Assembly: GCA_019638595.1 (NCBI GenBank)
Contig: JAHBTJ010000007.1
Coordinates: forward strand, 229,674 to 293,673
Direction of reading: 5' to 3'
Source of the DNA: Chitinophagaceae bacterium
Lineage (GTDB): Bacteria; Bacteroidota; Bacteroidia; Chitinophagales; Chitinophagaceae
Length of the DNA stretch: 64,000 nt
The notes below the pieces were generated by a model. That model was not told where the DNA came from. It ran no database searches and saw only the letters and a list, made by a program, of their open reading frames with translations. A program made the translations under genes and the position numbers. Every line of letters starts with the position of its first letter. Within the stretch, counting starts at the first letter, position 1. This document shows, piece by piece, positions 1-64,000 of this stretch.

Positions 1-1453
1 TTTCCGGTCCGTAAGGTTCCATCTGGCAGATTATATTATAAAAGGGTTGTTTTACGTCCGAAAGTTGAATTTCCGCATCTATCGTCAATACAGGGATCAG
101 CAATTCAGGCGTTATCAGGGAGGAGACCACTTCTTCAAATTTCTGACTGAATAATTCTACCTGTTCGGGTAGAAGGGTCATGCCGGCAGCGGCGAAATGT
201 CCTCCGTAACCCAGCAGATGCTGCCTGCATGCATGTACAGCTTCGTACAGGTTAAAGCCCGGCACGCTGCGCGCGCTTCCCGCAACAACAGAGCCGCTTT
301 GTGTTAGTACTATTGTAGGCCGGTAATATTTTTCAATCAGTCGCGAGGCTACTATACCCACTACTCCTTTATGCCAGTGAGGCTGGTATACCACTGTTGT
401 TTTACGCTGTACAAGCACTTCGTCGCTTTCGATAATGCTCAGTGCCTGTTCCGTAATACTACTGTCGGCTTCCTTTCTTTCGTCATTGTCGCTGTGCAGG
501 AAGCCGGCATATTCCTGTGCTTTTGTGTAATCTTTTTCAATAAACAATTGCACTGCTTTCCTGGCATCATCCATACGGCCTGCGGCATTCACCCTTGGCG
601 CAATCACAAAAACGAGGTTCGTAATATGAATAACGGTTTGTTTCAATCCACTTAATTCAATCAGGGCCTTTATGCCGGGAGATGGATTTTCATTCACCTG
701 TTTAACCCCGTGATAGGCTAATATCCTGTTTTCGCCGGTCATAGGCACAATATCAGCAGCGATAGCGGTTGCAACCAGGTCGAGATAGCAGCGATATGAT
801 GATTCCGGCAAACCAAAATGACTGGCCAGCGCGCTGATCAGTTTAAAGCCTACCCCGCAACCGCAAAGCTCTTTGTAAGGATATCCGCAATCCTTTTGTT
901 TGGGATTAAGAATAGCAGCGGCGGGAGGCAGCGTTTCATCGGGTAAATGGTGGTCGCATACAATAAAATCTATGCCGATTGATTTTGCGTAACTGATAAG
1001 ACCGGCCGATTTAATACCACAATCCAATGAAACGATCAATGTAATATTATTAGCAAAAGCGTAGTCTATGCCTTGTTTCGAAACGCCATATCCTTCGCGG
1101 TAACGGTGAGGGATATAAAACTGAATAAGCTCCGGCGTGTAGATCTTACAAAGAAACTGGTACATGCTTGCCACAGCGGTAGTGCCGTCTACATCATAGT
1201 CGCCAAATACCAGTATTTTTTCTTTTTTTTCAAAGGCGGCTACTAATCTATGAAGAGCCTTGTGCATATCCTTCATCAAAAAAGGATCGTGCAAATGATC
1301 GAGATTGGGCCGAAAATAATTTTTTGCCAGCTCAAAATCGGTAATGCCGCGCTGGGCCAGGATGTTACAAATGACAGGATGGATTTTCAAAGTGCTGAAT
1401 AAATGATCCGCTTCCCGGCGGGGTGTTTTCAGTATGTGCCATCGTTTTTCCAT
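1..1453 (-). CDS. recJ: Single-stranded DNA exonuclease RecJ (3' end runs off window)
   Basis: Not in ORF track. Manual translation from ATG at 1453: MEKRWHILKTPRREADHLFSTLKIHPVICNILAQRGI..., with DHH-family motifs GDYDVDG, DCG, CDHH and GGHFAAAG. Confidence 0.95.
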   Translation of the reverse strand, partial: MEKRWHILKTPRREADHLFSTLKIHPVICNILAQRGITDFELAKNYFRPNLDHLHDPFLMKDMHKALHRLVAAFEKKEKILVFGDYDVDGTTAVASMYQFLCKIYTPELIQFYIPHRYREGYGVSKQGIDYAFANNITLIVSLDCGIKSAGLISYAKSIGIDFIVCDHHLPDETLPPAAAILNPKQKDCGYPYKELCGCGVGFKLISALASHFGLPESSYRCYLDLVATAIAADIVPMTGENRILAYHGVKQVNENPSPGIKALIELSGLKQTVIHITNLVFVIAPRVNAAGRMDDARKAVQLFIEKDYTKAQEYAGFLHSDNDERKEADSSITEQALSIIESDEVLVQRKTTVVYQPHWHKGVVGIVASRLIEKYYRPTIVLTQSGSVVAGSARSVPGFNLYEAVHACRQHLLGYGGHFAAAGMTLLPEQVELFSQKFEEVVSSLITPELLIPVLTIDAEIQLSDVKQPFYNIICQMEPYGPE

Positions 1454-1468
1454 TCAGTCTTTGCTTTT

Positions 1469-2431
1469 CTAATGCTTTCTGTCTGTGGTGTAATTTACCA
1501 ATTCTTCTAATGCGTCGCGGGTGTCCGAGGGGGGGAATTCGTGCAATAAGGCCAGGGCTTTATCGCGGTATTCTGTCATTTTTTTTATTCCATATTCAAT
1601 ACCGCCAGATTGTCTTACCTGTTCAATCACATAATTTACTTTGGCTTTTATCCTGTTCTGGTTTTTAAGAATATAAATGAGCTCCCTGCGCTTGCTTCCC
1701 TCTATGTGATTTAAAGTATATATGAGCGGAAGGGTCAGCTTTTTTTCCTTAATGTCGTTGCCGGTGGGTTTACCAACGGTATCTGTACCGTAATCAAAAA
1801 GATCATCTTTTATTTGAAATGCTATACCTGTATATTCTCCGAACTGCCTGAACTTTTCCGCTGTTTCATCGTTCTGGCATGCCGACCAGGCGCCTGCGGA
1901 ACAGGCAGAAGCCAGCAGGGAGGCTGTTTTGGTTTGTATGATCTCGAAATAAATATTTTCATCAAGGTTTAAGCCCCTGGCCTTTTCTATCTGCAAAAGC
2001 TCTCCCTCGCTCATTTTGCGTACTGCGTCCGATAAAATATGCAGGATCCTGTAATCTCCTCCGTTGAGGGACAACAACAATCCCTTACTGAGCAAATAGT
2101 CCCCTACTAATACCGAAACCTTCGATTTCCAGAGGGCATAAGCAGAAAAAAAACCTCTTCTTTCGTACGATTCATCTACCACATCGTCGTGTACCAGGCT
2201 GGCGGTGTGCAACAATTCCACCAATGAAGCGGCCCGGTAGGTAGATTCATTGATTTCACCCGCCAGCTTGGCAGAAAGCAATACGAACATGGGGCGCAAT
2301 TGTTTACCCTTACGTCTAACAATATACTGCATAATCCTGTCGAGCAGGGGAATATTGCTTTTAACCGATTTTTTAAATGCGGTTTCAAAGTAATCCAGTT
2401 CAGTTGCTATGATCTTCTTTGCTGTGTTCAT
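1469..2431 (-). CDS. ispB: Polyprenyl diphosphate synthase (IspB-like)
   Basis: GKQLRP, first Asp-rich motif ELLHTASLVHDDVVD, RRG, second motif GIAFQIKDDLFD. Confidence 0.9.
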   Translation of the reverse strand: MNTAKKIIATELDYFETAFKKSVKSNIPLLDRIMQYIVRRKGKQLRPMFVLLSAKLAGEINESTYRAASLVELLHTASLVHDDVVDESYERRGFFSAYALWKSKVSVLVGDYLLSKGLLLSLNGGDYRILHILSDAVRKMSEGELLQIEKARGLNLDENIYFEIIQTKTASLLASACSAGAWSACQNDETAEKFRQFGEYTGIAFQIKDDLFDYGTDTVGKPTGNDIKEKKLTLPLIYTLNHIEGSKRRELIYILKNQNRIKAKVNYVIEQVRQSGGIEYGIKKMTEYRDKALALLHEFPPSDTRDALEELVNYTTDRKH

Positions 2432-2552
2432 TTACGCTATTCTACCTCAAAATGCAACATATTTTCCTAAATTGCTGCCTGATATAAAAAAAATGCAATT
2501 TAGCGGTGTAATTTATTATTTCTAAAAAATTTGGTATTTAATACTCAAGTGA

Positions 2553-2560
2553 TACTTTTG
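2553..2560 (+). promoter_or_regulatory. Bacteroidota sigma-A -7 box
   Basis: TACTTTTG matches TAnnTTTG; lies 51 nt before the ompA ATG at 2612. Confidence 0.6.
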
Positions 2561-2611
2561 CATATTCCAGAGGTATCGTCACCTTATTCACTCACTAATA
2601 TACATGCACTT

Positions 2612-4264
2612 ATGGCAACCAAAAGGTTTTTATTGCTGTTTGGGTTTCTGATTTTGCTAACGAATGGCTTAATTGCTCAGGAAACCAACACATCCGGTAG
2701 CTACGATTGGAGAGATTCCTCTTTAATACCTTCAAAAAGATTAGGACAGCACAATGAATTTTTGAATAACCAATATAGTTATCCGGCTAAGCCCAGAAAT
2801 CAGTGGGAGGTAGGGTTAAAAGTAGGCGCCTTTAATATTATTGGCGATGTAGCGTCAAGTTTTCCAACACCTGGCTTTGGCGTTCATGTAAGAAAATCTT
2901 TGGGATATGTTTTCTCGCTCCGCGCTGAATATGTGTATGGTATGGCCAGGGGGGTTAACTGGAAAGCCAGAACAGCGGGTCTAGCTCAGCACTGGATAGA
3001 TGCCGGGTATACCGGGGGAGGAGCTGACAGGGTATTCGATAATTATAAATCTACTGTTCAGGATCTTTCGCTTCAGGGAGTATTTACAATGAATAATCTC
3101 CGTTTTCACAAAGGAAAAACAGGATTTGTGGTGTATGGCTTGGCTGGCCTTGGAGCTACTATTTATGATACAAAAGTGAATGTATTAACCGATGCTAATG
3201 CCAAGTATAATTTTGGTTCAATAACAAACAGCAATGTTTATAAAGACAGAAAGCAGACGATTAAGGATGTAAAAAATATTTTAGATGCAGGAAGCTATGA
3301 TGTTCAGGCTGAAGATGGAGGCGCTACCCGGCAAAAATTATTTGGTCAGACACTCCGCTTTTCAAGAACCGTTGGAGCGGGACTTGCCATTAAGCTGAGT
3401 GACAGGCTGAATTTAGCGCTGGAAGACAGGGTAACAATGATAGGGGATGATTTACTGGACGGTGTTCAATGGCAGAATGTTAACGGACGGGTACAGACTC
3501 CCAGCTATGATATTTACAACTACCTGAGCCTGGGCTTAAACATCAACATTGGTTCCAAAACAAAAGCTGTTCAACCTTTGTGGTGGCTTAACCCGCTCGA
3601 TTACGCCTACAGCGAGCTGAATTCGCCCAAGCACATGAAAATACCGAAACCTGTACTGGATGACGCTGATGGTGATGGTATTCCCGACCAATTTGATATG
3701 GAACCCAATACGCCTGCCGGTTCGCCGGTTGACAGCCATGGTGTAAGCAGGGATACAGACGGCGACGGAGTGCCTGATTACAAAGACAAAGAACTGATTA
3801 CACCTACAACCTGCCAGCCTGTTGATGCGGATGGCGTAGGTAAATGTCCATGCCCTGATGAATCTTGTTTTGACGGTTTTGTGGCCAGAAATAAAAATAA
3901 TTGTGGCATCGGCGACCTGCCAAGCATTTCGTTCAGCGCGAAATTGTACCGCCTGGGTAAAGATGCTGAAGCAGTGCTGGCAAATGTGGCAGACAGGCTT
4001 CGCCAGAACCCTGGTTGTAAAATAGTGGTAACCAGCTATACTTGCGAACCTTCCAAATCTTCACAACAGTTAAGCTGGGATAGGGTAAATACGGTAATCA
4101 ATTACCTGGTTGAAAAACAAGGTATTAGCTCAGATCGCCTGATCTTCAAATATGGCGAATCCGGCGGCGATTGCAATACGGTAGACTTGAGGGCTGCTGA
4201 TACCGGCGATGAGGGTCCAAATACAGTACCGGCGCCGCATCCGAACCTGAGAAGAAGGGGATAA
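2612..4264 (+). CDS. OmpA-family outer membrane protein with TSP3-like DxDxDG repeats
   Basis: Signal peptide MATKRFLLLF..., beta-barrel-like N-terminus, DADGDGIPD/DTDGDGVPD repeats, C-terminal OmpA-like domain (QQLSWDRVNTV). Start moved to ATG 2612. Confidence 0.88.
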   Translation: MATKRFLLLFGFLILLTNGLIAQETNTSGSYDWRDSSLIPSKRLGQHNEFLNNQYSYPAKPRNQWEVGLKVGAFNIIGDVASSFPTPGFGVHVRKSLGYVFSLRAEYVYGMARGVNWKARTAGLAQHWIDAGYTGGGADRVFDNYKSTVQDLSLQGVFTMNNLRFHKGKTGFVVYGLAGLGATIYDTKVNVLTDANAKYNFGSITNSNVYKDRKQTIKDVKNILDAGSYDVQAEDGGATRQKLFGQTLRFSRTVGAGLAIKLSDRLNLALEDRVTMIGDDLLDGVQWQNVNGRVQTPSYDIYNYLSLGLNINIGSKTKAVQPLWWLNPLDYAYSELNSPKHMKIPKPVLDDADGDGIPDQFDMEPNTPAGSPVDSHGVSRDTDGDGVPDYKDKELITPTTCQPVDADGVGKCPCPDESCFDGFVARNKNNCGIGDLPSISFSAKLYRLGKDAEAVLANVADRLRQNPGCKIVVTSYTCEPSKSSQQLSWDRVNTVINYLVEKQGISSDRLIFKYGESGGDCNTVDLRAADTGDEGPNTVPAPHPNLRRRG

Positions 4265-4287
4265 GAACAAATTGAATTTGATACACG

Positions 4288-4324
4288 AAAAAGGCTGATT
4301 CAACAACGAATCAGCTTTTTTTTA
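4288..4324 (+). terminator. Intrinsic terminator after ompA
   Basis: AAGGCTGATTC-AACAAC-GAATCAGCTTT hairpin followed by a T run. Confidence 0.8.
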
Positions 4325-4390
4325 TGAAGCTGTTAACTACGTGGAACCCGTAAGCCTCTTATATTTATTCATTTTATAAACTAAAAAGCA

Positions 4391-4398
4391 TACTTTTG
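4391..4398 (+). promoter_or_regulatory. -7 promoter box of bamD operon
   Basis: TACTTTTG, 11 nt before bamD ATG. Confidence 0.6.
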
Positions 4399-4409
4399 CC
4401 CGCCTTTTT

Positions 4410-5213
4410 ATGAGATTTATAAAATACTTTGTTTTACTGGTTGGTGTTGTTTTCACCTTTTCGTCATGCTCCAAGTTTTCTAAAGTAATGAAAAGCAAGG
4501 ACTACGAGTATAAGCTAAAGATGGCTGACCAGTATTTTGTGAAAAAGAAATATCGTTTTGCACAACAGTTGTACGAAGATCTTTTCCCGGTGTACAAAGG
4601 ATCCAATCGTTTTGAGGATATACATTACAAGTTTGCATATTGCGCATATTACCTGAAGGATTATTTAAGTGCCGAGAATTTGTTTAAAAGCTTTCTTGAA
4701 TACTTTCCCAATAGCCCGAAAGCCGAAGAGGTGGACTTCATGCATGCTTTCTGTTATTTTAAGCAATCACCCCGCCCGGAGCTGGATCAAACGAATACAA
4801 TTAAAGCCATGGGGCAAATGCAAACTTTTATTAATACCCACCCGGGCTCGGAGCGTAATAAGGAAGCCCAGGACATTATTTCGCAGTGCTATAGTAAAAT
4901 GATTACCAAAGATTATAAAAACGCGGAATTGTATTATAATCTTGGACAATACCGTGCAGCAGCAATATCGTTTGCAACCCTGCTGAACTCCTATCCCGAC
5001 GCTCCGAACGCAGATGAATTTAAGCTTTGGGTGGTTCGCTCATATTACAAATTTGCTAACATGAGTGTACTGGAAAAGCAAACCGAACGTTATAACCAGG
5101 TAATTGAGGAAGTGCAGGATTTTCAGGATCGCTTCCCTGAAAGCAAATTGCTGAAAGATGCGGAGCAATACTTAACTTTGTCACAGAATAATTTAAAAAC
5201 TATTACGCAATGA
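4410..5213 (+). CDS. bamD: Outer membrane protein assembly lipoprotein BamD
   Basis: Lipobox FSSC, TPR-like helices (YLSAENLFKSFLEYFPNSPKAEE); typical Bacteroidota bamD-rpoZ-coaBC order. Confidence 0.92.
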   Translation: MRFIKYFVLLVGVVFTFSSCSKFSKVMKSKDYEYKLKMADQYFVKKKYRFAQQLYEDLFPVYKGSNRFEDIHYKFAYCAYYLKDYLSAENLFKSFLEYFPNSPKAEEVDFMHAFCYFKQSPRPELDQTNTIKAMGQMQTFINTHPGSERNKEAQDIISQCYSKMITKDYKNAELYYNLGQYRAAAISFATLLNSYPDAPNADEFKLWVVRSYYKFANMSVLEKQTERYNQVIEEVQDFQDRFPESKLLKDAEQYLTLSQNNLKTITQ

Positions 5214-5554
5214 GCAGATTAAGGAAACAATGGGGTAGCAATACTACCGCAAATGTGGTTGAAACTAAAAATGTTGCTGATATTAAGCGGAAAACCGGCA
5301 ATTTGTACGAGTCGATCGCTATTATTGGTAAAAGGGCTAACCAAATTAATATTGCGCTGAAAGAAGAGTTGCATAATAAACTGGAAGAATTTGCCAGCCA
5401 TACCGATAGCCTGGAGGAAATTCATGAAAACAAGGAGCAGATTGAAATTTCCAAGGCATATGAAAAAATGCCCAATCCTGCATTATTGGCCACCCAGGAG
5501 TTCTTCGACGATAAAATTTATTATCGTAAGAACGATGATGATCTGTTTAGTTAA
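5210..5554 (+). CDS. rpoZ: RNA polymerase omega subunit
   Basis: GNLYESIAIIGKRANQI...ENKEQIEISKAYEKMPNP, Bacteroidota omega pattern; ATGA overlap with bamD. Confidence 0.9.
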   Translation: MSRLRKQWGSNTTANVVETKNVADIKRKTGNLYESIAIIGKRANQINIALKEELHNKLEEFASHTDSLEEIHENKEQIEISKAYEKMPNPALLATQEFFDDKIYYRKNDDDLFS

Positions 5555-5599
5555 AATTTATACCATTAAACATATTTAATTCAATGCGGCAATTAAAAC

Positions 5600-6826
5600 A
5601 TGCCGCTTTTTGTATTTTTAGGAATGATGTTAAAAGGTAAAAAGATTTTAGTAGGGATTACCGGCAGTATAGCGGCTTATAAAGCTGCAACGCTGGTACG
5701 CTTTCTTATAAAAGAAGGGGCGGAAGTTAAAGTGATCATGACGCCGGCTGCTAAAGATTTTATTACTCCACTTACCTTATCAACCCTGTCAAAATATCCC
5801 GTATTAACAGATATATTTAAGGAGGATGAATGGGCGAATCATGTTATGCTGGGGCGGTGGGCGGATGTATTGGTTGTTGCGCCGCTAAGCTGCAATACAC
5901 TGGCAAAAATGGCTTCCGGCTTATGCGATAATCTTTTACTCAGCGTGTATCTTTCCGCAACCTGTCCTGTAATACTGGCGCCGGCAATGGATGAAGATAT
6001 GTGGAAGCATCCCGCCACACAACATAACATTAAACAGGTTCAGCAATTTGGTAACCGGGTTATACCTGTAGAGAGCGGAGAGCTTGCAAGCGGACTGATT
6101 GGAGAAGGAAGAATGGCGGAACCTGAGCACATCGGGAACTATATTATTGATTTTTTTTCAAAGCAGCCTGGCCCATTGGCAGGTAAAAAAGCCCTGGTAA
6201 CGGCAGGACCTACTTATGAGCATATTGATCCTGTCCGTTTTATCGGCAATCATTCCAGCGGGAAAATGGGGATAGCTATAGCCAATGCTTTATATAAACA
6301 AGGCGCAGAAGTTACGCTGGTATTAGGCCCTGTTCCCGATAATAGTCTTTTAAAAGGCATTGAAGTGGTACATGTTCAATCGGCCCGGGAAATGTATGAG
6401 GCTTGTCAAAAGGTGTTTCCACAAACCAATATAACCATAATGGCTGCGGCTGTAGCCGATTATACCCCCGCTACATTTGTAAATGAAAAAATAAAGAAGA
6501 GTGAAGGTAACTGGTTGCTTGAATTAACAAAAACGCAGGATATATTAAAAGACCTGGGCGGCAAAAAGCGGGATGAGCAATTATTGATAGGATTTGCGCT
6601 TGAAACCAATAATGAAAAGGCAAATGCGTTAACCAAGCTGAAAAGCAAGAATGCCGATATGATTGTGCTGAACTCTTTAAATGATAAGGAAGCCGGTTTT
6701 GGAAAGGATACCAATAAGGTGACCATTTTTGATAAACGGGGCGGGGTAGCAGCGTTTGAAGCAAAGCCAAAAGATGCCGTGGCCAACGATATTGTTAACT
6801 ATTTAATTGAGTATGCAAATGCGTAG
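5600..6826 (+). CDS. coaBC: Bifunctional phosphopantothenoylcysteine decarboxylase/ligase (start may be ~5624-5627)
   Basis: GITGSIAAYK, PAMDEDMW, TAGPTYEHIDPVRFIGNHSSGKMG, AAAVADY, GFALET. Confidence 0.97.
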   Translation: MPLFVFLGMMLKGKKILVGITGSIAAYKAATLVRFLIKEGAEVKVIMTPAAKDFITPLTLSTLSKYPVLTDIFKEDEWANHVMLGRWADVLVVAPLSCNTLAKMASGLCDNLLLSVYLSATCPVILAPAMDEDMWKHPATQHNIKQVQQFGNRVIPVESGELASGLIGEGRMAEPEHIGNYIIDFFSKQPGPLAGKKALVTAGPTYEHIDPVRFIGNHSSGKMGIAIANALYKQGAEVTLVLGPVPDNSLLKGIEVVHVQSAREMYEACQKVFPQTNITIMAAAVADYTPATFVNEKIKKSEGNWLLELTKTQDILKDLGGKKRDEQLLIGFALETNNEKANALTKLKSKNADMIVLNSLNDKEAGFGKDTNKVTIFDKRGGVAAFEAKPKDAVANDIVNYLIEYANA

Positions 6827-7736
6827 GATCGTATGTTTGGTGGGCGCCTGTATGTGCATTCAATACGCGTTGGCGCAGGAGCTGAATGCAAAGGTATCCG
6901 TGGTTGCTGCCCAGGTTAGCAGTTCTGTAGATAAAAAGGTTTTTCAAACATTGCAGACAACGCTTACGAATTTTTTAAATAATCGTAAATGGACAAAGGA
7001 TCCGTACCAGCAGCAGGAAAAGATTACCTGTAATTTTTTGCTGAACCTTACGCAGGATGCTGATCCGAATGTGTATAAAGCAATGCTTACCATACAGGCC
7101 GGCAGACCGGTGTACAACAGCAACTATATATCTCCGTTGGTGAATTTCCAGGATAACGATGTTACTTTTAAGTACGTTGAATTTCAACAGATAGATTTTA
7201 ATGAAAGCAATATAAGCGGTTCCGACCCCCAGGCATCCAATCTTACAGCCGTGCTGGCGTATTATGTATACCTGATATTGGGGCTCGATTATGATTCATT
7301 TTCCCCACGTGGCGGCGACCAGTATTTTAAGAGCGCTCAAAATATTGTGGTAAATGCGCCGGATGGCAGAAATATAACAGGCTGGAAAGCCTTTGACGGA
7401 CAAAGGAACAGGTATTGGCTGGCCGAGAATTTTACCAATAGTAAGTACACCTTATTGCACGACGCCTATTATACGTATTATCATCTTGGGCTGGATAAAA
7501 TGTATGAAGATGAAAATGAAGGACGGCAGCAGGTTTTAAATAGCCTGAACGCTTTAAACACGCTCAGTACCGATAATCGGAACTTAATGGGATTGTATTT
7601 TTTCTTTTTAGGCAAAAGCGATGAGCTTATTAAAATGTTTAAAAAAGCTCCTCCCCAGGACAGGGTAAAAGCTTCTGAATTATTGCAAAGGCTGGATATT
7701 TCAAAAGCGGGCGACTATAAGCAGGAATTAAAATGA
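6816..7736 (+). CDS. DUF4835 family protein (PorD-like)
   Basis: Signal peptide then AQELNAKVSV; YVYLILGLDYDSFS and NRYWLAEN; usual position after coaBC. Confidence 0.8.
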   Translation, partial: QMRRIVCLVGACMCIQYALAQELNAKVSVVAAQVSSSVDKKVFQTLQTTLTNFLNNRKWTKDPYQQQEKITCNFLLNLTQDADPNVYKAMLTIQAGRPVYNSNYISPLVNFQDNDVTFKYVEFQQIDFNESNISGSDPQASNLTAVLAYYVYLILGLDYDSFSPRGGDQYFKSAQNIVVNAPDGRNITGWKAFDGQRNRYWLAENFTNSKYTLLHDAYYTYYHLGLDKMYEDENEGRQQVLNSLNALNTLSTDNRNLMGLYFFFLGKSDELIKMFKKAPPQDRVKASELLQRLDISKAGDYKQELK

Positions 7737-8086
7737 AATACATTGGTTTTATAATAGCGGTGGTGCTAGCTGTGTCATGCTCTTCGGGAAAAAGGATTCC
7801 TGACGGTATCATTAAGCCCGATGCTATGGGCAATATCCTTTTTGACGCCGGTATGGCCGAGGAGTTCGTTATGTCGTATGTAGCAAAGGATTCCGCTAAA
7901 AATAAAGACGTGGAATTGCAGAAAGAGTACCAGAAAATTTATTTGCTGTATAATGTAACAGAAGAGCAGTTTAAGAAAAGCTATACTTTTTATAAGGCTC
8001 ATACCGATATTTTTAAAGTATTGATGGACTCCTTAAATGCGCGGGCCCAAAGGCGCAGAACAGAAATGTACAGGATGCCGGGCTGA
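7733..8086 (+). CDS. DUF4296-like lipoprotein
   Basis: Lipobox LAVSC, PDGIIKPDAM, YNVTEEQFKKSYTFY. Confidence 0.75.
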   Translation: MKYIGFIIAVVLAVSCSSGKRIPDGIIKPDAMGNILFDAGMAEEFVMSYVAKDSAKNKDVELQKEYQKIYLLYNVTEEQFKKSYTFYKAHTDIFKVLMDSLNARAQRRRTEMYRMPG

Positions 8087-8159
8087 GCATCTTTTTCCGG
8101 GTATAAGCTACCTTTTCAATATTCATGGTTTTGTATCTTCGCCTGAAAACGGTTATGGC

Positions 8160-8915
8160 ATGTTTACAAGTAAGGACGATTTAAAGCTGAACTATGGAAT
8201 TGATATGGAGATAGGTAAGTTTTTTGTTGACCGGAAAATTCCCGAAAATAATCTTTACTGGAAGGGGCGGTATCTTTATATCACACCCATGCCGGGTTAT
8301 CTTTTTATACCGCTTTATACTGACCTGCAGTGTAGGCTGGGGTTGCCTAAAAGCCGGTTATTGAGCGAAGGGCATATTGTGTTCATGGAAAAGATCATGC
8401 ATAGTATTGCAAAGCAGGAATTTGACAGTATTCCTATGGATGAGCATGTTAAGGAATGCATAGAAATAACAAAGCCTGTTTGCAGAAACAACCTGTTATT
8501 AGATGAGCTTGCATCCTGTTTTTTAGAAGGGCAGGTTGTACAAAAAGGAATATCGTTCGGTACGCCTTTAAGAGCTTTGAACAGGGTAGACAGCTATTTG
8601 TTCACGCTTTGTTATTTTGATGTTGATGACGAACAAAAGAAGCATCTGATAGATGCCTGGCATGCGTGCATGACCTTTTACCTGATCACTGACGACCTGG
8701 ATGATATTAAAAAAGATTTTGAAGAGAAGGAGGATAACGCCATTATTGAAGCCGGGCTGGATGAAAATGGCGCGAAGCTCATTGAATCTTACATGCAACA
8801 GAGTTATAATACCATGAATAAAATAAACCCGGTTTTTGCCAACAGGATGGATTATAGCTGGCAACAGATAAACGTGTGGCACAGCATTCAGCAATACCTG
8901 AAATCAGTCAATTAA
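8160..8915 (+). CDS. Hypothetical protein with isoprenoid synthase-like Asp-rich motif (LITDDLDD)
   Basis: 251 aa from ATG 8160, which follows a near-consensus -7 box TATCTTCG. ITDDLDD has the IxDDLxD pattern of IKDDLFD in the IspB-like protein of this window. Mainly helical character. Confidence 0.7.
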   Translation: MFTSKDDLKLNYGIDMEIGKFFVDRKIPENNLYWKGRYLYITPMPGYLFIPLYTDLQCRLGLPKSRLLSEGHIVFMEKIMHSIAKQEFDSIPMDEHVKECIEITKPVCRNNLLLDELASCFLEGQVVQKGISFGTPLRALNRVDSYLFTLCYFDVDDEQKKHLIDAWHACMTFYLITDDLDDIKKDFEEKEDNAIIEAGLDENGAKLIESYMQQSYNTMNKINPVFANRMDYSWQQINVWHSIQQYLKSVN

Positions 8916-9554
8916 ATTATTGCGAACAGAGAAAAAAACAAGCCCTGCAGTATTTTTTACATTGAACCGTTCCATCAGCCTGTCTTTAATAGCTTCTACC
9001 GTGCGCGGGCTGATATCCATTTTCTGCGCTATTTCAGTAGCTGTAAATTCCATGCAAAGCAACCGTAACACTTCCCTTTCTTTGTCGCTCACTACAATTT
9101 CACTGGTTAAAGACGGTACGATTTTAGTACGTGCATGCGATTTTTTAAGCAACACCTTGTTTACAAAGTTATTCAGATAATAGCCTTTAGACACTACTTC
9201 CACAATGGCCTTCTTGATTTCTGCGGGGTCGGCGCTTTTCAGCAGGTAGCCATTGGCTCCGTTTTCCATAAGATGCGAAACGAAGCGTTCATCTTCATAC
9301 ATGGTTAGCACTATTACATAAATATTGGGATATTCTTTGCTGATTACTTTGGTTGCCTCAATGCCATCTTTTACGGGCATCCGGAGGTCCATTAAAACAA
9401 CGTTCGGGTCTGCTTCGGCAAGTCCATCTAATAATTGCTGACCGTTTTCCGCTTCCAGTACAAACTTTATATTGGTAAAGGAACGTAGCGACAGTATAAC
9501 TCCTTTGCGGAATATTTGATGGTCGTCTGCAATGGCAACTTTAATAATGCTCAT
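8904..9554 (-). CDS. NarL/LuxR-family response regulator
   Basis: REC (ADDH, LMDLRMP, GYLLK) plus LuxR HTH (ISPRTVEAIKDRL). Confidence 0.95.
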   Translation of the reverse strand: MSIIKVAIADDHQIFRKGVILSLRSFTNIKFVLEAENGQQLLDGLAEADPNVVLMDLRMPVKDGIEATKVISKEYPNIYVIVLTMYEDERFVSHLMENGANGYLLKSADPAEIKKAIVEVVSKGYYLNNFVNKVLLKKSHARTKIVPSLTSEIVVSDKEREVLRLLCMEFTATEIAQKMDISPRTVEAIKDRLMERFNVKNTAGLVFFSVRNNLID

Positions 9555-9586
9555 ACCGGGTGTTTTGGTTTAATATTGGGATAGAT

Positions 9587-10426
9587 TTATGTAATCATTT
9601 CATGATCCTCAACAGGGATTTCCATAGTTACTTTATAATACGTTTGCGACAGGTCTTTTTCAAACTCTATCCGGGCTTGTAATACTTTAACCCTGCTCTG
9701 GATGTTTTTTAGTCCAAGACCTAATGCGCTTTTATTCAACCTGTCAAAATCTGCCTGGGTAATGCCTCTGCCATCGTGATGAAGCCTGATAAAAAAACGG
9801 TCTTCATTATAATTTTGAGTTACATGAATAAAGCTTGAGCTGCTGTGTTTTAAAATGTTGTTTACCAGCTCCTGTATAACGCGAAAAATAAGCAATTCTT
9901 GTTCGGGTCTTAACCTTTGCCTGTAGTCGTGAAAACGGCAGCTTGCGTTCACTACCCCCGACCCGCTTATTTTTTGAAACAGGTCGTTCACTGCAGATTC
10001 CAGCCCAAAATTTTTAAGCGTAGGCGGCATGAGGCTATGAGAGATGTTACGTATGAGCTGAATGGTATCATCTATAATTTGTTTGGCGTTATAAATGCTT
10101 TGCAATTGCGTGCTTATATCCTGGTTAACAAGGTTTTCATTCAGGTATAGCCTGGCTGTTGCCAGTAACGGCCCCGCATCATCGTGTAAATCGGCGGCTA
10201 TACGCTGCCGTTCTTCCTCCTGCCATCTTATAGAGGCATTCAGCAGTATTTTTTGCTGTTCCTCCTCCATTTCCTGTAACTGCATTTGATAGCGTATCAC
10301 TCTCCTTTGGTGAAAAACGATAAAAATAACAAGCCCTACTGCAAGGGCAAGCATTCCCATCGTACCAAAAAAAAGAACACTGGATACGCTTTGATTTGAA
10401 ATTTGCAATAGCACCATAGCTTTCAT
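9587..10426 (-). CDS. HisKA_3 histidine kinase with a single N-terminal TM helix
   Basis: EEERQRIAADLHD (H box), QELVNNILKH (N box), DGRG, GLGLKNI; one hydrophobic segment and no extracytoplasmic sensor domain. Confidence 0.93.
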   Translation of the reverse strand: MKAMVLLQISNQSVSSVLFFGTMGMLALAVGLVIFIVFHQRRVIRYQMQLQEMEEEQQKILLNASIRWQEEERQRIAADLHDDAGPLLATARLYLNENLVNQDISTQLQSIYNAKQIIDDTIQLIRNISHSLMPPTLKNFGLESAVNDLFQKISGSGVVNASCRFHDYRQRLRPEQELLIFRVIQELVNNILKHSSSSFIHVTQNYNEDRFFIRLHHDGRGITQADFDRLNKSALGLGLKNIQSRVKVLQARIEFEKDLSQTYYKVTMEIPVEDHEMIT

Positions 10427-11115
10427 CGTGGGTTGAAGGATGTCGGGGTTCGATAGGGTTTTTTTGTATACTTTAATTTGCTTTCTTTATCTTTTGTTAG
10501 CATTGCGAGAGAAAAAAACACATTCTTAATAATATAAAGCGGGTCGTGTATCATGTCGTACAGATCTAAAAACTCGCTTTCATTCATATAGTTCCTTGCA
10601 TATATAAAAGGAAAGAATGTTCCTGCCGAAAAGATTATAATGCCCACTACCACCCAAAATACGGGAGAAGAGAACAGGTATATTTCAGTGGGGTTCTTCA
10701 TTCTTTCAAAGAGGTAATAAATGCTAAATAGCAGGAAAACAAAATAGGTAAGCCCTGTGAGATTGGAATTGAAAAAATCATGAGAGGAAGTAATGATAGA
10801 ATATATAAGGTAAGGGCTCACTAATAAAGTAATAAAAAGAATTACTTTTTGCGACCGCGGATTTCCTATTATTTTATAAAACAATAGGGAAAGAGCCGCA
10901 AACTCAACAATTGTACTGATGCTGACAATGAAATAATAATGCTCTTCTCTTAATTGCCTGTTTGACAGGACGAAGAAATTGAAAAATAGAAAATAAAGGG
11001 ATAGGAAAAAAACAACCCTTAACCCTATATTTTTTCTTGACTTGCAGAAAAAGATATACAGGATTAAGGGCAGTAAATCAGATAAATAAGCGATATTTCG
11101 TAAAATAGTGCCTAT
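10423..11115 (-). CDS. 7-TM membrane protein, probable sensor partner of the kinase (start uncertain)
   Basis: ORF track starts at TTG 10884, but the frame stays open to 11130 and encodes three more TM helices (IAYLSDLLPLILYIFF; LRVVFFLSLYFLFFNFFVL; YYFIVSISTIVEFAALSLL). No in-frame ATG/GTG/TTG upstream. Stop overlaps kinase start (ATGA). Confidence 0.8.
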   Translation of the reverse strand: MGTILRNIAYLSDLLPLILYIFFCKSRKNIGLRVVFFLSLYFLFFNFFVLSNRQLREEHYYFIVSISTIVEFAALSLLFYKIIGNPRSQKVILFITLLVSPYLIYSIITSSHDFFNSNLTGLTYFVFLLFSIYYLFERMKNPTEIYLFSSPVFWVVVGIIIFSAGTFFPFIYARNYMNESEFLDLYDMIHDPLYIIKNVFFSLAMLTKDKESKLKYTKKPYRTPTSFNPR

Positions 11116-11144
11116 AGTTGAGTTGTTTCTTCAAATATAGGCAC
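11108..11144 (-). terminator. Hairpin between small-protein gene and 7-TM gene (attenuator or stabiliser)
   Basis: On the mRNA: GUGCCUAUAUUUGA-AGAAACAAC-UCAACUAUAGGCAC (13/14 bp stem), followed by UAUUUU. Confidence 0.6.
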
Positions 11145-11156
11145 TTAGCCGGTAAA

Positions 11157-11528
11157 TTAAAAACTCCATGACCACCAGCCTGGCCTGGGCGAAAAATAGT
11201 TTGCTACAATACCCGGTACTTTATCCAGTTCTCCATTGTCGTTAACATATGTATATTCGAGAATAGCCTTCCCGGTGCTGTCTACGCCAATGAACACGTA
11301 AGTTTGGGCTCCCCTGTCATTAAGGGCTTTGTATATGTTAATTCCTACGCAATCAGGCTGGCTAAGCAGCTTTTCAAGGATGTTCCTCCCTACGAAATGG
11401 CAACTGTTTTCGCCATGTAAGTCATAAAAATCTTTAATCATTTTGGCTCCTTTTTCGAAGCCGATGTGCTGCCCAACATTGGCATGAGGAAGCTGAGGGG
11501 TTTGCACAAGTACATCTTTCTTTGTCAT
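11157..11528 (-). CDS. Small protein (123 aa) with Trp-rich C-terminal tail, first gene of the 7TM-HK-RR operon
   Basis: ATG with A-rich leader; ends IVANYFSPRPGWWSWSF; no Sec signal peptide. Confidence 0.8.
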   Translation of the reverse strand: MTKKDVLVQTPQLPHANVGQHIGFEKGAKMIKDFYDLHGENSCHFVGRNILEKLLSQPDCVGINIYKALNDRGAQTYVFIGVDSTGKAILEYTYVNDNGELDKVPGIVANYFSPRPGWWSWSF

Positions 11529-12289
11529 AGTTGTAAGTTTTGTGGTTTTTTAGAAAAAGTTAAGGATTGATTTATGTCAAAATTGAATGATAAAGCGGGG
11601 ATGTACAATAGGGTGGCTTATGAAATTTTTGAATAATATCAACAAAAACCTTTGTGGGCCTGCGTTTTATATACAAAATGAGCAAATGGATTAAAAAAAA
11701 TTAAAGTATAATTACTTTTGTAAATTAGTATTTTTACGATATATTTAACTGTAGTTATCCTATATTTTGAAAAATGGCTGGCTGTGGAGTGCTAAATGCT
11801 ACATTTTAAGCCGCAGGAGTTTATTGATAAAGGCACGCATTAACGAGGTACGTACGGGAATGGATTTTTGAAACGGGCGCAAAGTAATCAAATAATTATT
11901 TACCGGCTAAATACCGGAAAAAGTGAAAGTTGACCGACATTGGATTTTGCGTTCGATTTTTCACAGATATTGAAAATAAATTATTGGACGGTTTCAGGGA
12001 TGCTGGATTTAAATTTGAGGTTGCCGAATCCCCGCCAATCAACTTCAAAGCAAAAATACCTAACGGGGTATGGTTCTGCAATAGCAGATTTGCGCTATTT
12101 GCCAGCTTCAGTAAATACGGATTATTGTTTGTTATAGCTATGTAAAAGAGTAGGGTTACTTTAAAAATGCAAGTATTTTAACTAAGTATAAATACTAGGC
12201 TATAATTCGGTTGATTTGCGAAGTTTGTAAGATAAATTATAAATATAGTATCAACCGCAAACAGGTGTAACCTCTTATCATTAAAATCC

Positions 12290-12955
12290 ATGTCAACAAC
12301 CACAAACTACCAGATTAAGGTTTCCATTGCCGATGACCACAAAATTTTCAGGGATGGAATTAAAATGGCAATGGGAGGAAAAGAATATCTAAAGATCATT
12401 TGGGAGGCCGAGAACGGGAAAGACCTCATGCATAAAATGAAAATCAAGCTTCCCGATGTTTTGTTGATGGACATCAGAATGCCGGAAATGGACGGCGTGA
12501 ACGCTATTTCGCTTATCAGGAAAGAGTATGAACAGATAAAGATCATAGTACTTACCATGTACGATGACCAGGAGATGATTTCACGCATGATGGAAATGGG
12601 CGCCAATGCTTACTTAACCAAAACTACCGATCCCGAAGAAATATACAATGCCATTTTAACCTGCATGAACGACGATTTCTATTTTAACGATCTCGTAAAT
12701 AAAGCGGTGCTGTTAAAGCTCCAGCATAAAAAACAGGTAAAGCAGTATTACCCCAATCCCGTTAAGTTCAACGAAAAGGAGTTAAAGATACTCAAGCTCA
12801 TATCGGAGGATAAAACTACCGAAGAAATTTCCAAAGAAGTGTACCTGAGCCCGCGTACCATAGAAACCGTGCGCCAGAATATGAAAACGAAAGTGGGAGC
12901 TAAAACAATTGCGGGACTGGTAATGTATGGTATGCGTAATAAGCTGATTAACTGA
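12290..12955 (+). CDS. NarL/LuxR-family response regulator
   Basis: ADDH, LMDIRMP, AYLTK, LSPRTIET. Confidence 0.95.
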   Translation: MSTTTNYQIKVSIADDHKIFRDGIKMAMGGKEYLKIIWEAENGKDLMHKMKIKLPDVLLMDIRMPEMDGVNAISLIRKEYEQIKIIVLTMYDDQEMISRMMEMGANAYLTKTTDPEEIYNAILTCMNDDFYFNDLVNKAVLLKLQHKKQVKQYYPNPVKFNEKELKILKLISEDKTTEEISKEVYLSPRTIETVRQNMKTKVGAKTIAGLVMYGMRNKLIN

Positions 12956-13104
12956 TATTTTTTAGGAAATTAGGAATAGTTGTTGCAACAACGTAAATTT
13001 ATTTTTTAAAGCATTTCAGGTAATTGTACGATGGTAATTTTACAAGGATAACTGTAAAATTTATACAAAAGAACGTACGATGAACTACTATAGAAAAAAT
13101 AAGG

Positions 13105-13779
13105 ATGAAAATTCAGGAACCAGGCTCTTTTGTAAAAGTAATTGTTGCTGATGACCACGTTTTGTTCAGGGCCGGCGTAAAAACCGCCCTCAGCATGAAA
13201 AAAGATGTGCGGTTGATTGGCGAAGCAGATAATGGTCAGCAATTGTTGCATTTGCTTAAGCATTTGCAACCCGATGTTATTTTACTGGATATCCAGATGC
13301 CGATCATGGACGGCATTACTACATTGCCTGAAATCAAAAAGCTTTATCCCGATATCAGGATCATTATGCTTACCATGCACAACGACCATTCCATGATCTC
13401 AAAACTGATGGAGCTGGGGGCCAATGCCTATCTTACCAAAAATTCAGATTCAGAGGTGATTTATGAAGCCATCAAAACCTGCTATCTTAACGAATATTAT
13501 TTTAACGACCTCACTAATAAAGCGCTGCTGGACGGACTGCGAACCAAACGCCATAATGATTCGTTTGGACCTGCCGAAGTAAAATTAAGCGAAAAGGAAA
13601 AACATATTCTTAAGCTGATGTGCGATGAAAAAAGCACTAAGGAAATTGCGGATATGGTAGATTTAAGCCCCCGCACGGTAGAAGCTATCCGCGATAAGCT
13701 CAAATCTAAAACCGGTGTTAAGTCAATGGCCGGGTTGGTTATGTACGCGGTTAAGTCAGGTATCATTGATAATAAGTAA
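13105..13779 (+). CDS. NarL/LuxR-family response regulator
   Basis: ADDH, LLDIQMP, AYLTK, LSPRTVEAIR. Confidence 0.95.
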   Translation: MKIQEPGSFVKVIVADDHVLFRAGVKTALSMKKDVRLIGEADNGQQLLHLLKHLQPDVILLDIQMPIMDGITTLPEIKKLYPDIRIIMLTMHNDHSMISKLMELGANAYLTKNSDSEVIYEAIKTCYLNEYYFNDLTNKALLDGLRTKRHNDSFGPAEVKLSEKEKHILKLMCDEKSTKEIADMVDLSPRTVEAIRDKLKSKTGVKSMAGLVMYAVKSGIIDNK

Positions 13780-13819
13780 TTTTACTTTTTATCAATACCT
13801 CTATTTAATCTTGCAGTAT

Positions 13820-14662
13820 ATGCCTGGTGGTTACTTTGTACATAATGGTCAACTCTTCAGGGAAGGTAAGGCGGTCATATCTCCCGATAATCGTTCTTTC
13901 AGGTACGGAGATGGCTTGTTTGAAACCATGCGCGTGGTAAAAGGGAATATTATTCTTAAGCAATTTCACTTTGAACGGTTATTGCATGGAATGAAGCTGC
14001 TGCAGTTTGAAACCCCTGATTTTTTTACCGCATCTCACCTTGAAGCCGATATTCTTTCCCTTTGTAAAAAAAACAGGATAGAAGATGCTGTAATAAGACT
14101 TGTGGTTTTTAGAAGCGATGGTGGGTTGTACGACCTGGAAGACATGCGCCCCAATTATATTATCCAGAGCATAGCCGTTCAAAAAATGTCCCGCCTTAAG
14201 GAACAGGGAGGTATTGTTATAGGCGTATATGACGATGCTACAAAAGCCTGCAATTCCTTTTCCGAAATTAAATCGAACAACTTTTTGCCATATACAATGG
14301 CTGCAATGTATGCCCGGCGTAAAAAGCTCGACGATTGTATTATACTCAACCAATATGGGCGGGTGGCCGATGCCACCATTGCCAATGTTTTTATTGTGAA
14401 AAATAAAGAGATTTATACGCCTCCTTTAAGCGAAGGCTGTGTAGCGGGAGTATTGCGCAGGTTTTTGCTTCAAAAGCTGCCATTACATGGGTTTGGCATA
14501 CAGGAGAAGCCTGTAACCGTAGATGACCTTTCGGCGGCAGATGAAATTTTTCTCACCAACGCGGTGCGGGGTGTCAGGTTTGTAAAAAAGTTCAGGGATA
14601 AAAGCTATGCTTCGGAAATTTCGCACGAGGTAGCGCAGGTTTGGCTTGGTAAGCAGGCATAA
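13820..14662 (+). CDS. Class IV PLP aminotransferase (4-amino-4-deoxychorismate lyase / BCAT-like)
   Basis: NRSFRYGDGLFETMR, IKSNN, ATIANVF, GCVAGVLR, EIFLTNAVRG. Start moved to ATG 13820. Confidence 0.9.
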   Translation: MPGGYFVHNGQLFREGKAVISPDNRSFRYGDGLFETMRVVKGNIILKQFHFERLLHGMKLLQFETPDFFTASHLEADILSLCKKNRIEDAVIRLVVFRSDGGLYDLEDMRPNYIIQSIAVQKMSRLKEQGGIVIGVYDDATKACNSFSEIKSNNFLPYTMAAMYARRKKLDDCIILNQYGRVADATIANVFIVKNKEIYTPPLSEGCVAGVLRRFLLQKLPLHGFGIQEKPVTVDDLSAADEIFLTNAVRGVRFVKKFRDKSYASEISHEVAQVWLGKQA

Positions 14663-14719
14663 TTCCGATAAGATAATACCATAATGCCGGGGAATACGTT
14701 TATTATACAACCCTGGTGT

Positions 14720-15415
14720 ATGTTTATACGAAAGCTGATTATAATACTCCTGAAAACGCTGCTATTGCTGCTGATCCTGCTTGCATTATACGCGCTGGCT
14801 GTTTGGCTATTACCCTATATAGCTGTTAATAAAGAGGCAGGTAACCCTAATAGTGAAGATGTAAGCATTTATATTAAAACCAATGGTGTGCATACGGATA
14901 TCGTAGTTCCGGTGAAAAATAACAGGATGGACTGGACGCAGTTGATCAGGTATGAGCATACGGATGCGAAAGATTCTTCCCTGCAATATGTGGGTATAGG
15001 TTGGGGCGACAAGGGGTTTTACCTGCAAACACCCGAGTGGAAAGACCTGAAGTTCAGTGTAGCGTTTAAAGCTATGTTCCATTTGAGCAGCTCAGCTATA
15101 CACGCTACTTTTTATAATGAAATTGTAACCGGGGAAGATTGTAAGGAAATAAGGATCAGCAATGTTGAGTACGATAAGCTGGTACAGTATATAAAAGACA
15201 CTTTTCAAAAAGATGCCGGAGGCAACAGCATACATATACCCAGCACAGATGATGGCTATGGCGCTACAGACGCGTTTTACGAAGCCAATGGCAAATACGA
15301 TCTTTTTCACACCTGCAATACCTGGGCCAACAGCGCTTTAAAAGCCTGCAACCAGCGGGCCTGTTTATGGACTGCGCTTGACGGTGGAATATTTTACCAG
15401 TATAAAGACAGGTAA
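14720..15415 (+). CDS. TIGR02117/DUF2459-like conserved protein
   Basis: NGVHTDIVVP, GWGDKGFYL, TCNTWAN; N-terminal TM anchor. Confidence 0.8.
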   Translation: MFIRKLIIILLKTLLLLLILLALYALAVWLLPYIAVNKEAGNPNSEDVSIYIKTNGVHTDIVVPVKNNRMDWTQLIRYEHTDAKDSSLQYVGIGWGDKGFYLQTPEWKDLKFSVAFKAMFHLSSSAIHATFYNEIVTGEDCKEIRISNVEYDKLVQYIKDTFQKDAGGNSIHIPSTDDGYGATDAFYEANGKYDLFHTCNTWANSALKACNQRACLWTALDGGIFYQYKDR

Positions 15416-15500
15416 CTATACGTTTCATTGCTGAAACAGCATACCAGGGCTATTTTTATTGTAACTTTAAAGTATCCCGGTAAATATCAAAGAATGAAAT

Positions 15501-15725
15501 ATGGACAATTGGAAAATCATCATGAGCGCCAGCTCTGCTGCACCATTTGAAGTGTATTTAGCAAAAAGCTATCTGGAGTCTGAAGGAATAGCAACATTAT
15601 TACAAAATGATTTGGCAGCCCAGGTATATTCAGGTGCTGTTGATGAAGCAAAGTTATTGGTTAAAGAAAGTGATGTAGAGCAGGGAATAAAAATATTGAC
15701 AAAGGGAGGATATATAAAAGATTGA
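15501..15725 (+). CDS. DUF2007-like small protein
   Basis: LAKSYLESEGI...KLLVKESDVEQG pattern. Confidence 0.65.
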   Translation: MDNWKIIMSASSAAPFEVYLAKSYLESEGIATLLQNDLAAQVYSGAVDEAKLLVKESDVEQGIKILTKGGYIKD

Positions 15726-15803
15726 TCACGAGAATAATCTTATTCAAGGTTCGCGATACACAAACCTGCACTCTTAATGGAAAGCCGGATTTCGTTTCGC
15801 TTT

Positions 15804-16790
15804 TTAATAGCCTGTCAACAATTTATTTACCATCATCTCATCAAGCACCGCTCTCACCTTCCTCTCCCGCTCCTCATAGCTTCCCGATATCAGCACATAC
15901 TCAATCTTTCTTTCCTCCAGTTCATTCTTAAATATCTTCATCATTTCCTTTCTGCGATGTCCCTGGTCACGAAGCGGGTCAGCAATCCAGGGGGTATCTA
16001 TATCAAGTAAAAAATAGAGATCGTACCTGGTTTGCTTTTCCAGCTCGGTAATAACCGGCGGCACTTTGCGTAAGTATAATTGTGCGTAAATGGCGGTAGT
16101 AATCGCATCTGTATCGCAAAACAAAAACTTGTTTGCCTGTTGTAGCTTTTCCTGAATATATTGATGCTGCAGCCTGCCGATAGCAATGATTTCTTTTTCA
16201 CCAAAATCATTCGATTGTAAAATATCTCTCGCGGACTCGGGCACATATACCGTATTATAATGTTCAGCCATCTTCATTGCCAGGGTAGATTTGCCGGTAC
16301 TCTCGGGGCCGTAAAAGCAGATCTTTTTTACAAAATAGGGTTGTATATGTATGGGAATATACTGCCAGTTTGCCAATGGCTCATTTCGTATAGCCGTAGC
16401 CGATATGGGCACAGTTGACCGCTGCATGTCAAAAACAATATGTGCGGCACTCATGTTAAGGGCAAAAGGCTCCCCGTAGTTTTCAGAGCTGATCAATATA
16501 TCTACCGGTGGATATGCCTGTTCCATCTTTTTTGCCCAGGCTGCTGTCCGCTCCTGCAGGGGCAGGTGTTCATTATCAAAATCATCTTTAATAATGTATG
16601 GAACTATGGCGGAATTGTTTTTAAATTGTTCTTTTATCCACTTAAAACGCAGTTGCGGCTCAATGGGATCAGCATCGGTATAGCTCATCGAAACAATCAG
16701 CTCATCACATCGCGAGGCGGCAAATTCGATCAACGCGATATGACCCTTGTGCAAGGGCATAAACTTACCAATTACCAATCCTCTTTTCAT
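15804..16790 (-). CDS. nadR: NadR-type NMN adenylyltransferase / ribosylnicotinamide kinase
   Basis: GKFMPLHKGH (HxGH), ISATAIR, P-loop GPESTGKST, FCDTD; no HTH domain. Confidence 0.9.
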   Translation of the reverse strand: MKRGLVIGKFMPLHKGHIALIEFAASRCDELIVSMSYTDADPIEPQLRFKWIKEQFKNNSAIVPYIIKDDFDNEHLPLQERTAAWAKKMEQAYPPVDILISSENYGEPFALNMSAAHIVFDMQRSTVPISATAIRNEPLANWQYIPIHIQPYFVKKICFYGPESTGKSTLAMKMAEHYNTVYVPESARDILQSNDFGEKEIIAIGRLQHQYIQEKLQQANKFLFCDTDAITTAIYAQLYLRKVPPVITELEKQTRYDLYFLLDIDTPWIADPLRDQGHRRKEMMKIFKNELEERKIEYVLISGSYEERERKVRAVLDEMMVNKLLTGY

Positions 16791-17455
16791 GCAGGTTGTT
16801 TAGCGTATGATTTGTATTCCCGTATCCAGTGCCACAAGCCAAAAGCCGCAATACCGCAGAATACCAGGTACTCAAAGCTGTAAAACTTTATGCCTTTTAT
16901 ATAATACAGGAAAGTAGCCACTATATCTACAATGATCCATATTACCCAGCATTCTATTTTCTTTTGTATCATATAAAAAGTAGTGATGATGCTCATTACC
17001 ATAATAAAAGAATCAATATAAGGATAAGCGCTGGGTTCGCTGAATACGATCGGGAACCATTCATGCAGGCGGCTTGCAAAATTGCCGAGTAAAAAAGTGC
17101 CGGCAATAGTAGTGGCAACAACAAATATAATTTGCGATGGTTTCATGTAACTCACTTTCAGCTCCTGCTTCCTGTCGGCTTCTTCCGGCTTGGGATGGCT
17201 CCACCGCCACCAGCCCATAATATTGGTAACAAAAAAGAAAGCCTGTAAAAACATATCAGGATACAACTGTACCTGGTAGTATAGTATGAATGATAATACC
17301 ACATTTACAATACCTACCGGCCAGCTCCATATATGCGCTTTGGCAGAGAGCCATACCGCCACCAGTCCGCTCATCACACCAAAAAATTCAATATAGCTCA
17401 TGGAATAACCGAGCAGTCTGAAAAATTCGTTGTGTATGTTGAATAGTTCTTTCAA
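16787..17455 (-). CDS. pnuC: Nicotinamide riboside transporter PnuC
   Basis: WSWPVGIVN, GWWRW, PYIDSF, KKIECWVIWIIVD; stop overlaps nadR start. Confidence 0.92.
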   Translation of the reverse strand: MKELFNIHNEFFRLLGYSMSYIEFFGVMSGLVAVWLSAKAHIWSWPVGIVNVVLSFILYYQVQLYPDMFLQAFFFVTNIMGWWRWSHPKPEEADRKQELKVSYMKPSQIIFVVATTIAGTFLLGNFASRLHEWFPIVFSEPSAYPYIDSFIMVMSIITTFYMIQKKIECWVIWIIVDIVATFLYYIKGIKFYSFEYLVFCGIAAFGLWHWIREYKSYAKQPA

Positions 17456-17618
17456 GATAAAAGTGTTTTGATTTTATAGCCAGCAATAAAGCAAAGCAAT
17501 ATGCATTTAATTCAAATCGTCATGTGGGCGGGATCGCAGTGACGTGCAAGAGTGATTAGTCTCTGCAACCAGCCTAATAATAGTAATGCATATCCCCTGC
17601 ATTTTTGCTGCTTCCCCC

Positions 17619-18464
17619 TTAAATAAATACATTACGATCAATGGGAGATACAGGATTATTGCATTCATAAATATTCAAAAATTCATTTACGGCTTTTTTC
17701 CCGTCAGCTCCTATGTTAATAGAATAATCGTTTACATACAGATCAATATGCTGCCGCATTACGCTTTCTTCCATTTCCCGGGAATGTTGCTTTACATACT
17801 CAGGTAAAACCGGGTAATTTTTGAATGCATATTCAATACTTTGCTGTATTAGTTTGTCTATAGCAGGTTGTATAGCGGGCGATATATTTTTTTTAACGGC
17901 TATACCACCTAACGGTATCGGGTAACCGGTTTTCTTTTCCCAGAAATCGCCGAGGTCAATCAATCTGTGTAATCCTTTTTGCCGGTATGTAAACCTGTTT
18001 TCATGAATAATAACACCCAGTGTTTTTTGGCCGGCAGTGGTCAACAAAAAATTTTCTATTTCATGAAATATTTTGAAGACTTTATTTTTTGCCTCGGGAA
18101 ATGCAAGTGAAAACAGGAGATGCGCTGTGGTGTTCTCCCCGGGAATAGCGACAGTATGCTGATTAATGTCAAAATCCACGGAATGCATATCAATGGGGTT
18201 AGCTGAAATCAAAAGCGGGCCTACGCCTTTACCCAATGCACCACCGCTGTGCAACATTTTATAAAGAGGAAGCACCAGCGGCAATACGCCATAGCTTATT
18301 TTGCTGATATCCAGCCTGCCTTCAATAGCCCATTGGTTCAGGGTTTGCACATCTTCCAGCACTACATCAAACTCAAAATCGCCGGTATCTATTTTTTTAT
18401 TTACCAGCGCATCAAAAATAAAAGTATCGTTAGGGCATGGAGAAAATCCGAGTGTGAGCTTCAT
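17619..18464 (-). CDS. mqnD: 1,4-dihydroxy-6-naphthoate synthase (futalosine pathway)
   Basis: LGFSPCPNDTFIF, GALGKGVGPL, IIHENRFTY, PIPLGGI, HIDLYVN. Confidence 0.95.
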   Translation of the reverse strand: MKLTLGFSPCPNDTFIFDALVNKKIDTGDFEFDVVLEDVQTLNQWAIEGRLDISKISYGVLPLVLPLYKMLHSGGALGKGVGPLLISANPIDMHSVDFDINQHTVAIPGENTTAHLLFSLAFPEAKNKVFKIFHEIENFLLTTAGQKTLGVIIHENRFTYRQKGLHRLIDLGDFWEKKTGYPIPLGGIAVKKNISPAIQPAIDKLIQQSIEYAFKNYPVLPEYVKQHSREMEESVMRQHIDLYVNDYSINIGADGKKAVNEFLNIYECNNPVSPIDRNVFI

Positions 18465-18473
18465 TGTAGTTAT

Positions 18474-19133
18474 TTAATAACATAGTAATGGTCTTATAGC
18501 CAGGATCAATTCCTGGTTCAGGTTTTCAATGGCTTCTTTTATCAGCCATCTTGATTTATCGCGTTCTCCCACAAAATTGGAAACTGCTCTCAACTGAACA
18601 AAAGGAATATTTTCCTGCAAACATACATAATGAAATGCCGCTCCTTCCATAGACTCAACGATCACATTATATTTTTCCATGAGCTGATGTATTCTGCCTG
18701 CATTCGTAGTTATTTCGTTGATGCTGACACCCCGCACCTGTTTTAATTTTATTTTGTTCAGAATGGTAGCATTAGGATTTACAAGCCATTTATCAGCATA
18801 TGGAAAACTGTTTTCGGCGAGGCCCAGGTCAAAAACATCTTTGAATTCGCTTCCTTCTTCCACACCAAGATCACCAAAAATTTCTTCGTTTATAATATAT
18901 ACTGAACCCGGAGGATAAAAGGGATGAAAGCTACCGCCTATACCTGCCTGTATTACCAGGTCGGGCTTTGTTTTTGATAAATATTTTGTAAGCGAATATG
19001 TAGTATTTGTAAGACCTACACCGGTAATCAAAATATGCACGCTGCAATCTTTTCGCTGATATTTTTTTTCAGCGAGGTATTGCTTTGTGGTGACCACTTC
19101 CTGTGGCGTAGCGGCTACAATTAAAATATTCAT
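18474..19133 (-). CDS. mqnB: Futalosine hydrolase
   Basis: MNILIVAAT, ITGVG, QAGIGG, ESMEGAA, RAVSNFV (MTAN/PNP fold), adjacent to mqnD. Start moved to ATG 19133. Confidence 0.9.
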   Translation of the reverse strand: MNILIVAATPQEVVTTKQYLAEKKYQRKDCSVHILITGVGLTNTTYSLTKYLSKTKPDLVIQAGIGGSFHPFYPPGSVYIINEEIFGDLGVEEGSEFKDVFDLGLAENSFPYADKWLVNPNATILNKIKLKQVRGVSINEITTNAGRIHQLMEKYNVIVESMEGAAFHYVCLQENIPFVQLRAVSNFVGERDKSRWLIKEAIENLNQELILAIRPLLCY

Positions 19134-19305
19134 CAGGCAAATTTCAGCATTTCGTAGATCAAATGTTGCCATATCACACTTCATGGGGTGTGCAGGCACA
19201 TCATTGATCAATCAAGGTATAGATAAAAATAGAAAGAAGTTAATTAAAAGTATAATAATTTAAAATAAAACGATAATTATTAATTGTTTAATTTAAATAT
19301 CTTTT

Positions 19306-19313
19306 TATATTTG
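19306..19313 (+). promoter_or_regulatory. -7 promoter box
   Basis: TATATTTG with an upstream TTG at ~19284; supports start at 19335. Confidence 0.55.
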
Positions 19314-19334
19314 CTGCTACTAAAATCATGCAAA

Positions 19335-19883
19335 ATGAATAAGACCGGTGTTCAAAAGTTTATCCTCACTAAAATAATTTTATGGGGAGCAATTTATTTT
19401 TCTGTAGTGGCATTGATCTATCACATTCGCTGGTTTGTACCTTTCCTCGCTTCCGGAGTTTCTACTGTTGTTCCCGATGGACAAACGCCGTTGATCTGGT
19501 TCCTTGTTCAAGTTGGTAACAACATTATTTTTTTATTTGTTGGTTATTTATTGGTGAAGCTATTCGGCAAATTCAACCAGACAGGTTTTTTTGACAAGGA
19601 ATGTATTGTTGTGCTTGATAAAATAATTGTATCCTGTATTGTGCTTGCAATTTTAGGAGTAATAAAGCTGGGGTACAGCAACTACAACAATATTCAGATC
19701 AAAGAAGTAAGCGAAGCAGGCATTATTGGAAAGCTACATTTACTGGCCAGGTTTATCACAAATATTATAGTTGTTAAGGAACCACAGACAATGTATTTTT
19801 TGTTAGCTGCGATGCTCTGGACGGTAAAGCAGTTTGTAAACAAGGCGCTATTTGTAAAGGCTGAAAACGAAAAATTTATTTAG
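19335..19883 (+). CDS. DUF2975-like membrane protein
   Basis: Several TM helices, C-terminal KAENEKFI, directly followed by a YozG-type HTH gene. Confidence 0.75.
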   Translation: MNKTGVQKFILTKIILWGAIYFSVVALIYHIRWFVPFLASGVSTVVPDGQTPLIWFLVQVGNNIIFLFVGYLLVKLFGKFNQTGFFDKECIVVLDKIIVSCIVLAILGVIKLGYSNYNNIQIKEVSEAGIIGKLHLLARFITNIIVVKEPQTMYFLLAAMLWTVKQFVNKALFVKAENEKFI

Positions 19884-19884
19884 C

Positions 19885-20094
19885 ATGGCAATCATAGTCA
19901 ATTTAGACGTTATGATGGCAAAACGAAAAATGTCATTAAAAGAGCTTTCCCAGCGTGTTGGTTTAACCACGGTTAATTTATCAATCTTAAAAACAGGTAA
20001 AGCAAAAGGTGTCCGTTTTGATACGCTCGATGCAATTTGTAAATCACTCGATTGTCAGCCGGGAGATATTTTAGAATATAAGGAAATTGAATAA
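19885..20094 (+). CDS. Cro/C1 HTH regulator (YozG-like)
   Basis: MAIIVNLDVMMAKRKM...NLSILKTGKAKGVRFDTLDAICKSLDCQPGDIL. Confidence 0.93.
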   Translation: MAIIVNLDVMMAKRKMSLKELSQRVGLTTVNLSILKTGKAKGVRFDTLDAICKSLDCQPGDILEYKEIE

Positions 20095-20163
20095 AGATGA
20101 TATTGAAATCGCGTAATGTTTTGGCGTCAGTGTAATCTTTTCTACTATCAAACAAACAACCTC

Positions 20164-21069
20164 ATGACTTTAATAGAAACCCAAAACCTTGACTTTTCTT
20201 TTAATAAAGGAGAGGCTGTTTTAAAAGATATCAACCTTAATGTTAAGCAAGGTTCCATCTATGGTTTTCTTGGGCCAAACGGTTCTGGTAAAACAACAAC
20301 TATTAGACTACTCCTGGGGCTTTTGCCATGCAAAAAAGACAAAATAAAGCTATTCGGGCAAAATCTTCAAGCTGACAGGATTAGTATTTTTTCAAAAATC
20401 GGTTCGCTAATCGAACAGCCGTCATTGTATGAACATCTGTCTGGTTTTGACAATTTAGAAATTACAAGAAGAATTAGGAATGCAAGCAAAAGCCGTATTG
20501 ACAAAGTTCTTCAATTGGTTGACTTAAAACCAGTATCTCAAAGAAAAGTAAGAGAATACTCTTTGGGAATGAAGCAACGCTTAGGGCTCGCTATTGCATT
20601 GATTACGGAACCTGAATTAGTGATATTGGATGAACCAGTAAATGGACTGGACCCCAATGGAATCATAGAAATCAGAGAATTGCTATTAAAACTCAATAAA
20701 GAAAATGGCATTACAATTTTTTTGTCAAGCCATTTACTGTCTGAAATCGAAAAAATCGTAACTCATGTAGGCGTTTTAAGTAAAGGGGAAATGGTTTTTC
20801 AAGGCAGGTACAACGACCTTAAAGAGTTGCAGAACAATTCAGCAACTATTCACATTGAAACAAGTGACAATCAAAAATCCCTTGACATGCTCGCCAGAAA
20901 ATATCCTTCTACATTTTCAGAAAACTCTCATATAGGGCTCCGCTATCAAAACAAGGAGCAAATTGCTACTATATGCAGGATACTTGTTGAAAGCAGTATT
21001 GACGTATATAGGATGCAGGTAGTGGATAAAGATCTTGAAAATATTTTTTTAGAAATAACCAAAAACTAA
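20164..21069 (+). CDS. ABC transporter ATP-binding protein (BcrA/LanF-like)
   Basis: GPNGSGKTT, YSLGMKQRLG, LDEPVNGLDP, SSHLLSE. Confidence 0.93.
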   Translation: MTLIETQNLDFSFNKGEAVLKDINLNVKQGSIYGFLGPNGSGKTTTIRLLLGLLPCKKDKIKLFGQNLQADRISIFSKIGSLIEQPSLYEHLSGFDNLEITRRIRNASKSRIDKVLQLVDLKPVSQRKVREYSLGMKQRLGLAIALITEPELVILDEPVNGLDPNGIIEIRELLLKLNKENGITIFLSSHLLSEIEKIVTHVGVLSKGEMVFQGRYNDLKELQNNSATIHIETSDNQKSLDMLARKYPSTFSENSHIGLRYQNKEQIATICRILVESSIDVYRMQVVDKDLENIFLEITKN

Positions 21070-21855
21070 ATGCAGAACATAATAAAGGTTATTAGCACAG
21101 AATTTTTAAAGTCAAAGAAAACATTTGCCTGGTGGCTGGTAATTCTTGGCGCAGGTTTTATGCCAGCATTTGTATCATTTGTCTTTTTAAGCAAATGGAA
21201 GCATTTAGTTCCACAACAAGGGCACAACCCCTGGGAGGATTTTACAGAAATGTCATCGAAAGGATTGGGCTTTTTATATATGCCATTTTTTGTTGTATTA
21301 CTGACTTGTCTTTTTTTGAATATTGAACATAAAAACAATACCTGGAAGCACGTTTTTACACTTCCTGTTTCAAAAAATTATGTTTATTTCAGTAAGCTAA
21401 CCGCACTACTTCTTTTTATTATAATGTTTTACATTCTCTATATTCCAATTTGGATAGGATGTGGTTTTATGGTGGGGCTTATAAAGCCAGAGCTACAGTT
21501 GACAACTTATGTCCCTGATTATCTATTGTTGCTGAGTATATGCTTTCATTCATTTATTGCATCGCTTGGGATAGTCGCTATTCATTTTTGGTTAAGCTTA
21601 CGTTTTAAAAACATGATTATTCCCATCGGCATAGCTGTTTTGTGTGGAATAATATGGGTGGCATTATATCAGGGAAGATCTGAACAAATTAATTATTTCC
21701 CATATTCCTATAATTATTCAACTGTAAATCCACCTAATTGGATAACACTTAAAATGTTCGGTGTTTTTCCGCAGCATGAGCTGTTTAGCATATTGTATTT
21801 TATCATATTTTCAATATTAAGCCATCGCTATTTTATGAGGTCATTTAAGGGCTAG
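21070..21855 (+). CDS. ABC-2 type permease (LanE/G-like)
   Basis: EFLKSK start, EHKNNTWK...PVSK..YFSK loop, about six TM helices. Confidence 0.85.
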   Translation: MQNIIKVISTEFLKSKKTFAWWLVILGAGFMPAFVSFVFLSKWKHLVPQQGHNPWEDFTEMSSKGLGFLYMPFFVVLLTCLFLNIEHKNNTWKHVFTLPVSKNYVYFSKLTALLLFIIMFYILYIPIWIGCGFMVGLIKPELQLTTYVPDYLLLLSICFHSFIASLGIVAIHFWLSLRFKNMIIPIGIAVLCGIIWVALYQGRSEQINYFPYSYNYSTVNPPNWITLKMFGVFPQHELFSILYFIIFSILSHRYFMRSFKG

Positions 21856-22001
21856 CAAATACCAATCCGCTGTATAATTCAATTTTGTGTAAAACCAGGC
21901 TCATAATTTCTACTATCATATTATACATGCCTAACCTATTCAACTGCGACAATTTTACTTCTTAAAACAATGCGCTACCTTTGCAAAAATCCGGAGCAGG
22001 A

Positions 22002-22412
22002 ATGGTATATCTCACCCGTATAGAGCATTTTAATGCGGCGCATAAATTATACAATGCGGCATGGAGCGTTGAAAAAAATGAAGAAGTTTTTGGAAAATGC
22101 GCCAATGAAAACTGGCATGGGCATAATTATGATTTATATGTAACCGTAAAGGGTAACCCCGACCCGGAAACCGGCTTTATTATGGACGTAAAAAAGCTGA
22201 GCATCTTAATTAATGAATTTGTGCTGGAAAAGCTGGATCATTTAAACCTGAATGAAGATGTGGATTTTATGAAAGGGCAATTTTGCTCAACAGAAAATCT
22301 TGCCGTTGGTATATGGAAGCAATTGGTGAACCGTTTGCCGGCAGGCGTTCAACTGCACTGCATTAAGTTATATGAAACCCCGCAGATATATGTGGAGTAT
22401 TATGGGGAATAG
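22002..22412 (+). CDS. queD: 6-carboxytetrahydropterin synthase (QueD/PTPS) paralog 1
   Basis: HFNAAH, C...HGHNY, STENLA, LYETP; -7 box TACCTTTG at 21976-21983. Confidence 0.9.
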   Translation: MVYLTRIEHFNAAHKLYNAAWSVEKNEEVFGKCANENWHGHNYDLYVTVKGNPDPETGFIMDVKKLSILINEFVLEKLDHLNLNEDVDFMKGQFCSTENLAVGIWKQLVNRLPAGVQLHCIKLYETPQIYVEYYGE

Positions 22413-22524
22413 ATAAGGCGGATAGAAGCGCGGATTATAAAAGAAGCAGCTTAATTCTTTTTTGGGGGAAAAATAAAATTTACTTATTTTTAGTGTTAAT
22501 TATACACTTAATAATTAATAGCGA

Positions 22525-23109
22525 TTGCCGTTTATGTTTCTGTCAACCCGAAAATGTGCTGGCGAGCAAAGCTTCATGCTTTTGTTTGATGTGTATAAGA
22601 ATCGCCTGTTCGGGTATGTTTTGGCCATCACTCATTCGCCTTACATAGCGGAGGAAATCACCCAGGAAGTTTTCCTGAAATTATGGCTTAACAGGTTGGA
22701 GCTTGATAAGATAGATAATCCCGATGCTTACATTTTTGCTATTGCCCGCAATAAAACGCTGAATTACCTGCGCAAGGCCAACTACGACAAAAAACTATTG
22801 CGGGAAATTGAACTGACCACGGCTGATACGCTTAATAACGATGTAGAGGAAAGACAGGCGGTCTCCGAATGTGATGGATTATTGGAAAAAGCCATAACGC
22901 AGTTATCTCCCCAGCGCAAACAGGTATACCGGTTAAGTCGCAAGGAAGGCCTGAACCACGTTGAAATAGCCCGGCAACTCAATATTTCACGCAATACGGT
23001 TAAGAATCATCTGGTAGAAACGTTGCGTTTCATCCGTAAATATCTTCACAAAAACGGCATTTTGTTATTGCTGGCAGGGCTTTTCTCCGCCTTTAAAAAT
23101 TCTCTGTAA
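22525..23109 (+). CDS. ECF sigma-70 factor (start uncertain)
   Basis: AEEITQEVFLKLW, YIFAIARN, LSPQRKQVY, ISRNTVKNHL. Confidence 0.92.
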   Translation: MPFMFLSTRKCAGEQSFMLLFDVYKNRLFGYVLAITHSPYIAEEITQEVFLKLWLNRLELDKIDNPDAYIFAIARNKTLNYLRKANYDKKLLREIELTTADTLNNDVEERQAVSECDGLLEKAITQLSPQRKQVYRLSRKEGLNHVEIARQLNISRNTVKNHLVETLRFIRKYLHKNGILLLLAGLFSAFKNSL

Positions 23110-23195
23110 AAAATCTACTAATCATTAGTCCCTGCTTCTTTTTCATGTGTCTTGCTTCCCGTAACCGAAACAATATACCGGTTTAACAATGTTAT

Positions 23196-24230
23196 ATGAA
23201 CGGATCGGACAGGATTAATGAATTGTTTGAAAAATATCTGGGTAAAGAATGTACTCCTGAAGAAGTAAGAGAGCTGATTAAGCTTTTGCAAAAAGCGGAG
23301 GCTGAGCTTGTATTAGACGAACGGATGAAGATGATATGGGATACGCTTCGCGATAATGAGCGGCATTTTGATATAGACTGGAAGAAAATGTATAAGGCTA
23401 TTGTAAACAGCCAGCAGCAAACAGAACACCTGATTAAAACTGCTACACGCAAAAACAGGCTCTTTTTAAAAAGCACGGCTGCCGCCCTTCTTATAATAAT
23501 AAGCGTAGCGGTTGGCTTTTATTTTTTAGGTAACAGGAAAGAACAGCAGGATTACGACCTGGTACAACAAACTGTTGCCGGCAAACCAGGGCAACCGCAG
23601 GTAAAACGCCAGGTAATTCACCTGCCCGATGGCAGTACTGTTACTTTGAATGCTGCTGCCCGTTTAAACTATCCGCCCGTATTTAGCGACAAAAGCCGTG
23701 ATGTATACCTGGAAGGGGAAGCTTTTTTTGATGTGCGGCATATTGAAGGGAGGCCCTTTTATGTACACGCGGGGCAAATAACCGTTAAAGTGCTGGGAAC
23801 AGCTTTTAATATTAAAGCAATACCGGCAGGTAAAACAGTAGAAGTAACGGTAACCAGGGGTAAGGTGCAGGTATTGAGCGATACCGCTGCCCTGGGAGTG
23901 CTTACGGCAAGCCAGCAAATGTCGGTACCGGATGGGAAGATAAAAGACGCGGTGATAAAAATTGTTGATACGCAAAATGTAATGAGCTGGAAGCCCGCTG
24001 AGTTTTTCCTGAATGATGTTACACTGAAAGAAGTTGCCCTTTCAATAGAAGAATGGTATGGAATGAAAATGAGGTTTGTTAATGAGCGGCTCGCAGATTG
24101 CCGGGTAACTGCTACTTTCTCGGAAGATGATACTGTTCAGGAAATGATGGAAGTATTATGCGGTGTGACCAGGGCAACATATACCATCACCAATAATCTA
24201 ATAACAATAGATGGAAAAGGCTGTGATTAA
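23196..24230 (+). CDS. FecR-family anti-sigma factor
   Basis: One TM helix, LPDGSTVTLN, LEGEAFFDV, KVLGTAFN, C-terminal periplasmic domain. Confidence 0.93.
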   Translation: MNGSDRINELFEKYLGKECTPEEVRELIKLLQKAEAELVLDERMKMIWDTLRDNERHFDIDWKKMYKAIVNSQQQTEHLIKTATRKNRLFLKSTAAALLIIISVAVGFYFLGNRKEQQDYDLVQQTVAGKPGQPQVKRQVIHLPDGSTVTLNAAARLNYPPVFSDKSRDVYLEGEAFFDVRHIEGRPFYVHAGQITVKVLGTAFNIKAIPAGKTVEVTVTRGKVQVLSDTAALGVLTASQQMSVPDGKIKDAVIKIVDTQNVMSWKPAEFFLNDVTLKEVALSIEEWYGMKMRFVNERLADCRVTATFSEDDTVQEMMEVLCGVTRATYTITNNLITIDGKGCD

Positions 24231-24299
24231 AACGAATGATCAATATGTGTCCATGTATGGCACCAGTATGCGCCACAGAGGCCCATAGGCTTGATAAAA

Positions 24300-24330
24300 A
24301 GTACACCCCGGGTTGCAGCCGGGATGTATT
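24300..24330 (+). promoter_or_regulatory. Hairpin in fecR-susC spacer
   Basis: TACACCCCGG-GTTGCAG-CCGGGATGTA (9/10 bp) followed by a T-rich tract. Confidence 0.45.
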
Positions 24331-24377
24331 TGTTTGTTTTAAACAATTAGGGTAACTATCTAAAACATATCAAAACT

Positions 24378-27300
24378 ATGAAATTTAAAGTTCCGGCTGC
24401 GCGGCGGGCAAGATATGCCTGCGCATCCAGCCAAATCAACTGTAAATCGTGGCTTATGAGGTTGACTTCACTGTTTGTCGTTATTTGTTGTAGCGGGCTT
24501 CAGTTGCTGAAAGCCAACACCAGTATTGGGCAAAGCCTGGAGGGAACAACGATTCAACTGGAGCTCAAAAATGAATCGCTGAAAAAAGTATTCAAAAAAA
24601 TTGAAAATAAAACAACCTTCCGGTTTGCTTACAACAACCGGCAGATAGAAGGATACGATCCTGTTAATCTTTCTCCGGGATCTTATTCGGTAAGAAACGT
24701 AATTGAAACAGCATTAACCGGCACCCGGCTTGGTTTCAGGCTGGTCAAAAATAATATCATCATATTTGAAACAGAAGATCCGTCCGGCAGCTCGAATGAA
24801 GAAGCTGTGAGTGTAATGGCCGATGGCGCGATAAGAGGCAAAGTAATTAATGAAAAAGGTGAGCCGGTGGGCGGGGCGAGCATATTGCTGGTAGGTACGG
24901 ATAAAGGGGTATCTGCCGATGTGAATGGAGTGTTTGTAATTGCCGGTATAAAGCCGGGCAGGTACAATGTACAGGTATCCGCGATCGGCTTTCAAAATGC
25001 GGAGCGTACGGTTACTGTTGACGACGGGCAAACCTTAAACATTGATTTTGAACTAAAAGAAACCAGCAGCTCGCTCAGCGAAGTAGTGGTAACAGGTTAC
25101 TCAAAGCAGTCGAAGCGCGATGTTACAGGCGCTGTGTCTACCATTTCTTCTGACATAGTAACAAAAACACCTGCAGCAGATATTGGCTCCGTATTGCAGG
25201 GACGAGCGGCAGGCGTAAGTGTAGATGCGCAGGGTGATCCCGGAAGCGTGGCAATAGTTCGCATACGGGGTTATGGAACCAATGGTAATAACGATCCGTT
25301 ATATGTAATAGACGGCGTACAAATGCGCGGGGGCAATAACCTGATCAATCCCAACGATATAGAATCTATTAATATCCTGAAAGATCCTTCTATTACTTCA
25401 CTATATGGAGCCCAGGGTGGTAATGGCGTAATCGTTATTACTACAAAAAGCGGTAAGAAAGGAGCGCCCAGGCTCGAATATAATTCATATGCAAGCTGGG
25501 AAGAATCAATAAAATACCCGCAGATGCTTACACCGCAGGGTTATGCAGATACTTACTGGGGGTATCTTGCTAATTCAGGCCTGGCATTAAGCGATCAATA
25601 TTACGGTAGCGGCAACACGCCTGTATTACCCGATTATATTATTGAACGGAAAAATGGCGCCCAACTGGTTGCCAAAGAAGGAGACCCGATAGCGGATCCT
25701 TCATTATATGACTTCTCCAGTTACAGGATTTTAAAAACAAACAAAGCCGGCACAGACTGGTGGGGCGCAGTATTAGGACGCGCTTTCAGTCAAAGCCATC
25801 AGTTATCATTGAGCGGGGCAACTGATAAAAGCAATTATGCACTTTCTCTTGGCTATCTTGATAATAACGGTATTTCTGCAGGTACTTATTTCAGGCGGTA
25901 CTCAGTTAGAGTAAATACAGAGTTTTCGCCGGCAAAATGGCTGAGGGTTGGTGAGAATATCCAGTTCTCCTATTCACAAACCGGTGGCGTTAGCGGGGGA
26001 AATCATAATCCGCAGGGATATTTTGCAGATTTGTACAACAGGAGTCCGCTCATCCCCATGTATGATATAGCGGGCAATTACTCGGGGCCTAATGGTATTG
26101 TGGATAGTAAGGCATTTCATCCCGGAGGTAACAATCCGTTGCTGGGGCTTGTAAATGCAAAAAAGAATAATGGCGGGTTTAACTCAGGGTTTATCGGTTC
26201 TGCATACATTGATATAGAGCCTGTTAAAGGATTGGTTTTTGAATCGAAGATCGGGGTGCAGTTGTATCCTTACAGCTTCCGGTATTTCCAGGATACCTTC
26301 CCGCAAAATGTATACAGCCCTCCCTATAATTCGTTTACAGAAGGTGGTGGCTGGAGCAGCGACTGGCGGTGGACCAATAAGCTGTCGTACGACTTCCGTA
26401 TAAAAGAGATTCATAAAATAAGCGCTTTTGTGGCATACGAAGCCCGCAGAGCTGTTTCCCGTTACAACAGTGGCACAACGCCCAACCTGCCTTATACATT
26501 TCCGGCATTTCTTAATTTAAGCAACGGCGCACCTGTGCTTAATGGCGGTCCCTATAATACAGTAAGCGGATATATGGGGGAGGAATCGAATCTTTCAGCA
26601 TTTGGAAATGTGAACTACTCCCTGCTGGATAAGTATCTTTTCAGCTTCGTTATCAGGAGAGACGGTTCCTCGAAGTTTGGACCATTGAATAAGTATGGAA
26701 TCTTCCCTTCCTACAGTGCAGGATGGAGAATATCTGACGAAAAATTTATGGACAATATTTCCTGGATAAACGATCTGAAAGTTCGTGCGGCAGTTGGATC
26801 TAATGGTAACGATGCCATAGGATACGGACTATATCTTGATCAATATAATACCAATACATATGTTAGCAGCTATGATTTGGCCGGAGTGAATAACGCTGCT
26901 AATACCGGGGTTGGCTTATACCAACGGGGCAATCCTTTTATTCATTGGGAAACCAACAAAAGCACCAATATAGGATTCGACGCCCTGCTTTTTAAAAAGC
27001 TAAGTATTTCTTTCAGTTGGTTTAACCGTAAAACGGCAGATTTGTTAGGGGTGCCTCCTGCCAGCGGCCTTTTAGGCGATGCGCTGGCGCCTACTGAAAA
27101 TATCATGAGGTTTACCAACAAAGGAATTGAGCTGGAGTTGGGATATAACAACAATATTGGCAACCTCCGGTATGAACTGAATTTCAACATAGCAACCTAT
27201 AGAAATAATGTTGATCATATTAACGATGACAGCGCTGCGCACCTGGATGGCAATGCTTATGCACCTACCCATTTTGCACTTACCCGCAGTGTGGAAGGCA

Positions 27301-27977
27301 GACCGGTATCAAGTTTTTTTGGACTGCTGCAAACCGGCATATTCCAGAGCGGGCAGGAATATACCAACGAAGGAGTTGCTTACGACGGGCTTGACGCGAC
27401 GAATGCCGCAGGGCATTTTAAATTTAAAGATATCAGTGGGCCTGATGGAAAACCCGATGGAAAAATTGATGAGAATGACAGAACATTTATAGGAAGCCCT
27501 CATCCTAAGTTCACTTATGGATTTAACCTGAACCTGTATTATAAAAACTTTGATCTTGGTGTTTTTATCCAGGGTGTACAGGGCAATGATATATTCAATT
27601 ACTGGAGGGTCAATTCTGTTTGGCCGGGTGCGCTTGGGGAAGGATCCCAGGATACATGGACACCGGCCAACACCAATGCAAAGCTGCCCATCTGGAACAG
27701 TAACTCATCATACGACAAAAACCCATCGAGCTTTTTTGTGGAAGACGGGTCATACCTGCGCATAAAAAATGTGCAGATCGGGTATACATTTTCTGGTTCC
27801 AAAGCTTTTAACCGCTTACGTGCATACGTGCAGGGGTATAACTTATTTACGATTACAAAATATACCGGTATTGATCCTGAAATAAATGCAGGCAGCGCCA
27901 CTACCGCGGGTGTTGATTTCGGAGGCAATTACCCCATTGCCAGGAAAATAGTAGTAGGAGTGAACTTTGGATTGTAA
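24378..27977 (+). CDS. SusC/RagA TonB-dependent transporter with N-terminal STN signalling domain
   Basis: STN-like region, carboxypeptidase-regulatory-like domain, EVVVTGY, DPLYVIDG, SLYGAQGGNGVIVITTK, RRDGSSKFG, C-terminal F..L. Confidence 0.96.
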   Translation: MKFKVPAARRARYACASSQINCKSWLMRLTSLFVVICCSGLQLLKANTSIGQSLEGTTIQLELKNESLKKVFKKIENKTTFRFAYNNRQIEGYDPVNLSPGSYSVRNVIETALTGTRLGFRLVKNNIIIFETEDPSGSSNEEAVSVMADGAIRGKVINEKGEPVGGASILLVGTDKGVSADVNGVFVIAGIKPGRYNVQVSAIGFQNAERTVTVDDGQTLNIDFELKETSSSLSEVVVTGYSKQSKRDVTGAVSTISSDIVTKTPAADIGSVLQGRAAGVSVDAQGDPGSVAIVRIRGYGTNGNNDPLYVIDGVQMRGGNNLINPNDIESINILKDPSITSLYGAQGGNGVIVITTKSGKKGAPRLEYNSYASWEESIKYPQMLTPQGYADTYWGYLANSGLALSDQYYGSGNTPVLPDYIIERKNGAQLVAKEGDPIADPSLYDFSSYRILKTNKAGTDWWGAVLGRAFSQSHQLSLSGATDKSNYALSLGYLDNNGISAGTYFRRYSVRVNTEFSPAKWLRVGENIQFSYSQTGGVSGGNHNPQGYFADLYNRSPLIPMYDIAGNYSGPNGIVDSKAFHPGGNNPLLGLVNAKKNNGGFNSGFIGSAYIDIEPVKGLVFESKIGVQLYPYSFRYFQDTFPQNVYSPPYNSFTEGGGWSSDWRWTNKLSYDFRIKEIHKISAFVAYEARRAVSRYNSGTTPNLPYTFPAFLNLSNGAPVLNGGPYNTVSGYMGEESNLSAFGNVNYSLLDKYLFSFVIRRDGSSKFGPLNKYGIFPSYSAGWRISDEKFMDNISWINDLKVRAAVGSNGNDAIGYGLYLDQYNTNTYVSSYDLAGVNNAANTGVGLYQRGNPFIHWETNKSTNIGFDALLFKKLSISFSWFNRKTADLLGVPPASGLLGDALAPTENIMRFTNKGIELELGYNNNIGNLRYELNFNIATYRNNVDHINDDSAAHLDGNAYAPTHFALTRSVEGRPVSSFFGLLQTGIFQSGQEYTNEGVAYDGLDATNAAGHFKFKDISGPDGKPDGKIDENDRTFIGSPHPKFTYGFNLNLYYKNFDLGVFIQGVQGNDIFNYWRVNSVWPGALGEGSQDTWTPANTNAKLPIWNSNSSYDKNPSSFFVEDGSYLRIKNVQIGYTFSGSKAFNRLRAYVQGYNLFTITKYTGIDPEINAGSATTAGVDFGGNYPIARKIVVGVNFGL

Positions 27978-28002
27978 AACTTATTATAAACTCATTATTT
28001 AT

Positions 28003-29796
28003 ATGAAAAGATTATTGTTGATATACGCAGCCGGTATTATGCTGGCGCTGGGCGCATGTAAAAAAAGTTTTCTTGAGGTGCCGCCACCCAATGTTATAAC
28101 AATTGATGGCTTGGGTAATAAAGCCGGTGTTCAGCAGCTATTGGTAGGCGCCTATCACGACCTGACAGGTTTAACCATTCGTTCAGGATGGTGGAGCACA
28201 TCCGGTACTAACTGGATATATGGTGATATTACAGCCGGTGATGCATACCGTGGAGGAAGCAATGATGGAAATGATGGTGTGATCATTGAACATTTTCAAA
28301 CAGTCCCCTCCACGGGATATCTTTCCGATAAATGGCGGTCTGATTACGATGGGGTATCAAGAAGTAATGCCGTGATCCTGGCTGCGAATGTTGCACAGGA
28401 TATGAACGAGGAAGAAAAGAATACAGCTATTGCAGAAGCCCGTTTTCTCCGGGGGCATTTTCATTTTGATGCAAAAAAAATATTTAATAATGTTCCCTAT
28501 ATTGACGAAACCGTTACAGATTTTAAAATAGCCAATACAGAAGATATATGGGCGAGGATTGAAGCTGATTTTCAGTTTGCATACGACCATCTTCCGGATA
28601 TCCGGCCATTAAAAGGACAAGCCAACAAGTGGGCCGCCGCCTGTTACCTTGCCAAATCCTATATGTTTCAAAAAAAGTTTACAGAAGCAAAAACGCTCCT
28701 GGACAATATTATCCCGGCGGCATATGGAGGCAGCGGATCCGGCGTTAATTCCCAGGGAAAACCGTATGCATTGGTAGAAAACTTTGATGATAATTTTAAT
28801 GCGGCAACAGAAAATAACGAAGAGCAGGTTTTCCAGATACAGTTTTCTGTAAACGATGGATCCAACGGAGGAAATGAAAATATCGGGGAATCTGCCAATA
28901 CACCTGCCTTTTGGCCTTTAAGCAGCTTTTATACCACCTGGAAGCAACCTTCATTTAACCTGGTAAACGCATTTAAAACAGATGCGAACGGCTTGCCGAT
29001 GCTGGATACATTTAACGTAACCAACATGAAGAACGATCAGAATGTGGCATTTGATGATTACGCATATTCTACTTACCAGGGAACGGTTGATCCGCGGCTT
29101 GACTGGACGGTTGGTCGTCGCGGCGTTCCGTATCTTGACTGGGCTTCTCCCAGCTATTATGGTGACAATGCAACCGGCTATTCTTCCTATCCGAGTTCCG
29201 ATCCTAACCTGGGCTGGATAAATGACAGGACTTTTGGAGGGCCCTATTCCCCGGTAAAAAATAATTATCGTGCCAGCCAGGTAGGGATATACAGCGATAA
29301 TTACGCGCAGGGATACCTGCTGGGCAGTGCAGTGAATTACAGTATTATCCGTTTTGCTGATGTATTATTATGGGCTGCTGAATGCGAAACGGAAATTGGA
29401 TCGCTTGAAAGGGCGCAGCAACTGGTGAACTATGTACGAGAAAGAGCAATGAACGGGCGAATGGTGGAAGTTGCATATGATTATATAGGAGGCTATTTAC
29501 CATCCGCAAATTACTATATAGGCTTATATACAGGCGCCTGGGATAAAGAGACCGCTACCAAAGCTGTTCGTTTTGAACGCAGGCTTGAATTAGCGCTGGA
29601 AGGTCACCGGTTTTTTGATCTGGTAAGATGGGGCATAGCTGCAGACTATATGAATGGCTATTTATCAACAGAAGTAAACAGGGTGCCTAACAATCTTACC
29701 GGTGTGCGTTTTACAGCCAACAGAAATGAATATTTCCCGATACCGCAGCAGGAAATAGATTTAAATCCCAAATTGGAACAAAATACCGGGTATTAG
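28003..29796 (+). CDS. SusD/RagB lipoprotein
   Basis: Lipobox LGAC, AEARFLRG, IIRFADVLL, ERRLELALEGHRFFDLVRWG, QNTGY end. Confidence 0.96.
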   Translation: MKRLLLIYAAGIMLALGACKKSFLEVPPPNVITIDGLGNKAGVQQLLVGAYHDLTGLTIRSGWWSTSGTNWIYGDITAGDAYRGGSNDGNDGVIIEHFQTVPSTGYLSDKWRSDYDGVSRSNAVILAANVAQDMNEEEKNTAIAEARFLRGHFHFDAKKIFNNVPYIDETVTDFKIANTEDIWARIEADFQFAYDHLPDIRPLKGQANKWAAACYLAKSYMFQKKFTEAKTLLDNIIPAAYGGSGSGVNSQGKPYALVENFDDNFNAATENNEEQVFQIQFSVNDGSNGGNENIGESANTPAFWPLSSFYTTWKQPSFNLVNAFKTDANGLPMLDTFNVTNMKNDQNVAFDDYAYSTYQGTVDPRLDWTVGRRGVPYLDWASPSYYGDNATGYSSYPSSDPNLGWINDRTFGGPYSPVKNNYRASQVGIYSDNYAQGYLLGSAVNYSIIRFADVLLWAAECETEIGSLERAQQLVNYVRERAMNGRMVEVAYDYIGGYLPSANYYIGLYTGAWDKETATKAVRFERRLELALEGHRFFDLVRWGIAADYMNGYLSTEVNRVPNNLTGVRFTANRNEYFPIPQQEIDLNPKLEQNTGY

Positions 29797-29848
29797 GTAC
29801 AGCGAAACGGTGGGTATTGATAAAAAACAATACCTGCTTTTGTTTTTC

Positions 29849-30868
29849 ATGAAAGCATATTGCAGCATTATATCATTGTTTCTTGTTTTAAGCGTAGCGG
29901 CACAGGATAGTATGTGCTGTAAGCCTGTATTCCTGTCAAAAGGAGTCAGCAGGATTGAAGTGAACAGGCAATATTTCTATAAACCTGCAGCAACAGATTC
30001 ATCCGGCAAAAAGGTAATAATAGGAGCTATTAAATTGCCTGGCGGCTTACTATGGAATGCAGGCAATAGCACCATATCGGGGGTTATTACAAAAGCCGGC
30101 CAACACCCTGTTCAACTGTTTGCTACTAACGGAAAAGATACCACGAAGCAGCTTTTTATGCTTACGGTGTTTAACAACGCCACAACCAATATTCTTTGCA
30201 TTGGAAATTCCATTACTAACGGTACGGGCAAATACAACAGTTACCGTCGTGATTTGTGGAAGCTGTTGCATACTGGCAAATATAATTTTGATATGATCGG
30301 TTCCTGGGATAAACATCATATGGGCGGCGCGGTTCCTGGCCCTGATTTTGATATGGACCATGAAGGACATTCGGGCTGGACGGCCGCAGATATATTTCAG
30401 CCTCCTTCATGGGACAGCGCCAGGGGAAATATATACTCGTGGATGCAATTGTATACACCCGGTATCGTATTGGTTGAACTGGGTACCAATGATGTTTTCC
30501 AGTGCAGGAGCGTAAAGGATATTATTGGTGACTTTACCAGGCTCGTACAATTGTTGCGTGACAGGAATAAAAATGTAAAAATCTTTTTTGCTAAAATCCC
30601 ACCTTTAGGTAAACAATGGGCGTCTGAAAAATTATGCGGCAATGACACTACATACCGTAGCCGCATATTGCAGCTCAATAAAGCGATCGGGTTCTTTGCC
30701 CGGAAAAATTCAACAAAGGCCTCACCTGTTATTGCAGTAGATCAATTTTCAGGTGTAGATACAGATAAGGATATGTATGATGATATTCATCCCAATGCAT
30801 CCGGCGAAAGAAAAATGGCAGGGCGTTGGTACAATGCCATAAAGAAATATTTGCACAAACTCAATTAA
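29849..30868 (+). CDS. SGNH/GDSL esterase (CE3-like) with N-terminal Ig-like domain
   Basis: GNSIT (catalytic Ser block), HEGHSG, LGTND, DDIHPN. Confidence 0.85.
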   Translation: MKAYCSIISLFLVLSVAAQDSMCCKPVFLSKGVSRIEVNRQYFYKPAATDSSGKKVIIGAIKLPGGLLWNAGNSTISGVITKAGQHPVQLFATNGKDTTKQLFMLTVFNNATTNILCIGNSITNGTGKYNSYRRDLWKLLHTGKYNFDMIGSWDKHHMGGAVPGPDFDMDHEGHSGWTAADIFQPPSWDSARGNIYSWMQLYTPGIVLVELGTNDVFQCRSVKDIIGDFTRLVQLLRDRNKNVKIFFAKIPPLGKQWASEKLCGNDTTYRSRILQLNKAIGFFARKNSTKASPVIAVDQFSGVDTDKDMYDDIHPNASGERKMAGRWYNAIKKYLHKLN

Positions 30869-30870
30869 TT

Positions 30871-32433
30871 ATGCGCATATATAGAAAAGCTGTTTACATT
30901 ATTCCTGTTGTACTGATTTTTTCCTGCGTACAAAAAAGGGACGGTCATATGAATTTCCCTCATAGCAGGGCCTATTACTTTAACAATACAGGCAGTGACG
31001 CTAACGATGGCAGCATCACCAATCCTTTTAAGTCAATTGAAAAACTAAATACACTTCAGTTGACCCCCGGTGATACTGTTTTTTTTGAAGGAGGGCAAAC
31101 GTTTAAAGGCAGCATCTATATCGATTCTAATGATGCCGGTAAAAAAGATCAGCCTGTAGTCATTACTTCTTCAGGCCCGGGCCGCGCTACCATATGTGGA
31201 GATGCCTTAACAGCCCTGACCCTTCACCGGAGCGGATTTATACAGGTATCCAACCTGAAACTGGAGGGATCCGGCAGAAAGCAGGGCAATACCAAAGACG
31301 GCATTATTGTGAATGAATGTAACAATGTGCGGCTGGATAGTTTATCCATCAAAGGTTTTCAGAAAGCGGGGTTGCTGGTATACAGCAGTACAGGTGTTGA
31401 TGTGAGCAATGTATATGCAACGGAGAACGGCTTTGCGGGGATCAGCGTAAGTGGCGCCGGGAAGAAAACAGATTGCAGTAATATCCGCATACGTAATTGC
31501 AGGGCAGAAAATAATCCCGGCGACCCGACAAATTTTACCAATCATAGCGGCAATGGTATTATAGCCGGTTATTGCAAAAATGTAACCATTGAGTATTGTA
31601 CGGCAACCAACAATGGCTGGGATATGCCGCGAAAGGGAAATGGTCCTGTAGGCATATGGTGTTATGAAGCGGATAGCGTAATCATACAGCATTGCATATC
31701 TTATAAAAACAAAACTGCACGTGGTGCTGCAGATGGTGGCGGATTTGATTTTGATGGCGGTGTTACTAACAGTGTAATTCAATATTGCCTGTCGTATGAA
31801 AATGAAGGCAGCGCTTTCGGGTTGTTTCAATATGCAGGGGCAGGTAACTGGTATAATAACACCATACGGTATTGTATAAGCGAAAATGATGGCAGTGTAT
31901 CTGCCGCGCAGGCGGGCGTATTTGTCTGGAATAGTTCTGACGATCCCGCTCAACTAAAAGATTGTTACTTCTACAACAATACCATTTACAATACAAAAGG
32001 CGCGGCCGTCAGCTACGAAGCACAAAGCCTGCATAGCAGCTTTCACTTTTATAATAATATTTTTGTGAGTAAGGATTCATTGATGTTGGGAAAAAATACC
32101 GGCAGTCATTTTACCGGCAATAACTGGTACAGCCTGAAAGATGGATTTAATATAAATGGCGTCAGAACATTGCAGGAATGGGCTGCAAAGAGCAAAGAAG
32201 AAATGTATAACGGAAAATTGGCTGGATTGAATATCAACCCGCAATTTGATAATACCGAAACTGATATTACAAACCCGGATTCGCTGAAATACTTTAATAA
32301 ATACCGGTTGCCTTCCTCCTCTGCATTGAGAATGGGTGGTATTCACTTGCAACAGGCTTTTAATATTAATAATGGCGGAAAAGCATTTAATCAAAATGAT
32401 GCTCCTGAAAATGGAATAGGCGCTTGTTTCTAA
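30871..32433 (+). CDS. Right-handed parallel beta-helix lipoprotein (lyase/glycosidase-like)
   Basis: Lipobox IFSC; G.D.N.G...P.KS start; repeated beta-helix rungs; DGGGFDFDGG. Confidence 0.8.
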   Translation: MRIYRKAVYIIPVVLIFSCVQKRDGHMNFPHSRAYYFNNTGSDANDGSITNPFKSIEKLNTLQLTPGDTVFFEGGQTFKGSIYIDSNDAGKKDQPVVITSSGPGRATICGDALTALTLHRSGFIQVSNLKLEGSGRKQGNTKDGIIVNECNNVRLDSLSIKGFQKAGLLVYSSTGVDVSNVYATENGFAGISVSGAGKKTDCSNIRIRNCRAENNPGDPTNFTNHSGNGIIAGYCKNVTIEYCTATNNGWDMPRKGNGPVGIWCYEADSVIIQHCISYKNKTARGAADGGGFDFDGGVTNSVIQYCLSYENEGSAFGLFQYAGAGNWYNNTIRYCISENDGSVSAAQAGVFVWNSSDDPAQLKDCYFYNNTIYNTKGAAVSYEAQSLHSSFHFYNNIFVSKDSLMLGKNTGSHFTGNNWYSLKDGFNINGVRTLQEWAAKSKEEMYNGKLAGLNINPQFDNTETDITNPDSLKYFNKYRLPSSSALRMGGIHLQQAFNINNGGKAFNQNDAPENGIGACF

Positions 32434-32609
32434 TTCTTTGCATTGTTTCGTGTTAACCTGTGTTTGTAAAAATAAAACCACGAAGGCACAACGGTACAAA
32501 GATAATTGTGATACTTAATCCGGCTGTCTTTATGGCTTTCAATCAGGAGGTTATAAGGGCATAAAGTATATTACATTGAAAATGATTATTTGAAATCTAA
32601 AATAATAGT

Positions 32610-33623
32610 ATGAAATATTATTTGCTGTTTTTGTTCATCCTCAGTTATTCTTTTTTACAAGCTCAAAACCAAAAAGTATTTATGCCAGGTGAAATATGGA
32701 AAGATGCAAATGGTGATCCTGTGAATGCGCATGGCGGCGGTTTGCTATATCACAATGGAACATATTACTGGTATGGTGAAATTAAAAAAGGGAAGACCTG
32801 GCGTGTGGAATATGTCACCAGTTGGGAAGATTATCGGGTGAATGCAGGTGGTGTAAGCTGCTACTCCTCCAAAGATTTATTGAACTGGAGATTTGAAGGC
32901 GTTGCCCTGAAACCCAATACGGCAGACAGCGCTCACGATCTGCATACAAGCAAAGTAATTGAACGTCCCAAAGTGATCTACAATGAAAAAACAAAAAAGT
33001 TCGTAATGTGGATGCATGTTGATTCGGAGGATTACGGCTATTCACGGTCAGGCGTTGCCGTGAGTGATAAACCCTCCGGCCCATTTACTTATGTAGGCAG
33101 TGTAAGACCCAACGGCGCTATGGCAAGGGATATGACAGTGTTCCGGGATGATGATGGCAAAGCATATCATTTTTACTCGTCGGAAAACAATGCTACCATG
33201 CATGTTTGTTTATTAAGTGAGGATTATCTTTCACATACCACAACAGAAAAAAGGATTTTAATAAACCAGTCCCGTGAAGCGCCTGCGGTATTCAAATTCA
33301 ACGGGAAATATTATCTCATATCTTCCGGTTGTACCGGCTGGTCGCCCAATCCCGCCTCGTACGCGGTTGCCGGTCAAATATTGGGAGAGTGGACAGAATA
33401 TGATAATCCATGCGCCGGCCCCGGAGCTGATACTACTTACGGCGCTCAAAGCACGTATGTACAACCTGTGATGGGAAAAAAGAATGCCTTTATTTTTCTT
33501 GCGGACAGGTGGAATAAGTTAGATCTGGAAGACTCAAGGTATGTTTGGCTGCCGATGGTGATAAAGAATGGCAAGCCGGTAATTGAATGGAGGGGGCAAT
33601 GGGATTTATCGGTTTTTAAGTGA
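32610..33623 (+). CDS. GH43 glycoside hydrolase (subfamily 24-like, beta-galactanase type)
   Basis: NAHGGG, YYWYGE, ERPKV, RDMTVF, REAPA, GW.PN, ADRW, YVWLP. Confidence 0.88.
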   Translation: MKYYLLFLFILSYSFLQAQNQKVFMPGEIWKDANGDPVNAHGGGLLYHNGTYYWYGEIKKGKTWRVEYVTSWEDYRVNAGGVSCYSSKDLLNWRFEGVALKPNTADSAHDLHTSKVIERPKVIYNEKTKKFVMWMHVDSEDYGYSRSGVAVSDKPSGPFTYVGSVRPNGAMARDMTVFRDDDGKAYHFYSSENNATMHVCLLSEDYLSHTTTEKRILINQSREAPAVFKFNGKYYLISSGCTGWSPNPASYAVAGQILGEWTEYDNPCAGPGADTTYGAQSTYVQPVMGKKNAFIFLADRWNKLDLEDSRYVWLPMVIKNGKPVIEWRGQWDLSVFK

Positions 33624-33638
33624 ACAACTATTTACTGC

Positions 33639-33691
33639 TGCTGTGCGTGGCGTCTTCGCCACGCACCATTCTGTTGTCGCCTACTGGCGAC
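33639..33691 (+). repeat. REP-like double hairpin, family B, copy 1
   Basis: TGCTG + TGCGTGGCG-TCTT-CGCCACGCA, then GTCGCC-TACT-GGCGAC. Confidence 0.8.
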
Positions 33692-33757
33692 CCATCCCGA
33701 TGACCCTTGCATGCCATATGTTATTTGTCCGTATTTTTGTCCCTTCATTTTATCGGG

Positions 33758-34171
33758 ATGAGTAAAAAAGTAGCTGTATATAGAAGAGAACGTTTTAACG
33801 CGGCGCATAGATTGAGTAATCCCACATGGGATGATGAAACCAATTTTAGCGTATTCGGCAAATGCAGCAACCCGCATTACCACGGGCATAATTATGAGCT
33901 GGAGGTGAAAGTTACAGGTGAACCTGCCGCTGAAACCGGTTTTGTAATGGATCTAAAAGTGTTGTCTGATCTTATTAAAGAAGAAGTGATCGAAAGGTTT
34001 GACCATAAAAACCTGAACCTGGATACCAAAGAATTTAAAAACCTGAATCCTACGGCTGAGAATATCGCCATTGTAATTTATGATCTGCTTCGGCCGAGAA
34101 TAGACAAAAAGAATGATATTCAGATCAGGCTATACGAAACACCAAGGAATTTTGTTGAATACCCTGCGTAA
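33758..34171 (+). CDS. queD: 6-carboxytetrahydropterin synthase (QueD/PTPS) paralog 2
   Basis: [29 protein letters not shown]; directly upstream of folE. Confidence 0.9.
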
Positions 34172-34200
34172 TTATTCGCAATAAAAAATTTGATCTGCAC

Positions 34201-34797
34201 ATGGCATACAAAAAGGTTGAGGAATACGATGATGATACTACTGCTTCATTAGTTGAAGCATACGAAAGGGCATTAGGCTTATTAGGAGAAGACCCGAAGA
34301 GAGAAGGCCTGCTTAAAACGCCGGAACGTATTGCTAAAGCAATGCAGTTCATGACCCAGGGATATCAGCAAAGTTCAAGAGAGATATTGAACTCCGCGAA
34401 ATTTCATGAGCCGATCAGCGAAATGATCATTGTAAAAGACATTGAAGTATACAGCATGTGCGAGCATCATATGCTGCCGTTTTTCGGGAAAGCGCATGTA
34501 GCGTATATACCTAACGGCTGGATAACAGGCCTTAGCAAAATTGCCCGTGTAGTAGATGTATATGCCCGCCGCTTGCAGGTGCAGGAAAGGCTGACCACGC
34601 AAATACTGGACGCCATAAAAGACGCTTTACAACCCCTGGGTGTTGCTGTAGTTATTGAAGCTTCACATTTATGTATGATGATGCGTGGTGTGCAAAAGCA
34701 AAACTCAGTTACGACTACATCTGCTTTTTTCGGTGAGTTTGAAAAGAACGAAACCAGGAGTGAGTTTATACGATTGATCGGCTCAACTTTACACTAA
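34201..34797 (+). CDS. folE: GTP cyclohydrolase I
   Basis: [45 protein letters not shown]. Confidence 0.98.
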
Positions 34798-34807
34798 AGC
34801 AAAATGT

Positions 34808-35524
34808 ATGGCTGATACGGAAGTTTCCCGCCTCTCCAGGCTTACAGCCATACTCACGTATCTTCAGTCGCGCAGGCTGGTAACCGCCACGGTAATAGCT
34901 AAAAAATTTGATGTCAGCATACGCACGGTTTACAGGGATCTACGGGCACTTGAACTGGCAGGTGTGCCCATCCTCACCGAAGAAGGCAAAGGATACAAGC
35001 TGATGGATGGCTACACGCTTCCTCCGCTGATGCTCACAGAGCCGGAAGCCAATGCCTTGATTACTGCTGAACAGTTGGTAATAAAAAACAAAGACGCATC
35101 GTTTGTACAGCACTATACAGAGGCAGTAAACAAGATCAGATCCCTGCTGAGGAATAGTACAAAGGATAAAGCGGAACTATTATCCGGCAGGATACAAATA
35201 AGGCAAAACAATGCCGGTAATTTTACAAGTAATTTTTTATCTGCCATACAGCTCTCTATTACCAACTTCACTGTTGTAAAAATTGAATACAGATCGGTTG
35301 AAACGGCACAAACTTCCTTTCGTGACATTGAATCGCTGGCGTTATACAGCACACAGGAGAACTGGATACTGATCGCCTGGTGCAGGATGAGAAAAGAGCT
35401 ACGGTCATTCAGGCTTGATCGTATTCAGAAGCTCGAAGTTACAAATGAAAAATTCCACCCTCATGATTTTGACCTGGAAAAGCATTTCGAAGCATGCCGG
35501 AAAAATTTTTCTGCCAACCCCTGA
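34808..35524 (+). CDS. YafY-family HTH-WYL transcriptional regulator
   Basis: VSIRTVYRDL, GYKL, LPPLM, WILIAWCRMRKELRSFRLDRI. Confidence 0.95.
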   Translation: MADTEVSRLSRLTAILTYLQSRRLVTATVIAKKFDVSIRTVYRDLRALELAGVPILTEEGKGYKLMDGYTLPPLMLTEPEANALITAEQLVIKNKDASFVQHYTEAVNKIRSLLRNSTKDKAELLSGRIQIRQNNAGNFTSNFLSAIQLSITNFTVVKIEYRSVETAQTSFRDIESLALYSTQENWILIAWCRMRKELRSFRLDRIQKLEVTNEKFHPHDFDLEKHFEACRKNFSANP

Positions 35525-35556
35525 CATACAGTTGTCACAAGCCTGTTATAGGTTTG
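35522..35556 (+). promoter_or_regulatory. Palindromic operator plus -7 box upstream of GyrI-like gene
   Basis: TGACA-N6-TGTCA at 35522-35537 (overlapping the yafY stop) and TAGGTTTG at 35549-35556. Confidence 0.6.
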
Positions 35557-35573
35557 CTTTATAAAAAAGCAAT

Positions 35574-36026
35574 ATGATCAAACAAAACGAAAAAGTGCTG
35601 ATTGCAGGACTGGCGATCAGAACCACCAACGAAAACGGGCAATCCGCAACCGACATTCCGGCTTTATGGCAAAGATTTTTTGCTGAAGACATTATGAATA
35701 AGCTGCCCGGCAAAATAGATAATACTATTTATTGCCTGTATACTGATTATGAAAAAGATCATACCCGGCCATATACAACACTGCTGGGCTGCAGGGTTCA
35801 TGAGGAAGTGAATGAGCCGGGTATTACAACAAAAGCTTTTACAGGCGATAAATACCAGGTGTTTATTGCAAAAGGCGCAATAGAAGACGGCATTGTATTT
35901 AACGAATGGCTGAAAATATGGAATGCCGGTATAGATCGGCTCTACACTACCGATATTGAGATATATGGCAAAAAGGCGAAGGATAAGCTGAATGCTGAAA
36001 TCCCTATATTAGTGGCGGTAAAATAA
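35574..36026 (+). CDS. GyrI-like effector-binding protein
   Basis: AGLAIRTTN, IPALWQRF, YTDYE, WLKIWN, RLYTTDIEIY. Confidence 0.85.
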   Translation: MIKQNEKVLIAGLAIRTTNENGQSATDIPALWQRFFAEDIMNKLPGKIDNTIYCLYTDYEKDHTRPYTTLLGCRVHEEVNEPGITTKAFTGDKYQVFIAKGAIEDGIVFNEWLKIWNAGIDRLYTTDIEIYGKKAKDKLNAEIPILVAVK

Positions 36027-36037
36027 TTAGAATTAAT

Positions 36038-36385
36038 ATGCTCCGCCCGATAGACATTTTCTTTCTTGAAAAAGAAGAGCCTGTTAAAAGCTGTCTTTTG
36101 TTTTTGCGGGAGTTTATTCCAAAATTGGATAGACGTATAACAGAAGAGTGGAAATACGGGTTGCCGTTTTATTATTTAAACGGCAGGATGTTTTGTTATA
36201 TATGGATCCATAAAAAGCTTAAGCAGCCCTATATCGGTATTGTGGAAGGCAATAAATTAAATCACCCCGATTTATTGCAGGAAAAAAGAGCAAGAATGAA
36301 AATTTTATTGATTGATCCTGCAAAAGATATTCCTGTAAAGAAAATCAAACTGATATTGAAAGAAGCCATTGCGCTGTACAAATAA
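36038..36385 (+). CDS. DUF1801-like protein
   Basis: EEWKYGLPFY, FCYIW, KQPYIG. Confidence 0.8.
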   Translation: MLRPIDIFFLEKEEPVKSCLLFLREFIPKLDRRITEEWKYGLPFYYLNGRMFCYIWIHKKLKQPYIGIVEGNKLNHPDLLQEKRARMKILLIDPAKDIPVKKIKLILKEAIALYK

Positions 36386-36409
36386 TATCTTTGGAACAAA
36401 GATGAGCTT

Positions 36410-37351
36410 ATGTATAGAAAAGTACAGTATGCGATTGCCCTGATACTGACGCTTTCCATTCAGGCATTTTCTCAAAACGATACAATATATATGTTCTCTT
36501 ATTTCAAAGGAAATGGAGAAGACGGATTACACCTGGCATATAGCAGGGATGGCTATTCTTTTAAAACATTGAATAACGACCAGTCGCTTTTAACTCCGGA
36601 GCTGAGCAGGGATAAGCTGATGCGGGATCCCTGTATTATCCGTGGCGCAGATGGATTGTTTCACATGGTATGGACAGTGAGCTGGAATGAAAAGGGAATA
36701 GGCTACGCCTCTTCCCCTGACCTTAAAAACTGGAACAGGCAACTATACATCCCCGTTATGGAACATGAGCCGGAGGCGCTGAATACCTGGGCGCCCGAAA
36801 TTACCTTCGACAAAAAAAATAAGCAATACGTTATTTATTGGGCAACATCTATACCCGGACGTTTTCCTGCAACAGATTCATCCGGTGACGGTAAGTACAA
36901 TCACAGAATGTATTATGTAACGACCAAAGATTTTAAAACATTCAGCAAAGCTGCAATATTACTAGATCCCGGGTTTAATGTAATTGATGCTACCATACAG
37001 GATAACGGTAACGGGTATCTAATGTTTTTGAAAGATGAAACCAAAAGACCCCTGCCGGAGAAGAATTTAAAAATTGCCTTCAGTAAAAATGTTACAGGTA
37101 AGTATAGCCAACCCTCAAAGCCCATCACCGGTAATTATTGGGCGGAAGGGCCGACAGCTATTAAAGTAAAGGGTAAATGGGTTGTATATTTTGATAAGTA
37201 TATGGATCACAAATATGGCGCTGTAACATCTGCCGATTTGAAAACCTGGGAAGATATTTCCGATAAAATCAGTTTTCCTGGAGGAACAAGGCACGGAACG
37301 GTATTTGCCATAACACAAAAAGAGTTTGAACAGTTTTTTGGTCAGCCATAA
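36410..37351 (+). CDS. GH43-like five-bladed beta-propeller glycosidase
   Basis: GLHLAYS.DG, MRDP, WAPE, VIDATI, FLKDE, AEGP, RHG. Confidence 0.85.
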   Translation: MYRKVQYAIALILTLSIQAFSQNDTIYMFSYFKGNGEDGLHLAYSRDGYSFKTLNNDQSLLTPELSRDKLMRDPCIIRGADGLFHMVWTVSWNEKGIGYASSPDLKNWNRQLYIPVMEHEPEALNTWAPEITFDKKNKQYVIYWATSIPGRFPATDSSGDGKYNHRMYYVTTKDFKTFSKAAILLDPGFNVIDATIQDNGNGYLMFLKDETKRPLPEKNLKIAFSKNVTGKYSQPSKPITGNYWAEGPTAIKVKGKWVVYFDKYMDHKYGAVTSADLKTWEDISDKISFPGGTRHGTVFAITQKEFEQFFGQP

Positions 37352-37389
37352 AATTTGATAGGCTGTTTGATGGTTGTGTGCGGCGTGCC

Positions 37390-37441
37390 TGCTGTGCGTG
37401 GCGTCTTCGCCGCGAACGCCTTCCCTGTCGCCTCTGAAGAC
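37390..37441 (+). repeat. REP-like double hairpin, family B, copy 2 (degenerate)
   Basis: TGCTGTGCGTGGCGTCTTCGCC...TGTCGCCTC; the first 22 nt are identical to copy 1. Confidence 0.75.
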
Positions 37442-37529
37442 GCAGAAATAAATTAAATACTCGTTTCCCAAATCCCCCTATTTTTGTCGCATATAAAACA
37501 CGCTGCAAAGCCAGCTAAAAACAACAACA

Positions 37530-38417
37530 ATGAAACATGCTTATGTATTTCCCGGCCAGGGTTCACAATTTTCAGGAATGGGCAAAGAGCTATACGAGAG
37601 TAATGCAGCAGCAAAAGAATTGTTTGAACAGGCCAACAGCATAGCAGGATTTCGTATTTCCGATATTATGTTTACAGGCACGGATGAAGACCTGAAGCAA
37701 ACAAAAGTTACGCAGCCCGCCATATTTCTGCATTCTGTTATCTTATATAAAACATTGGGCGAAGTAAAACCGGATATGGTTGCCGGGCACTCTTTAGGTG
37801 AATTTTCCGCGCTGGTTGCCAATGGTGCTTTATCTTTTGAAGATGGCTTAAAGCTGGTAATAGTACGTGCCAATGCCATGCAGAAAGCATGTGAAATAAA
37901 TCCATCTTCCATGGCGGCGGTGCTGGCGTTGGATGATGCCAAAGTAGAAGAAGTATGTGCCGCTATTCAAAACGAAACCGGTGAGATTGTTGTGCCGGCT
38001 AATTATAATTGCCCCGGTCAGTTGGTAATAAGCGGCTCAACTAAAGGAATAGAGATTGCCATACAGCGTATGAAGGAAGCCGGTGCTAAAAGAGCATTGG
38101 CGCTGCCTGTTGGTGGTGCTTTTCATTCGCCGTTGATGGAGCCGGCCAAAGTGGAGCTGGCAGCCGCGGTTGAAGCAACAACATTCAACACACCTTCCTG
38201 CCCGGTATACCAGAATTTTACGGCATCTCCTGTAACCGATCCTGCCACCATCAAAAAAAATATTATTGACCAGTTAACCGGCGCCGTTAGATGGACGCAA
38301 AGCGTTCAGAAAATGATAGCAGACGGCGCTACAACTTTCACCGAGGTTGGCCCCGGTAAAGTATTGCAGGGATTGATCGTGAAGATTGATAAGAGTGTTG
38401 CAGTGGGAGGGGCATAA
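37530..38417 (+). CDS. fabD: Malonyl-CoA:ACP transacylase
   Basis: FPGQGSQ, TQPAI, GHSLGE, AFHS, EVGPGKVL; -7 box TATTTTTG at 37479-37486. Confidence 0.98.
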   Translation: MKHAYVFPGQGSQFSGMGKELYESNAAAKELFEQANSIAGFRISDIMFTGTDEDLKQTKVTQPAIFLHSVILYKTLGEVKPDMVAGHSLGEFSALVANGALSFEDGLKLVIVRANAMQKACEINPSSMAAVLALDDAKVEEVCAAIQNETGEIVVPANYNCPGQLVISGSTKGIEIAIQRMKEAGAKRALALPVGGAFHSPLMEPAKVELAAAVEATTFNTPSCPVYQNFTASPVTDPATIKKNIIDQLTGAVRWTQSVQKMIADGATTFTEVGPGKVLQGLIVKIDKSVAVGGA

Positions 38418-38569
38418 GTATTTTAGACTTTCGGGGAACAGGTATTTTATATGCAGCGATATTTTTGAATTGTATAGACGCAGGAAAGCAATGATGTTCC
38501 GGGCCGCATCGCTACTATGATCGTCTGGTTGTGTCACTTATCCCAATGAGCAGGTTCAACGTGACAGGC

Positions 38570-38699
38570 TTTCGCTGTACGAAGTTTCCAACTTCGTATT
38601 TCCTATGTTCTTACGGGACTTTGTCCCGGAATATTTGTTGCATGCTGAAGCCGCCGGACGGGAGAAAAATGCTAAGCGAAGACGCTTAGCACAGCAAAG
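38570..38699. repeat. ~130-bp multi-hairpin element, family B, copy 3 (direct repeat of 43351-43485)
   Basis: Hairpins TACGAAGTT/AACTTCGTA, CGGGAC/GTCCCG and TGCTAAGCG/CGCTTAGCA; near-identical to 43351-43485. Confidence 0.9.
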
Positions 38700-38744
38700 G
38701 TGGATGATGATGTACTAATTCCCATATTCTGACTGCGAAACTAA

Positions 38745-38804
38745 AAATACGTGAGGGTCTTTTCTAAAGGTACTTATCATGTGCATGGTACTTTCCCGCA
38801 CATT
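38745..38804 (-). pseudogene. Third toxin fragment (not in ORF track)
   Basis: Translates NVRESTMHMISTFRKDPHVF versus TVREGSMHMMSVFRKDPAVF in 41413-42366; the DNA is also clearly homologous. Confidence 0.8.
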
Positions 38805-38820
38805 GGCAAGATTATATAGG

Positions 38821-39960
38821 CTATAATTCATCATATTCATAAACATACAAAATGTCAGGAAATTCAGAAATAAAAAGTCGTTTACCTAAAACTTGCATCC
38901 TGCTAATTTCTAAATTCTCTGCATTACTTTTCCCTAACTTCTGCACCAAAACAATATTTCGATTGAAACGATCAAATAAAGCAATTTTTGAATCATGCCT
39001 GTTAAAAAGATAAATATATTTTTCATCGAAAGGAATATGAGGAAAAGACTGGACTATAAAAGCCTCTTCTGTCAAATTATCAATCTCACAAAAAATCAGC
39101 CTTGGCTCCTTTGAATTTAAGTCAATCTCGAAGTAATAATTCTTTGCAGTTTCGTTCAAACCAAAGTGCCCCAGATAAAATATCTTAAATCGTATCGGAT
39201 CAAATATTGCATCATGATTATAATAATAATTTCTATCTCTATCGTAATTGATTTCTGAAAAAATATCAGAAGTTGCATTTTCAGGCATTCCAATTTTATG
39301 CTCAATATCTCCTGTTTCTATATTTAATGCAATCACTAACCCATTATACAACAAAACCCAAACAAGCTCATCATTTACACCCAAGAACCTGTTGACTTGC
39401 CCGCTCGTAGTAATTCTATCCAGGTTCAACTTCCCTTTATAAAATTGCCCTACTTTGCTTACCGATTGAGTCCAGATAATAGAACCCGTATCAATATCTA
39501 TTCTTTCTACTTTATCATTATCGGCATTCTTTGAAAAACAATATTCTTCAATTAAAACAGGATTGATTATAGCCTCTGTGTCCCATAATTGCACCTGGGT
39601 CTTTATGTCATACAAATATTCCTTAGACTTATCAAAATCTTTATCCAAATAAACTCTTCCAAATAGTTTATCTCTTACGGGAGTCAAATGATAAAGCCTT
39701 CTTTTTTCAAAATCTTCATCTTTAATAACCTCGAAAGTATCTCTATTAATTCTTACCCCTTTACTTGAGAAGAACACTATTACATATTTGTTATAAAGTC
39801 TTACAATGCTTATTATGTCGAATAACCTAAGTACTTGTTCTTTTCCTGATGAAATGTTTGCTTTTATTAAATCAAATTTTCTCGCATAAAAAATATATTC
39901 GCCATCTGTAACCCACTTCTCTGGAAGTACAGAATTAATTGTTCTAAGTTTTATATACAT
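38821..39960 (-). CDS. Putative immunity protein 2 (PQQ-like beta-propeller)
   Basis: Paralog of 40290-41411 (LPEKWV, KVERIDI.TG.IIWTQS.SK.G, RFLGV, Y.E.DLNS..P); ATG 1 nt after the toxin-fragment stop. Confidence 0.7.
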   Translation of the reverse strand: MYIKLRTINSVLPEKWVTDGEYIFYARKFDLIKANISSGKEQVLRLFDIISIVRLYNKYVIVFFSSKGVRINRDTFEVIKDEDFEKRRLYHLTPVRDKLFGRVYLDKDFDKSKEYLYDIKTQVQLWDTEAIINPVLIEEYCFSKNADNDKVERIDIDTGSIIWTQSVSKVGQFYKGKLNLDRITTSGQVNRFLGVNDELVWVLLYNGLVIALNIETGDIEHKIGMPENATSDIFSEINYDRDRNYYYNHDAIFDPIRFKIFYLGHFGLNETAKNYYFEIDLNSKEPRLIFCEIDNLTEEAFIVQSFPHIPFDEKYIYLFNRHDSKIALFDRFNRNIVLVQKLGKSNAENLEISRMQVLGKRLFISEFPDILYVYEYDEL

Positions 39961-39961
39961 G

Positions 39962-40270
39962 TCACCAAATTTCTATAAACGAAAGTTGTTTGAAAAAATT
40001 TTCATTTTTTAATGCCCTTATAAAGTCATCTACACCTTGAACACTCCTGCCGTTTATCAGTTTGAAATGGTGCATAAGCGCTGGATTTGCATTATAGATT
40101 TCCGTAGCATTATTAGCCATAAATTTCTGAAACTCTTTCCTCAACAAGTCAACATCATGCGTCTTTAACTTATTAAAAATATATTTAAAATCATCCCAAT
40201 TCTGCACTGAGCCAATGTACGTTTTGAACTGGTTTAGCTGCTTGTTTAAGTTGCGGGACTGCCTTATTAC
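39962..40270 (-). pseudogene. Orphan toxin C-terminal tip fragment
   Basis: QLNQFKTY...HDVDLLRKEFQKFMANNATEIYNANP is nearly the same as the C-terminus of 41413-42366; it begins after the ExK motif, so no catalytic core. Confidence 0.8.
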
Positions 40271-40289
40271 ATTTTCAATTACTCTAACA

Positions 40290-41411
40290 CTAATTGCTTC
40301 TTTCAAAAACGTGTAGTTTTTTGGAATAATCCAGCACGAACCAATTTGTATTTACCACTTCCATTTTTGTAATGATAGCTCCTTTCTCCGTGTCCAACTT
40401 ATGTACCCACTCTATCTCCTTCGTTTTGCGGTTGAACAATCCAATTTTGCTTTCCTGGAAATCACACGTATAAATATAATCCTCATCAAATGGAAAGACC
40501 GGAGAAGCGCCGCCTTGTACAACAAAGCCTTCTTCACCTATAGTTAATACCGGCTCTATTGTCAATGCCGGCTTTTCGCTATTCAAATCAACTTCACAGT
40601 AACAGTTTGCAGGATTACCGCCATGCGTAGAAGAATATGCAGTTAAAAGAATGATTTTCCCATTATGCTTATCGAAAAGACAATTCTTTGTAATAAATGT
40701 ATTATTCTTTTCTGCATTTTCTATTACAATAAACATATCCTCATTATACTTTGGGCAACCTCTCAATTCATGTTTCAGATTTCCATTCATGACATCATAA
40801 CCCAGCAGCACACCGTTGGTTAACTCAACCCATAAAACATCTTTGTAAACACCTAAAAACCTTCTTACCTCACCTTCGCGGGTTGCTTTTCCAAAAGGTA
40901 TATAATAGCTTCCTATTTTAGATATTGATTGTGTCCAGATAATAGCACCTGTTTCTATATCTATTCTTTCTACTTTATCAGTATTACTAGAAAAACAGTA
41001 GTCATCTAAAATAATAGGGTTAATAGGGAGTTTTGAAAGCCAAACCTGTTTAGAATCCTTTATATTATACAGAAATGTACCTCTATAGTCATCATCTACA
41101 TATTTACGACCAAGCAGCATATCTCGCACAGGGGAAACCTGTTGAAATCTCATACTCTCGAAATCATCATCTTCAATTTTTGAAAAAGTATTTCGATCAA
41201 TACGTGATCCTGTGCTTGAATAAAAAGCAATAACTTCTTCCCCATAATTTCTAACCACAATTATTTTGCTCTGAAGTTGGAGCGTTTTTTTTTCTCCAGA
41301 TTCTATTTTAAGTTTAACTAAATCTGAATCATCTGCGTAGTAAATATGGCTGTGGTCCACAACCCATTTTTCAGGTAGCGCAGGTTTTATTTCTAATATC
41401 TTATTATACAT
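40290..41411 (-). CDS. Putative immunity protein 1 (PQQ-like beta-propeller)
   Basis: 373 aa from ATG 41411, 1 nt after the toxin stop; WTQSIS and GYDVMNG propeller-like blades; AT-rich. Confidence 0.72.
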   Translation of the reverse strand: MYNKILEIKPALPEKWVVDHSHIYYADDSDLVKLKIESGEKKTLQLQSKIIVVRNYGEEVIAFYSSTGSRIDRNTFSKIEDDDFESMRFQQVSPVRDMLLGRKYVDDDYRGTFLYNIKDSKQVWLSKLPINPIILDDYCFSSNTDKVERIDIETGAIIWTQSISKIGSYYIPFGKATREGEVRRFLGVYKDVLWVELTNGVLLGYDVMNGNLKHELRGCPKYNEDMFIVIENAEKNNTFITKNCLFDKHNGKIILLTAYSSTHGGNPANCYCEVDLNSEKPALTIEPVLTIGEEGFVVQGGASPVFPFDEDYIYTCDFQESKIGLFNRKTKEIEWVHKLDTEKGAIITKMEVVNTNWFVLDYSKKLHVFERSN

Positions 41412-41412
41412 A

Positions 41413-42366
41413 TTACCATGTTTCAATAAAAGTGAGCTGCTCATAAAAATTTGGTGTTTTTACTAACCTCTCAAAGTCGTCAATAATATCAACGTTTAAT
41501 CCGTCAGGCATTATGAACTTTTTCATAAGTAACGGGTTTGCATTGTAAATTTCAGTAGCATTCTTAGCCATAAATTTCTGAAACTCTTTCCTCAACAAGT
41601 CAACATCATGCTTCTTTAACTTATTAAACACATATCTAAACTCATCCCAATTATTAACCGAGCTAAGATACATTTTAAACTGGTTTAGCTGATTATCCAG
41701 GTTTACAATACTTTTGTACTGGTAACTTTTGAACTCGTAATACTTCGGTTTGGTTGCTTCCATCATCTCCACGTCAAACTTGCAGGTAGTACATGGTGTC
41801 TCATCAAACACAGCGTCAATTCTATTTATATTTTGTGCGCTAAATACAGCAGGGTCTTTTCTAAAAACACTCATCATATGCATGCTACCTTCACGCACAG
41901 TTGAAAGGGGATGAGTTAATCCCGATTTAATTGTAGCGATAATATCAGGCTTGCTCGCAAACTGCTGCCCAATTGCAAATAGATCATCCAGCATCATATC
42001 CATTCGCCTGGCACCATATAAGGGAAGTCCTTGAAGGTCTTGCTTAACTGCATTGCGGCAGGTGGCACAAGGCATATCATTAGCTGCCTGAATAATATTT
42101 TCCAGTTCCGTAACACCACCTATATTATTTAACGTAGAGGCATTTGCCGGCTTTAAAAACCGGGCTACGGCATTTATAACCTCCGGGTCCTTTGCAAACT
42201 GGGTACTTTCATTAATGGCACTTCTTATTAAAGCAGCGGCCTGGTCTTTTAACGCTTGAGGGATCGGAACAAACCGAACACCTCCTAGTTTATCCAAGGC
42301 TTTGTTTGCATCCCTGGCAAGATCTGAGTTTCCGGCAACTTCAGCTTCTGTTTTTATCCGTTCCAC
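41413..42366 (-). CDS. N-terminally truncated polymorphic toxin C-terminus, putative PD-(D/E)xK nuclease
   Basis: FDVEMMEATKPKYYEFKS (D...ExK), downstream QLNQF..Y, two CxxC (CATC, CTTC); in-frame stop just upstream of the GTG; no delivery domain. Confidence 0.65.
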   Translation of the reverse strand: MERIKTEAEVAGNSDLARDANKALDKLGGVRFVPIPQALKDQAAALIRSAINESTQFAKDPEVINAVARFLKPANASTLNNIGGVTELENIIQAANDMPCATCRNAVKQDLQGLPLYGARRMDMMLDDLFAIGQQFASKPDIIATIKSGLTHPLSTVREGSMHMMSVFRKDPAVFSAQNINRIDAVFDETPCTTCKFDVEMMEATKPKYYEFKSYQYKSIVNLDNQLNQFKMYLSSVNNWDEFRYVFNKLKKHDVDLLRKEFQKFMAKNATEIYNANPLLMKKFIMPDGLNVDIIDDFERLVKTPNFYEQLTFIETW

Positions 42367-42643
42367 AATCCTTGGCTCGACAGGTTAGGCTTTACTTCCG
42401 AACGCAGGGTAACAGTCACTACCATGAACAAATTACTCATTATCCGGCTGGATGAACAGTAAAGCAAAAAGCCGTCAGTTCAATTCGGGTTGGCGGCTTT
42501 ATTTGCAATGCCTGTCAAACCTCAGATTTACTTATCTATACCCTACAAGCGATACTTCCATTTACCAGACAGGCAAAATTATTGTAAATTCGTTGAGTGA
42601 ACCACGAAGTGCTCACGAACACAAGTGCAATAATATAAATGCC

Positions 42644-43174
42644 GTGAGTAAAAAGCGAAAGGAAACAGGACTTGATTTTGAAATAGACAAGCTGACTAAC
42701 TCCATTGAAAATGCAATTTCGGGAGAGGTTTTTGATACATTGGTTTCCCTGGTAACAGACATCAGGCAAATTAAAAAAGCTGAATGGACTTTTAATTGGC
42801 AGGCAGAAATTAAAGACAAGGCAAAAGCTGTTTTCAAGCTAACAACAATAAGTAATCCAGGTGTTATTCATGGGCTTATTGGCTTGACAGATAAAGGAGA
42901 CCACATCTTCATGGACTTGATCGAAAATGCCAAATTCAATAAAGGGAGGAACAAACTTTATAAAGGCGTGGCCGGCAACCCTGTTGCTTTTGCTTGTAAG
43001 ACCTCTTTTGAAAATGGCTATGAAGGTGTTGTGTCTTTTGTCGCTAAAACTCAACTCATTGACCATTACGCATTGACTTTAGGCGCAAAACTATTTAGCG
43101 GTAACAGAATGTTTATAGATACAAAAGAAGCACTCATTTTGACAACAAGATATTTTAAAGAATTCAGGCTATGA
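42644..43174 (+). CDS. GNAT-like hypothetical protein (putative toxin)
   Basis: From GTG 42644 (AT-rich leader): ...IFMDLIENAKFN...YKGVAGN..AFAC..SF..GYEGVVSFVAKT.LIDHY; YKGVA resembles an acetyl-CoA binding loop. Confidence 0.6.
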   Translation: MSKKRKETGLDFEIDKLTNSIENAISGEVFDTLVSLVTDIRQIKKAEWTFNWQAEIKDKAKAVFKLTTISNPGVIHGLIGLTDKGDHIFMDLIENAKFNKGRNKLYKGVAGNPVAFACKTSFENGYEGVVSFVAKTQLIDHYALTLGAKLFSGNRMFIDTKEALILTTRYFKEFRL

Positions 43175-43332
43175 TAAACTTCAAAAAAATGGACGAAAAA
43201 GACTTTGTTTTCATCAGCAAACCTTTGAGTGATAAACAAGACAAAGCATTTAGTGAATTTTTGGAAAGTCGCAAGAAAAAATCCCGGCGAACAAAAACCG
43301 CAAGAAAAACGAAGAAACTTCAAACTCAATAA
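43171..43332 (+). CDS. 53-aa basic protein (putative antitoxin), not in ORF track
   Basis: MINFKKMDEKDFVFISKPLSDKQDKAFSEFLESRKKKSRRTKTARKTKKLQTQ; ATGA overlap with the upstream gene. Confidence 0.7.
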   Translation: MINFKKMDEKDFVFISKPLSDKQDKAFSEFLESRKKKSRRTKTARKTKKLQTQ

Positions 43333-43350
43333 GCACGAACCGCCAACAAT

Positions 43351-43485
43351 TTTCGCTGTACGAAGTTTCCAACTTCGTATTTCCTATGTTCTTACGGGAC
43401 TTTTTCCCGGAATATTTGTTGCATGCTGAAGTCGCCGGAGGCGACAGGAGAAAAATGCTAAGCGAAGACGCTTAGCACAGCAAAG
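43351..43485. repeat. ~135-bp multi-hairpin element, family B, copy 4
   Basis: Direct repeat of 38570-38699 with an intact GTCGCC-GGA-GGCGAC hairpin. Confidence 0.9.
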
Positions 43486-43486
43486 A

Positions 43487-43780
43487 GTGTAGGTGTTGGG
43501 CATAGATTAATGTTTAAATAAATGTACAGAATTTTTATAAGGGTAGCCTCTACGAGGCATGTAAAAATGGCTGTTATCTTTTTTATACAAACGGGTTGCC
43601 GCTATGCGGCATGTTTCAGGATGCCAATATCCCTACTCACATGAACGCAAATATCAGTTTGCTGCATCTCAGCCAGGCGAAACATCGTTGAATCTATTGC
43701 ATTTCCTGTGCCATCGGCACAACCCGTTTGTAGAAAATATTGACATATTTTCACAAATGCCCCGTATGGGGCTACCCTGT
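43487..43780 (-). mobile_element. tnpA 5' stub (MPNTYT) plus four-hairpin REPIN-like unit, family A
   Basis: Homologous to 50902-51196; GGGT(A/T)G-hairpin units at 43541 and 43583 (+), 43708 and 43759 (-). Confidence 0.85.
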
Positions 43781-43926
43781 GTAAAAATTAATGTAATTAA
43801 GCCGAAAATATCGGCAATCCCATAAGCGTTGTTACATTGCGATATATGCATTCAATCAGTATTTTCAGAATTAATGTATTCTTGTTATGCAATTTGCCCG
43901 GCTTCTGCATCCAGCCCTTATAACGC

Positions 43927-46900
43927 ATGCATATGAGAAAATCCCTGCTTTTTTCCCTGTTCCTTTTATTGTTACACATCCACGTTTCCGGCCAGCAGTA
44001 TATTAAAGAAGCCCGTCAAAAAAGCTGGCAATCACTGGTATATAAAATCCCTGCAGACTCAGCAGATAAATACATCCGCAATTGGAAGATCAACATTGAT
44101 GCATATATTCAACAAGCAGTTTTCGCGGTTTGGAATAATGCTATAGAACATTTTGAATTATTGCCGCCCGGTAATTATATAATTGTTGCTGTTGCTGAAA
44201 ATGAGCTGGTAGCAAAATTTTATTGCAAAAGCAATGTCGGGGTAATGCCTGTAAATGACAGGCACAGGCTGCGGTTTGAAATAAGGGACAGTATCGGGAA
44301 TGCGGTTAAGCAGGCTGATATTTGGCTGAACAATAAAAAGCTGCATCATGATCCCGCAACTCAAACTTATATTTCAAATAGCAGGAAAGCAGACGAAGCT
44401 ATTATTAAAGTTGCTGCTGATGGCGATACTTCTTTTTTTGAATTAGCTGCACTTGAAAATTATACAAAAACGTACTGGAATCAACGGTGGACAAACCTCT
44501 ACTATAAAAAACCTGTATATTTTGCCAGTACGCCTGTAAGATTTGTAAAAAGAATGATTACAACGGAGCCTGCCTATTGGTTCCGGAGCACGAGATATTA
44601 CAGGAAAGCAGAACGTGGGTATGTGATCTTCAATCAACCCAAATATAAGCCGGGAGATACGCTTCGCTTGAAAGCATATGTTATAAACAGAAAAGGCAGG
44701 CAATATAAAAAACCGCTTCATCTTCAGCTCAATTATTACAGCAATGGTAAATATTTCAGCAGGCAACTCACCACTTTATCGCCGGTTTCTCCCGGGGCTT
44801 ATGTATATGAGTTTGTTTTAGGAGATTCCTTAGATGCAGACAAAACATATCAGCTTAATTTCCAAAAGAAAAAAGACGAGACAGTTTTAAGTGGAAATTT
44901 TAAGATAGAAGACTATTTGCTGGATGAAGTAGCTACATATTCGCTGCGTTCTGAAAAAGAAAGCTACTACCAAAAAGACACTTTGTTATTTTACGCCAAT
45001 GCCAAAGATGCAAACGGCCTGGCGCTGATGGACGGGAAAGCCAGGATCTATCTTATTGCAAAAAATATCCCCGGGTTTTATCAGCAGCAGGTATTGGTAC
45101 CCGACACTTTATGGCAGCAGGAAAAACCATTGCTTGTAGAAGGCGATACCCGGTTTGAAATTCCTGCATCCTCGTTGCCTGACGCTGACCTGGATATTGA
45201 TGTAACGGTAGAATTCAGGAACAGCAATAATGAAATCCAGGAAAAAGAAGCTTCCATTAAATTATTAAAGAATACCGCTCTAATTAAAGCTGTACAGGAA
45301 GATGGTTATATAACCGCTGAATACCTGAAGAACGGGATATCTATTCCAAAGAAAGGAAAACTATCGTACGGAGATGATGATATGGAAAGGGAAATGCAAT
45401 TTCCTTTCAAAGAAAAAATCAATCCTTTTACAGAAGAATATGAGTTTTGGATAGAAGATGAGGAAGGCAAAGTAACAGTTTTCGAATATACAGCGATTGA
45501 AAAAACAGCCGATGTAATCTTTAGCCGGGTACAGTCAAAAGACAGTTCAGGATTTTCTTTGTACAATCCTTTAAAAGCGAATGTGCATTACAACGTGCTA
45601 TATGGTAATAAAGTAATGACTGCCGGCAGTGATACCGCTGAAAATATTGCATGGATTGACAGGCTGGATAAAAAGAAAATATATTCGGTTGTATGGAATT
45701 ACACCTGGGCCGGTAAAGAGCATAAAGGAGAAAATACCATAGCGTTGCTTTCTAAGCTGCTTGGCACTACCATAAGCGGCGCTGCAAATATTTACCCCGG
45801 GAAAACCGATACGATAAAAATAAATGTGAAGGATTATAAAGGGAAACCCGCATCATCAGTGAATCTTACGGCGGTAAGCTATAACAGCCAGTTCAGTAAA
45901 GATATTAAAGTGCCTGAACCGCCTTACCTGCAACGCTATAAACGTAGAAGCAGGTTATATATGGATGATTATGGATTAGAGAAAGCCGGATTTACTTCAC
46001 AGCAACTGTTGGGCAACCACCAGCAATGGAGAAGCGTATTCGGACTGGATAGCATGTTGTATTATCGCTTTCTTTTCCCGGATAAAGGAAAATATACTTC
46101 TTCAAAATATACCGGCAATTATATACCACAATTATCTGTTTTTGCCGTACAAAAAGGGGTGCCACAGGAAATTTACCTGCTATATATTAACAGGGAACTT
46201 GTGTGGTATAATGGCGTAACTGATTCATCAAGCTATGCTTTCAAAGTTGCGCCCGGTTACGTGCAGGTAGGTTTTAGATTGAAAGATAAGTATGTGGAAA
46301 TTGATAGTATATATGTACAACCCTATTATAAGCATGATATGGTTTTTGACCTGGACATGCTGCCCGCAAATACAAAAGTAATTTCCAGGGAAAATATGTA
46401 TACCTATGTGGAACAGCGGCAACTTGAGCAGCAATTATTCAGGATATCAAATGATGGTAGAACAAACGACGGATATATCTGGCAGAATGATCGCCTGGTT
46501 AAACTAACTCAATCCAGGTCACATATTGTAGGGCCATTTCAGTCCACAGACAGTTTGCAGTTTTTTAAACCCGGCGCCTTTGATCTGAAGTTTGCATTTG
46601 AGCCGGAATATGAATATACGCTCACTCCTGCAATGGCACGACTGGAAAAGAAACCGCTATTCCCTCAAAAACACCGTGTAAAGTTACCCGGTATAAAAAT
46701 AACAAAATGGGTATTAGGCGACACCATTCCTTCTCTGCCGGTTATTCAATACAATACTGTGTATACCCCTCCATATTTATTAGCTAACGATTATTACTAC
46801 ACGAAAAGCATGATGACAGGGGCGGTTTCTGTTCAATTACCTCCTGACAGCAGTTTTATATATGCCATATTGTATAGCATTGATGCGGATAGTAATATTA

Positions 46901-49713
46901 CAAGAATAAAAAATTACCAGCTCACCCGGTTTGAAAGTGTAGCTCCTGGCAATTACCATTTGGTGCTGGTGACAAAAAACCTGCATTTCCTTGAAGTAGA
47001 AAATATAAAGGTATTACCTAACACTACTACCTGCATCAAAATAAATGCGCCTGTATATCAGTCGAACAATCTTTTTGTGGAAGCATTGCATGTAAACCAG
47101 TTGAGGAAACCTTTAATGCTGCCGTCTGAAGAGCCTGTAAAAGATACCGGCTATACGCCTGTTATAACAGGGTTGCCTATGCCTAAAGGGAATGCGGCAA
47201 TTGAAGGAGTAATTACAGATAAAGAGGGTAAGTCGCCGATAGTAGGTGCCGTTGTACTGTTTAAAGGTTATAGCATGGGAACCAGTTCAGGCATGAACGG
47301 GCATTTTATGCTTAGGGGTACGCGTTCCGGCGTATATACATTGGTGATATCCGCGGTTGGATACGAAACAAAAGCGATACAGGTATCACTTCAGGACAAT
47401 CAAACTATAATAGAAAATATTGAATTGAAACAAAGCGAGCTGGCATTACAGGAAGTTGTGGTTGTTGGATATGGAGTACAAAAGAAAAGAAGCTTAACCG
47501 GTAGTGTGTCTGTTATAAGCGGGCAGAGTCTCTTTACCGCTTTGCAAGGTAAAGTGGCGGGTGTTCAAATCACCGGTGTACCTGGAAATGCATCTCCAGT
47601 TATTATAAGAGGCACATCAGCGCTTAATGGAGACACCAAACTACTCTATGTTATAAATGGTGTATTGATGGATGACCTGCCTGCTGAAATAGAAATGGAT
47701 AAAGTACAGATGAGTGTACTAAAGGGGGAGATGGCAACCAACCTATACGGCGCAAGAGCCGCTAATGGCGTTATTGTTATTACCACCTCCGGGTTCGCAC
47801 CTAAAACGTTGAGGGAAAACTTTAAGGATTACGCTATCTGGCAGCCCAATCTTATTACAGATAAAGACGGTAATGCACAGTTTGTTGCTACCTATCCTGA
47901 CAATATTACCAGTTGGCAAACTTTTGTAGTGGGCATGGATAAAAAGAAGCGCATTACAAAAACCAGCACAATAGTAAAATCGTTTAAACCTATGCTGGCA
48001 CAGCTTGCAGCACCGCAATTTTTAATAGAAGGTGACAGTGCTACGGCAATAGGAAAGCTCATCAATTATACTACAGATCCGGTAACAATAAAATCTGCTT
48101 TTAGCATTAATGATAGTACTATATATACGGCTGACCAGCAGTTGCGGGCAAAAGAGGCGCTTAGTGAACGCCTGCTTATAACAGGCAAGGGCGATACTGT
48201 AAAAGCTCAATACAGCCTGCGGCAGCAAAATGGCTATGCCGATGGTGAGCTGAGAAAAATTCCTGTTTATAAAAAAGGAACGGAAGAGGCCAAAGGTATT
48301 TTCAGCATACTGCAGGCAGATACAGGTTTTGTATTTACGCCAGATCCCAACGCTGGTAAAACAGTACTTTATATACAGGATAATCCATTAGATGTATTGC
48401 TGGATGAATTAAAATATTTAAAAGACTATCCTTATTTCTGCATGGAGCAGACGGCTTCAAAGCTCACCGGACTATTGCTTGAAAAGCAAATTCGTAAAAC
48501 GCTGCGTCAACCTTTCAAAGAAGACAAGCAGGTGCAGCAATTATTGAGCAAATTACAGAAGGCGCAATTGTTTAACGGTGGCTGGGGCTGGTGGAAGGGA
48601 GATGAAGCCAATCTCTACATTACCAATTATATTACACGCGCCCTATTGCCGCTGAAAGAAGACGCATTGGTACAAACCAACCTGCGCAACGCGACACTAT
48701 ATCTGCAAAACGTTTTACCCCGGTTGCAAAAAGGCGAATTGCTGGATGCCTTGTATACTTTGAGCGAAGCGGATCATATAATGGACTATAGTGCTTATTT
48801 GCAAAAAATAGGGTTCGATTCCTTGACTGTGCATCAGCAGTGGCTGGTGATAGCTGTCAAGCAAAAGCAACAAATGTCTTACACCAGGGAATTGAATACA
48901 GTGATGTCGAAGAAAATAGAGACAATGTTAGGCGGTATACATTGGGGAGAAGATTCGTACTGGTGGCAGAGCAATGAAGTAGCAACTACCGTATTGGCCT
49001 ATACCATTTTACAGCGGAAGCAAGGACAGCAGGATGATTTGCGTAAGATCATTCAATATTTCCTGGAAAGAAGAAAAGGCGGAAGATGGAGGAATACAGT
49101 GGAGTCTGCCAGAATCTGTGCGGCTATTTTACCAATGGTTTTGCAGCAGCAACCCAACTATGCGAGCAAACCCGTTGTTACCATAACGGGAGCGGAAAAA
49201 ACTACCATTGATAAATTCCCTTACATAACAACAGTAAGCGATCAGTCTGCTCCTTTTGAAATCACTAAAAAAGGCGGGGGCATGATGTATGTAACTGCCT
49301 GGCAGAAAATATTCAATGCTGATCCTTTGCCTGTAACCAATAATTTCGTTCTTACTACCCGTTTTGAAAAAAATGGAAGCCAGATCGCCTCATTGCAGGC
49401 CGGAGAAAAAGCTACAATGAAAGTAACAGTGAATGTATTAAAAGATGCGGAGTATGTATTGATTGAGATACCTGTACCGGCAGGATGCACCTATGCCGAT
49501 AAACCACAAAGCTGGAACGGGCATAAGGAATTTTTAAAAGATAAGCTGGTAATATTTGTGGAACAAATGCCCAAAGGGGAATATGAATATGACATTGAGC
49601 TGGAGCCGCGCTATAGCGGGAAATATCACCTTAATCCCGCCAAAGCTGAGCTGATGTACTTTGCTACTTTTTACGGAAGAAATGAAATGAAGGTTGTAGA
49701 AATAACTCCATAA
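43927..49713 (+). CDS. Alpha-2-macroglobulin family protein with internal carboxypeptidase-regulatory and TonB plug-like domains
   Basis: Signal peptide; MG2-like FNQPKYKPGD; LRENFKDYAIWQPNLITD...PDNITSW; thioester-site YPYFCMEQ; C-terminal LNPAKAELMY; central ALQGKVAGV...YGARAANGVIVITT. Confidence 0.88.
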   Translation: MHMRKSLLFSLFLLLLHIHVSGQQYIKEARQKSWQSLVYKIPADSADKYIRNWKINIDAYIQQAVFAVWNNAIEHFELLPPGNYIIVAVAENELVAKFYCKSNVGVMPVNDRHRLRFEIRDSIGNAVKQADIWLNNKKLHHDPATQTYISNSRKADEAIIKVAADGDTSFFELAALENYTKTYWNQRWTNLYYKKPVYFASTPVRFVKRMITTEPAYWFRSTRYYRKAERGYVIFNQPKYKPGDTLRLKAYVINRKGRQYKKPLHLQLNYYSNGKYFSRQLTTLSPVSPGAYVYEFVLGDSLDADKTYQLNFQKKKDETVLSGNFKIEDYLLDEVATYSLRSEKESYYQKDTLLFYANAKDANGLALMDGKARIYLIAKNIPGFYQQQVLVPDTLWQQEKPLLVEGDTRFEIPASSLPDADLDIDVTVEFRNSNNEIQEKEASIKLLKNTALIKAVQEDGYITAEYLKNGISIPKKGKLSYGDDDMEREMQFPFKEKINPFTEEYEFWIEDEEGKVTVFEYTAIEKTADVIFSRVQSKDSSGFSLYNPLKANVHYNVLYGNKVMTAGSDTAENIAWIDRLDKKKIYSVVWNYTWAGKEHKGENTIALLSKLLGTTISGAANIYPGKTDTIKINVKDYKGKPASSVNLTAVSYNSQFSKDIKVPEPPYLQRYKRRSRLYMDDYGLEKAGFTSQQLLGNHQQWRSVFGLDSMLYYRFLFPDKGKYTSSKYTGNYIPQLSVFAVQKGVPQEIYLLYINRELVWYNGVTDSSSYAFKVAPGYVQVGFRLKDKYVEIDSIYVQPYYKHDMVFDLDMLPANTKVISRENMYTYVEQRQLEQQLFRISNDGRTNDGYIWQNDRLVKLTQSRSHIVGPFQSTDSLQFFKPGAFDLKFAFEPEYEYTLTPAMARLEKKPLFPQKHRVKLPGIKITKWVLGDTIPSLPVIQYNTVYTPPYLLANDYYYTKSMMTGAVSVQLPPDSSFIYAILYSIDADSNITRIKNYQLTRFESVAPGNYHLVLVTKNLHFLEVENIKVLPNTTTCIKINAPVYQSNNLFVEALHVNQLRKPLMLPSEEPVKDTGYTPVITGLPMPKGNAAIEGVITDKEGKSPIVGAVVLFKGYSMGTSSGMNGHFMLRGTRSGVYTLVISAVGYETKAIQVSLQDNQTIIENIELKQSELALQEVVVVGYGVQKKRSLTGSVSVISGQSLFTALQGKVAGVQITGVPGNASPVIIRGTSALNGDTKLLYVINGVLMDDLPAEIEMDKVQMSVLKGEMATNLYGARAANGVIVITTSGFAPKTLRENFKDYAIWQPNLITDKDGNAQFVATYPDNITSWQTFVVGMDKKKRITKTSTIVKSFKPMLAQLAAPQFLIEGDSATAIGKLINYTTDPVTIKSAFSINDSTIYTADQQLRAKEALSERLLITGKGDTVKAQYSLRQQNGYADGELRKIPVYKKGTEEAKGIFSILQADTGFVFTPDPNAGKTVLYIQDNPLDVLLDELKYLKDYPYFCMEQTASKLTGLLLEKQIRKTLRQPFKEDKQVQQLLSKLQKAQLFNGGWGWWKGDEANLYITNYITRALLPLKEDALVQTNLRNATLYLQNVLPRLQKGELLDALYTLSEADHIMDYSAYLQKIGFDSLTVHQQWLVIAVKQKQQMSYTRELNTVMSKKIETMLGGIHWGEDSYWWQSNEVATTVLAYTILQRKQGQQDDLRKIIQYFLERRKGGRWRNTVESARICAAILPMVLQQQPNYASKPVVTITGAEKTTIDKFPYITTVSDQSAPFEITKKGGGMMYVTAWQKIFNADPLPVTNNFVLTTRFEKNGSQIASLQAGEKATMKVTVNVLKDAEYVLIEIPVPAGCTYADKPQSWNGHKEFLKDKLVIFVEQMPKGEYEYDIELEPRYSGKYHLNPAKAELMYFATFYGRNEMKVVEITP

Positions 49714-49735
49714 ATAAGACCATGGTTGATTTAGA

Positions 49736-50437
49736 GGGTAGCCGCTACGCGGCAAATATAATATCTGTCTTTTTTTCTACAAACGGGTAACCGCTACGCG
49801 GCAGACTTATGATAGATTGATGCAGATGAATACATCTCACTTTTAATCGCTTTTCTTATTGAGAACACTATTGATATGCTGGATTTACCGTGCCATTGAT
49901 ACAACCTGCTTGTAGTATATATTGATATTTCTCCGTACATCTATGTAAGAATTGCCTTTGTGTCGGGAAATATATAGTGAACAGATGTTGAAAAATAAGT
50001 TCATCATTTCACCTGTCTGTTAGTTTTACGCTGATATTGGTATGCTGGATTTACCGTGCCATTGATATAATCCGTTGTGGCATATATTGATATTTCTCCG
50101 TACATCTATGTAAGAATTGCCTTTGTGTCGGGAAATATATAGTGAACAGATGTTGAAAAATAAGTTCATTATTTTACCTGTCTGTTAGCATTACGCTGAT
50201 ATTGATATGCTGCATTTACTGTACTATCAGCATAACTCACTTGCTGCATATATTGATTTTTTCCGTGCTTACCCTTATAATGATTAGACTGTAAACAAGA
50301 ACATTTGATGAATCGTTCATCATATGCTTGTTTGTATTGCGTTGATATTGATATCCTACATCTGCTGTGCCATCGGCACAACCCGTTTGTAGACTTCCAT
50401 ATGATCAAATTTCGAAAATGCGCCGTAGGCGCTACCC
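49736..50437. repeat. Expanded REPIN-like unit, family A
   Basis: REP hairpins at 49736 and 49785 (+), 50367 and 50420 (-), enclosing a tandem repeat. Confidence 0.8.
49869..50266. repeat. Tandem repeat, ~165-166 bp unit, about 2.4 copies
   Basis: Units start at 49869, 50035 and 50200; the first two share a long identical core (ATTGATATTTCTCCGTACATCTATGTAAGAATTGCC...); the third is degenerate. Confidence 0.9.
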
Positions 50438-50451
50438 TTTAAAAGTAAACG

Positions 50452-50919
50452 TCACCCATCAGGCAAATCATGAAAAATATATTTCTCATTATAATCAACT
50501 CCAAAATCTGATAACATCTTCAGGTATTCGTCTTTAAACGTTTTCTTTTTATGATGCTCCTGCTGATTCATGATGTATTTAACCACAGCGTCTATTTGTG
50601 AATGACTGTTACTGAATGCACCATATCCGCTTTGCCATTGAAATTTTCTTTTCGTAAAACCCTGCTGATTTACAAATTCGGAACTGTCGCCTTTAACAAG
50701 CTGCATTAGTTGAGCGATAGATTGATTGGGGCTGATCCCGGCAAAATAATGCAGATGATCTGCTACGGAATTAATCGCAAGCATTTTATGTCCATTGTTT
50801 TGAACAACCCCGGTAATATACTTGTGCAATCTTTCGTTCCAGTCAGGTTGAATTAAGGCTGCCCTGTATTTTACTGCAAATACAAAATGAACATGAAGCT
50901 GTGTGTAGGTGTTAGGCAT
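50452..50919 (-). mobile_element. tnpA: IS200/IS605-family Y1 transposase, REP-associated (RAYT/TnpA-REP-like)
   Basis: MPNTYTQLHVHFVFAVKYR, HUH motif DHLH, catalytic Tyr in VKYIMNQQEHH; no tnpB; flanked by GTAG-footed hairpins. Confidence 0.92.
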
Positions 50920-50958
50920 AGATTGAATGTTTAAATAAATGTACAAATTTTTTTATAA

Positions 50959-51196
50959 GGGTAGCCTCTACGAGGCATGTAAAAATGGCTGTTATCTTTT
51001 TTCTACAAACGGGTAGCCGCTACGCGGCAGATTTCAGGATGTCAGTATTCCTGTCTGCATGAGTGAAATATCAACTCGCTAACATCAGCTACAAGAAACG
51101 CCGTTAAAAACACACTGCATCTACTGTGCCATCGGCACAACCCGTTTGTAGACTTCCATATGATCACATTTCGAAAATGCGCCGTAGGCGCTACCC
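50959..51196. repeat. REPIN-like unit, family A, upstream of tnpA
   Basis: Hairpins at 50959 and 51011 (+), 51126 and 51179 (-). Confidence 0.85.
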
Positions 51197-51211
51197 TTTT
51201 AAAAGTAAATG

Positions 51212-51322
51212 TCATTCATCAGGCAAATCATGAAAAACATATTTCTCATTATAGGCAACCCCAAAACCTGATAACATTTTCAGGTATTCGTCTTTAAACG
51301 TTTCTTTTTTATGATGCTCCTG
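51212..51322 (-). pseudogene. tnpA 3' remnant
   Basis: QEHHKKETFKDEYLKMLSGFGVAYNEKYVFHDLPDE* is nearly identical to the tnpA C-terminus. Confidence 0.9.
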
Positions 51323-51872
51323 TCTTGCAGCGCTGCTTTTCTGCCTGGCAGGCCTTAATGGTATACTGTTCAAACGCAGGGAGGTTTTTGGGGTATGATT
51401 GAATATGATCGTCCTTTCGAATTGCCGCATGTAAAAATGATAGCATAATTTCTTATGAGGGAGAAATCTCCAATACCGGCAGCATCATTATTGCCTGCCA
51501 GATTTCTATGCAGCGGCGGATAAAGCCCGGCACCCGGCTACTGTCAATAATTATGTCGCCAGGAAGCGACAACAAATCCGGGCGTGGCGAAGGACGCTGC
51601 GCGCAGCCATTTAAGCATTGAGACAGCAAAGGATCACTGATGAAACCATGTATACCTAATCTTGCCGTATATCTATGTGGTGAAACTCCACTACACAATA
51701 CGGGAATAAATTCATCGTTATAACAGTGATTGTATACACACGTTGATATGATCGTCCCGTTTTAAAAAAGATATCCCTAATCCCTCTGTACCCCCCGGAA
51801 ACGGTTGAACCCCTTTAGTACTTATTTTGATCCGCGACCCTGTATTTATTCATTTTATTAAAAACAGAGTCT

Positions 51873-51974
51873 ATGAAACAGAGTTTTACTACCCATGCAC
51901 AGGACATTGTGGCGTATGCCGCAGCACTTGCTTACTTTTCAGCTATTACAGTATTCGCGCTGTTGTACGTATAA
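51873..51974 (+). CDS. Putative 33-aa single-TM small protein
   Basis: MKQSFTTHAQDIVAYAAALAYFSAITVFALLYV*; A-rich leader; hairpin follows. Confidence 0.4.
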   Translation: MKQSFTTHAQDIVAYAAALAYFSAITVFALLYV

Positions 51975-51996
51975 TGCGTATGTCAGGGATTGTTAA

Positions 51997-52022
51997 AAGG
52001 CGGAGCACTATTGCCCCGCCTT
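51997..52022. terminator. GC-rich hairpin (possibly bidirectional terminator)
   Basis: AAGGCGG(A)GCA-CTAT-TGC(C)CCGCCTT. Confidence 0.5.
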
Positions 52023-52164
52023 ACATCTGTTACAGGTTACTGGGCGATGACAGATTTGAAATTTGAAATTTGAGATTGAGCTCATGGCTCATAGCTGAAG
52101 GCTGACAGCCGATAACTATAAACAACAAACCATAAACAACCTGAAACCTGCAACCTGCCTCCTG

Positions 52165-53577
52165 TCATATCTTCACCAGCTTCCATTTCCCTTTTCTGAA
52201 TATGATAAACGAGGCGATGGTAATAGCCGTTTCGGCAATGGGAATGGCTGTAAAAACGCCTGTTGGGCCCCATTGCAAAACATTGGCCATCAGCCAGGCT
52301 ATAGGCACCTGGAAAAACCAGAAGCCAAACAGGTTGATCCAGGTGGGGGTGCGTGTATCTCCCGCACCGTTGAACGCGTTAGAAAACACCATCCCTATTC
52401 CATAAAAAATATAGCCACTGCTGATAATGCGCATGGCCAGCACGGCATACCGTTTTACATCAGGCTCCTGTGTAAAAAATGAAATGATGAGATCGGCAAA
52501 CACAATAAAGAACAGGGATACGATGCCCATAAAAACTGCATTATAAACAGCGGTTTTGTTTACCGACTCCTGTGCTCTTTCGGGCTTACCTGCTCCCAGG
52601 TTTTGCCCTACCAGTGTAGCGGCGGCATTGCTCATACCCCAGGCTGGTAAAATAAAGAACATCACTATCCTTAAAGCTATCTGGTAACCCGCCGACGCCT
52701 CACTGTGCCCTGTATGCGCTACAATACCGGCCAGTATGATCCAGCTTCCTGAACCTATCAGGAACTGCAAGGTGCCCGGCCAGGCAATATTGAACAGCGA
52801 TTTGATAATAGACCATACCGGTTTAAAATGCCCTGTCGTTATTTTAATAACACTTTTACCGTTAAATAAATGATACAGTTGATACACTACGCCAATACCC
52901 CGCCCAATGGTGGTGGCCAGTGCGGCGCCGGTAAGTCCTAAGGCCGGAACCGGGCCCCAGCCGCGGATCAGTAACGGGCATAAAATAATGTTACAGATAT
53001 TAGCCAGCCAAAGGCTTTTCATAGCGATCATGGGGTTGCCGGCCCCGCGGAATATGCCATTAATAAGGAATAACAGCGTGATGATAATGCTGCTGCCCAT
53101 AATAACGCGTGTGTAGGTAGTTCCCATGGTTACCGTTGCCTCCTCTGCCCCCATTAAACGAAGGATTTCCGGTGCAAATATTATCCCCAGCACGCTTACC
53201 ACTGCAGTAACGGATAATGCCAGAATAATGGATTGCACACCGGCGCGCGCCGCCCCCGGTTTGTCTTTTTCACCTATACGGCGGGCTACCATAGCGCTTG
53301 CCGCCATACTGATGCCCATTGCCAGGGAGTATACAATGGTTACAACCGATTCGGTTAAGCCCACGGTGGAAGTGGCATGCTTGCCCAGGTGGCTTACAAA
53401 AAATATATCCACCACTGCAAATACGCTCTCCATACCCATTTCAAGCATCATGGGTATGGCCAGTAATATAACCGCTTTGCGTATACTACCTGTAGTGTAA
53501 TCTTGTTCCTCGCTGCCAATAGCTTGTTTTATGGTTGACCAGACAGTATTACGCTGGCTGGTATTTGATTCAGTCAT
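52165..53577 (-). CDS. MATE-family efflux transporter
   Basis: LAIPMMLEM, VDIFFV, GAALAT, 12 TM helices in two repeats; -7 box TACTTTTG at 53707-53714 on the minus strand. Confidence 0.95.
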   Translation of the reverse strand: MTESNTSQRNTVWSTIKQAIGSEEQDYTTGSIRKAVILLAIPMMLEMGMESVFAVVDIFFVSHLGKHATSTVGLTESVVTIVYSLAMGISMAASAMVARRIGEKDKPGAARAGVQSIILALSVTAVVSVLGIIFAPEILRLMGAEEATVTMGTTYTRVIMGSSIIITLLFLINGIFRGAGNPMIAMKSLWLANICNIILCPLLIRGWGPVPALGLTGAALATTIGRGIGVVYQLYHLFNGKSVIKITTGHFKPVWSIIKSLFNIAWPGTLQFLIGSGSWIILAGIVAHTGHSEASAGYQIALRIVMFFILPAWGMSNAAATLVGQNLGAGKPERAQESVNKTAVYNAVFMGIVSLFFIVFADLIISFFTQEPDVKRYAVLAMRIISSGYIFYGIGMVFSNAFNGAGDTRTPTWINLFGFWFFQVPIAWLMANVLQWGPTGVFTAIPIAETAITIASFIIFRKGKWKLVKI

Positions 53578-53870
53578 TTTAAAAAATTAAAAACTTGTGT
53601 AAAAATGGAAATTGTAAGCCGCAAAAACCCAGGGAATAACAGGAAATACGTTAAAAGAAGTCCCTGAGTATAATTATAATTTCATAATCGTGCTATTGAA
53701 GTGGCACAAAAGTAGGAATAAGTTTTTAATTTCAAAATTCTGCAGGAACCGTTCATCAAAAAAATCATTTCTTATTTTATCTGTATACAATCACAATCTT
53801 TTGTAATTTCCTTTTTTTGCGGGAAAGCAAAACCCGCTTTTCTGTGCTTTTCACCGAAATTATTTGCATT

Positions 53871-55091
53871 ATGAAATTCAAGGTCAGGCTGCAGCTCTCA
53901 TTTATGATGTTTCTCGAGTTTTTTATATGGGGAGCATGGTATAGCGCGATAGCTGTGTACATGTCTTCTCATGGAATGAGCGATCTGACCCATTGGCCGT
54001 TTACGGTAAACGCCATTGCCGCCATCATTGCCCCGTTCTTTGTGGGGCTGATAGCCGACAGGTATTTCGCTACTCAAAAGGTGTTAGGCATATTGCATAT
54101 CATTGGTTCCATCTGTATGTTCCTGGCTCCTCAGTTCACGGGTAATTCCGTTATTTTTATTTTATTGTTACTGATCTATAACATTTGTTACATGCCCACT
54201 TTGAGCCTTTCCAATACCTTATGCTTTCATCAAATGAACAACCCCGAAAAGCAGTTTCCCGCCATAAGGGTTTTCGGAACCATTGGCTGGATCGCGGCAG
54301 GGCTGACCATCAGCTATGTACTGGTTGCTTTTGTAGCGGGAAATGCCAAGCCGGAAGCAACTCCATTGCCTTTATACCTGACGGCTTCATTCAGTCTGTT
54401 GTTAGGCCTGTATAGCTTTATGTTGCCCCATACGCCTCCTCCTGCGGCCGGTAAAAAGGTTTCGGCCCGCGCTATTATCGGTATAGATGCATTTAAAAAA
54501 CTGGGCAGCCGGTCCTTTTATATTTTCCTGGCGAGCTCTATACTGGTCTGCATCCCCCTTGCTGTGTATTATAACTATACCCAGTTATACCTGGTAAGCG
54601 CGAATTTTGAAAAAATAGCAGCTACCCAGATAATCGGCCAGGTTTCAGAGCTTGGGTTTATGTTGGTGATGCCATTGTTTTTCAGAAGACTGGGGGTAAA
54701 ATGGATGCTGGCGATAGGGATGCTTGCCTGGGTTTTACGATATGCGCTTTTTGCCGCGGCAGCTCCCGAAACTGTTACCTGGATGATCATGGCGGGTATT
54801 GTGCTGCATGGTATATGCTATGATTTCTTTTTTGTAACAGGACAAATATATATGGATAAGGCCGCCACCCCCGAAATAAGAGGGCAGGCGCAGGGGTTGA
54901 TTATTTTTGCTACTTATGGCGTAGGTATGCTTATAGGTACGCAAACAGCCGGAGCATTGTATAACAGCTTTCTTAAGGATAATACTTCGCTTACGCTGGA
55001 GCAATGGCAGAGCTTCTGGTGGGTGCCTGCCATTTTCGCGCTGGGCGTACTGTTGCTTTTTGTTGCTATTTTTAAAGATAAAACAAAGTAA
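53871..55091 (+). CDS. MFS nucleoside:H+ symporter family protein (NupG-like)
   Basis: QLSFMMFLEFFIWGAW, GLIADRYF, FPAIRVFGTIGW, GQVSE, LHGICYDFFF. Confidence 0.9.
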   Translation: MKFKVRLQLSFMMFLEFFIWGAWYSAIAVYMSSHGMSDLTHWPFTVNAIAAIIAPFFVGLIADRYFATQKVLGILHIIGSICMFLAPQFTGNSVIFILLLLIYNICYMPTLSLSNTLCFHQMNNPEKQFPAIRVFGTIGWIAAGLTISYVLVAFVAGNAKPEATPLPLYLTASFSLLLGLYSFMLPHTPPPAAGKKVSARAIIGIDAFKKLGSRSFYIFLASSILVCIPLAVYYNYTQLYLVSANFEKIAATQIIGQVSELGFMLVMPLFFRRLGVKWMLAIGMLAWVLRYALFAAAAPETVTWMIMAGIVLHGICYDFFFVTGQIYMDKAATPEIRGQAQGLIIFATYGVGMLIGTQTAGALYNSFLKDNTSLTLEQWQSFWWVPAIFALGVLLLFVAIFKDKTK

Positions 55092-55124
55092 ATTTTATCA
55101 TCTATTATAATTTAATTGTATCGT

Positions 55125-56318
55125 ATGCAAAAGATTGCCATGCTGGGCTCGGGGTTTATCGGGAGATTTTACGCTGACTCATTACAGGGATACCGCAGTA
55201 AAGACAAAATCGTAAGTATTTATTCGCGTCGCGAAGAAAGCGCTAAAAAATTCGCGCAGGACTATAACGTAGCTTTCTGGACTACCAATATGGAAGAAGC
55301 GATCGCAAGACCGGAAGTAGAGGTGGTTTGTATTTCCCTGCCTAATAACCTGCACGAAGAGGCAGTGCTGCTTTGCTGCAAACACAAAAAAGCGGTGATC
55401 ACTACCAAACCATTGGGCAGGAACGGAGAAGAAGCGAAACGCATGCTGGACGCGGTAGAAAAAGCCGGTATCTTTAACGGGTACCTGGAAGACCTGGTAT
55501 ACACGCCTAAATTTTTAAAAGCGTATGAAAGTGTAAAGGGGGGGGCGCTGGGCCGTATCCTGTGGGCAAAATCGCGCGAAACGCACCCCGGTCCCCATAG
55601 CGAATGGTTCTGGAACCTGGAGCAGGCAGGCGGCGGTTGCATACTCGATCTGGGCTGCCATTGTGTGGAAATAACCAGGAGCTATATTGGCAAGGATATT
55701 AAACCTGTAGAAGTAATGTGCTGGGCCGATACGCAGGTAAAGCCTATTGATGCGGAAGATCATGCCATAGGGTTGGTGAAATATGAAAACGGGGCAATAG
55801 CGCAGTTTGAAGTAAGCTGGACCTTCCGGGGCGGATTGGACCTGCGCGATGAAGTGATGGGTACAGAAGGTACTATATGGATCAATAGCTTTTTGCGTAC
55901 AGGCTTTGATATGTTCACTACCGGAAAGGGCGCAGATTATGTGGCCGAAAAAGCAGAAAGCAACAGCGGGTGGCTATTCCCGGTGGGCGATGAACTGAAT
56001 GAGCTGGGATACAACCACATGTTCATGGATATGTTCAACGCGCTTGAAACCGGTAAAGCGCCCAGGGAAACTTTTTATGACGGGTATATTGTAAACTGTG
56101 TGCTGGATGCCGCTTACCGTTCGGCTAAAAGCAAGCAGTGGGAGCCGGTAAAGCTCGATATCTGGCGCGGAAAAACAGGCGTTTCTAAAGACAGTCACCT
56201 GGTAGAGTACGATAAAGATCATTACCTGGTAAAAGAGGAAGTAACACACTATGGCGCTAAAAAGCTTATTTTAAAAGAAAAGCAATCCGGTAAAATAGTA
56301 GAGAAGATATTGAGCTGA
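55125..56318 (+). CDS. Gfo/Idh/MocA oxidoreductase
   Basis: GSGFIG, PNNLH, TKPL, GGGCILDLGCH. Confidence 0.92.
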   Translation: MQKIAMLGSGFIGRFYADSLQGYRSKDKIVSIYSRREESAKKFAQDYNVAFWTTNMEEAIARPEVEVVCISLPNNLHEEAVLLCCKHKKAVITTKPLGRNGEEAKRMLDAVEKAGIFNGYLEDLVYTPKFLKAYESVKGGALGRILWAKSRETHPGPHSEWFWNLEQAGGGCILDLGCHCVEITRSYIGKDIKPVEVMCWADTQVKPIDAEDHAIGLVKYENGAIAQFEVSWTFRGGLDLRDEVMGTEGTIWINSFLRTGFDMFTTGKGADYVAEKAESNSGWLFPVGDELNELGYNHMFMDMFNALETGKAPRETFYDGYIVNCVLDAAYRSAKSKQWEPVKLDIWRGKTGVSKDSHLVEYDKDHYLVKEEVTHYGAKKLILKEKQSGKIVEKILS

Positions 56319-56338
56319 TAAAAATTTGTTTGTAGCTG

Positions 56339-56368
56339 AAAGAGGTGCCTTTTCGACACCTCTTTTTT
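56339..56368. terminator. Intrinsic terminator between convergent genes
   Basis: AAAGAGGTG-N9-CACCTCTTT plus a T run. Confidence 0.8.
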
Positions 56369-56416
56369 AATATAAGAGCCCGGCTTGTAATTGTATTTCC
56401 TGTATTATCAGGGCGC

Positions 56417-57058
56417 TCAATGTACTTTATCGCTTAAAAAAACGATTCCGTACAATAATGCAAAGGCAAAGGCAATGAGTATACCACCCGATACGCGGGT
56501 GATAAGCGAAATATTGCGAACAGTAAGCTTTTTGCCAAGGCGGCCAGCCAGCAGAACCTTGGCGCTGTCGGCCACCATGTTAAAAATAATGCAGGTGGTA
56601 AAAATGATGACCCTTTGCTGCAGGGTATGACTCACCGCAAAAGCGGTGGCATTTACCAGCCAGAATACAATTACGCTCGGGTTTAAAGTGTTGATCAAAA
56701 ATCCTGACAGGAATATCTGGGTATAATCTTTTTTGCCCAACTTCACCACCACACCCCCACCGTTGGGGTTAGGTAGTATTTTTTTAAAAAACAGGTAAAA
56801 GATACCCAGCCCGAGCAGGAAAAAGCTGCCGGCATATCCAATGAGCTTTTTGTATTCTAATAATTCCTTTACCAGCTCGGTAAAGCCATTGCTGATTATT
56901 ACCAGCACTATATCGCTGATCCACACACCGCTTACGAACGCGAACCCGCCTTCGTGCCCGTTGTATATGCTTTGTTTAATAATGGTAAAAATAACAGGAC
57001 CTACGGATAGCGCTAAAAAAAAACCGATCACCAGTCCTTTCCATAAAGCCTCAATCAT
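56417..57058 (-). CDS. LysE/RhtB-family translocator
   Basis: GPVIFTII, GFLINTLNPSVIVFW; multiple TM helices. Confidence 0.88.
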   Translation of the reverse strand: MIEALWKGLVIGFFLALSVGPVIFTIIKQSIYNGHEGGFAFVSGVWISDIVLVIISNGFTELVKELLEYKKLIGYAGSFFLLGLGIFYLFFKKILPNPNGGGVVVKLGKKDYTQIFLSGFLINTLNPSVIVFWLVNATAFAVSHTLQQRVIIFTTCIIFNMVADSAKVLLAGRLGKKLTVRNISLITRVSGGILIAFAFALLYGIVFLSDKVH

Positions 57059-58611
57059 GAATTACCATTTGATAAGTTAATGCTGCTGTTAATATTGCTG
57101 TTCAGGAACTGTTCCCAATCTTCCAGCATTTTACCTTTCATAACTCTTGGAAATTTATGCTGCCCGCCAAGCTTGCCTTTATGCTCCATAAATTCCATGA
57201 ACTTCTTTTCCGGCAAAACCGTTAACAGTATTTCCTTTAAAGCGCTCCTTCGTTCTACAGCGTAATCGTCGTTCAGTTCCTTCAGGTTGTTGTCAATATT
57301 AATTCTTAATTGTTCCGCGTTCACAACATCATCGCAAGCCACATACCAATGATGCGCGAAAAAAGAGTGGTATGGTATGCCTGCCACCGTAAACTCCGGG
57401 ATAGAAACATTCATTTGCCCACTTGCTATTTCTATTGCCCGGTTCATATTATCAACGCTCAGGTGCTCTCCCACCAGGCTTAAAAAATGCTTCGTTCTTC
57501 CCGTTATTATTATTTCCGCTCTTTTTTTATCGGTAAACCGTATGGTATCTCCAATCAAATAACGCCATGCCCCTGCCGAGGTGCTTATAAGTACGGCATA
57601 GTCTTTCCCTTCTTCTACTTCGTCTATCAAAAGCGTAGCGGGATTCTCCGCAATATTCCCCGACTGATCAAAATTTTTATCGTTAAAAGGTACAAATTCC
57701 ATAAAAATATGCTCATTTGTGCTCAGCTTCATGCCCCGAACTCCCTGCCTGTCCTGGTAGGCGATAAAGCCTTCCGATGCAAGATACGTTTCAATATAGG
57801 TAAGCGGTTTTCCCAGTAATTTTTCAAACCCTTTTTTATATGGGTCAAAAGCAACCCCGCCATGCACATAAAACGCGAGATTGGGCCATATTTCATGGAT
57901 ATTTTTGATCTTATACTTTTCAATGATCATTTCCATGCACATCTGTATCCAGGCGGGCACGCCTACTACAAATCCTATGTCCCAGTTGGGTGCCTGCTCC
58001 ACTACTTCGTCCAGCTTGGTATTCCAGTCTTTGGTACGCGCTATTTTCTTGCCGGGTTTGTAAAAGGGAGAAAACCAGAAAGGCACTTTTTTGGCCGTGA
58101 TGCCGCTAAGGTCGCCTGCGTAATAGCCCGGTCCCTTTTGTAAGTCGGTGCTGCCGCCTAACATTAACCAGCCTTTGCTAATAGATTTTACAGGTATGTT
58201 TTGATAATTGCGCAGGCTCAGCAGTTGCTTGATCATTACAATGCGGTTTCCCCGCATCAGGTCGTTTGTAATAGGAATATATTTGCTGGCAGAGCCTGAA
58301 GTGCCGGAGCTCAAGGCGAAGTATTGTATTTTATCCGGCCAGCAAACATCGGGTATACCATCGAGCGTACGGTGCCACCACTGATCATATATCTTATCGT
58401 AATCAAATACCGGTACGCGTTGCTGAAAAGCCTTTGTAAAATTTTTTTGAAGCAGGATCTCATCAAAATGATACGCCTGTCCAAATTCTGTAAACCTTGC
58501 TTTTTTTAGCAGTTTTCGTAAAACCCGGTTTTGTTGCCTTGTGTGGGAGCCAACAGGCAATTTCAACGTTCGGGCAATAGTAGCAGGAATCCTTATATCA
58601 ATTATCCCCAT
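57055..58611 (-). CDS. GH3 auxin-responsive/acyl-adenylate family protein
   Basis: SSGTSGSASKYIP, ETYLASEG, WRYLIGD, GQHKFPR. Confidence 0.92.
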   Translation of the reverse strand: MGIIDIRIPATIARTLKLPVGSHTRQQNRVLRKLLKKARFTEFGQAYHFDEILLQKNFTKAFQQRVPVFDYDKIYDQWWHRTLDGIPDVCWPDKIQYFALSSGTSGSASKYIPITNDLMRGNRIVMIKQLLSLRNYQNIPVKSISKGWLMLGGSTDLQKGPGYYAGDLSGITAKKVPFWFSPFYKPGKKIARTKDWNTKLDEVVEQAPNWDIGFVVGVPAWIQMCMEMIIEKYKIKNIHEIWPNLAFYVHGGVAFDPYKKGFEKLLGKPLTYIETYLASEGFIAYQDRQGVRGMKLSTNEHIFMEFVPFNDKNFDQSGNIAENPATLLIDEVEEGKDYAVLISTSAGAWRYLIGDTIRFTDKKRAEIIITGRTKHFLSLVGEHLSVDNMNRAIEIASGQMNVSIPEFTVAGIPYHSFFAHHWYVACDDVVNAEQLRINIDNNLKELNDDYAVERRSALKEILLTVLPEKKFMEFMEHKGKLGGQHKFPRVMKGKMLEDWEQFLNSNINSSINLSNGNS

Positions 58612-58862
58612 TGAATATGTATGGGTTAATAGTTTTTAATGTATAAACAAATGTATGATACTCCTTTTGATGTGCCTAAATTATGCGGCTTTTTTACATC
58701 TTCGGTAACAATACAGGCTTGCAGACCGTAAGCCCCAAAAATATAAACCGCCATAACGTGCTTTTTTGTATGTTGTTAAGTAAATTGTAGCAGGCCAACT
58801 CTCAATTTTGGCACTTGCCTTGTGGAATAATGATAGCGTGTTTTTCAAATTTTAAAAATGTG

Positions 58863-59231
58863 ATGAGAAAGAAGAAAATTTATGTGGCTGATGATGATGT
58901 GAATATTCTTGAGTTAATGCATACTATTCTTGAATTACAAGGGTACGAGGTAACTACTTCCCCTGACGGCTTATCGCTGCATACACTAAAAGAAAATCCG
59001 GATATGGTTTTTCTTGATATAGCCATGTCGGGTACCGATGGTAGTGAAATTTGCCACCAGTATAAGAAAAATCCCGATACTTCGGATGTGCCTGTTGTAT
59101 TGGTTTCTGCCAATACCAACTTACAGGAAATAGCAGGTAATTGCGGGGCAAATGATGTATTGCCTAAGCCCTTTGATATCAGTACCGTGGTTGAACTTGC
59201 TCGTAAGTATACCGTTGCGGGGAAAAAATGA
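58863..59231 (+). CDS. Single-domain response regulator (CheY-like)
   Basis: ADDD, FLDIAM, LVSA, PKPF; no output domain. Confidence 0.88.
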   Translation: MRKKKIYVADDDVNILELMHTILELQGYEVTTSPDGLSLHTLKENPDMVFLDIAMSGTDGSEICHQYKKNPDTSDVPVVLVSANTNLQEIAGNCGANDVLPKPFDISTVVELARKYTVAGKK

Positions 59232-59253
59232 CACGATTTTCTACAAAACCCAC

Positions 59254-60438
59254 TTACCGGTCAGGTACTGTAGCACCGCTTTCATTTTTTGAACTGCTTG
59301 ATATGATACTTCTTCCTCCTGCCGTGCAAAACCATACCCTGTAATGTGCCGCCAATGCGGGAAGCTGTTGTATGATTGCCTTAAACGAAAAGTGCCCCTG
59401 GCATACGATCAAATTGCCCCCTTTGTTTTTGTCATTGCCATCCGGCCAATCACGCAGTTGTATGTTTTTGCCTGTTTTGCCGGCGGCATGCAGAATGGTT
59501 TCCGCATGTTGGAACTCATTATCCGCACCGGTTATCAAAAAGCTTCCGGGAACCTCATTAGCAACAGCCATTTTTTTGCGGCTGCTGAAAATATTCCTGC
59601 ATATTGTAACCTGCATGCTCACAAGCATCAACAGGCGTATCAGGCAACTGTATAGAACAGACTGTAAACGCGGGTAATGCTTCCGCACAAAAATGCACAT
59701 GGCATTGTAAAAAGTATAAATATGCTTCCTGCTGGTTTTTACCGTACTTTCTCCTTTAAAATGTACGATCGTTACACCGGGATAATAATAATTTTCATAG
59801 CCGGCTTTTTGAATACGATAGCTGAGGTCAATATCCTCTCCGTACATAAAAAAAGCTTCATCAAAGCCGCCGGTAATTTTCAGCACACGGGCAGGTATAA
59901 ACATGCAGGCCCCCGATAAAACAGCTACTGTATTCATTTCATTTTCAGGCAGGTTCCCCATATAGTAGCGCGCAAAAAACGGGGAACGGGGAAAGAGGTT
60001 TAGCATGCCTGAGAACTTAAAAAAAGAAGCAGTCAAAGAGGGAAACCCGCGTTTGCTTTCCCTTAAAAAAACGCCTTTACCATCTGTCATACGTACGCCC
60101 AGCGCGCCCGCACCAGGCTTCGACCTGAAAAACTCAATGCATTTTTCAAAGCAATCTTCGGGAACGATGGTATCGGGATTTAAAAAAAGAATGTATTCAC
60201 CTGTGGCCTGCCCAAGCCCCAGGTTACAGGCTTTGGCAAAGCCGGCGTTTTTGTTAAGCCAGGTAAAATTTACCTGGGGAAAAGCTGGCTGTAAATAGGC
60301 GCGGCTGCCGTCAACGGAATGGTTGTCTACCACAATTACTTCCATAGCTATATGGGTTCCGGCTTTTAAAACCGAAAGCAGGCAATGCTCCAGGAAGTAT
60401 TTCACATTATAGTTTACAATGATTACGGAAAGCAGCAA
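59254..60438 (-). CDS. GT2 glycosyltransferase
   Basis: IIVNYN, VVDNHSVDGS, FLNPD, FFMYGEDIDLSYR, HFKGES. Confidence 0.93.
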   Translation of the reverse strand: MLLSVIIVNYNVKYFLEHCLLSVLKAGTHIAMEVIVVDNHSVDGSRAYLQPAFPQVNFTWLNKNAGFAKACNLGLGQATGEYILFLNPDTIVPEDCFEKCIEFFRSKPGAGALGVRMTDGKGVFLRESKRGFPSLTASFFKFSGMLNLFPRSPFFARYYMGNLPENEMNTVAVLSGACMFIPARVLKITGGFDEAFFMYGEDIDLSYRIQKAGYENYYYPGVTIVHFKGESTVKTSRKHIYTFYNAMCIFVRKHYPRLQSVLYSCLIRLLMLVSMQVTICRNIFSSRKKMAVANEVPGSFLITGADNEFQHAETILHAAGKTGKNIQLRDWPDGNDKNKGGNLIVCQGHFSFKAIIQQLPALAAHYRVWFCTAGGRSIISSSSKNESGATVPDR

Positions 60439-60526
60439 ACTGTATCAGTATTAATGGGCGAATTAATAAATTTTAACCCAGGATGCAAAATAATGATGCA
60501 GCCTTTTCAAATACTATCTTTGCCGC

Positions 60527-61300
60527 ATGTTTAAATCTACTTTGTTACAGGCTGCCAGGGCGGCAGGCGCTACCATGCAGGAATCGTTTAACGGGAGCTT
60601 TAAAATCTCTAATAAAGAGGGATTTAATAACCTTGTTACGGAAGTGGATCACGCTTCGGAAAAAGTGATCATTGATATCATTCAGAAAAAATTTCCCGAT
60701 CATTATATTATGAGTGAAGAGTCGGGCGAAATTGTGATGGACTCCGCTTATAAATGGATCATAGACCCGATTGACGGAACGGTAAACTATGCCAATGGCA
60801 TTCCGTTGTGTTGTGTAAGTATAGGATTGGAGCACGAAGGAAAGATCATAATGGGAGCCGTGTACAATCCCTTTTTGAATGAAATGTTTGTGGCGGAGCG
60901 CGGGCAGGGCGCCACGCTGAACGATAAGCCTTTGCGGGTAAGCGACAAAACGGATGTTTTAACGTCCTGTCTGGTTACAGGATTTCCCTATACCTATCTT
61001 GACCAGCCAAACGGGCCGCTGCATGTGTTTGATAAGCTGATACGAAAAGGCGTTCCTGTAAGGAGGCTGGGCTCCGCGGCCATAGATCTTTGCTGGGTTG
61101 CCTGCGGCAGGTTTGATGGATTTTATGAGCATAAGCTGAATGCCTGGGACAGCGCGGCCGGTTTTTTAATGGTAGAAGAAGCGGGAGGAAAAGTAACTGA
61201 TTTTAAAGGGAACCATTACTCACCCTATCAACCGCATATTGTGGCTACCAATGGAAAAATCCATGATCAATTGCTGGATTATGTAAACGGCATTCAATAA
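60527..61300 (+). CDS. suhB: Inositol monophosphatase family protein (SuhB-like)
   Basis: LVTEVD, WIIDPIDGTVNY, RRLGSAA, WDSAAG. Confidence 0.92.
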   Translation: MFKSTLLQAARAAGATMQESFNGSFKISNKEGFNNLVTEVDHASEKVIIDIIQKKFPDHYIMSEESGEIVMDSAYKWIIDPIDGTVNYANGIPLCCVSIGLEHEGKIIMGAVYNPFLNEMFVAERGQGATLNDKPLRVSDKTDVLTSCLVTGFPYTYLDQPNGPLHVFDKLIRKGVPVRRLGSAAIDLCWVACGRFDGFYEHKLNAWDSAAGFLMVEEAGGKVTDFKGNHYSPYQPHIVATNGKIHDQLLDYVNGIQ

Positions 61301-61322
61301 TTTAAATGTATACCTGTAAAAT

Positions 61323-62351
61323 ATGGCAACGCGAACAGAAATAGCTTCATTAGGCGAATTTGGATTAATTGATCATTTAACCCGTAACAACGAAATACGG
61401 CATGCTTCCACACTGGTAGCTGTGGGCGATGATGCGGCTGTGCTTGATCATTTGGGAAAGCAGATTGTAGTAACGACCGACCTGCTAATTGAAGGCGTTC
61501 ATTTCGATTTGATGTATAGCCCTCTTACCCATCTTGGGTATAAAAGCATTATTGTGAACCTGAGCGATGTGTATGCCATGAATGCTACACCTGCCCAGGT
61601 TACCGTTAGCCTGGGCATCAGCAACCGGTTTAGCGTGGAAGCGCTGGAAGAATTGTATGAAGGCATATATGCAGCCTGCGAAAAATACAATGTTGACCTG
61701 GTAGGCGGAGATACTACTACTTCTCCCAAAGGACTGATAATAAGTGTTACGGCTATAGGCGAGGTAAATGCCGATAATTTTGTGAAAAGGGATGGAGCTA
61801 AAAAAGGGGATTTGATTTGTGTGAGCGGCGATCTTGGCGCTTCTTACCTGGGATTGCTGCTGATGGAGCGGGAGAAAAAGATATTTCTTGAAAGTCCTGG
61901 TGTGCAGCCCGACCTGGAAAACCAGGATTATATCCTGCGCCGGCTGCTGAAGCCCGAAGCCAGGAAAGACATGATAGCCTTTTTTGAAGAGCAGCAAATT
62001 GTGCCCACCAGCATGATGGATATCAGCGATGGGTTAAGCAGCGAGCTGTTGCATATATGTAAGCAAAGTAATGTGGGTTGTTTAATTTATGAAGATAAGA
62101 TCCCCGTAGCGGATCAAACCCGTGAGTTCGCGTTCAAACTGGGGTTGGATCCTACCGCCTGCGCATTGAGCGGGGGAGAAGATTACGAATTGCTTTTTAC
62201 ACTTAAACAGGAGGACTACGAGAACATTACCCTGAATGAACAAATTAGCGTAATTGGTTATATAACAGAACCTGAAGCAGGTGCGCATATTATAACCCGT
62301 TCCGATAAAAAGCACCCCATTACCGCCCAGGGATGGAATGCTTTTAAATAG
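61323..62351 (+). CDS. thiL: Thiamine-monophosphate kinase
   Basis: GEFGLI, GDDAAV, NLSDVYAM, GGDT, MDISDGL, GGEDYELLF. Confidence 0.97.
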   Translation: MATRTEIASLGEFGLIDHLTRNNEIRHASTLVAVGDDAAVLDHLGKQIVVTTDLLIEGVHFDLMYSPLTHLGYKSIIVNLSDVYAMNATPAQVTVSLGISNRFSVEALEELYEGIYAACEKYNVDLVGGDTTTSPKGLIISVTAIGEVNADNFVKRDGAKKGDLICVSGDLGASYLGLLLMEREKKIFLESPGVQPDLENQDYILRRLLKPEARKDMIAFFEEQQIVPTSMMDISDGLSSELLHICKQSNVGCLIYEDKIPVADQTREFAFKLGLDPTACALSGGEDYELLFTLKQEDYENITLNEQISVIGYITEPEAGAHIITRSDKKHPITAQGWNAFK

Positions 62352-62431
62352 GTTGTGTTTATACAAATACACTTGTTTTTTCGTTTGAGGTATGATACAC
62401 GACGGTTTATGTTATCATCGAAGGTTATCTG

Positions 62432-63964
62432 ATGCTTGAAGTCATATTAAAAAAAATTGAAAGCAGGCTAATCTACTGGCTTTGTATGTGGTTGTTAACG
62501 GTAACAGTATTTAGTTGTACAGTTACATCCCGGTCAATGAACCCTTCCACGAAGTTTCCGGCGGAGGCATTGCGGGAAGACTACACGCTGCTCCGGCAGA
62601 TCATGGAGAAACACCATCCATCGTTGTACTGGTATACGCCCAAAGACAGTATGGACCTTGTTTTTGACAGGTATTATCAACTGATCAACGATTCCATGAC
62701 GCGCCAGCAGTTTGGGTTTAAGATACTGGCGCCTGTAACCACCAAAGTACACTGCGGGCATACCAGCTTTAATTACCCTCCACGGTACAATAAGCGAATG
62801 AAGGAATATGCCAATCCTTCTTTTCCGCTATTTATGAAAATATGGGGAGATACCATGCTGGTAACCTCTAACCTTAATAAAAAAGACAGCCTGTTGAAAA
62901 GAGGGATACAGATCACCAGCATTAACGGGCTTACTGCAGCTCAACTGGCAGATACCCTGTTTAAGTATATGCCGGCAGACGGGTACGCTGAAAATGTAAA
63001 TTATATACGGTTGAGCGCTGCTTTTCCTTATTATCACCGTAATATTTTAGGGCTGTCGAAACAATATGAAGTGGGCTATATTGACAGCCTGGGGCAGCGG
63101 CAAACGGTTTCTGTTCCGGTTTTTGATCCTTCTGCCGATAGCACGCTTACCGCATTTATAAAAACCAGGAACAGGCAGGCCCGTCCGCCGCGGCCGCGGG
63201 AGGAGGAACCCTGGGAAAGCATCCGCTCCTTTTCTGTGGATACAGCATATCAGCTGGCAATTATGAAAGTACACAGCTTTGCGGGTAAAGGAAGGCTGCC
63301 TTCGTTCTATAGAAAAAGCTTTCGCACGCTCCAAAAGCGGCATATTCCCAACCTGGTGATTGACCTTCGTTCCAACGGAGGCGGCAGGGTTGACAATTAC
63401 ACAGCGCTTACCCGCTATCTTAAAAGTACCGACTTTAAGGTTGCCGATACGGTATTTACCAATTCAAACGGGTTGGGCAGCTATCGAAGGTATTTCCGGT
63501 CGGGCTGGCTCAATTCCATGATCCTCTTTTTAGTAACCAGTAAAAGAGAAGACAATAAGTATCATTTCCGTTACTGGGAAAGGCATGTTTTTCATCCCCG
63601 TAAAAAAAATCACTATAAGGGAAACGTGTATGTGCTGATCAACGGCCCTACTTTTTCCGCTTCCACCCTTTTCGCACATACGCTTAAGGGTCAGCCCAAT
63701 GTAACGCTCGTAGGCGAAGAGGCGGGCGGTGGCTGGCATGGCAACAGCGGTATACTGATACCCGATGTTGTGTTGCCTCATACCAAAATGCGGGTAAGAT
63801 TGCCATTGTTCAGGATAGTGCAGTACCAGCATGTGCCCAAAGATGGGAGAGGGGTAATGCCCGATATATACGTACCGCCCACAGCAGAAAATGTGCGGAA
63901 CGGGGTAGACGGCAAAATGCAGAAAGTGCGGGAGCTGATACGGGGAAGGGAGCATATACAGTAA
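62432..63964 (+). CDS. S41 family peptidase (lipoprotein-like)
   Basis: VFSC, HPSLY, IDLRSNGGG, TFSAS, GEEAGG, GVMPD. Confidence 0.88.
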   Translation: MLEVILKKIESRLIYWLCMWLLTVTVFSCTVTSRSMNPSTKFPAEALREDYTLLRQIMEKHHPSLYWYTPKDSMDLVFDRYYQLINDSMTRQQFGFKILAPVTTKVHCGHTSFNYPPRYNKRMKEYANPSFPLFMKIWGDTMLVTSNLNKKDSLLKRGIQITSINGLTAAQLADTLFKYMPADGYAENVNYIRLSAAFPYYHRNILGLSKQYEVGYIDSLGQRQTVSVPVFDPSADSTLTAFIKTRNRQARPPRPREEEPWESIRSFSVDTAYQLAIMKVHSFAGKGRLPSFYRKSFRTLQKRHIPNLVIDLRSNGGGRVDNYTALTRYLKSTDFKVADTVFTNSNGLGSYRRYFRSGWLNSMILFLVTSKREDNKYHFRYWERHVFHPRKKNHYKGNVYVLINGPTFSASTLFAHTLKGQPNVTLVGEEAGGGWHGNSGILIPDVVLPHTKMRVRLPLFRIVQYQHVPKDGRGVMPDIYVPPTAENVRNGVDGKMQKVRELIRGREHIQ

Positions 63965-64000
63965 TACAGCAACACGGATATTCTGTATACCATCAAGTAA

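What the first reader, a model, noticed from the sequence alone, without database searches (positions are those of the whole stretch)
8160..13779. Candidate ComQXPA-like prenylated-peptide signalling system in a Bacteroidota genome
Seen: one minus-strand operon encodes a 123-aa protein, a 7-TM protein, a one-TM HisKA_3 kinase and a NarL/LuxR regulator, with the 7-TM and kinase genes coupled by an ATGA overlap. An isoprenoid-synthase-like gene abuts it convergently (12-bp overlap), and two more NarL regulators lie divergently. The small protein ends PGWWSWSF, with Trp121 third from the C-terminus. Known: Bacillus ComX is prenylated by ComQ (a DDxxD enzyme) on a Trp near the C-terminus (third from the end in strains 168 and RO-E-2), sensed by ComP (multi-TM HisKA_3 kinase) and relayed to ComA (NarL family). 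Inference: all four roles are present here, with the ComP sensor split off as its own gene. I know of no description of this in Bacteroidota.
Basis: partly seen in the sequence, partly recalled or inferred. Interest (0 to 1): 0.88.

Follow-up and report, generated by a model that had tools for sequence, protein, structure and literature searches.

The report
New four-gene Bacteroidota signalling module
A small protein with a tryptophan-rich tail, a seven-helix membrane protein, a sensor-less histidine kinase and a LuxR-type regulator form a widely conserved, undescribed signalling module in Bacteroidota. The neighbouring "prenyl-synthase-like" gene is only a chance neighbour, so the ComX-pheromone analogy does not hold as stated.

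Summary
All the genes, overlaps and the PGWWSWSF tail are real. One correction: the 7-TM reading frame has no ATG/GTG/TTG before TM1 and most likely starts at a conserved ATA.

The core of the finding is strongly conserved. In 78 Chitinophagaceae species loci the order is divergent NarL regulator, then small protein, 7-TM, HisKA_3 kinase and NarL regulator (kinase 70/70, divergent regulator 69/69).

The ComQ role fails. The DDxxD gene has no PF00348 match. It follows the module in only 17/53 loci and always travels with DUF4296/DUF4835 of a BamD–RpoZ–CoaBC cluster, including where the module is absent.

The small protein is not ComX-like. It is a conserved ~105-aa domain from an undescribed superfamily (769 representatives), which includes tandem-domain lipoproteins ending in CPxxC. 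These too are followed by 7-TM, kinase and regulator (32/36 metagenome loci with enough downstream sequence).

Best reading: a new four-component two-component system with a tail-docking accessory protein. A released Trp-peptide signal is not excluded (about 0.12).

The parts
11157..11528 (-). Accessory protein ('DOM'), 123 aa: conserved ~105-aa domain of an undescribed superfamily plus a C-terminal tail; no signal peptide
   Evidence: ORF. No Pfam or NCBIfam match. 34 close homologues conserved along the whole length. 769 representatives at E<=1e-3. No N-terminal hydrophobic stretch in 65 orthologues. Soil and rhizosphere metatranscriptome contigs cover the orthologue in L020.
11160..11195 (-). 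Tail FSPRPGWWSWSF (residues 112-123): linker plus Trp-rich C-terminus
   Evidence: Trp frequency is 9.4% in tails against 0.11% in domains. 230/252 relatives have a Trp in the last 8 residues. pLDDT<50 for residues 113-123 in the model.
11132..11139 (-). TATATTTG = TAnnTTTG, the Bacteroidota -7 promoter box, between the DOM stop and the 7-TM start
   Evidence: Present in all 66 orthologous loci analysed, in varying reading frames, 66-78 nt before the TM1 Pro codon in nearly all. Its identity as a -7 box rests on established knowledge of Bacteroidota sigma-A promoters; no transcription start was mapped.
10423..11115 (-). 7-TM membrane protein (230 aa) of an undescribed family, probable ATA start; stop overlaps the kinase start (ATGA)
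   Evidence: Open frame and conserved N-terminus. Codon -15 from the TM1 Pro is ATA in 33, ATC 5, ATT 5, TTG 4, GTG 3 of 66 loci. Hydropathy. No Pfam or PDB match.
9587..10426 (-). Histidine kinase: ~16-aa N-terminus, one TM helix, coiled coil, HisKA_3, HATPase_c; no sensor domain
   Evidence: Pfam and NCBIfam. Present downstream in 70/70 loci. dN/dS about 0.01.
8904..9554 (-). NarL/LuxR-family response regulator (Response_reg + GerE)
   Evidence: Downstream of the kinase in 58/64 loci.
11703..11745 (.). Conserved block with two GTA-N4-TAC palindromes about 175-210 nt upstream of the DOM start: candidate regulator-binding sites
   Evidence: Invariant columns in alignment A4. GTAWWWWTAC occurs 7 times in the 64 kb (2.07 expected), and 5 of the 7 lie in 11706-13785, upstream of DOM (two sites), both divergent regulators and the aminotransferase gene.
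12290..12955 (+). Divergent NarL/LuxR regulator 1, an invariable partner of the module in Chitinophagaceae
   Evidence: Present divergently upstream in 69/69 loci.
13105..13779 (+). Divergent NarL/LuxR regulator 2, a frequent partner
   Evidence: Present in most Agriterribacter- and Segetibacter-type loci.
8160..8915 (+). DDxxD gene (251 aa, all-alpha): adjacent but judged NOT part of the module
   Evidence: Synteny. No PF00348 match. Weak fold resemblance to isoprenyl diphosphate synthases.

Best explanation
The locus is one instance of a conserved four-gene signal-transduction module of Bacteroidota. It comprises an accessory protein built from a previously undescribed ~105-aa domain (DOM), a 7-TM membrane protein of an undescribed family, a histidine kinase that has only one TM helix and no sensor domain, and a NarL/LuxR response regulator. 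In Chitinophagaceae one or two further NarL regulators are transcribed divergently.

Proposed mechanism:
1. The 7-TM protein is the membrane-embedded input element for the sensor-less kinase (inferred from architecture, gene overlap and universal adjacency).
2. DOM is a dedicated co-sensor or modulator of that complex (shown: obligate synteny and co-evolution with the 7-TM; inferred: physical contact).
3. In the branch found in this window, DOM has no signal peptide. It is tethered or docked from the cytoplasmic side through a flexible Pro/Gly/Thr-rich linker ending in an interfacial Trp motif. This stands in for the conserved Cys-containing tail, or the N-terminal lipid anchor, used by other branches (inferred).
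4. The phosphorylated regulator(s) act on GTA-N4-TAC palindromes upstream of DOM and of the regulator genes, giving feedback (inferred from site clustering).

The stimulus is unknown. The DDxxD gene is an unrelated neighbour belonging to a housekeeping cluster.
For: Module conservation:
- In 78 GTDB species loci: kinase 70/70, divergent regulator 69/69, downstream regulator 58/64.
- The order is kept at 30% DOM identity.
- It is also kept in the distant CPxxC and lipoprotein branches: L088, 32/36 metagenome loci with enough downstream sequence, and L169 next to T9SS/SprB genes.

The domain, not just the tail, is the conserved unit:
- Alignment A1.
- 769 representatives, many of them tandem two-domain proteins.

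The kinase lacks a sensor, and the 7-TM stop overlaps its start.

DOM and the 7-TM co-evolve beyond phylogeny. After removing kinase and regulator distances, the residual correlation is 0.31 (Mantel p=0.003), against -0.06 for DOM versus the flanking aminotransferase.

The tail is a flexible linker plus an interfacial Trp motif and is predicted disordered. There is no signal peptide. No protease, exporter or modifying enzyme is conserved in any neighbourhood. GTA-N4-TAC sites cluster in the module's promoters. Cytoplasm-facing parts of the 7-TM are somewhat more conserved than outward-facing parts.
Against: - No experiment or structure ties DOM to the 7-TM or the kinase. The DOM model is poor (pLDDT 62) and matches no known fold.
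- The same domain is predicted outside the cytoplasm (lipoproteins) in some branches and inside in others. That is awkward for a single fixed docking surface.
- A near-universal Trp 2-4 residues from the C-terminus on a variable tail, a fast-evolving receptor beside an almost frozen kinase, and one apparent allelic replacement of the 7-TM gene are also what a peptide-ligand/receptor pair would show.
- The co-evolution signal is modest.
Confidence: 0.5

Rival explanations
1. Peptide-signal model (a weakened form of the reader's idea). The DOM tail is cleaved after the conserved GIVADR-type junction and exported. It may be modified on Trp by an unlinked enzyme. It is then sensed from outside by the 7-TM/kinase pair, giving autoinducing-peptide signalling in Chitinophagaceae.
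For: - The tail is variable with a Trp in the last 8 residues in 91% of 252 relatives, most often 3rd or 4th from the end, as in ComX (ComX features in PMC4008528; StheX Trp second from the end).
- The 7-TM evolves about 3 times faster than the kinase (p-distance 0.67 against 0.23).
- L069/L070 are about 98% identical in the flanks but have 7-TM dS 1.1 against 0.10-0.24 in the flanking genes.
- ComX itself lacks a signal peptide and a known exporter (my own knowledge).
- The DOM gene appears in metatranscriptome contigs more often than the downstream genes.
Against: - No modifying enzyme, protease or exporter is syntenic in about 150 loci.
- The DDxxD gene is unlinked.
- The 'leader' would be a 105-aa folded domain that is better conserved than the tail, is duplicated in tandem, and occurs as lipoproteins without Trp tails in the same gene arrangement.
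- Close relatives keep nearly identical tails, so there is no pherotype-like jump.
- 7-TM dN/dS is 0.10-0.28, which is not positive selection.
- The outward loops of the 7-TM are short.
Confidence: 0.12
2. Output model. DOM is not part of sensing. It is the main regulated target or effector of the system, for example a membrane-associated stress protein (like LiaH or CpxP as induced products), and is kept next to the regulators for co-regulation.
For: - DOM has its own conserved promoter region with two GTA-N4-TAC palindromes.
- A separate -7 box precedes the 7-TM gene, suggesting separate transcription units.
- DOM transcripts are seen in metatranscriptomes.
Against: - DOM-to-7-TM adjacency in the same order is kept across very distant branches (kinase only 29% identical in L088). 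That is unusual for a mere target gene.
- DOM co-evolves with the 7-TM rather than with a neutral neighbour.
- CpxP-type induced products are often also modulators, so this rival partly merges with the best explanation.
Confidence: 0.2
3. Full ComQXPA analogue. The adjacent DDxxD protein prenylates Trp121 of the small protein, and the product is the secreted pheromone.
For: - The DDxxD family has an invariant DDxxD...D...N motif.
- Its confident model resembles isoprenyl diphosphate synthases best.
- Both families appear largely confined to Chitinophagaceae, by the source names.
Against: - The gene is adjacent in 17/53 loci only, and always as part of DUF4835-DUF4296-DDxxD.
- It keeps that context without the module (L005, L006) or sits after Fur (L004).
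- It is convergent, not co-oriented.
- It has no PF00348 or PDB isoprenyl-synthase sequence match.
- Fold matches are weak (E>=0.17, TM about 0.45).
- Its single Asp-rich motif lies at residues 178-182 of 251, where isoprenyl synthases have the second motif rather than the catalytic first one (position comparison from my own knowledge).
Confidence: 0.04

Closest known systems
ComQXPA quorum sensing of Bacillus (PMC4008528) and the ComQ-family pair StheQ/StheX (bioRxiv 10.64898/2026.08.29.745113)
   Same: HisKA_3 + HATPase_c kinase with a multi-TM input part, a NarL-family regulator, and a small partner protein without a signal peptide whose variable C-terminus carries a Trp 2-4 residues from the end. 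The membrane input part evolves much faster than the kinase core and regulator.
   Different: - No PF00348 enzyme in the operon.
- The partner is a conserved 105-aa domain protein, not a 52-73-aa PF05952 propeptide.
- The TM sensor is a separate, unrelated 7-TM protein.
- Tails are stable among close relatives.
- Other branches of the same module use CPxxC tails or lipoprotein forms.
- The host is a diderm Bacteroidota, whereas the 2014 census found ComQXPA only in Firmicutes.
Two-component systems with accessory proteins: LiaFSR/VraTSR, GraXSR, UhpABC
   Same: The kinase lacks its own sensor domain (intramembrane-sensing type, HisKA_3 as in LiaS and UhpB; NCBIfam partial hits). It depends on separately encoded membrane and/or cytoplasmic cofactors encoded in the same locus. 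LiaF is an accessory regulator (PMC3543457) and GraX a cofactor (PMC3128592), both seen. UhpC as a separate membrane receptor is my own knowledge.
   Different: Neither DOM nor the 7-TM is homologous to LiaF, GraX, UhpC or any Pfam family. Two accessory proteins are always paired. The Trp-tail or CPxxC-tail feature has no counterpart.
7TMR-DISM / multi-TM sensor kinases, including DesK-type membrane-state sensors
   Same: A 7-helix bundle with short loops upstream of a kinase suggests sensing within or at the membrane. The predicted topology is N-out, C-in, with positive residues inside.
   Different: The 7-TM part is a separate polypeptide here and does not match PF07695 (E=0.15 in 1 of 18 members). 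There is no extracellular DISM domain.
CpxP/CpxAR-type feedback modulators
   Same: A small non-membrane protein encoded beside the system, apparently under the system's own regulators (GTA-N4-TAC sites), which could modulate the kinase.
   Different: CpxP is periplasmic and all-helical. DOM is alpha/beta, lacks a signal peptide in this branch and is unrelated in sequence.

Membership tests
ComQXPA quorum-sensing locus | ComQ: a PF00348 isoprenyl transferase (286-309 aa) encoded directly upstream of comX on the same strand (PMC4008528) | tested here: not met
   The DDxxD protein has no Pfam hit even at E<=10 and no isoprenyl synthase in a PDB profile search. It is convergent and syntenic in only 17/53 loci, always with DUF4296. 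The only PF00348 gene (1469-2431) sits in the housekeeping BamD-cluster synteny.
ComQXPA quorum-sensing locus | ComX: a 52-73-aa, extremely variable precursor (PF05952) | tested here: not met
   123 aa. No PF05952 hit at E<=10. Residues 1-110 are a conserved domain (mean column identity 65%) with 769 distant relatives.
ComQXPA quorum-sensing locus | A Trp within the last 5-10 residues of the precursor | tested here: met
   Trp118, 119 and 121 of 123 in the window protein. 230/252 relatives have a Trp in the last 8 residues.
ComQXPA quorum-sensing locus | ComP: a membrane kinase with PF07730 + PF02518 and multiple TM helices. ComA: a NarL-type regulator | tested here: met
   PF07730, PF02518, Response_reg and GerE are all above their cut-offs. 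The multi-TM part is a separate gene with no detectable homology to anything known, so only the architecture is matched, not ancestry.
ComQXPA quorum-sensing locus | Isoprenylated Trp on a secreted C-terminal peptide that activates the kinase | not testable with these tools
   Needs LC-MS of supernatants or co-expression, plus reporter assays.
ComQXPA quorum-sensing locus | Strain-level polymorphism of signal, enzyme and sensor beside a conserved kinase core and regulator (pherotypes) | tested here: inconclusive
   The 7-TM diverges fast (p-distance 0.67 against 0.23; dN/dS 0.10-0.28 against about 0.01). One pair shows a replaced 7-TM allele. But tails are nearly identical among close relatives.
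Two-component system with accessory proteins (LiaFSR / UhpABC / GraXSR kind) | A kinase without its own sensor domain, with conserved co-located accessory genes | tested here: met
   The kinase has a ~16-aa N-terminus, 1 TM helix and then HisKA_3. The order DOM, 7-TM, kinase is conserved in about 150 loci. There is an ATGA overlap.
Two-component system with accessory proteins (LiaFSR / UhpABC / GraXSR kind) | The accessory proteins physically or functionally control kinase activity | not testable with these tools
   Only indirect evidence: DOM-7-TM residual co-evolution r=0.31, p=0.003.
7TMR-DISM_7TM (PF07695) | Sequence match to the 7TM model above its cut-off | tested here: not met
   12.4 bits against a cut-off of 29, E=0.15, in 1 of 18 members.
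trans-Isoprenyl diphosphate synthase / class I terpenoid synthase superfamily (for the DDxxD protein) | The all-alpha synthase fold with Asp-rich metal-binding motif(s) | tested here: inconclusive
   One invariant DDxxD (residues 178-182) plus D186 and N193. Model pLDDT 92. All top Foldseek hits are isoprenyl synthases, but with E 0.17-1 and TM 0.3-0.45. No sequence-level match.

The most novel reading that the evidence does not exclude
In Chitinophagaceae the Trp-bearing tail of the DOM protein is released as a peptide signal, possibly with a modified Trp made by an unlinked enzyme. The fast-evolving, occasionally swapped 7-TM receptor reads it and passes the signal to the frozen kinase and regulator core. 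This would be the first peptide-pheromone (ComX/Agr-like) cell-cell signalling system in Bacteroidota, one that evolved from an ancestral accessory-protein/receptor pair.
Probability: 0.12. Interest if true: 0.9.

Novelty: new variant of a known kind. Interest (0 to 1): 0.6.

Why it matters
Signal input to two-component systems in Bacteroidota is poorly understood. This work defines a recurrent four-gene architecture built from two protein families that have no Pfam, NCBIfam or PDB counterpart. It comprises an accessory domain protein, a separate 7-TM input protein, a sensor-less HisKA_3 kinase and a NarL regulator, and is present in hundreds of soil and freshwater lineages.

It offers a tractable case of how a kinase core can be kept almost invariant (dN/dS about 0.01) while its detachable input parts diversify. 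It also raises a sharply testable question: is the near-universal C-terminal Trp motif a membrane or receptor docking device, or a released signal? Cultured strains that carry the module exist (Agriterribacter humi YJ03, Terrimonas sp. NS-102, Pollutibacter soli JS81, Segetibacter koreensis DSM 18137).

Finally, it corrects an attractive but misleading gene-neighbourhood inference, namely that the DDxxD gene plays the ComQ role.

Tried and rejected
- ComQ role for the DDxxD gene: rejected on synteny and lack of a PF00348 match.
- Fold assignment for DOM: the AlphaFold model built from the shallow first alignment was poor (pLDDT 62), and the Foldseek search found nothing significant.
- Profile searches of DOM, the 7-TM and the DDxxD family against PDB sequences gave nothing informative.
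- Pfam and NCBIfam scans of distant DOM members gave no consistent family; there was a single borderline DUF6968 hit in one protein. No paper mentions DUF6968.
- 7TMR-DISM membership of the 7-TM: rejected.
- Read-through or frameshift fusion of DOM to the 7-TM as an explanation for the missing start codon: rejected. The frames differ between loci, and a promoter-like box intervenes.
- Rfam search of 8000-14000: no hit.
- RNA-seq for the window organism: only DNA runs exist. For A. humi-like sequence only sparse metatranscriptome contigs were available.
- Taxon names for distant DOM members: none were available.
- The first metagenome scan failed because the alignment was too diverse and was repeated with a subset.
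- Inside-versus-outside conservation of the 7-TM: only a slight excess of cytoplasmic conservation, not decisive.

Full report
**1. What is in the window**

ORF listing and domain scans confirm the following genes on the minus strand:
- a 123-aa ORF (11157-11528) ending PGWWSWSF;
- a membrane-protein frame ending at 10423;
- a 279-aa kinase (9587-10426) with one N-terminal TM helix, HisKA_3 (28.4 bits, cut-off 24) and HATPase_c (37.2, cut-off 26.4);
- a Response_reg + GerE regulator (8904-9554).

The kinase ATG overlaps the stop of the membrane gene (ATGA). Two further Response_reg + GerE regulators are divergent (12290-12955 and 13105-13779). A 251-aa ORF (8160-8915, +) with an invariant DDxxD overlaps the regulator's 3' end by 12 bp, in convergent orientation.

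There is one complication. The membrane frame has no ATG, GTG or TTG until codon 82. The upstream part nevertheless encodes three conserved TM helices in all orthologues.

**2.

A pattern scan of one genome per GTDB species gave 78 loci, all of Chitinophagaceae type (Agriterribacter, Terrimonas, Pollutibacter, Segetibacter, Parasegetibacter). tblastn mapping shows an invariant core:
- a divergent NarL regulator upstream, in 69/69 loci with enough sequence;
- then the small protein, the 7-TM frame and the kinase (70/70);
- then a regulator (58/64).

The order is kept even where the small protein is only 30% identical.

The DDxxD gene behaves differently. It lies within 2.5 kb after the regulator in 17/53 loci, always next to DUF4296 and DUF4835. 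35/53 loci have neither. Looked at from the DDxxD side (231 homologues), the gene follows DUF4835-DUF4296 of a BamD-RpoZ-CoaBC cluster in a Segetibacter genome. It does the same in a Chitinophagaceae genome whose small-protein gene lies on a different contig, and in another genome it follows Fur. The adjacency in the window therefore exists because the module happens to sit beside that housekeeping cluster.

The DDxxD protein has no Pfam or NCBIfam match. A PDB profile search finds no isoprenyl synthase. Its confident model (pLDDT 92) resembles isoprenyl diphosphate synthases only weakly (probability up to 0.96, but E>=0.17 and TM about 0.45). A genuine PF00348 synthase does lie at 1469-2431. 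It belongs to the same housekeeping synteny seen in loci without the module.

**3.

This prediction is borne out. I pooled the loci with the database homologues to obtain 252 unique single-domain relatives:
- 230 (91%) have a Trp in the last 8 residues.
- Trp makes up 9.4% of tail residues against 0.11% of domain residues.
- The last Trp is most often 3rd or 4th from the C-terminus.
- Tails run up to 33 residues (median 17), are rich in Gly, Pro, Thr, Ser and Asp, and vary in sequence. Examples are GWWSWSF, GWFDDVIK, PWWWPF and CPPYCG...GW.

**4. The small protein is not ComX-like**

Residues 1-110 are well conserved. An exhaustive profile search finds 769 representatives at 50% clustering. 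No Pfam, NCBIfam or PDB relative exists.

Many relatives are tandem two-domain proteins, often with lipoprotein signal peptides, and each domain ends in ...AD-x4-CPxxC. The commonest distant form is a ~103-aa protein without a signal peptide, ending PCPPxC...NPLNS. The Segetibacter-type proteins keep CPPYC and add a Trp end. The Agriterribacter type, which includes the window, has lost the cysteines.

The distant forms sit in the same arrangement:
- L088: lipoprotein DOM, then a 215-aa membrane protein homologous to the window's 7-TM (E=2e-8), then a one-TM HisKA_3 kinase (29% identical), then a NarL regulator.
- Of the 80 metagenome loci, 36 have at least 2.3 kb downstream. Of those, 32 carry the kinase and 31 carry both kinase and regulator.
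- L169 sits beside T9SS and SprB genes, which marks it as Bacteroidota.

The domain itself is therefore an obligate partner of a 7-TM/kinase/regulator unit across Bacteroidota. It is not a leader peptide.

**5. Evolutionary behaviour**

Mean protein p-distances among 56 loci are: DOM 0.49, 7-TM 0.67, kinase 0.23, regulators 0.21-0.22. dN/dS is about 0.01 for the kinase and regulators, 0.03-0.11 for DOM and 0.10-0.28 for the 7-TM.

After regressing out kinase and regulator distances, DOM and 7-TM distances remain correlated (r=0.31, Mantel p=0.003). DOM against the equally fast flanking aminotransferase shows no such correlation (r=-0.06, p=0.68).

Two nearly identical loci, L069 and L070, are about 98% identical at the DNA level. 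They diverge to 62-88% exactly from the DOM tail through the 7-TM gene. There the synonymous divergence is 1.1, against 0.10-0.24 in the flanking genes. This looks like an allelic replacement or a co-existing strain polymorphism. Among close relatives, however, the tails themselves barely change, and there is no sign of positive selection.

**6. Regulation and expression hints**

A TAnnTTTG box precedes the 7-TM coding region in every one of the 66 orthologous loci analysed, in different reading frames. This motif is the Bacteroidota -7 promoter element by established knowledge. In the window it is TATATTTG at 11139-11132.

Fifteen codons before the conserved TM1 proline, the codon is ATA in 33 loci, ATC in 5, ATT in 5, TTG in 4 and GTG in 3 (of 66). 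This position is therefore the start codon, and in a large clade it has become ATA. In the window the ATA is at 11115-11113.

The 760-nt region between DOM and the divergent regulator contains conserved blocks. GTA-W4-TAC palindromes occur 7 times in the 64 kb (2.07 expected). Five of them lie within 11706-13785, upstream of DOM (two sites), both divergent regulators and the aminotransferase gene. They are candidate regulator-binding sites and imply feedback control.

Soil and rhizosphere metatranscriptome contigs cover the DOM gene of an A. humi-like organism, including read-through into the start of the 7-TM gene.

**7. Interpretation**

What is shown: a conserved four-gene module, two undescribed protein families, a near-universal Trp tail in one branch, DOM/7-TM co-evolution, and no link to the DDxxD gene.

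What is inferred: the 7-TM protein supplies the missing input domain of the kinase. DOM is a co-sensor or modulator. In this branch it is held at or docked to the cytoplasmic face by a flexible linker and an interfacial Trp motif. This stands in for the Cys-containing tail or the lipid anchor of other branches.

Precedents for kinases that depend on separately encoded cofactors are LiaF (PMC3543457) and GraX (PMC3128592), both, and UhpC (my own knowledge).

The peptide-signal reading explains the Trp position and the receptor's variability equally well, and the data cannot exclude it. It lacks any syntenic maturation or export gene, and it is hard to reconcile with the domain's conservation, tandem duplication and lipoprotein forms. 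I give it about 0.12, and about 0.04 to the full ComQ-dependent version.

**8. Comparison with known systems and novelty**

By the criteria of the ComQXPA census (PMC4008528), the locus fails on two counts: a PF00348 enzyme on the same strand, and a 52-73-aa PF05952 precursor. It meets the other two: a near-terminal Trp, and a HisKA_3 kinase with a NarL regulator. That census found ComQXPA only in Firmicutes. A 2026 preprint extends ComQ-family enzymes to Sphaerobacter.

I found no paper describing this module. It is best classed as a new variant of the known kind 'two-component system with accessory proteins'.

Noticed in passing
window 11113-11115 (minus strand; 7-TM gene 10423-11115) and orthologues in L001-L084: The 7-TM gene appears to start with ATA. 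The codon 15 positions before the conserved TM1 proline is ATA in 33, ATC in 5 and ATT in 5 loci, but TTG or GTG in 7 loci of more distant clades (of 66). 40/66 loci have no in-frame ATG/GTG/TTG between the -7 box and TM1. Gene callers therefore truncate or miss this gene (products of 127-188 aa, or none).
   Followed up: yes
window 11918-12058 (minus strand): A conserved ~125-135-nt element lies between the divergent regulator and the DOM gene. It is preceded by a TAnnTTTG box, begins GAAGTTGATTGG, ends CAATCAACTTTC plus a T-run, and contains four TCCAAT repeats. It is found in more than 35 loci and sometimes twice per locus. A 13-bp closing stem shows a few G-U and compensatory changes, but the fold z-score is only -0.9. 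There is no Rfam match. It is a candidate small RNA or a complex operator.
   Followed up: partly
window 11706-11737, 12186-12195, 13034-13043, 13776-13785: GTA-W4-TAC palindromes cluster in the promoters of DOM, both divergent regulators and the class IV aminotransferase gene (5 of the 7 matches in 64 kb; 2.07 matches expected for the whole window). They are a candidate binding site for the NarL-type regulators.
   Followed up: partly
L069:6290-7180 versus L070 (same coordinates): Two loci about 98% identical elsewhere differ by 12-38% from the DOM tail through the 7-TM gene. dS is 1.1 there against 0.10-0.24 in the flanking genes. This suggests an allelic swap of the receptor gene or co-existing strain alleles collapsed by assembly.
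   Followed up: partly
window 1469-2431 (minus strand): A genuine PF00348 polyprenyl synthase (E=9e-64) lies 9 kb from the small gene. It is in the same place next to the OmpA/BamD cluster in loci that lack the module nearby (L005, L006), so it is probably the housekeeping long-chain prenyl diphosphate synthase and not a ComQ.
   Followed up: partly
L033, L035, L038, L085, L086 (between the two divergent regulators); L001, L085-L087 (after the downstream regulator): Some genomes carry a second, paralogous 7-TM + HisKA_3 kinase + NarL regulator set without a DOM gene. Some also carry an extra 7-TM paralogue (214-224 aa, normal ATG start) after the module's regulator. The 7-TM family is therefore a recurrent kinase partner in Chitinophagaceae.
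   Followed up: no
DOM superfamily proteins P0177-P0304; L088-L169: Outside the Trp-tail branch the domain ends in a conserved ...AD-x4-CPxxC motif, often followed by NPLNS or lying at the very C-terminus (CSGx). A nearly invariant His (HFFG) and Cys (QPxCxGI) lie within the domain. Together these could form a metal or redox site. The Agriterribacter-type proteins have lost the CPxxC.
   Followed up: no
L064, L069, L070, L074 (record titles): These MAG records are titled Methylophilus, Asaia, Rhizobium and Bosea, yet they carry typical Chitinophagaceae-type module loci. The bins are probably mislabelled or contaminated.
   Followed up: no
window 4410-8915: The gene string BamD(YfiO)-RpoZ-CoaBC-DUF4835-DUF4296-DDxxD is conserved across Chitinophagaceae. 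The DDxxD family (251 aa; invariant DDxxD, D186, N193; confident all-alpha model) is itself uncharacterised and may deserve study as a divergent isoprenoid-synthase-fold protein linked to envelope genes.
   Followed up: partly

Follow-up and report, generated by a model that had tools for sequence, protein, structure and literature searches.

The window, by which we mean the whole 64-kb stretch of DNA analyzed here out of a 310-kb contig, carries downstream of fabD about 5.5 kb of low-GC sequence, in which four open reading frames (ORFs A to D) follow one another on the minus strand (Table 1). The initial annotation had read these as a toxin C-terminus, a first immunity gene, a toxin tip, and a second immunity gene, and all four were found where it had placed them. 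Both toxin-immunity junctions consist, as it described, of a stop codon, 1 nt, and an ATG: the A/B junction spans 41415-41411 (TAA at 41415-41413, ATG at 41411) and the C/D junction spans 39964-39960 (TGA at 39964-39962, ATG at 39960).

Table 1. Features of the array and of the segment that surrounds it (positions within the window)
Feature	Position	Strand	Description
Flanking direct repeat, left copy	38570..38699	plus	~130 bp; from repeat comparison
Terminator-like palindromic hairpin at array end	38669..38692	minus	Inside left repeat copy
Third BaCT remnant (putative)	38745..38810	minus	From repeat comparison; 79% nucleotide identity to 41842-41907 of ORF A
ORF D (immunity 2)	38821..39960	minus	379 aa; paralogue of ORF B
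ORF C, putative orphan BaCT tip	39962..40306	minus	114 aa; homologous part residues 19-114, about 39962-40252
48-bp identical block, copy in ORF C	40113..40160		Encodes HDVDLLRKEFQKFMA, helix 255-268 of the ORF A model
ORF B (immunity 1)	40290..41411	minus	373 aa counted from the ATG after the ORF A stop; putative BaCTic type, predicted propeller
ORF A	41413..42366	minus	317 aa, GTG start; 5'-truncated but domain-complete putative BaCT nuclease domain
48-bp identical block, partner copy within ORF A	41564..41611		From identity comparison
Other cargo between the repeats	42452..43332	plus	240-aa ORF (42452-43174) and overlapping basic 53-aa ORF (43171-43332)
Flanking direct repeat, right copy	43351..43485	plus	About 96% identical to left copy, one 5-nt indel

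ORF A contains no delivery region, and its start codon follows an in-frame stop at a distance of 5 codons. The D...EFK signature and the two CxxC motifs named in the initial annotation correspond to D198, E211-F-K213, C100xxC103, and C192xxC195, and the sequence also holds E159/H163, Q229, Y233, Y245, and K251. In an alignment of 21 sequences, the residues C100, C103, D198, E211, K213, S214, Q229, Y233, Y245, and K251 are invariant. The AF2 model of ORF A (pLDDT 88.2, pTM 0.81) has the element order alpha-beta-beta-beta-alpha-beta, with a helix at residues 155-170, strands at 180-184, 198-203, and 206-213, a second helix at 223-235, and a last strand at 243-247; D198 opens strand 198-203, and E211 and K213 lie within strand 206-213. 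When the whole model was searched against the PDB with Foldseek, there was no match at E<=0.001 (best E, 0.03), and the REase-fold proteins Kpn2I, XisH, Card1, Cap4, and MspJI appeared only at E values of 0.9 to 2. Motif and modeled topology support a predicted PD-(D/E)xK (REase-type) core, in keeping with the fold first proposed for this protein. Neither Pfam and NCBIfam nor PADLOC and PHROGs yielded a meaningful match to ORF A, and PDB sequences gave no match. A word-index protein search recovered only ORF A itself, and a profile built from the 21 toxin sequences matched 2 proteins among 8000 word-index candidates.

A sensitive search with the toxin returned 135 homologues, 38 of them at E<=1e-10, and in each one listed the aligned part lay at the extreme C-terminus. 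The full-length parents that the initial annotation had proposed to look for are among them: the long homologues are proteins of 1200-3100 aa with Fn3, LRR, or laminin-G domains. One, P0005, is a 1905-aa protein whose source record is named TANFOR domain-containing protein, and its residues 1585-1904 are 47% identical to residues 1-315 of ORF A; its N-terminal TANFOR match is sub-threshold (E 1.4e-9, 38 bits against a cut-off of 67 bits).

A domain of this description has been published as BaCT; it makes up the last ~300 aa of TANFOR/Fn3 proteins and contains an invariant (D/E)xK motif (Jana, Salomon & Bosis 2020, PMC7073777). Its hosts are large TANFOR, Fn3, PT-HINT, or DUF4157 proteins, nearly all from Bacteroidetes; the tabulated proteins bear signal peptides and, like the long homologues found here, are large and multidomain, and the tables also include BaCT proteins of 135-140 aa (PMC7073777). 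The BaCT of WP_081912444.1, expressed as a 302-aa piece, is an Mg-dependent DNase with toxicity in E. coli, and the ExK motif is essential, the E1724A and K1726A variants being inactive (PMC7073777). The immunity protein BaCTic (WP_035620349.1), encoded directly downstream, binds BaCT in a pull-down and rescues the cell. BaCTic genes were defined as same-strand genes no more than 50 bp downstream of BaCT, and the main sequence cluster holds 57 of the 65 BaCT-downstream proteins (PMC7073777). In the published table, the downstream proteins are mostly 302-390 aa, with a spacing of -4 to +11 nt in the majority of rows, and three are annotated PQQ_2 or PQQ_DH_like; the words "orphan," "propeller," and "PQQ" each occur zero times in the main text (PMC7073777).

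The array is connected to this published family through a related locus, L003 (NZ_KE992173.1). Its ORF at 4960-6018 matches ORF A at 2.7e-39, and the 3' part of that ORF (5599-6018) is WP_081695762.1, row 97 of the BaCT table (PMC7073777). Aligned directly with this piece, ORF A matches at E 6e-12 over a stretch that spans C192, C195, D198, E211-F-K213-S-Y, and Q-F..Y-L. A relative of the L003 protein with 84% identity to it, P0009, was found at 1.9e-33 in a library of 1.8 billion proteins. By sequence, then, we assign the toxin to BaCT, its tie to the tested WP_081912444.1 running through the authors' BaCT list and the shared architecture. The initial annotation was only partly right on this point, because the toxin family that it called uncharacterised is on our assignment BaCT, tested experimentally in 2020 (PMC7073777). 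The family appears unknown because neither Pfam nor NCBIfam has a model for it, and for the same reason loci like this one are annotated as hypothetical; a published and validated family is thus still "unknown" to domain libraries.

The two immunity genes have diverged strongly, as had been noted, with 40% identity between ORF B and ORF D (E 7e-93). ORF B has no signal peptide, and a word-index protein search with it gave two weak matches only. Several observations bear on the initial description of these proteins as PQQ-like propellers of ~375 aa. Pfam PQQ_2 matches ORF B at 21.3 bits and ORF D at 21 bits, both under the cut-off of 27.6 bits; such matches occur in 5 of 9 members of the immunity family (best 8.6e-6, below the Pfam threshold). 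A profile of the family found BamB among PDB proteins at 2e-5 over about 75 residues. The model of ORF B, built from a 4-sequence alignment, is of low confidence (pLDDT 54.5), and Foldseek matched it to 8-bladed propellers (BamB, tetrathionate hydrolase) at ~1e-9 with a TM of about 0.4. Taken together, these data indicate that B and D are probably large propeller-type proteins of the PQQ/BamB kind, in line with the earlier description.

We also examined whether the gene pair is conserved. A genome scan with a single narrow pattern, [ATH][MVI]REG[TS][QM]H.., yielded 7 related loci, from Capnocytophaga, Marinilabiliaceae, Cyclobacteriaceae, and Ohtaekwangia. In all six that have downstream DNA, the next gene is a homologue of ORF B, at -4 to +2 nt (phmmer 2e-19 to 3e-9). 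ORFs B and D are thus homologous to the downstream proteins of six putative BaCT loci, and they resemble the published BaCTic in size and in weak PQQ_2 matches only; on this basis, they fit BaCTic as candidates. Identity in the toxin tail and identity in the immunity protein co-vary over 8 non-independent pairs (Spearman 0.71-0.80), and the tip and the post-ExK core did not separate as trackers of the immunity protein (0.71 versus 0.80 over these non-independent pairs). Between loci L005 and L008, identity is 83% in the post-ExK core and only 32% in the tip, a pattern that suggests tip swapping in nature.

The second toxin piece breaks within the nuclease domain, past the ExK. Residues 19-114 of ORF C are 67% identical to residues 222-317 of ORF A (E 1e-46), and the homology ends abruptly upstream of ORF A residue 222. 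ORF C starts 8 codons past the ExK position and hence lacks the catalytic residues of the first three strands; without D198, E211, and K213, it is predicted not to be a nuclease on its own. Just past the stop of ORF D lies a third remnant, with the translation VRESTMHMISTFRKDPHVF, which derives from the middle of the domain (ORF A residues ~155-175, the REG..H helix) and breaks off after about 22 codons. The 48-bp block reported as common to both larger pieces is exact, with no extension on either side. Its identity exceeds chance, because its 16 codons contain no synonymous change, whereas in the rest of the A/C alignment about one third of the codons for conserved amino acids differ synonymously (counted on the codon string). 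In 30-nt bins beside the block, identity is 93-97%, and it drops to 47-71% toward the 3' tip.

The surroundings of the array suggest that it was acquired. GC content is 0.26-0.40 in the island and about 0.42-0.52 in its flanks. The two copies of a direct repeat enclose 38700-43350, or 4.65 kb, which is most of the segment; two cargo ORFs, the only other ones of any size between them, are divergent from the array, and the larger, of 240 aa, has no match in Pfam, NCBIfam, PADLOC, PHROGs, or PDB sequences. In one relative (L010), the segment is absent and fabD and an A2M-like gene are 69 nt apart, and in another (L011), a Wadjet system occupies the same spot. With its low GC and variable insertion site, the locus looks horizontally acquired, as the initial annotation held, and the site downstream of fabD is, as far as these sequences indicate, a swap site for conflict systems in this Chitinophagaceae lineage (empty, Wadjet, or the putative BaCT array). 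Rfam detected no family over 38300-44000, and the 64-kb window contains no tRNA genes. In metagenome scans, the third hairpin of the flanking repeat had no match. The first had two chance matches and one to a related element of 48 bp, which lies between convergent genes at an unrelated place. Only one metagenome DNA sequencing run contained a third of the words sampled from the sequence, and there were no RNA runs. The third remnant, the start of ORF C past the ExK, the variability of the segment among relatives, and the direct repeat had gone unmentioned in the initial annotation.

We consider it quite likely that orphan BaCT/BaCTic modules make up the array and that their immunity genes are kept against the toxins of neighbors. 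BaCT is a DNase domain of the PD-(D/E)xK type at the C-terminus of giant polymorphic toxins (TANFOR/Fn3) that Bacteroidota secrete, and BaCTic is the cytoplasmic immunity protein that neutralizes the nuclease by binding it. The array would preserve three successive remnants of toxin 3' ends, namely, a nuclease domain (A), a 96-residue post-catalytic tip (C), and a 22-codon scrap, the first two each still coupled to an intact ~375-aa propeller-type immunity gene (B and D). B and D may be retained as protection of the Chitinophagaceae cell from BaCT delivered by neighbors. The toxin fragments may be traces left as one module after another was displaced or acquired by way of the conserved stretch containing the 48-bp block, and could double as recombination substrates. 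An orphan polymorphic-toxin array of this kind had been suggested initially, and the position of ORF A behind an in-frame stop and the lack of any other parent part in the 64-kb window bear that out. An acquired immunity bank, as was also proposed, is plausible because intact immunity ORFs stand beside truncated toxins in a low-GC segment at a variable insertion site.

Other readings of the same genes can be weighed against these data. The cassettes might be kept mainly as a recombination reservoir, from which a full-length TANFOR-BaCT gene elsewhere in the genome would swap its tip and immunity gene by homologous recombination at the conserved block; this is compatible with an array of orphan immunity modules, and we regard it as possible, if on the unlikely side. 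The identical block within surroundings of 87-97% identity, followed by a diverged tip, fits such a role, as does the apparent tip swapping between L005 and L008, but a comparison of the window with 10 full-length parents revealed no other matching segment and no toxin N-terminal part, and the block is known as common to two orphans only. Somewhat more doubtful is a related idea, that the determinant of immunity specificity lies in the last ~45-95 residues past the ExK and that cassettes of tip plus propeller exchange specificity inside the nuclease domain via the helix encoded by the block. Were it true, BaCTic would be an established large 8-bladed PQQ-like propeller serving as a nuclease immunity protein.

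That the array is a decaying relic, the eroding rest of a complete toxin locus or a passenger on a mobile cassette with no current function, seems to us unlikely. The ever shorter toxin pieces (317 aa, 96 homologous residues, and 22 codons), the GTG of ORF A right behind an in-frame stop, and a search for a promoter at the array that found none agree with decay; yet the immunity ORFs are intact and of full family length despite 60% divergence, and the translational-coupling junctions are preserved. An addiction pair similar to a toxin-antitoxin system, in which a cytoplasmic ORF A neutralized by B would stabilize the island, is improbable. ORF A does hold a whole putative BaCT domain, equivalent to the piece toxic in E. 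coli, and is tightly coupled to B. However, in every homologue listed the match lies at the C-terminal end, the long ones resemble the signal-peptide-bearing BaCT proteins in being large and multidomain, ORF A bears a 5' truncation scar, and C/D and the third scrap would be left unexplained. Anti-phage defense by an REase-like nuclease and a propeller sensor, for which the defense-island context and the Wadjet system at the same site in a relative might speak, strikes us as highly improbable: PADLOC and PHROGs gave no match, the nuclease shares homology with the C-terminal ends of polymorphic toxins of the TANFOR/Fn3 type, and an architecture of truncated fragments is what orphan toxin modules typically show.

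Read as an array of orphan modules, the locus is a further example of the known BaCT system, notable chiefly for its apparent large propeller antidotes, and it leaves the current understanding of polymorphic toxins unchanged. It adds a case in which putative BaCT modules stand as orphans in an array and are truncated to nested extents, one of them within the nuclease domain, and it makes large PQQ/BamB-like propellers, which are unusual in such a role, probable as immunity proteins.

The locus resembles the described BaCT/BaCTic pairs (PMC7073777) in its ~300-aa C-terminal domain with an invariant ExK in an alpha-beta-beta-beta-alpha-beta context and in the codirectional ~300-390-aa immunity gene, in some cases PQQ-like, that follows within a few nucleotides; one of the proteins tabulated as BaCT by the authors overlaps with a homologue of ORF A. 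It differs in that its modules are orphan, without a TANFOR/Fn3 delivery part, and one is a post-catalytic tip only. In orphan cdiA-CT/cdiI and rhs-CT/rhsI modules, too, 5'-truncated toxin 3' ends follow one another, and each is paired with an immunity gene. These CDI and Rhs modules (general description in PMC3482391) likewise contain short conserved stretches that permit recombination and have a low-GC, horizontally acquired character. They are delivered by T5SS or T6SS rather than by TANFOR proteins, belong to another toxin fold family, and break at a pretoxin boundary motif, whereas ORF C breaks inside the nuclease domain past the ExK and no parent gene adjoins the present array. Ross et al. 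reportedly described in 2019 the AID and rAID clusters of Bacteroidales, immunity genes to T6SS effectors, of which the rAID clusters are accompanied by a tyrosine recombinase. Like these, the present locus has orphan immunity genes within an island that is mobile or variable, with presumed protection from the toxins of neighbors; unlike rAID clusters, it contains no ORF of recombinase size inside the repeats, where the ORF of 240 aa matches no family. PefE of the Proteus mirabilis T6SS pef operon, which belongs with another effector and secretion system, is by its description a similar case of a large immunity protein with a predicted bladed beta-propeller, in which variable regions set specificity (PMC5714391).

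The array comprises four minus-strand ORFs, referred to here as A (toxin C-terminus), B (first immunity protein), C (toxin tip) and D (second immunity protein), whose coordinates are collected in the table below together with those of their neighbors. Reading the sequence at the A/B junction gives TAA, one nucleotide and ATG, and at the C/D junction TGA, one nucleotide and ATG. ORF A carries the pairs C100xxC103 and C192xxC195, followed by D198 and E211-F-K213, and B and D share 40% identity along their full length. When we rechecked the ORFs, the junctions, a 48-bp block shared by A and C, the CxxC pairs and D198/E211-F-K213, all were as the initial annotation had described them. To these features we add a third toxin remnant of ~22 mid-domain codons, which translates to VRESTMHMISTFRKDPHVF. 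Its counterpart is A residues ~155-175, and it has 79% nucleotide identity to positions 41842-41907 of A.

Features of the array and its surroundings (window coordinates)
Feature	Coordinates	Strand	Remarks
ORF A	42366..41413	minus	317 aa, GTG start
ORF B	41411..40290	minus	373 aa
ORF C	40306..39962	minus	114 aa
ORF D	39960..38821	minus	379 aa
Third BaCT remnant	38745-38810 (ORF 38846..38715)	minus	directly after the D stop
Terminator-like hairpin	38692-38669		palindromic, 3' of the third remnant
240-aa ORF	42452-43174	+	divergent from the array
53-aa ORF	43171-43332	+	very basic, overlaps the 240-aa ORF, divergent from the array
~130-bp direct repeat	38570-38699 and 43351-43485		two copies, the sole occurrences in the window

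Domain libraries gave no match for A, and a word-index protein search returned A itself as the sole match. HMMER, run exhaustively against 1.84 billion representatives, recovered 135 homologues (38 at E<=1e-10 and 7 at E<=1e-30), and in every homologue among the matches listed the matching region is the extreme C-terminus. Long homologues span 1200-3100 aa, with Fn3 near residue 300, or LRR, Ig or laminin-G domains. The closest full-length parent, P0005 (1905 aa), shares 47% identity with residues 1-315 of A; its source names it a “TANFOR domain-containing protein,” and its N-terminus matches TANFOR (TIGR02542) at an E value of 1.4e-9, under the curated cut-off. Among the polymorphic toxins of Bacteroidetes, TANFOR proteins form one class, and their commonest formerly undefined C-terminal domain is the PD-(D/E)xK DNase BaCT (Jana, Salomon & Bosis 2020, PMC7073777). 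A genome scan provided a direct connection to this domain: ORF 4960-6018 of NZ_KE992173.1 (Capnocytophaga sp. oral taxon 863; locus L003) matches A at 2.7e-39, and its 3' part (5599-6018) is WP_081695762.1, row 97 of the published BaCT table. The match between A and this piece (E 6e-12) spans the second CxxC, D198, EFKSY and QF..YL. Based on the authors’ own BaCT list, through WP_081695762.1, and on the TANFOR/Fn3 architecture, we assign the domain of A to BaCT by homology. The description of this toxin in the initial annotation as an uncharacterised family must therefore be withdrawn, since BaCT was described with biochemistry in 2020 (PMC7073777). In that study, the 302 C-terminal residues of WP_081912444.1 were toxic in E. 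coli, its BaCT domain degraded DNA in a Mg-dependent manner, and E1724A and K1726A abolished activity; the downstream immunity protein (BaCTic; 358 aa, encoded 2 nt downstream) bound the BaCT domain and rescued the cell.

The AlphaFold2 model of A is confident (pLDDT 88.2, pTM 0.81) and contains a helix (155-170), three strands (180-184, 198-203 and 206-213), a second helix (223-235) and a further strand (243-247), an alpha-beta-beta-beta-alpha-beta order that is the order of the REase core. Conserved residues lie on these elements; those invariant across a 21-sequence alignment are C100, C103, D198, E211, K213, S214, Q229, Y233, Y245 and K251. A Foldseek search of the PDB with the whole model found nothing significant, with REase-fold proteins only at E about 1-2, and the REase fold of A therefore rests on motif, topology and published biochemistry. 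The kind of array initially proposed is upheld, and so are the proposed fold classes, the REase-type toxin core as predicted from motif and topology and the propeller immunity proteins as probable.

B and D match PQQ_2 weakly (21 bits versus a 27.6-bit cut-off), and neither has a signal-peptide-like N-terminus. Six related loci contain DNA beyond the toxin (L002, L004, L005, L006, L008 and L009), and in each of them the following gene is a B homologue (phmmer E 2e-19 to 3e-9) that starts -4 to +2 nt from the toxin stop. A profile of the nine-protein family matches BamB structures at about 2e-5, and PQQ_2 is matched by five of the nine. Foldseek, queried with a poor propeller model (pLDDT 54.5, built from a 4-sequence alignment), returned the 8-bladed PQQ-like propellers tetrathionate hydrolase, BamB and YxaL at ~1e-9 and a TM of about 0.4. 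The BaCT-downstream proteins tabulated in PMC7073777 are mostly 302-390 aa, most lie at -4 to +11 nt, and three are annotated PQQ_2 or PQQ_DH_like; the main text makes no mention of the BaCTic fold. Judged by this size, spacing and annotation, B and D appear to fit the BaCTic type, for which a propeller fold is probable. A propeller-type immunity protein, PefE, has also been predicted in Proteus (PMC5714391). Across eight toxin/immunity pairs, which are not independent, higher identity between toxin tails goes with higher identity between immunity proteins (Spearman 0.71-0.80), as would be expected for cognate pairs. Within locus L002, a BaCT homologue (3-1346) lying 5' of the propeller protein P0004 is interrupted by an in-frame stop (858-860) between its IDIVDE and ELK motifs, as in a pseudogene or through an error in sequencing; the immunity gene that follows is intact.

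An in-frame stop lies 5 codons 5' of the GTG of A, the same point at which similarity to the parents starts, and no part of 10 full-length parents is matched elsewhere in the 64-kb window. The full-length parent P0005 has an HExxH motif (HEIAHGLFKLRH) mid-protein, between Fn3 and the toxin domain; no Pfam domain is called at this region, which may be a processing metallopeptidase. L003 carries an orphan BaCT module behind the immunity array of another toxin: over 104-6018, a truncated toxin whose C-terminus is a different one precedes a set of paralogous ~225-aa genes, two of them complete and one interrupted by a stretch of N, after which comes a 352-aa orphan BaCT ORF, of which the RefSeq annotation covers the last 139 aa only.

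Residues 222-317 of A align without gaps to residues 19-114 of C at 67% identity, and 5' of A residue 222 the two share no similarity. C would not be a nuclease on its own, because D198, E211 and K213 are missing from it. The shared 48-bp block (40113-40160 and 41564-41611) is exact and goes no further at either end. It shows no synonymous change over 16 codons; outside it, about one-third of the A/C codons for conserved amino acids carry synonymous differences, as counted on the codon string. Nucleotide identity in successive 30-nt bins is 80, 73, 87, 97, 93 and 77%, followed by 47-71% over the last ~40 codons. Loci L005 and L008 display the same pattern of a conserved core (83% identity) preceding a diverged tip (32%) and immunity protein (53%). 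Such an arrangement, in which near identity gives way to divergence in both the tip and the immunity gene, is what the exchange of “tip + immunity” units by recombination would be expected to produce.

The GC fraction is 0.26-0.40 over 38700-41900, compared with about 0.42-0.52 in the flanks. ORF A is itself a composition mosaic: its 5' third (41900-42400) is host-like at 0.44-0.47, and its 3' part, like B and D, lies at 0.26-0.40. Just upstream lies fabD, which shares 90% identity or more with its counterparts in Agriterribacter and Chitinophagaceae MAGs. In L010, a related metagenome contig, 69 nt (10889-10956) separate fabD from the orthologue of the window’s 1928-aa A2M-like gene, and positions 38418-43926 of the window are therefore extra. 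In a closer relative, an Agriterribacter MAG (L011), synteny stops at the same point and Wadjet JetABCD and other genes are found instead (10889-20888). The site downstream of fabD is thus variable among relatives, being empty in L010, occupied by Wadjet in L011 and by the BaCT array here.

The two copies of the direct repeat are about 96% identical, with one 5-nt indel, and the 4.65 kb between them is nearly filled by the array and the divergent 240-aa and 53-aa ORFs, with no room for a recombinase-sized ORF. Searches of Pfam, NCBIfam, PADLOC, PHROGs and PDB sequences gave no match for the 240-aa ORF, and its exact sequence is absent from a collection of 15 billion proteins. The repeat contains three hairpins: TACGAAGTT-TCC-AACTTCGTA, CGGGAC-TTTG-GTCCCG and GCTAAGCG-AAGA-CGCTTAGC. 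An unrelated metagenome contig (L014, 1692-1739) contains a 48-bp element that shares 94% identity with the beginning of the repeat; it lies in the intergenic region where a 236-aa gene and a polyprenyl synthetase gene converge. This related piece hints at a small, lineage-wide intergenic repeat. The flanking copies could be an att-like scar or, in view of this piece, copies of an element dispersed among intergenic regions.

In the BaCT family, the nuclease kills through DNA degradation and is neutralised when the downstream protein binds it directly (PMC7073777). For this locus, the anatomy, family membership, conserved gene pair and acquired or variable context are established. We propose that the host cell could not deliver A, since any part for secretion or delivery is missing from it, and that B and D would be kept because they neutralise incoming BaCT variants from neighbors. 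The three nested toxin remnants could then record successive displacement or acquisition events. Less probable readings are that the array serves as a reservoir for recombination, persists as a decaying relic, or acts as a toxin-antitoxin-like pair; a role in phage defence is very unlikely, and PADLOC and PHROGs returned nothing.

Several aspects of the locus are worth keeping: BaCTic probably has a propeller fold, one orphan is broken off within the nuclease domain, a third toxin remnant is present, and the swap site next to fabD carries a flanking repeat. The locus itself is a further case of the known BaCT/BaCTic system rather than a new family.
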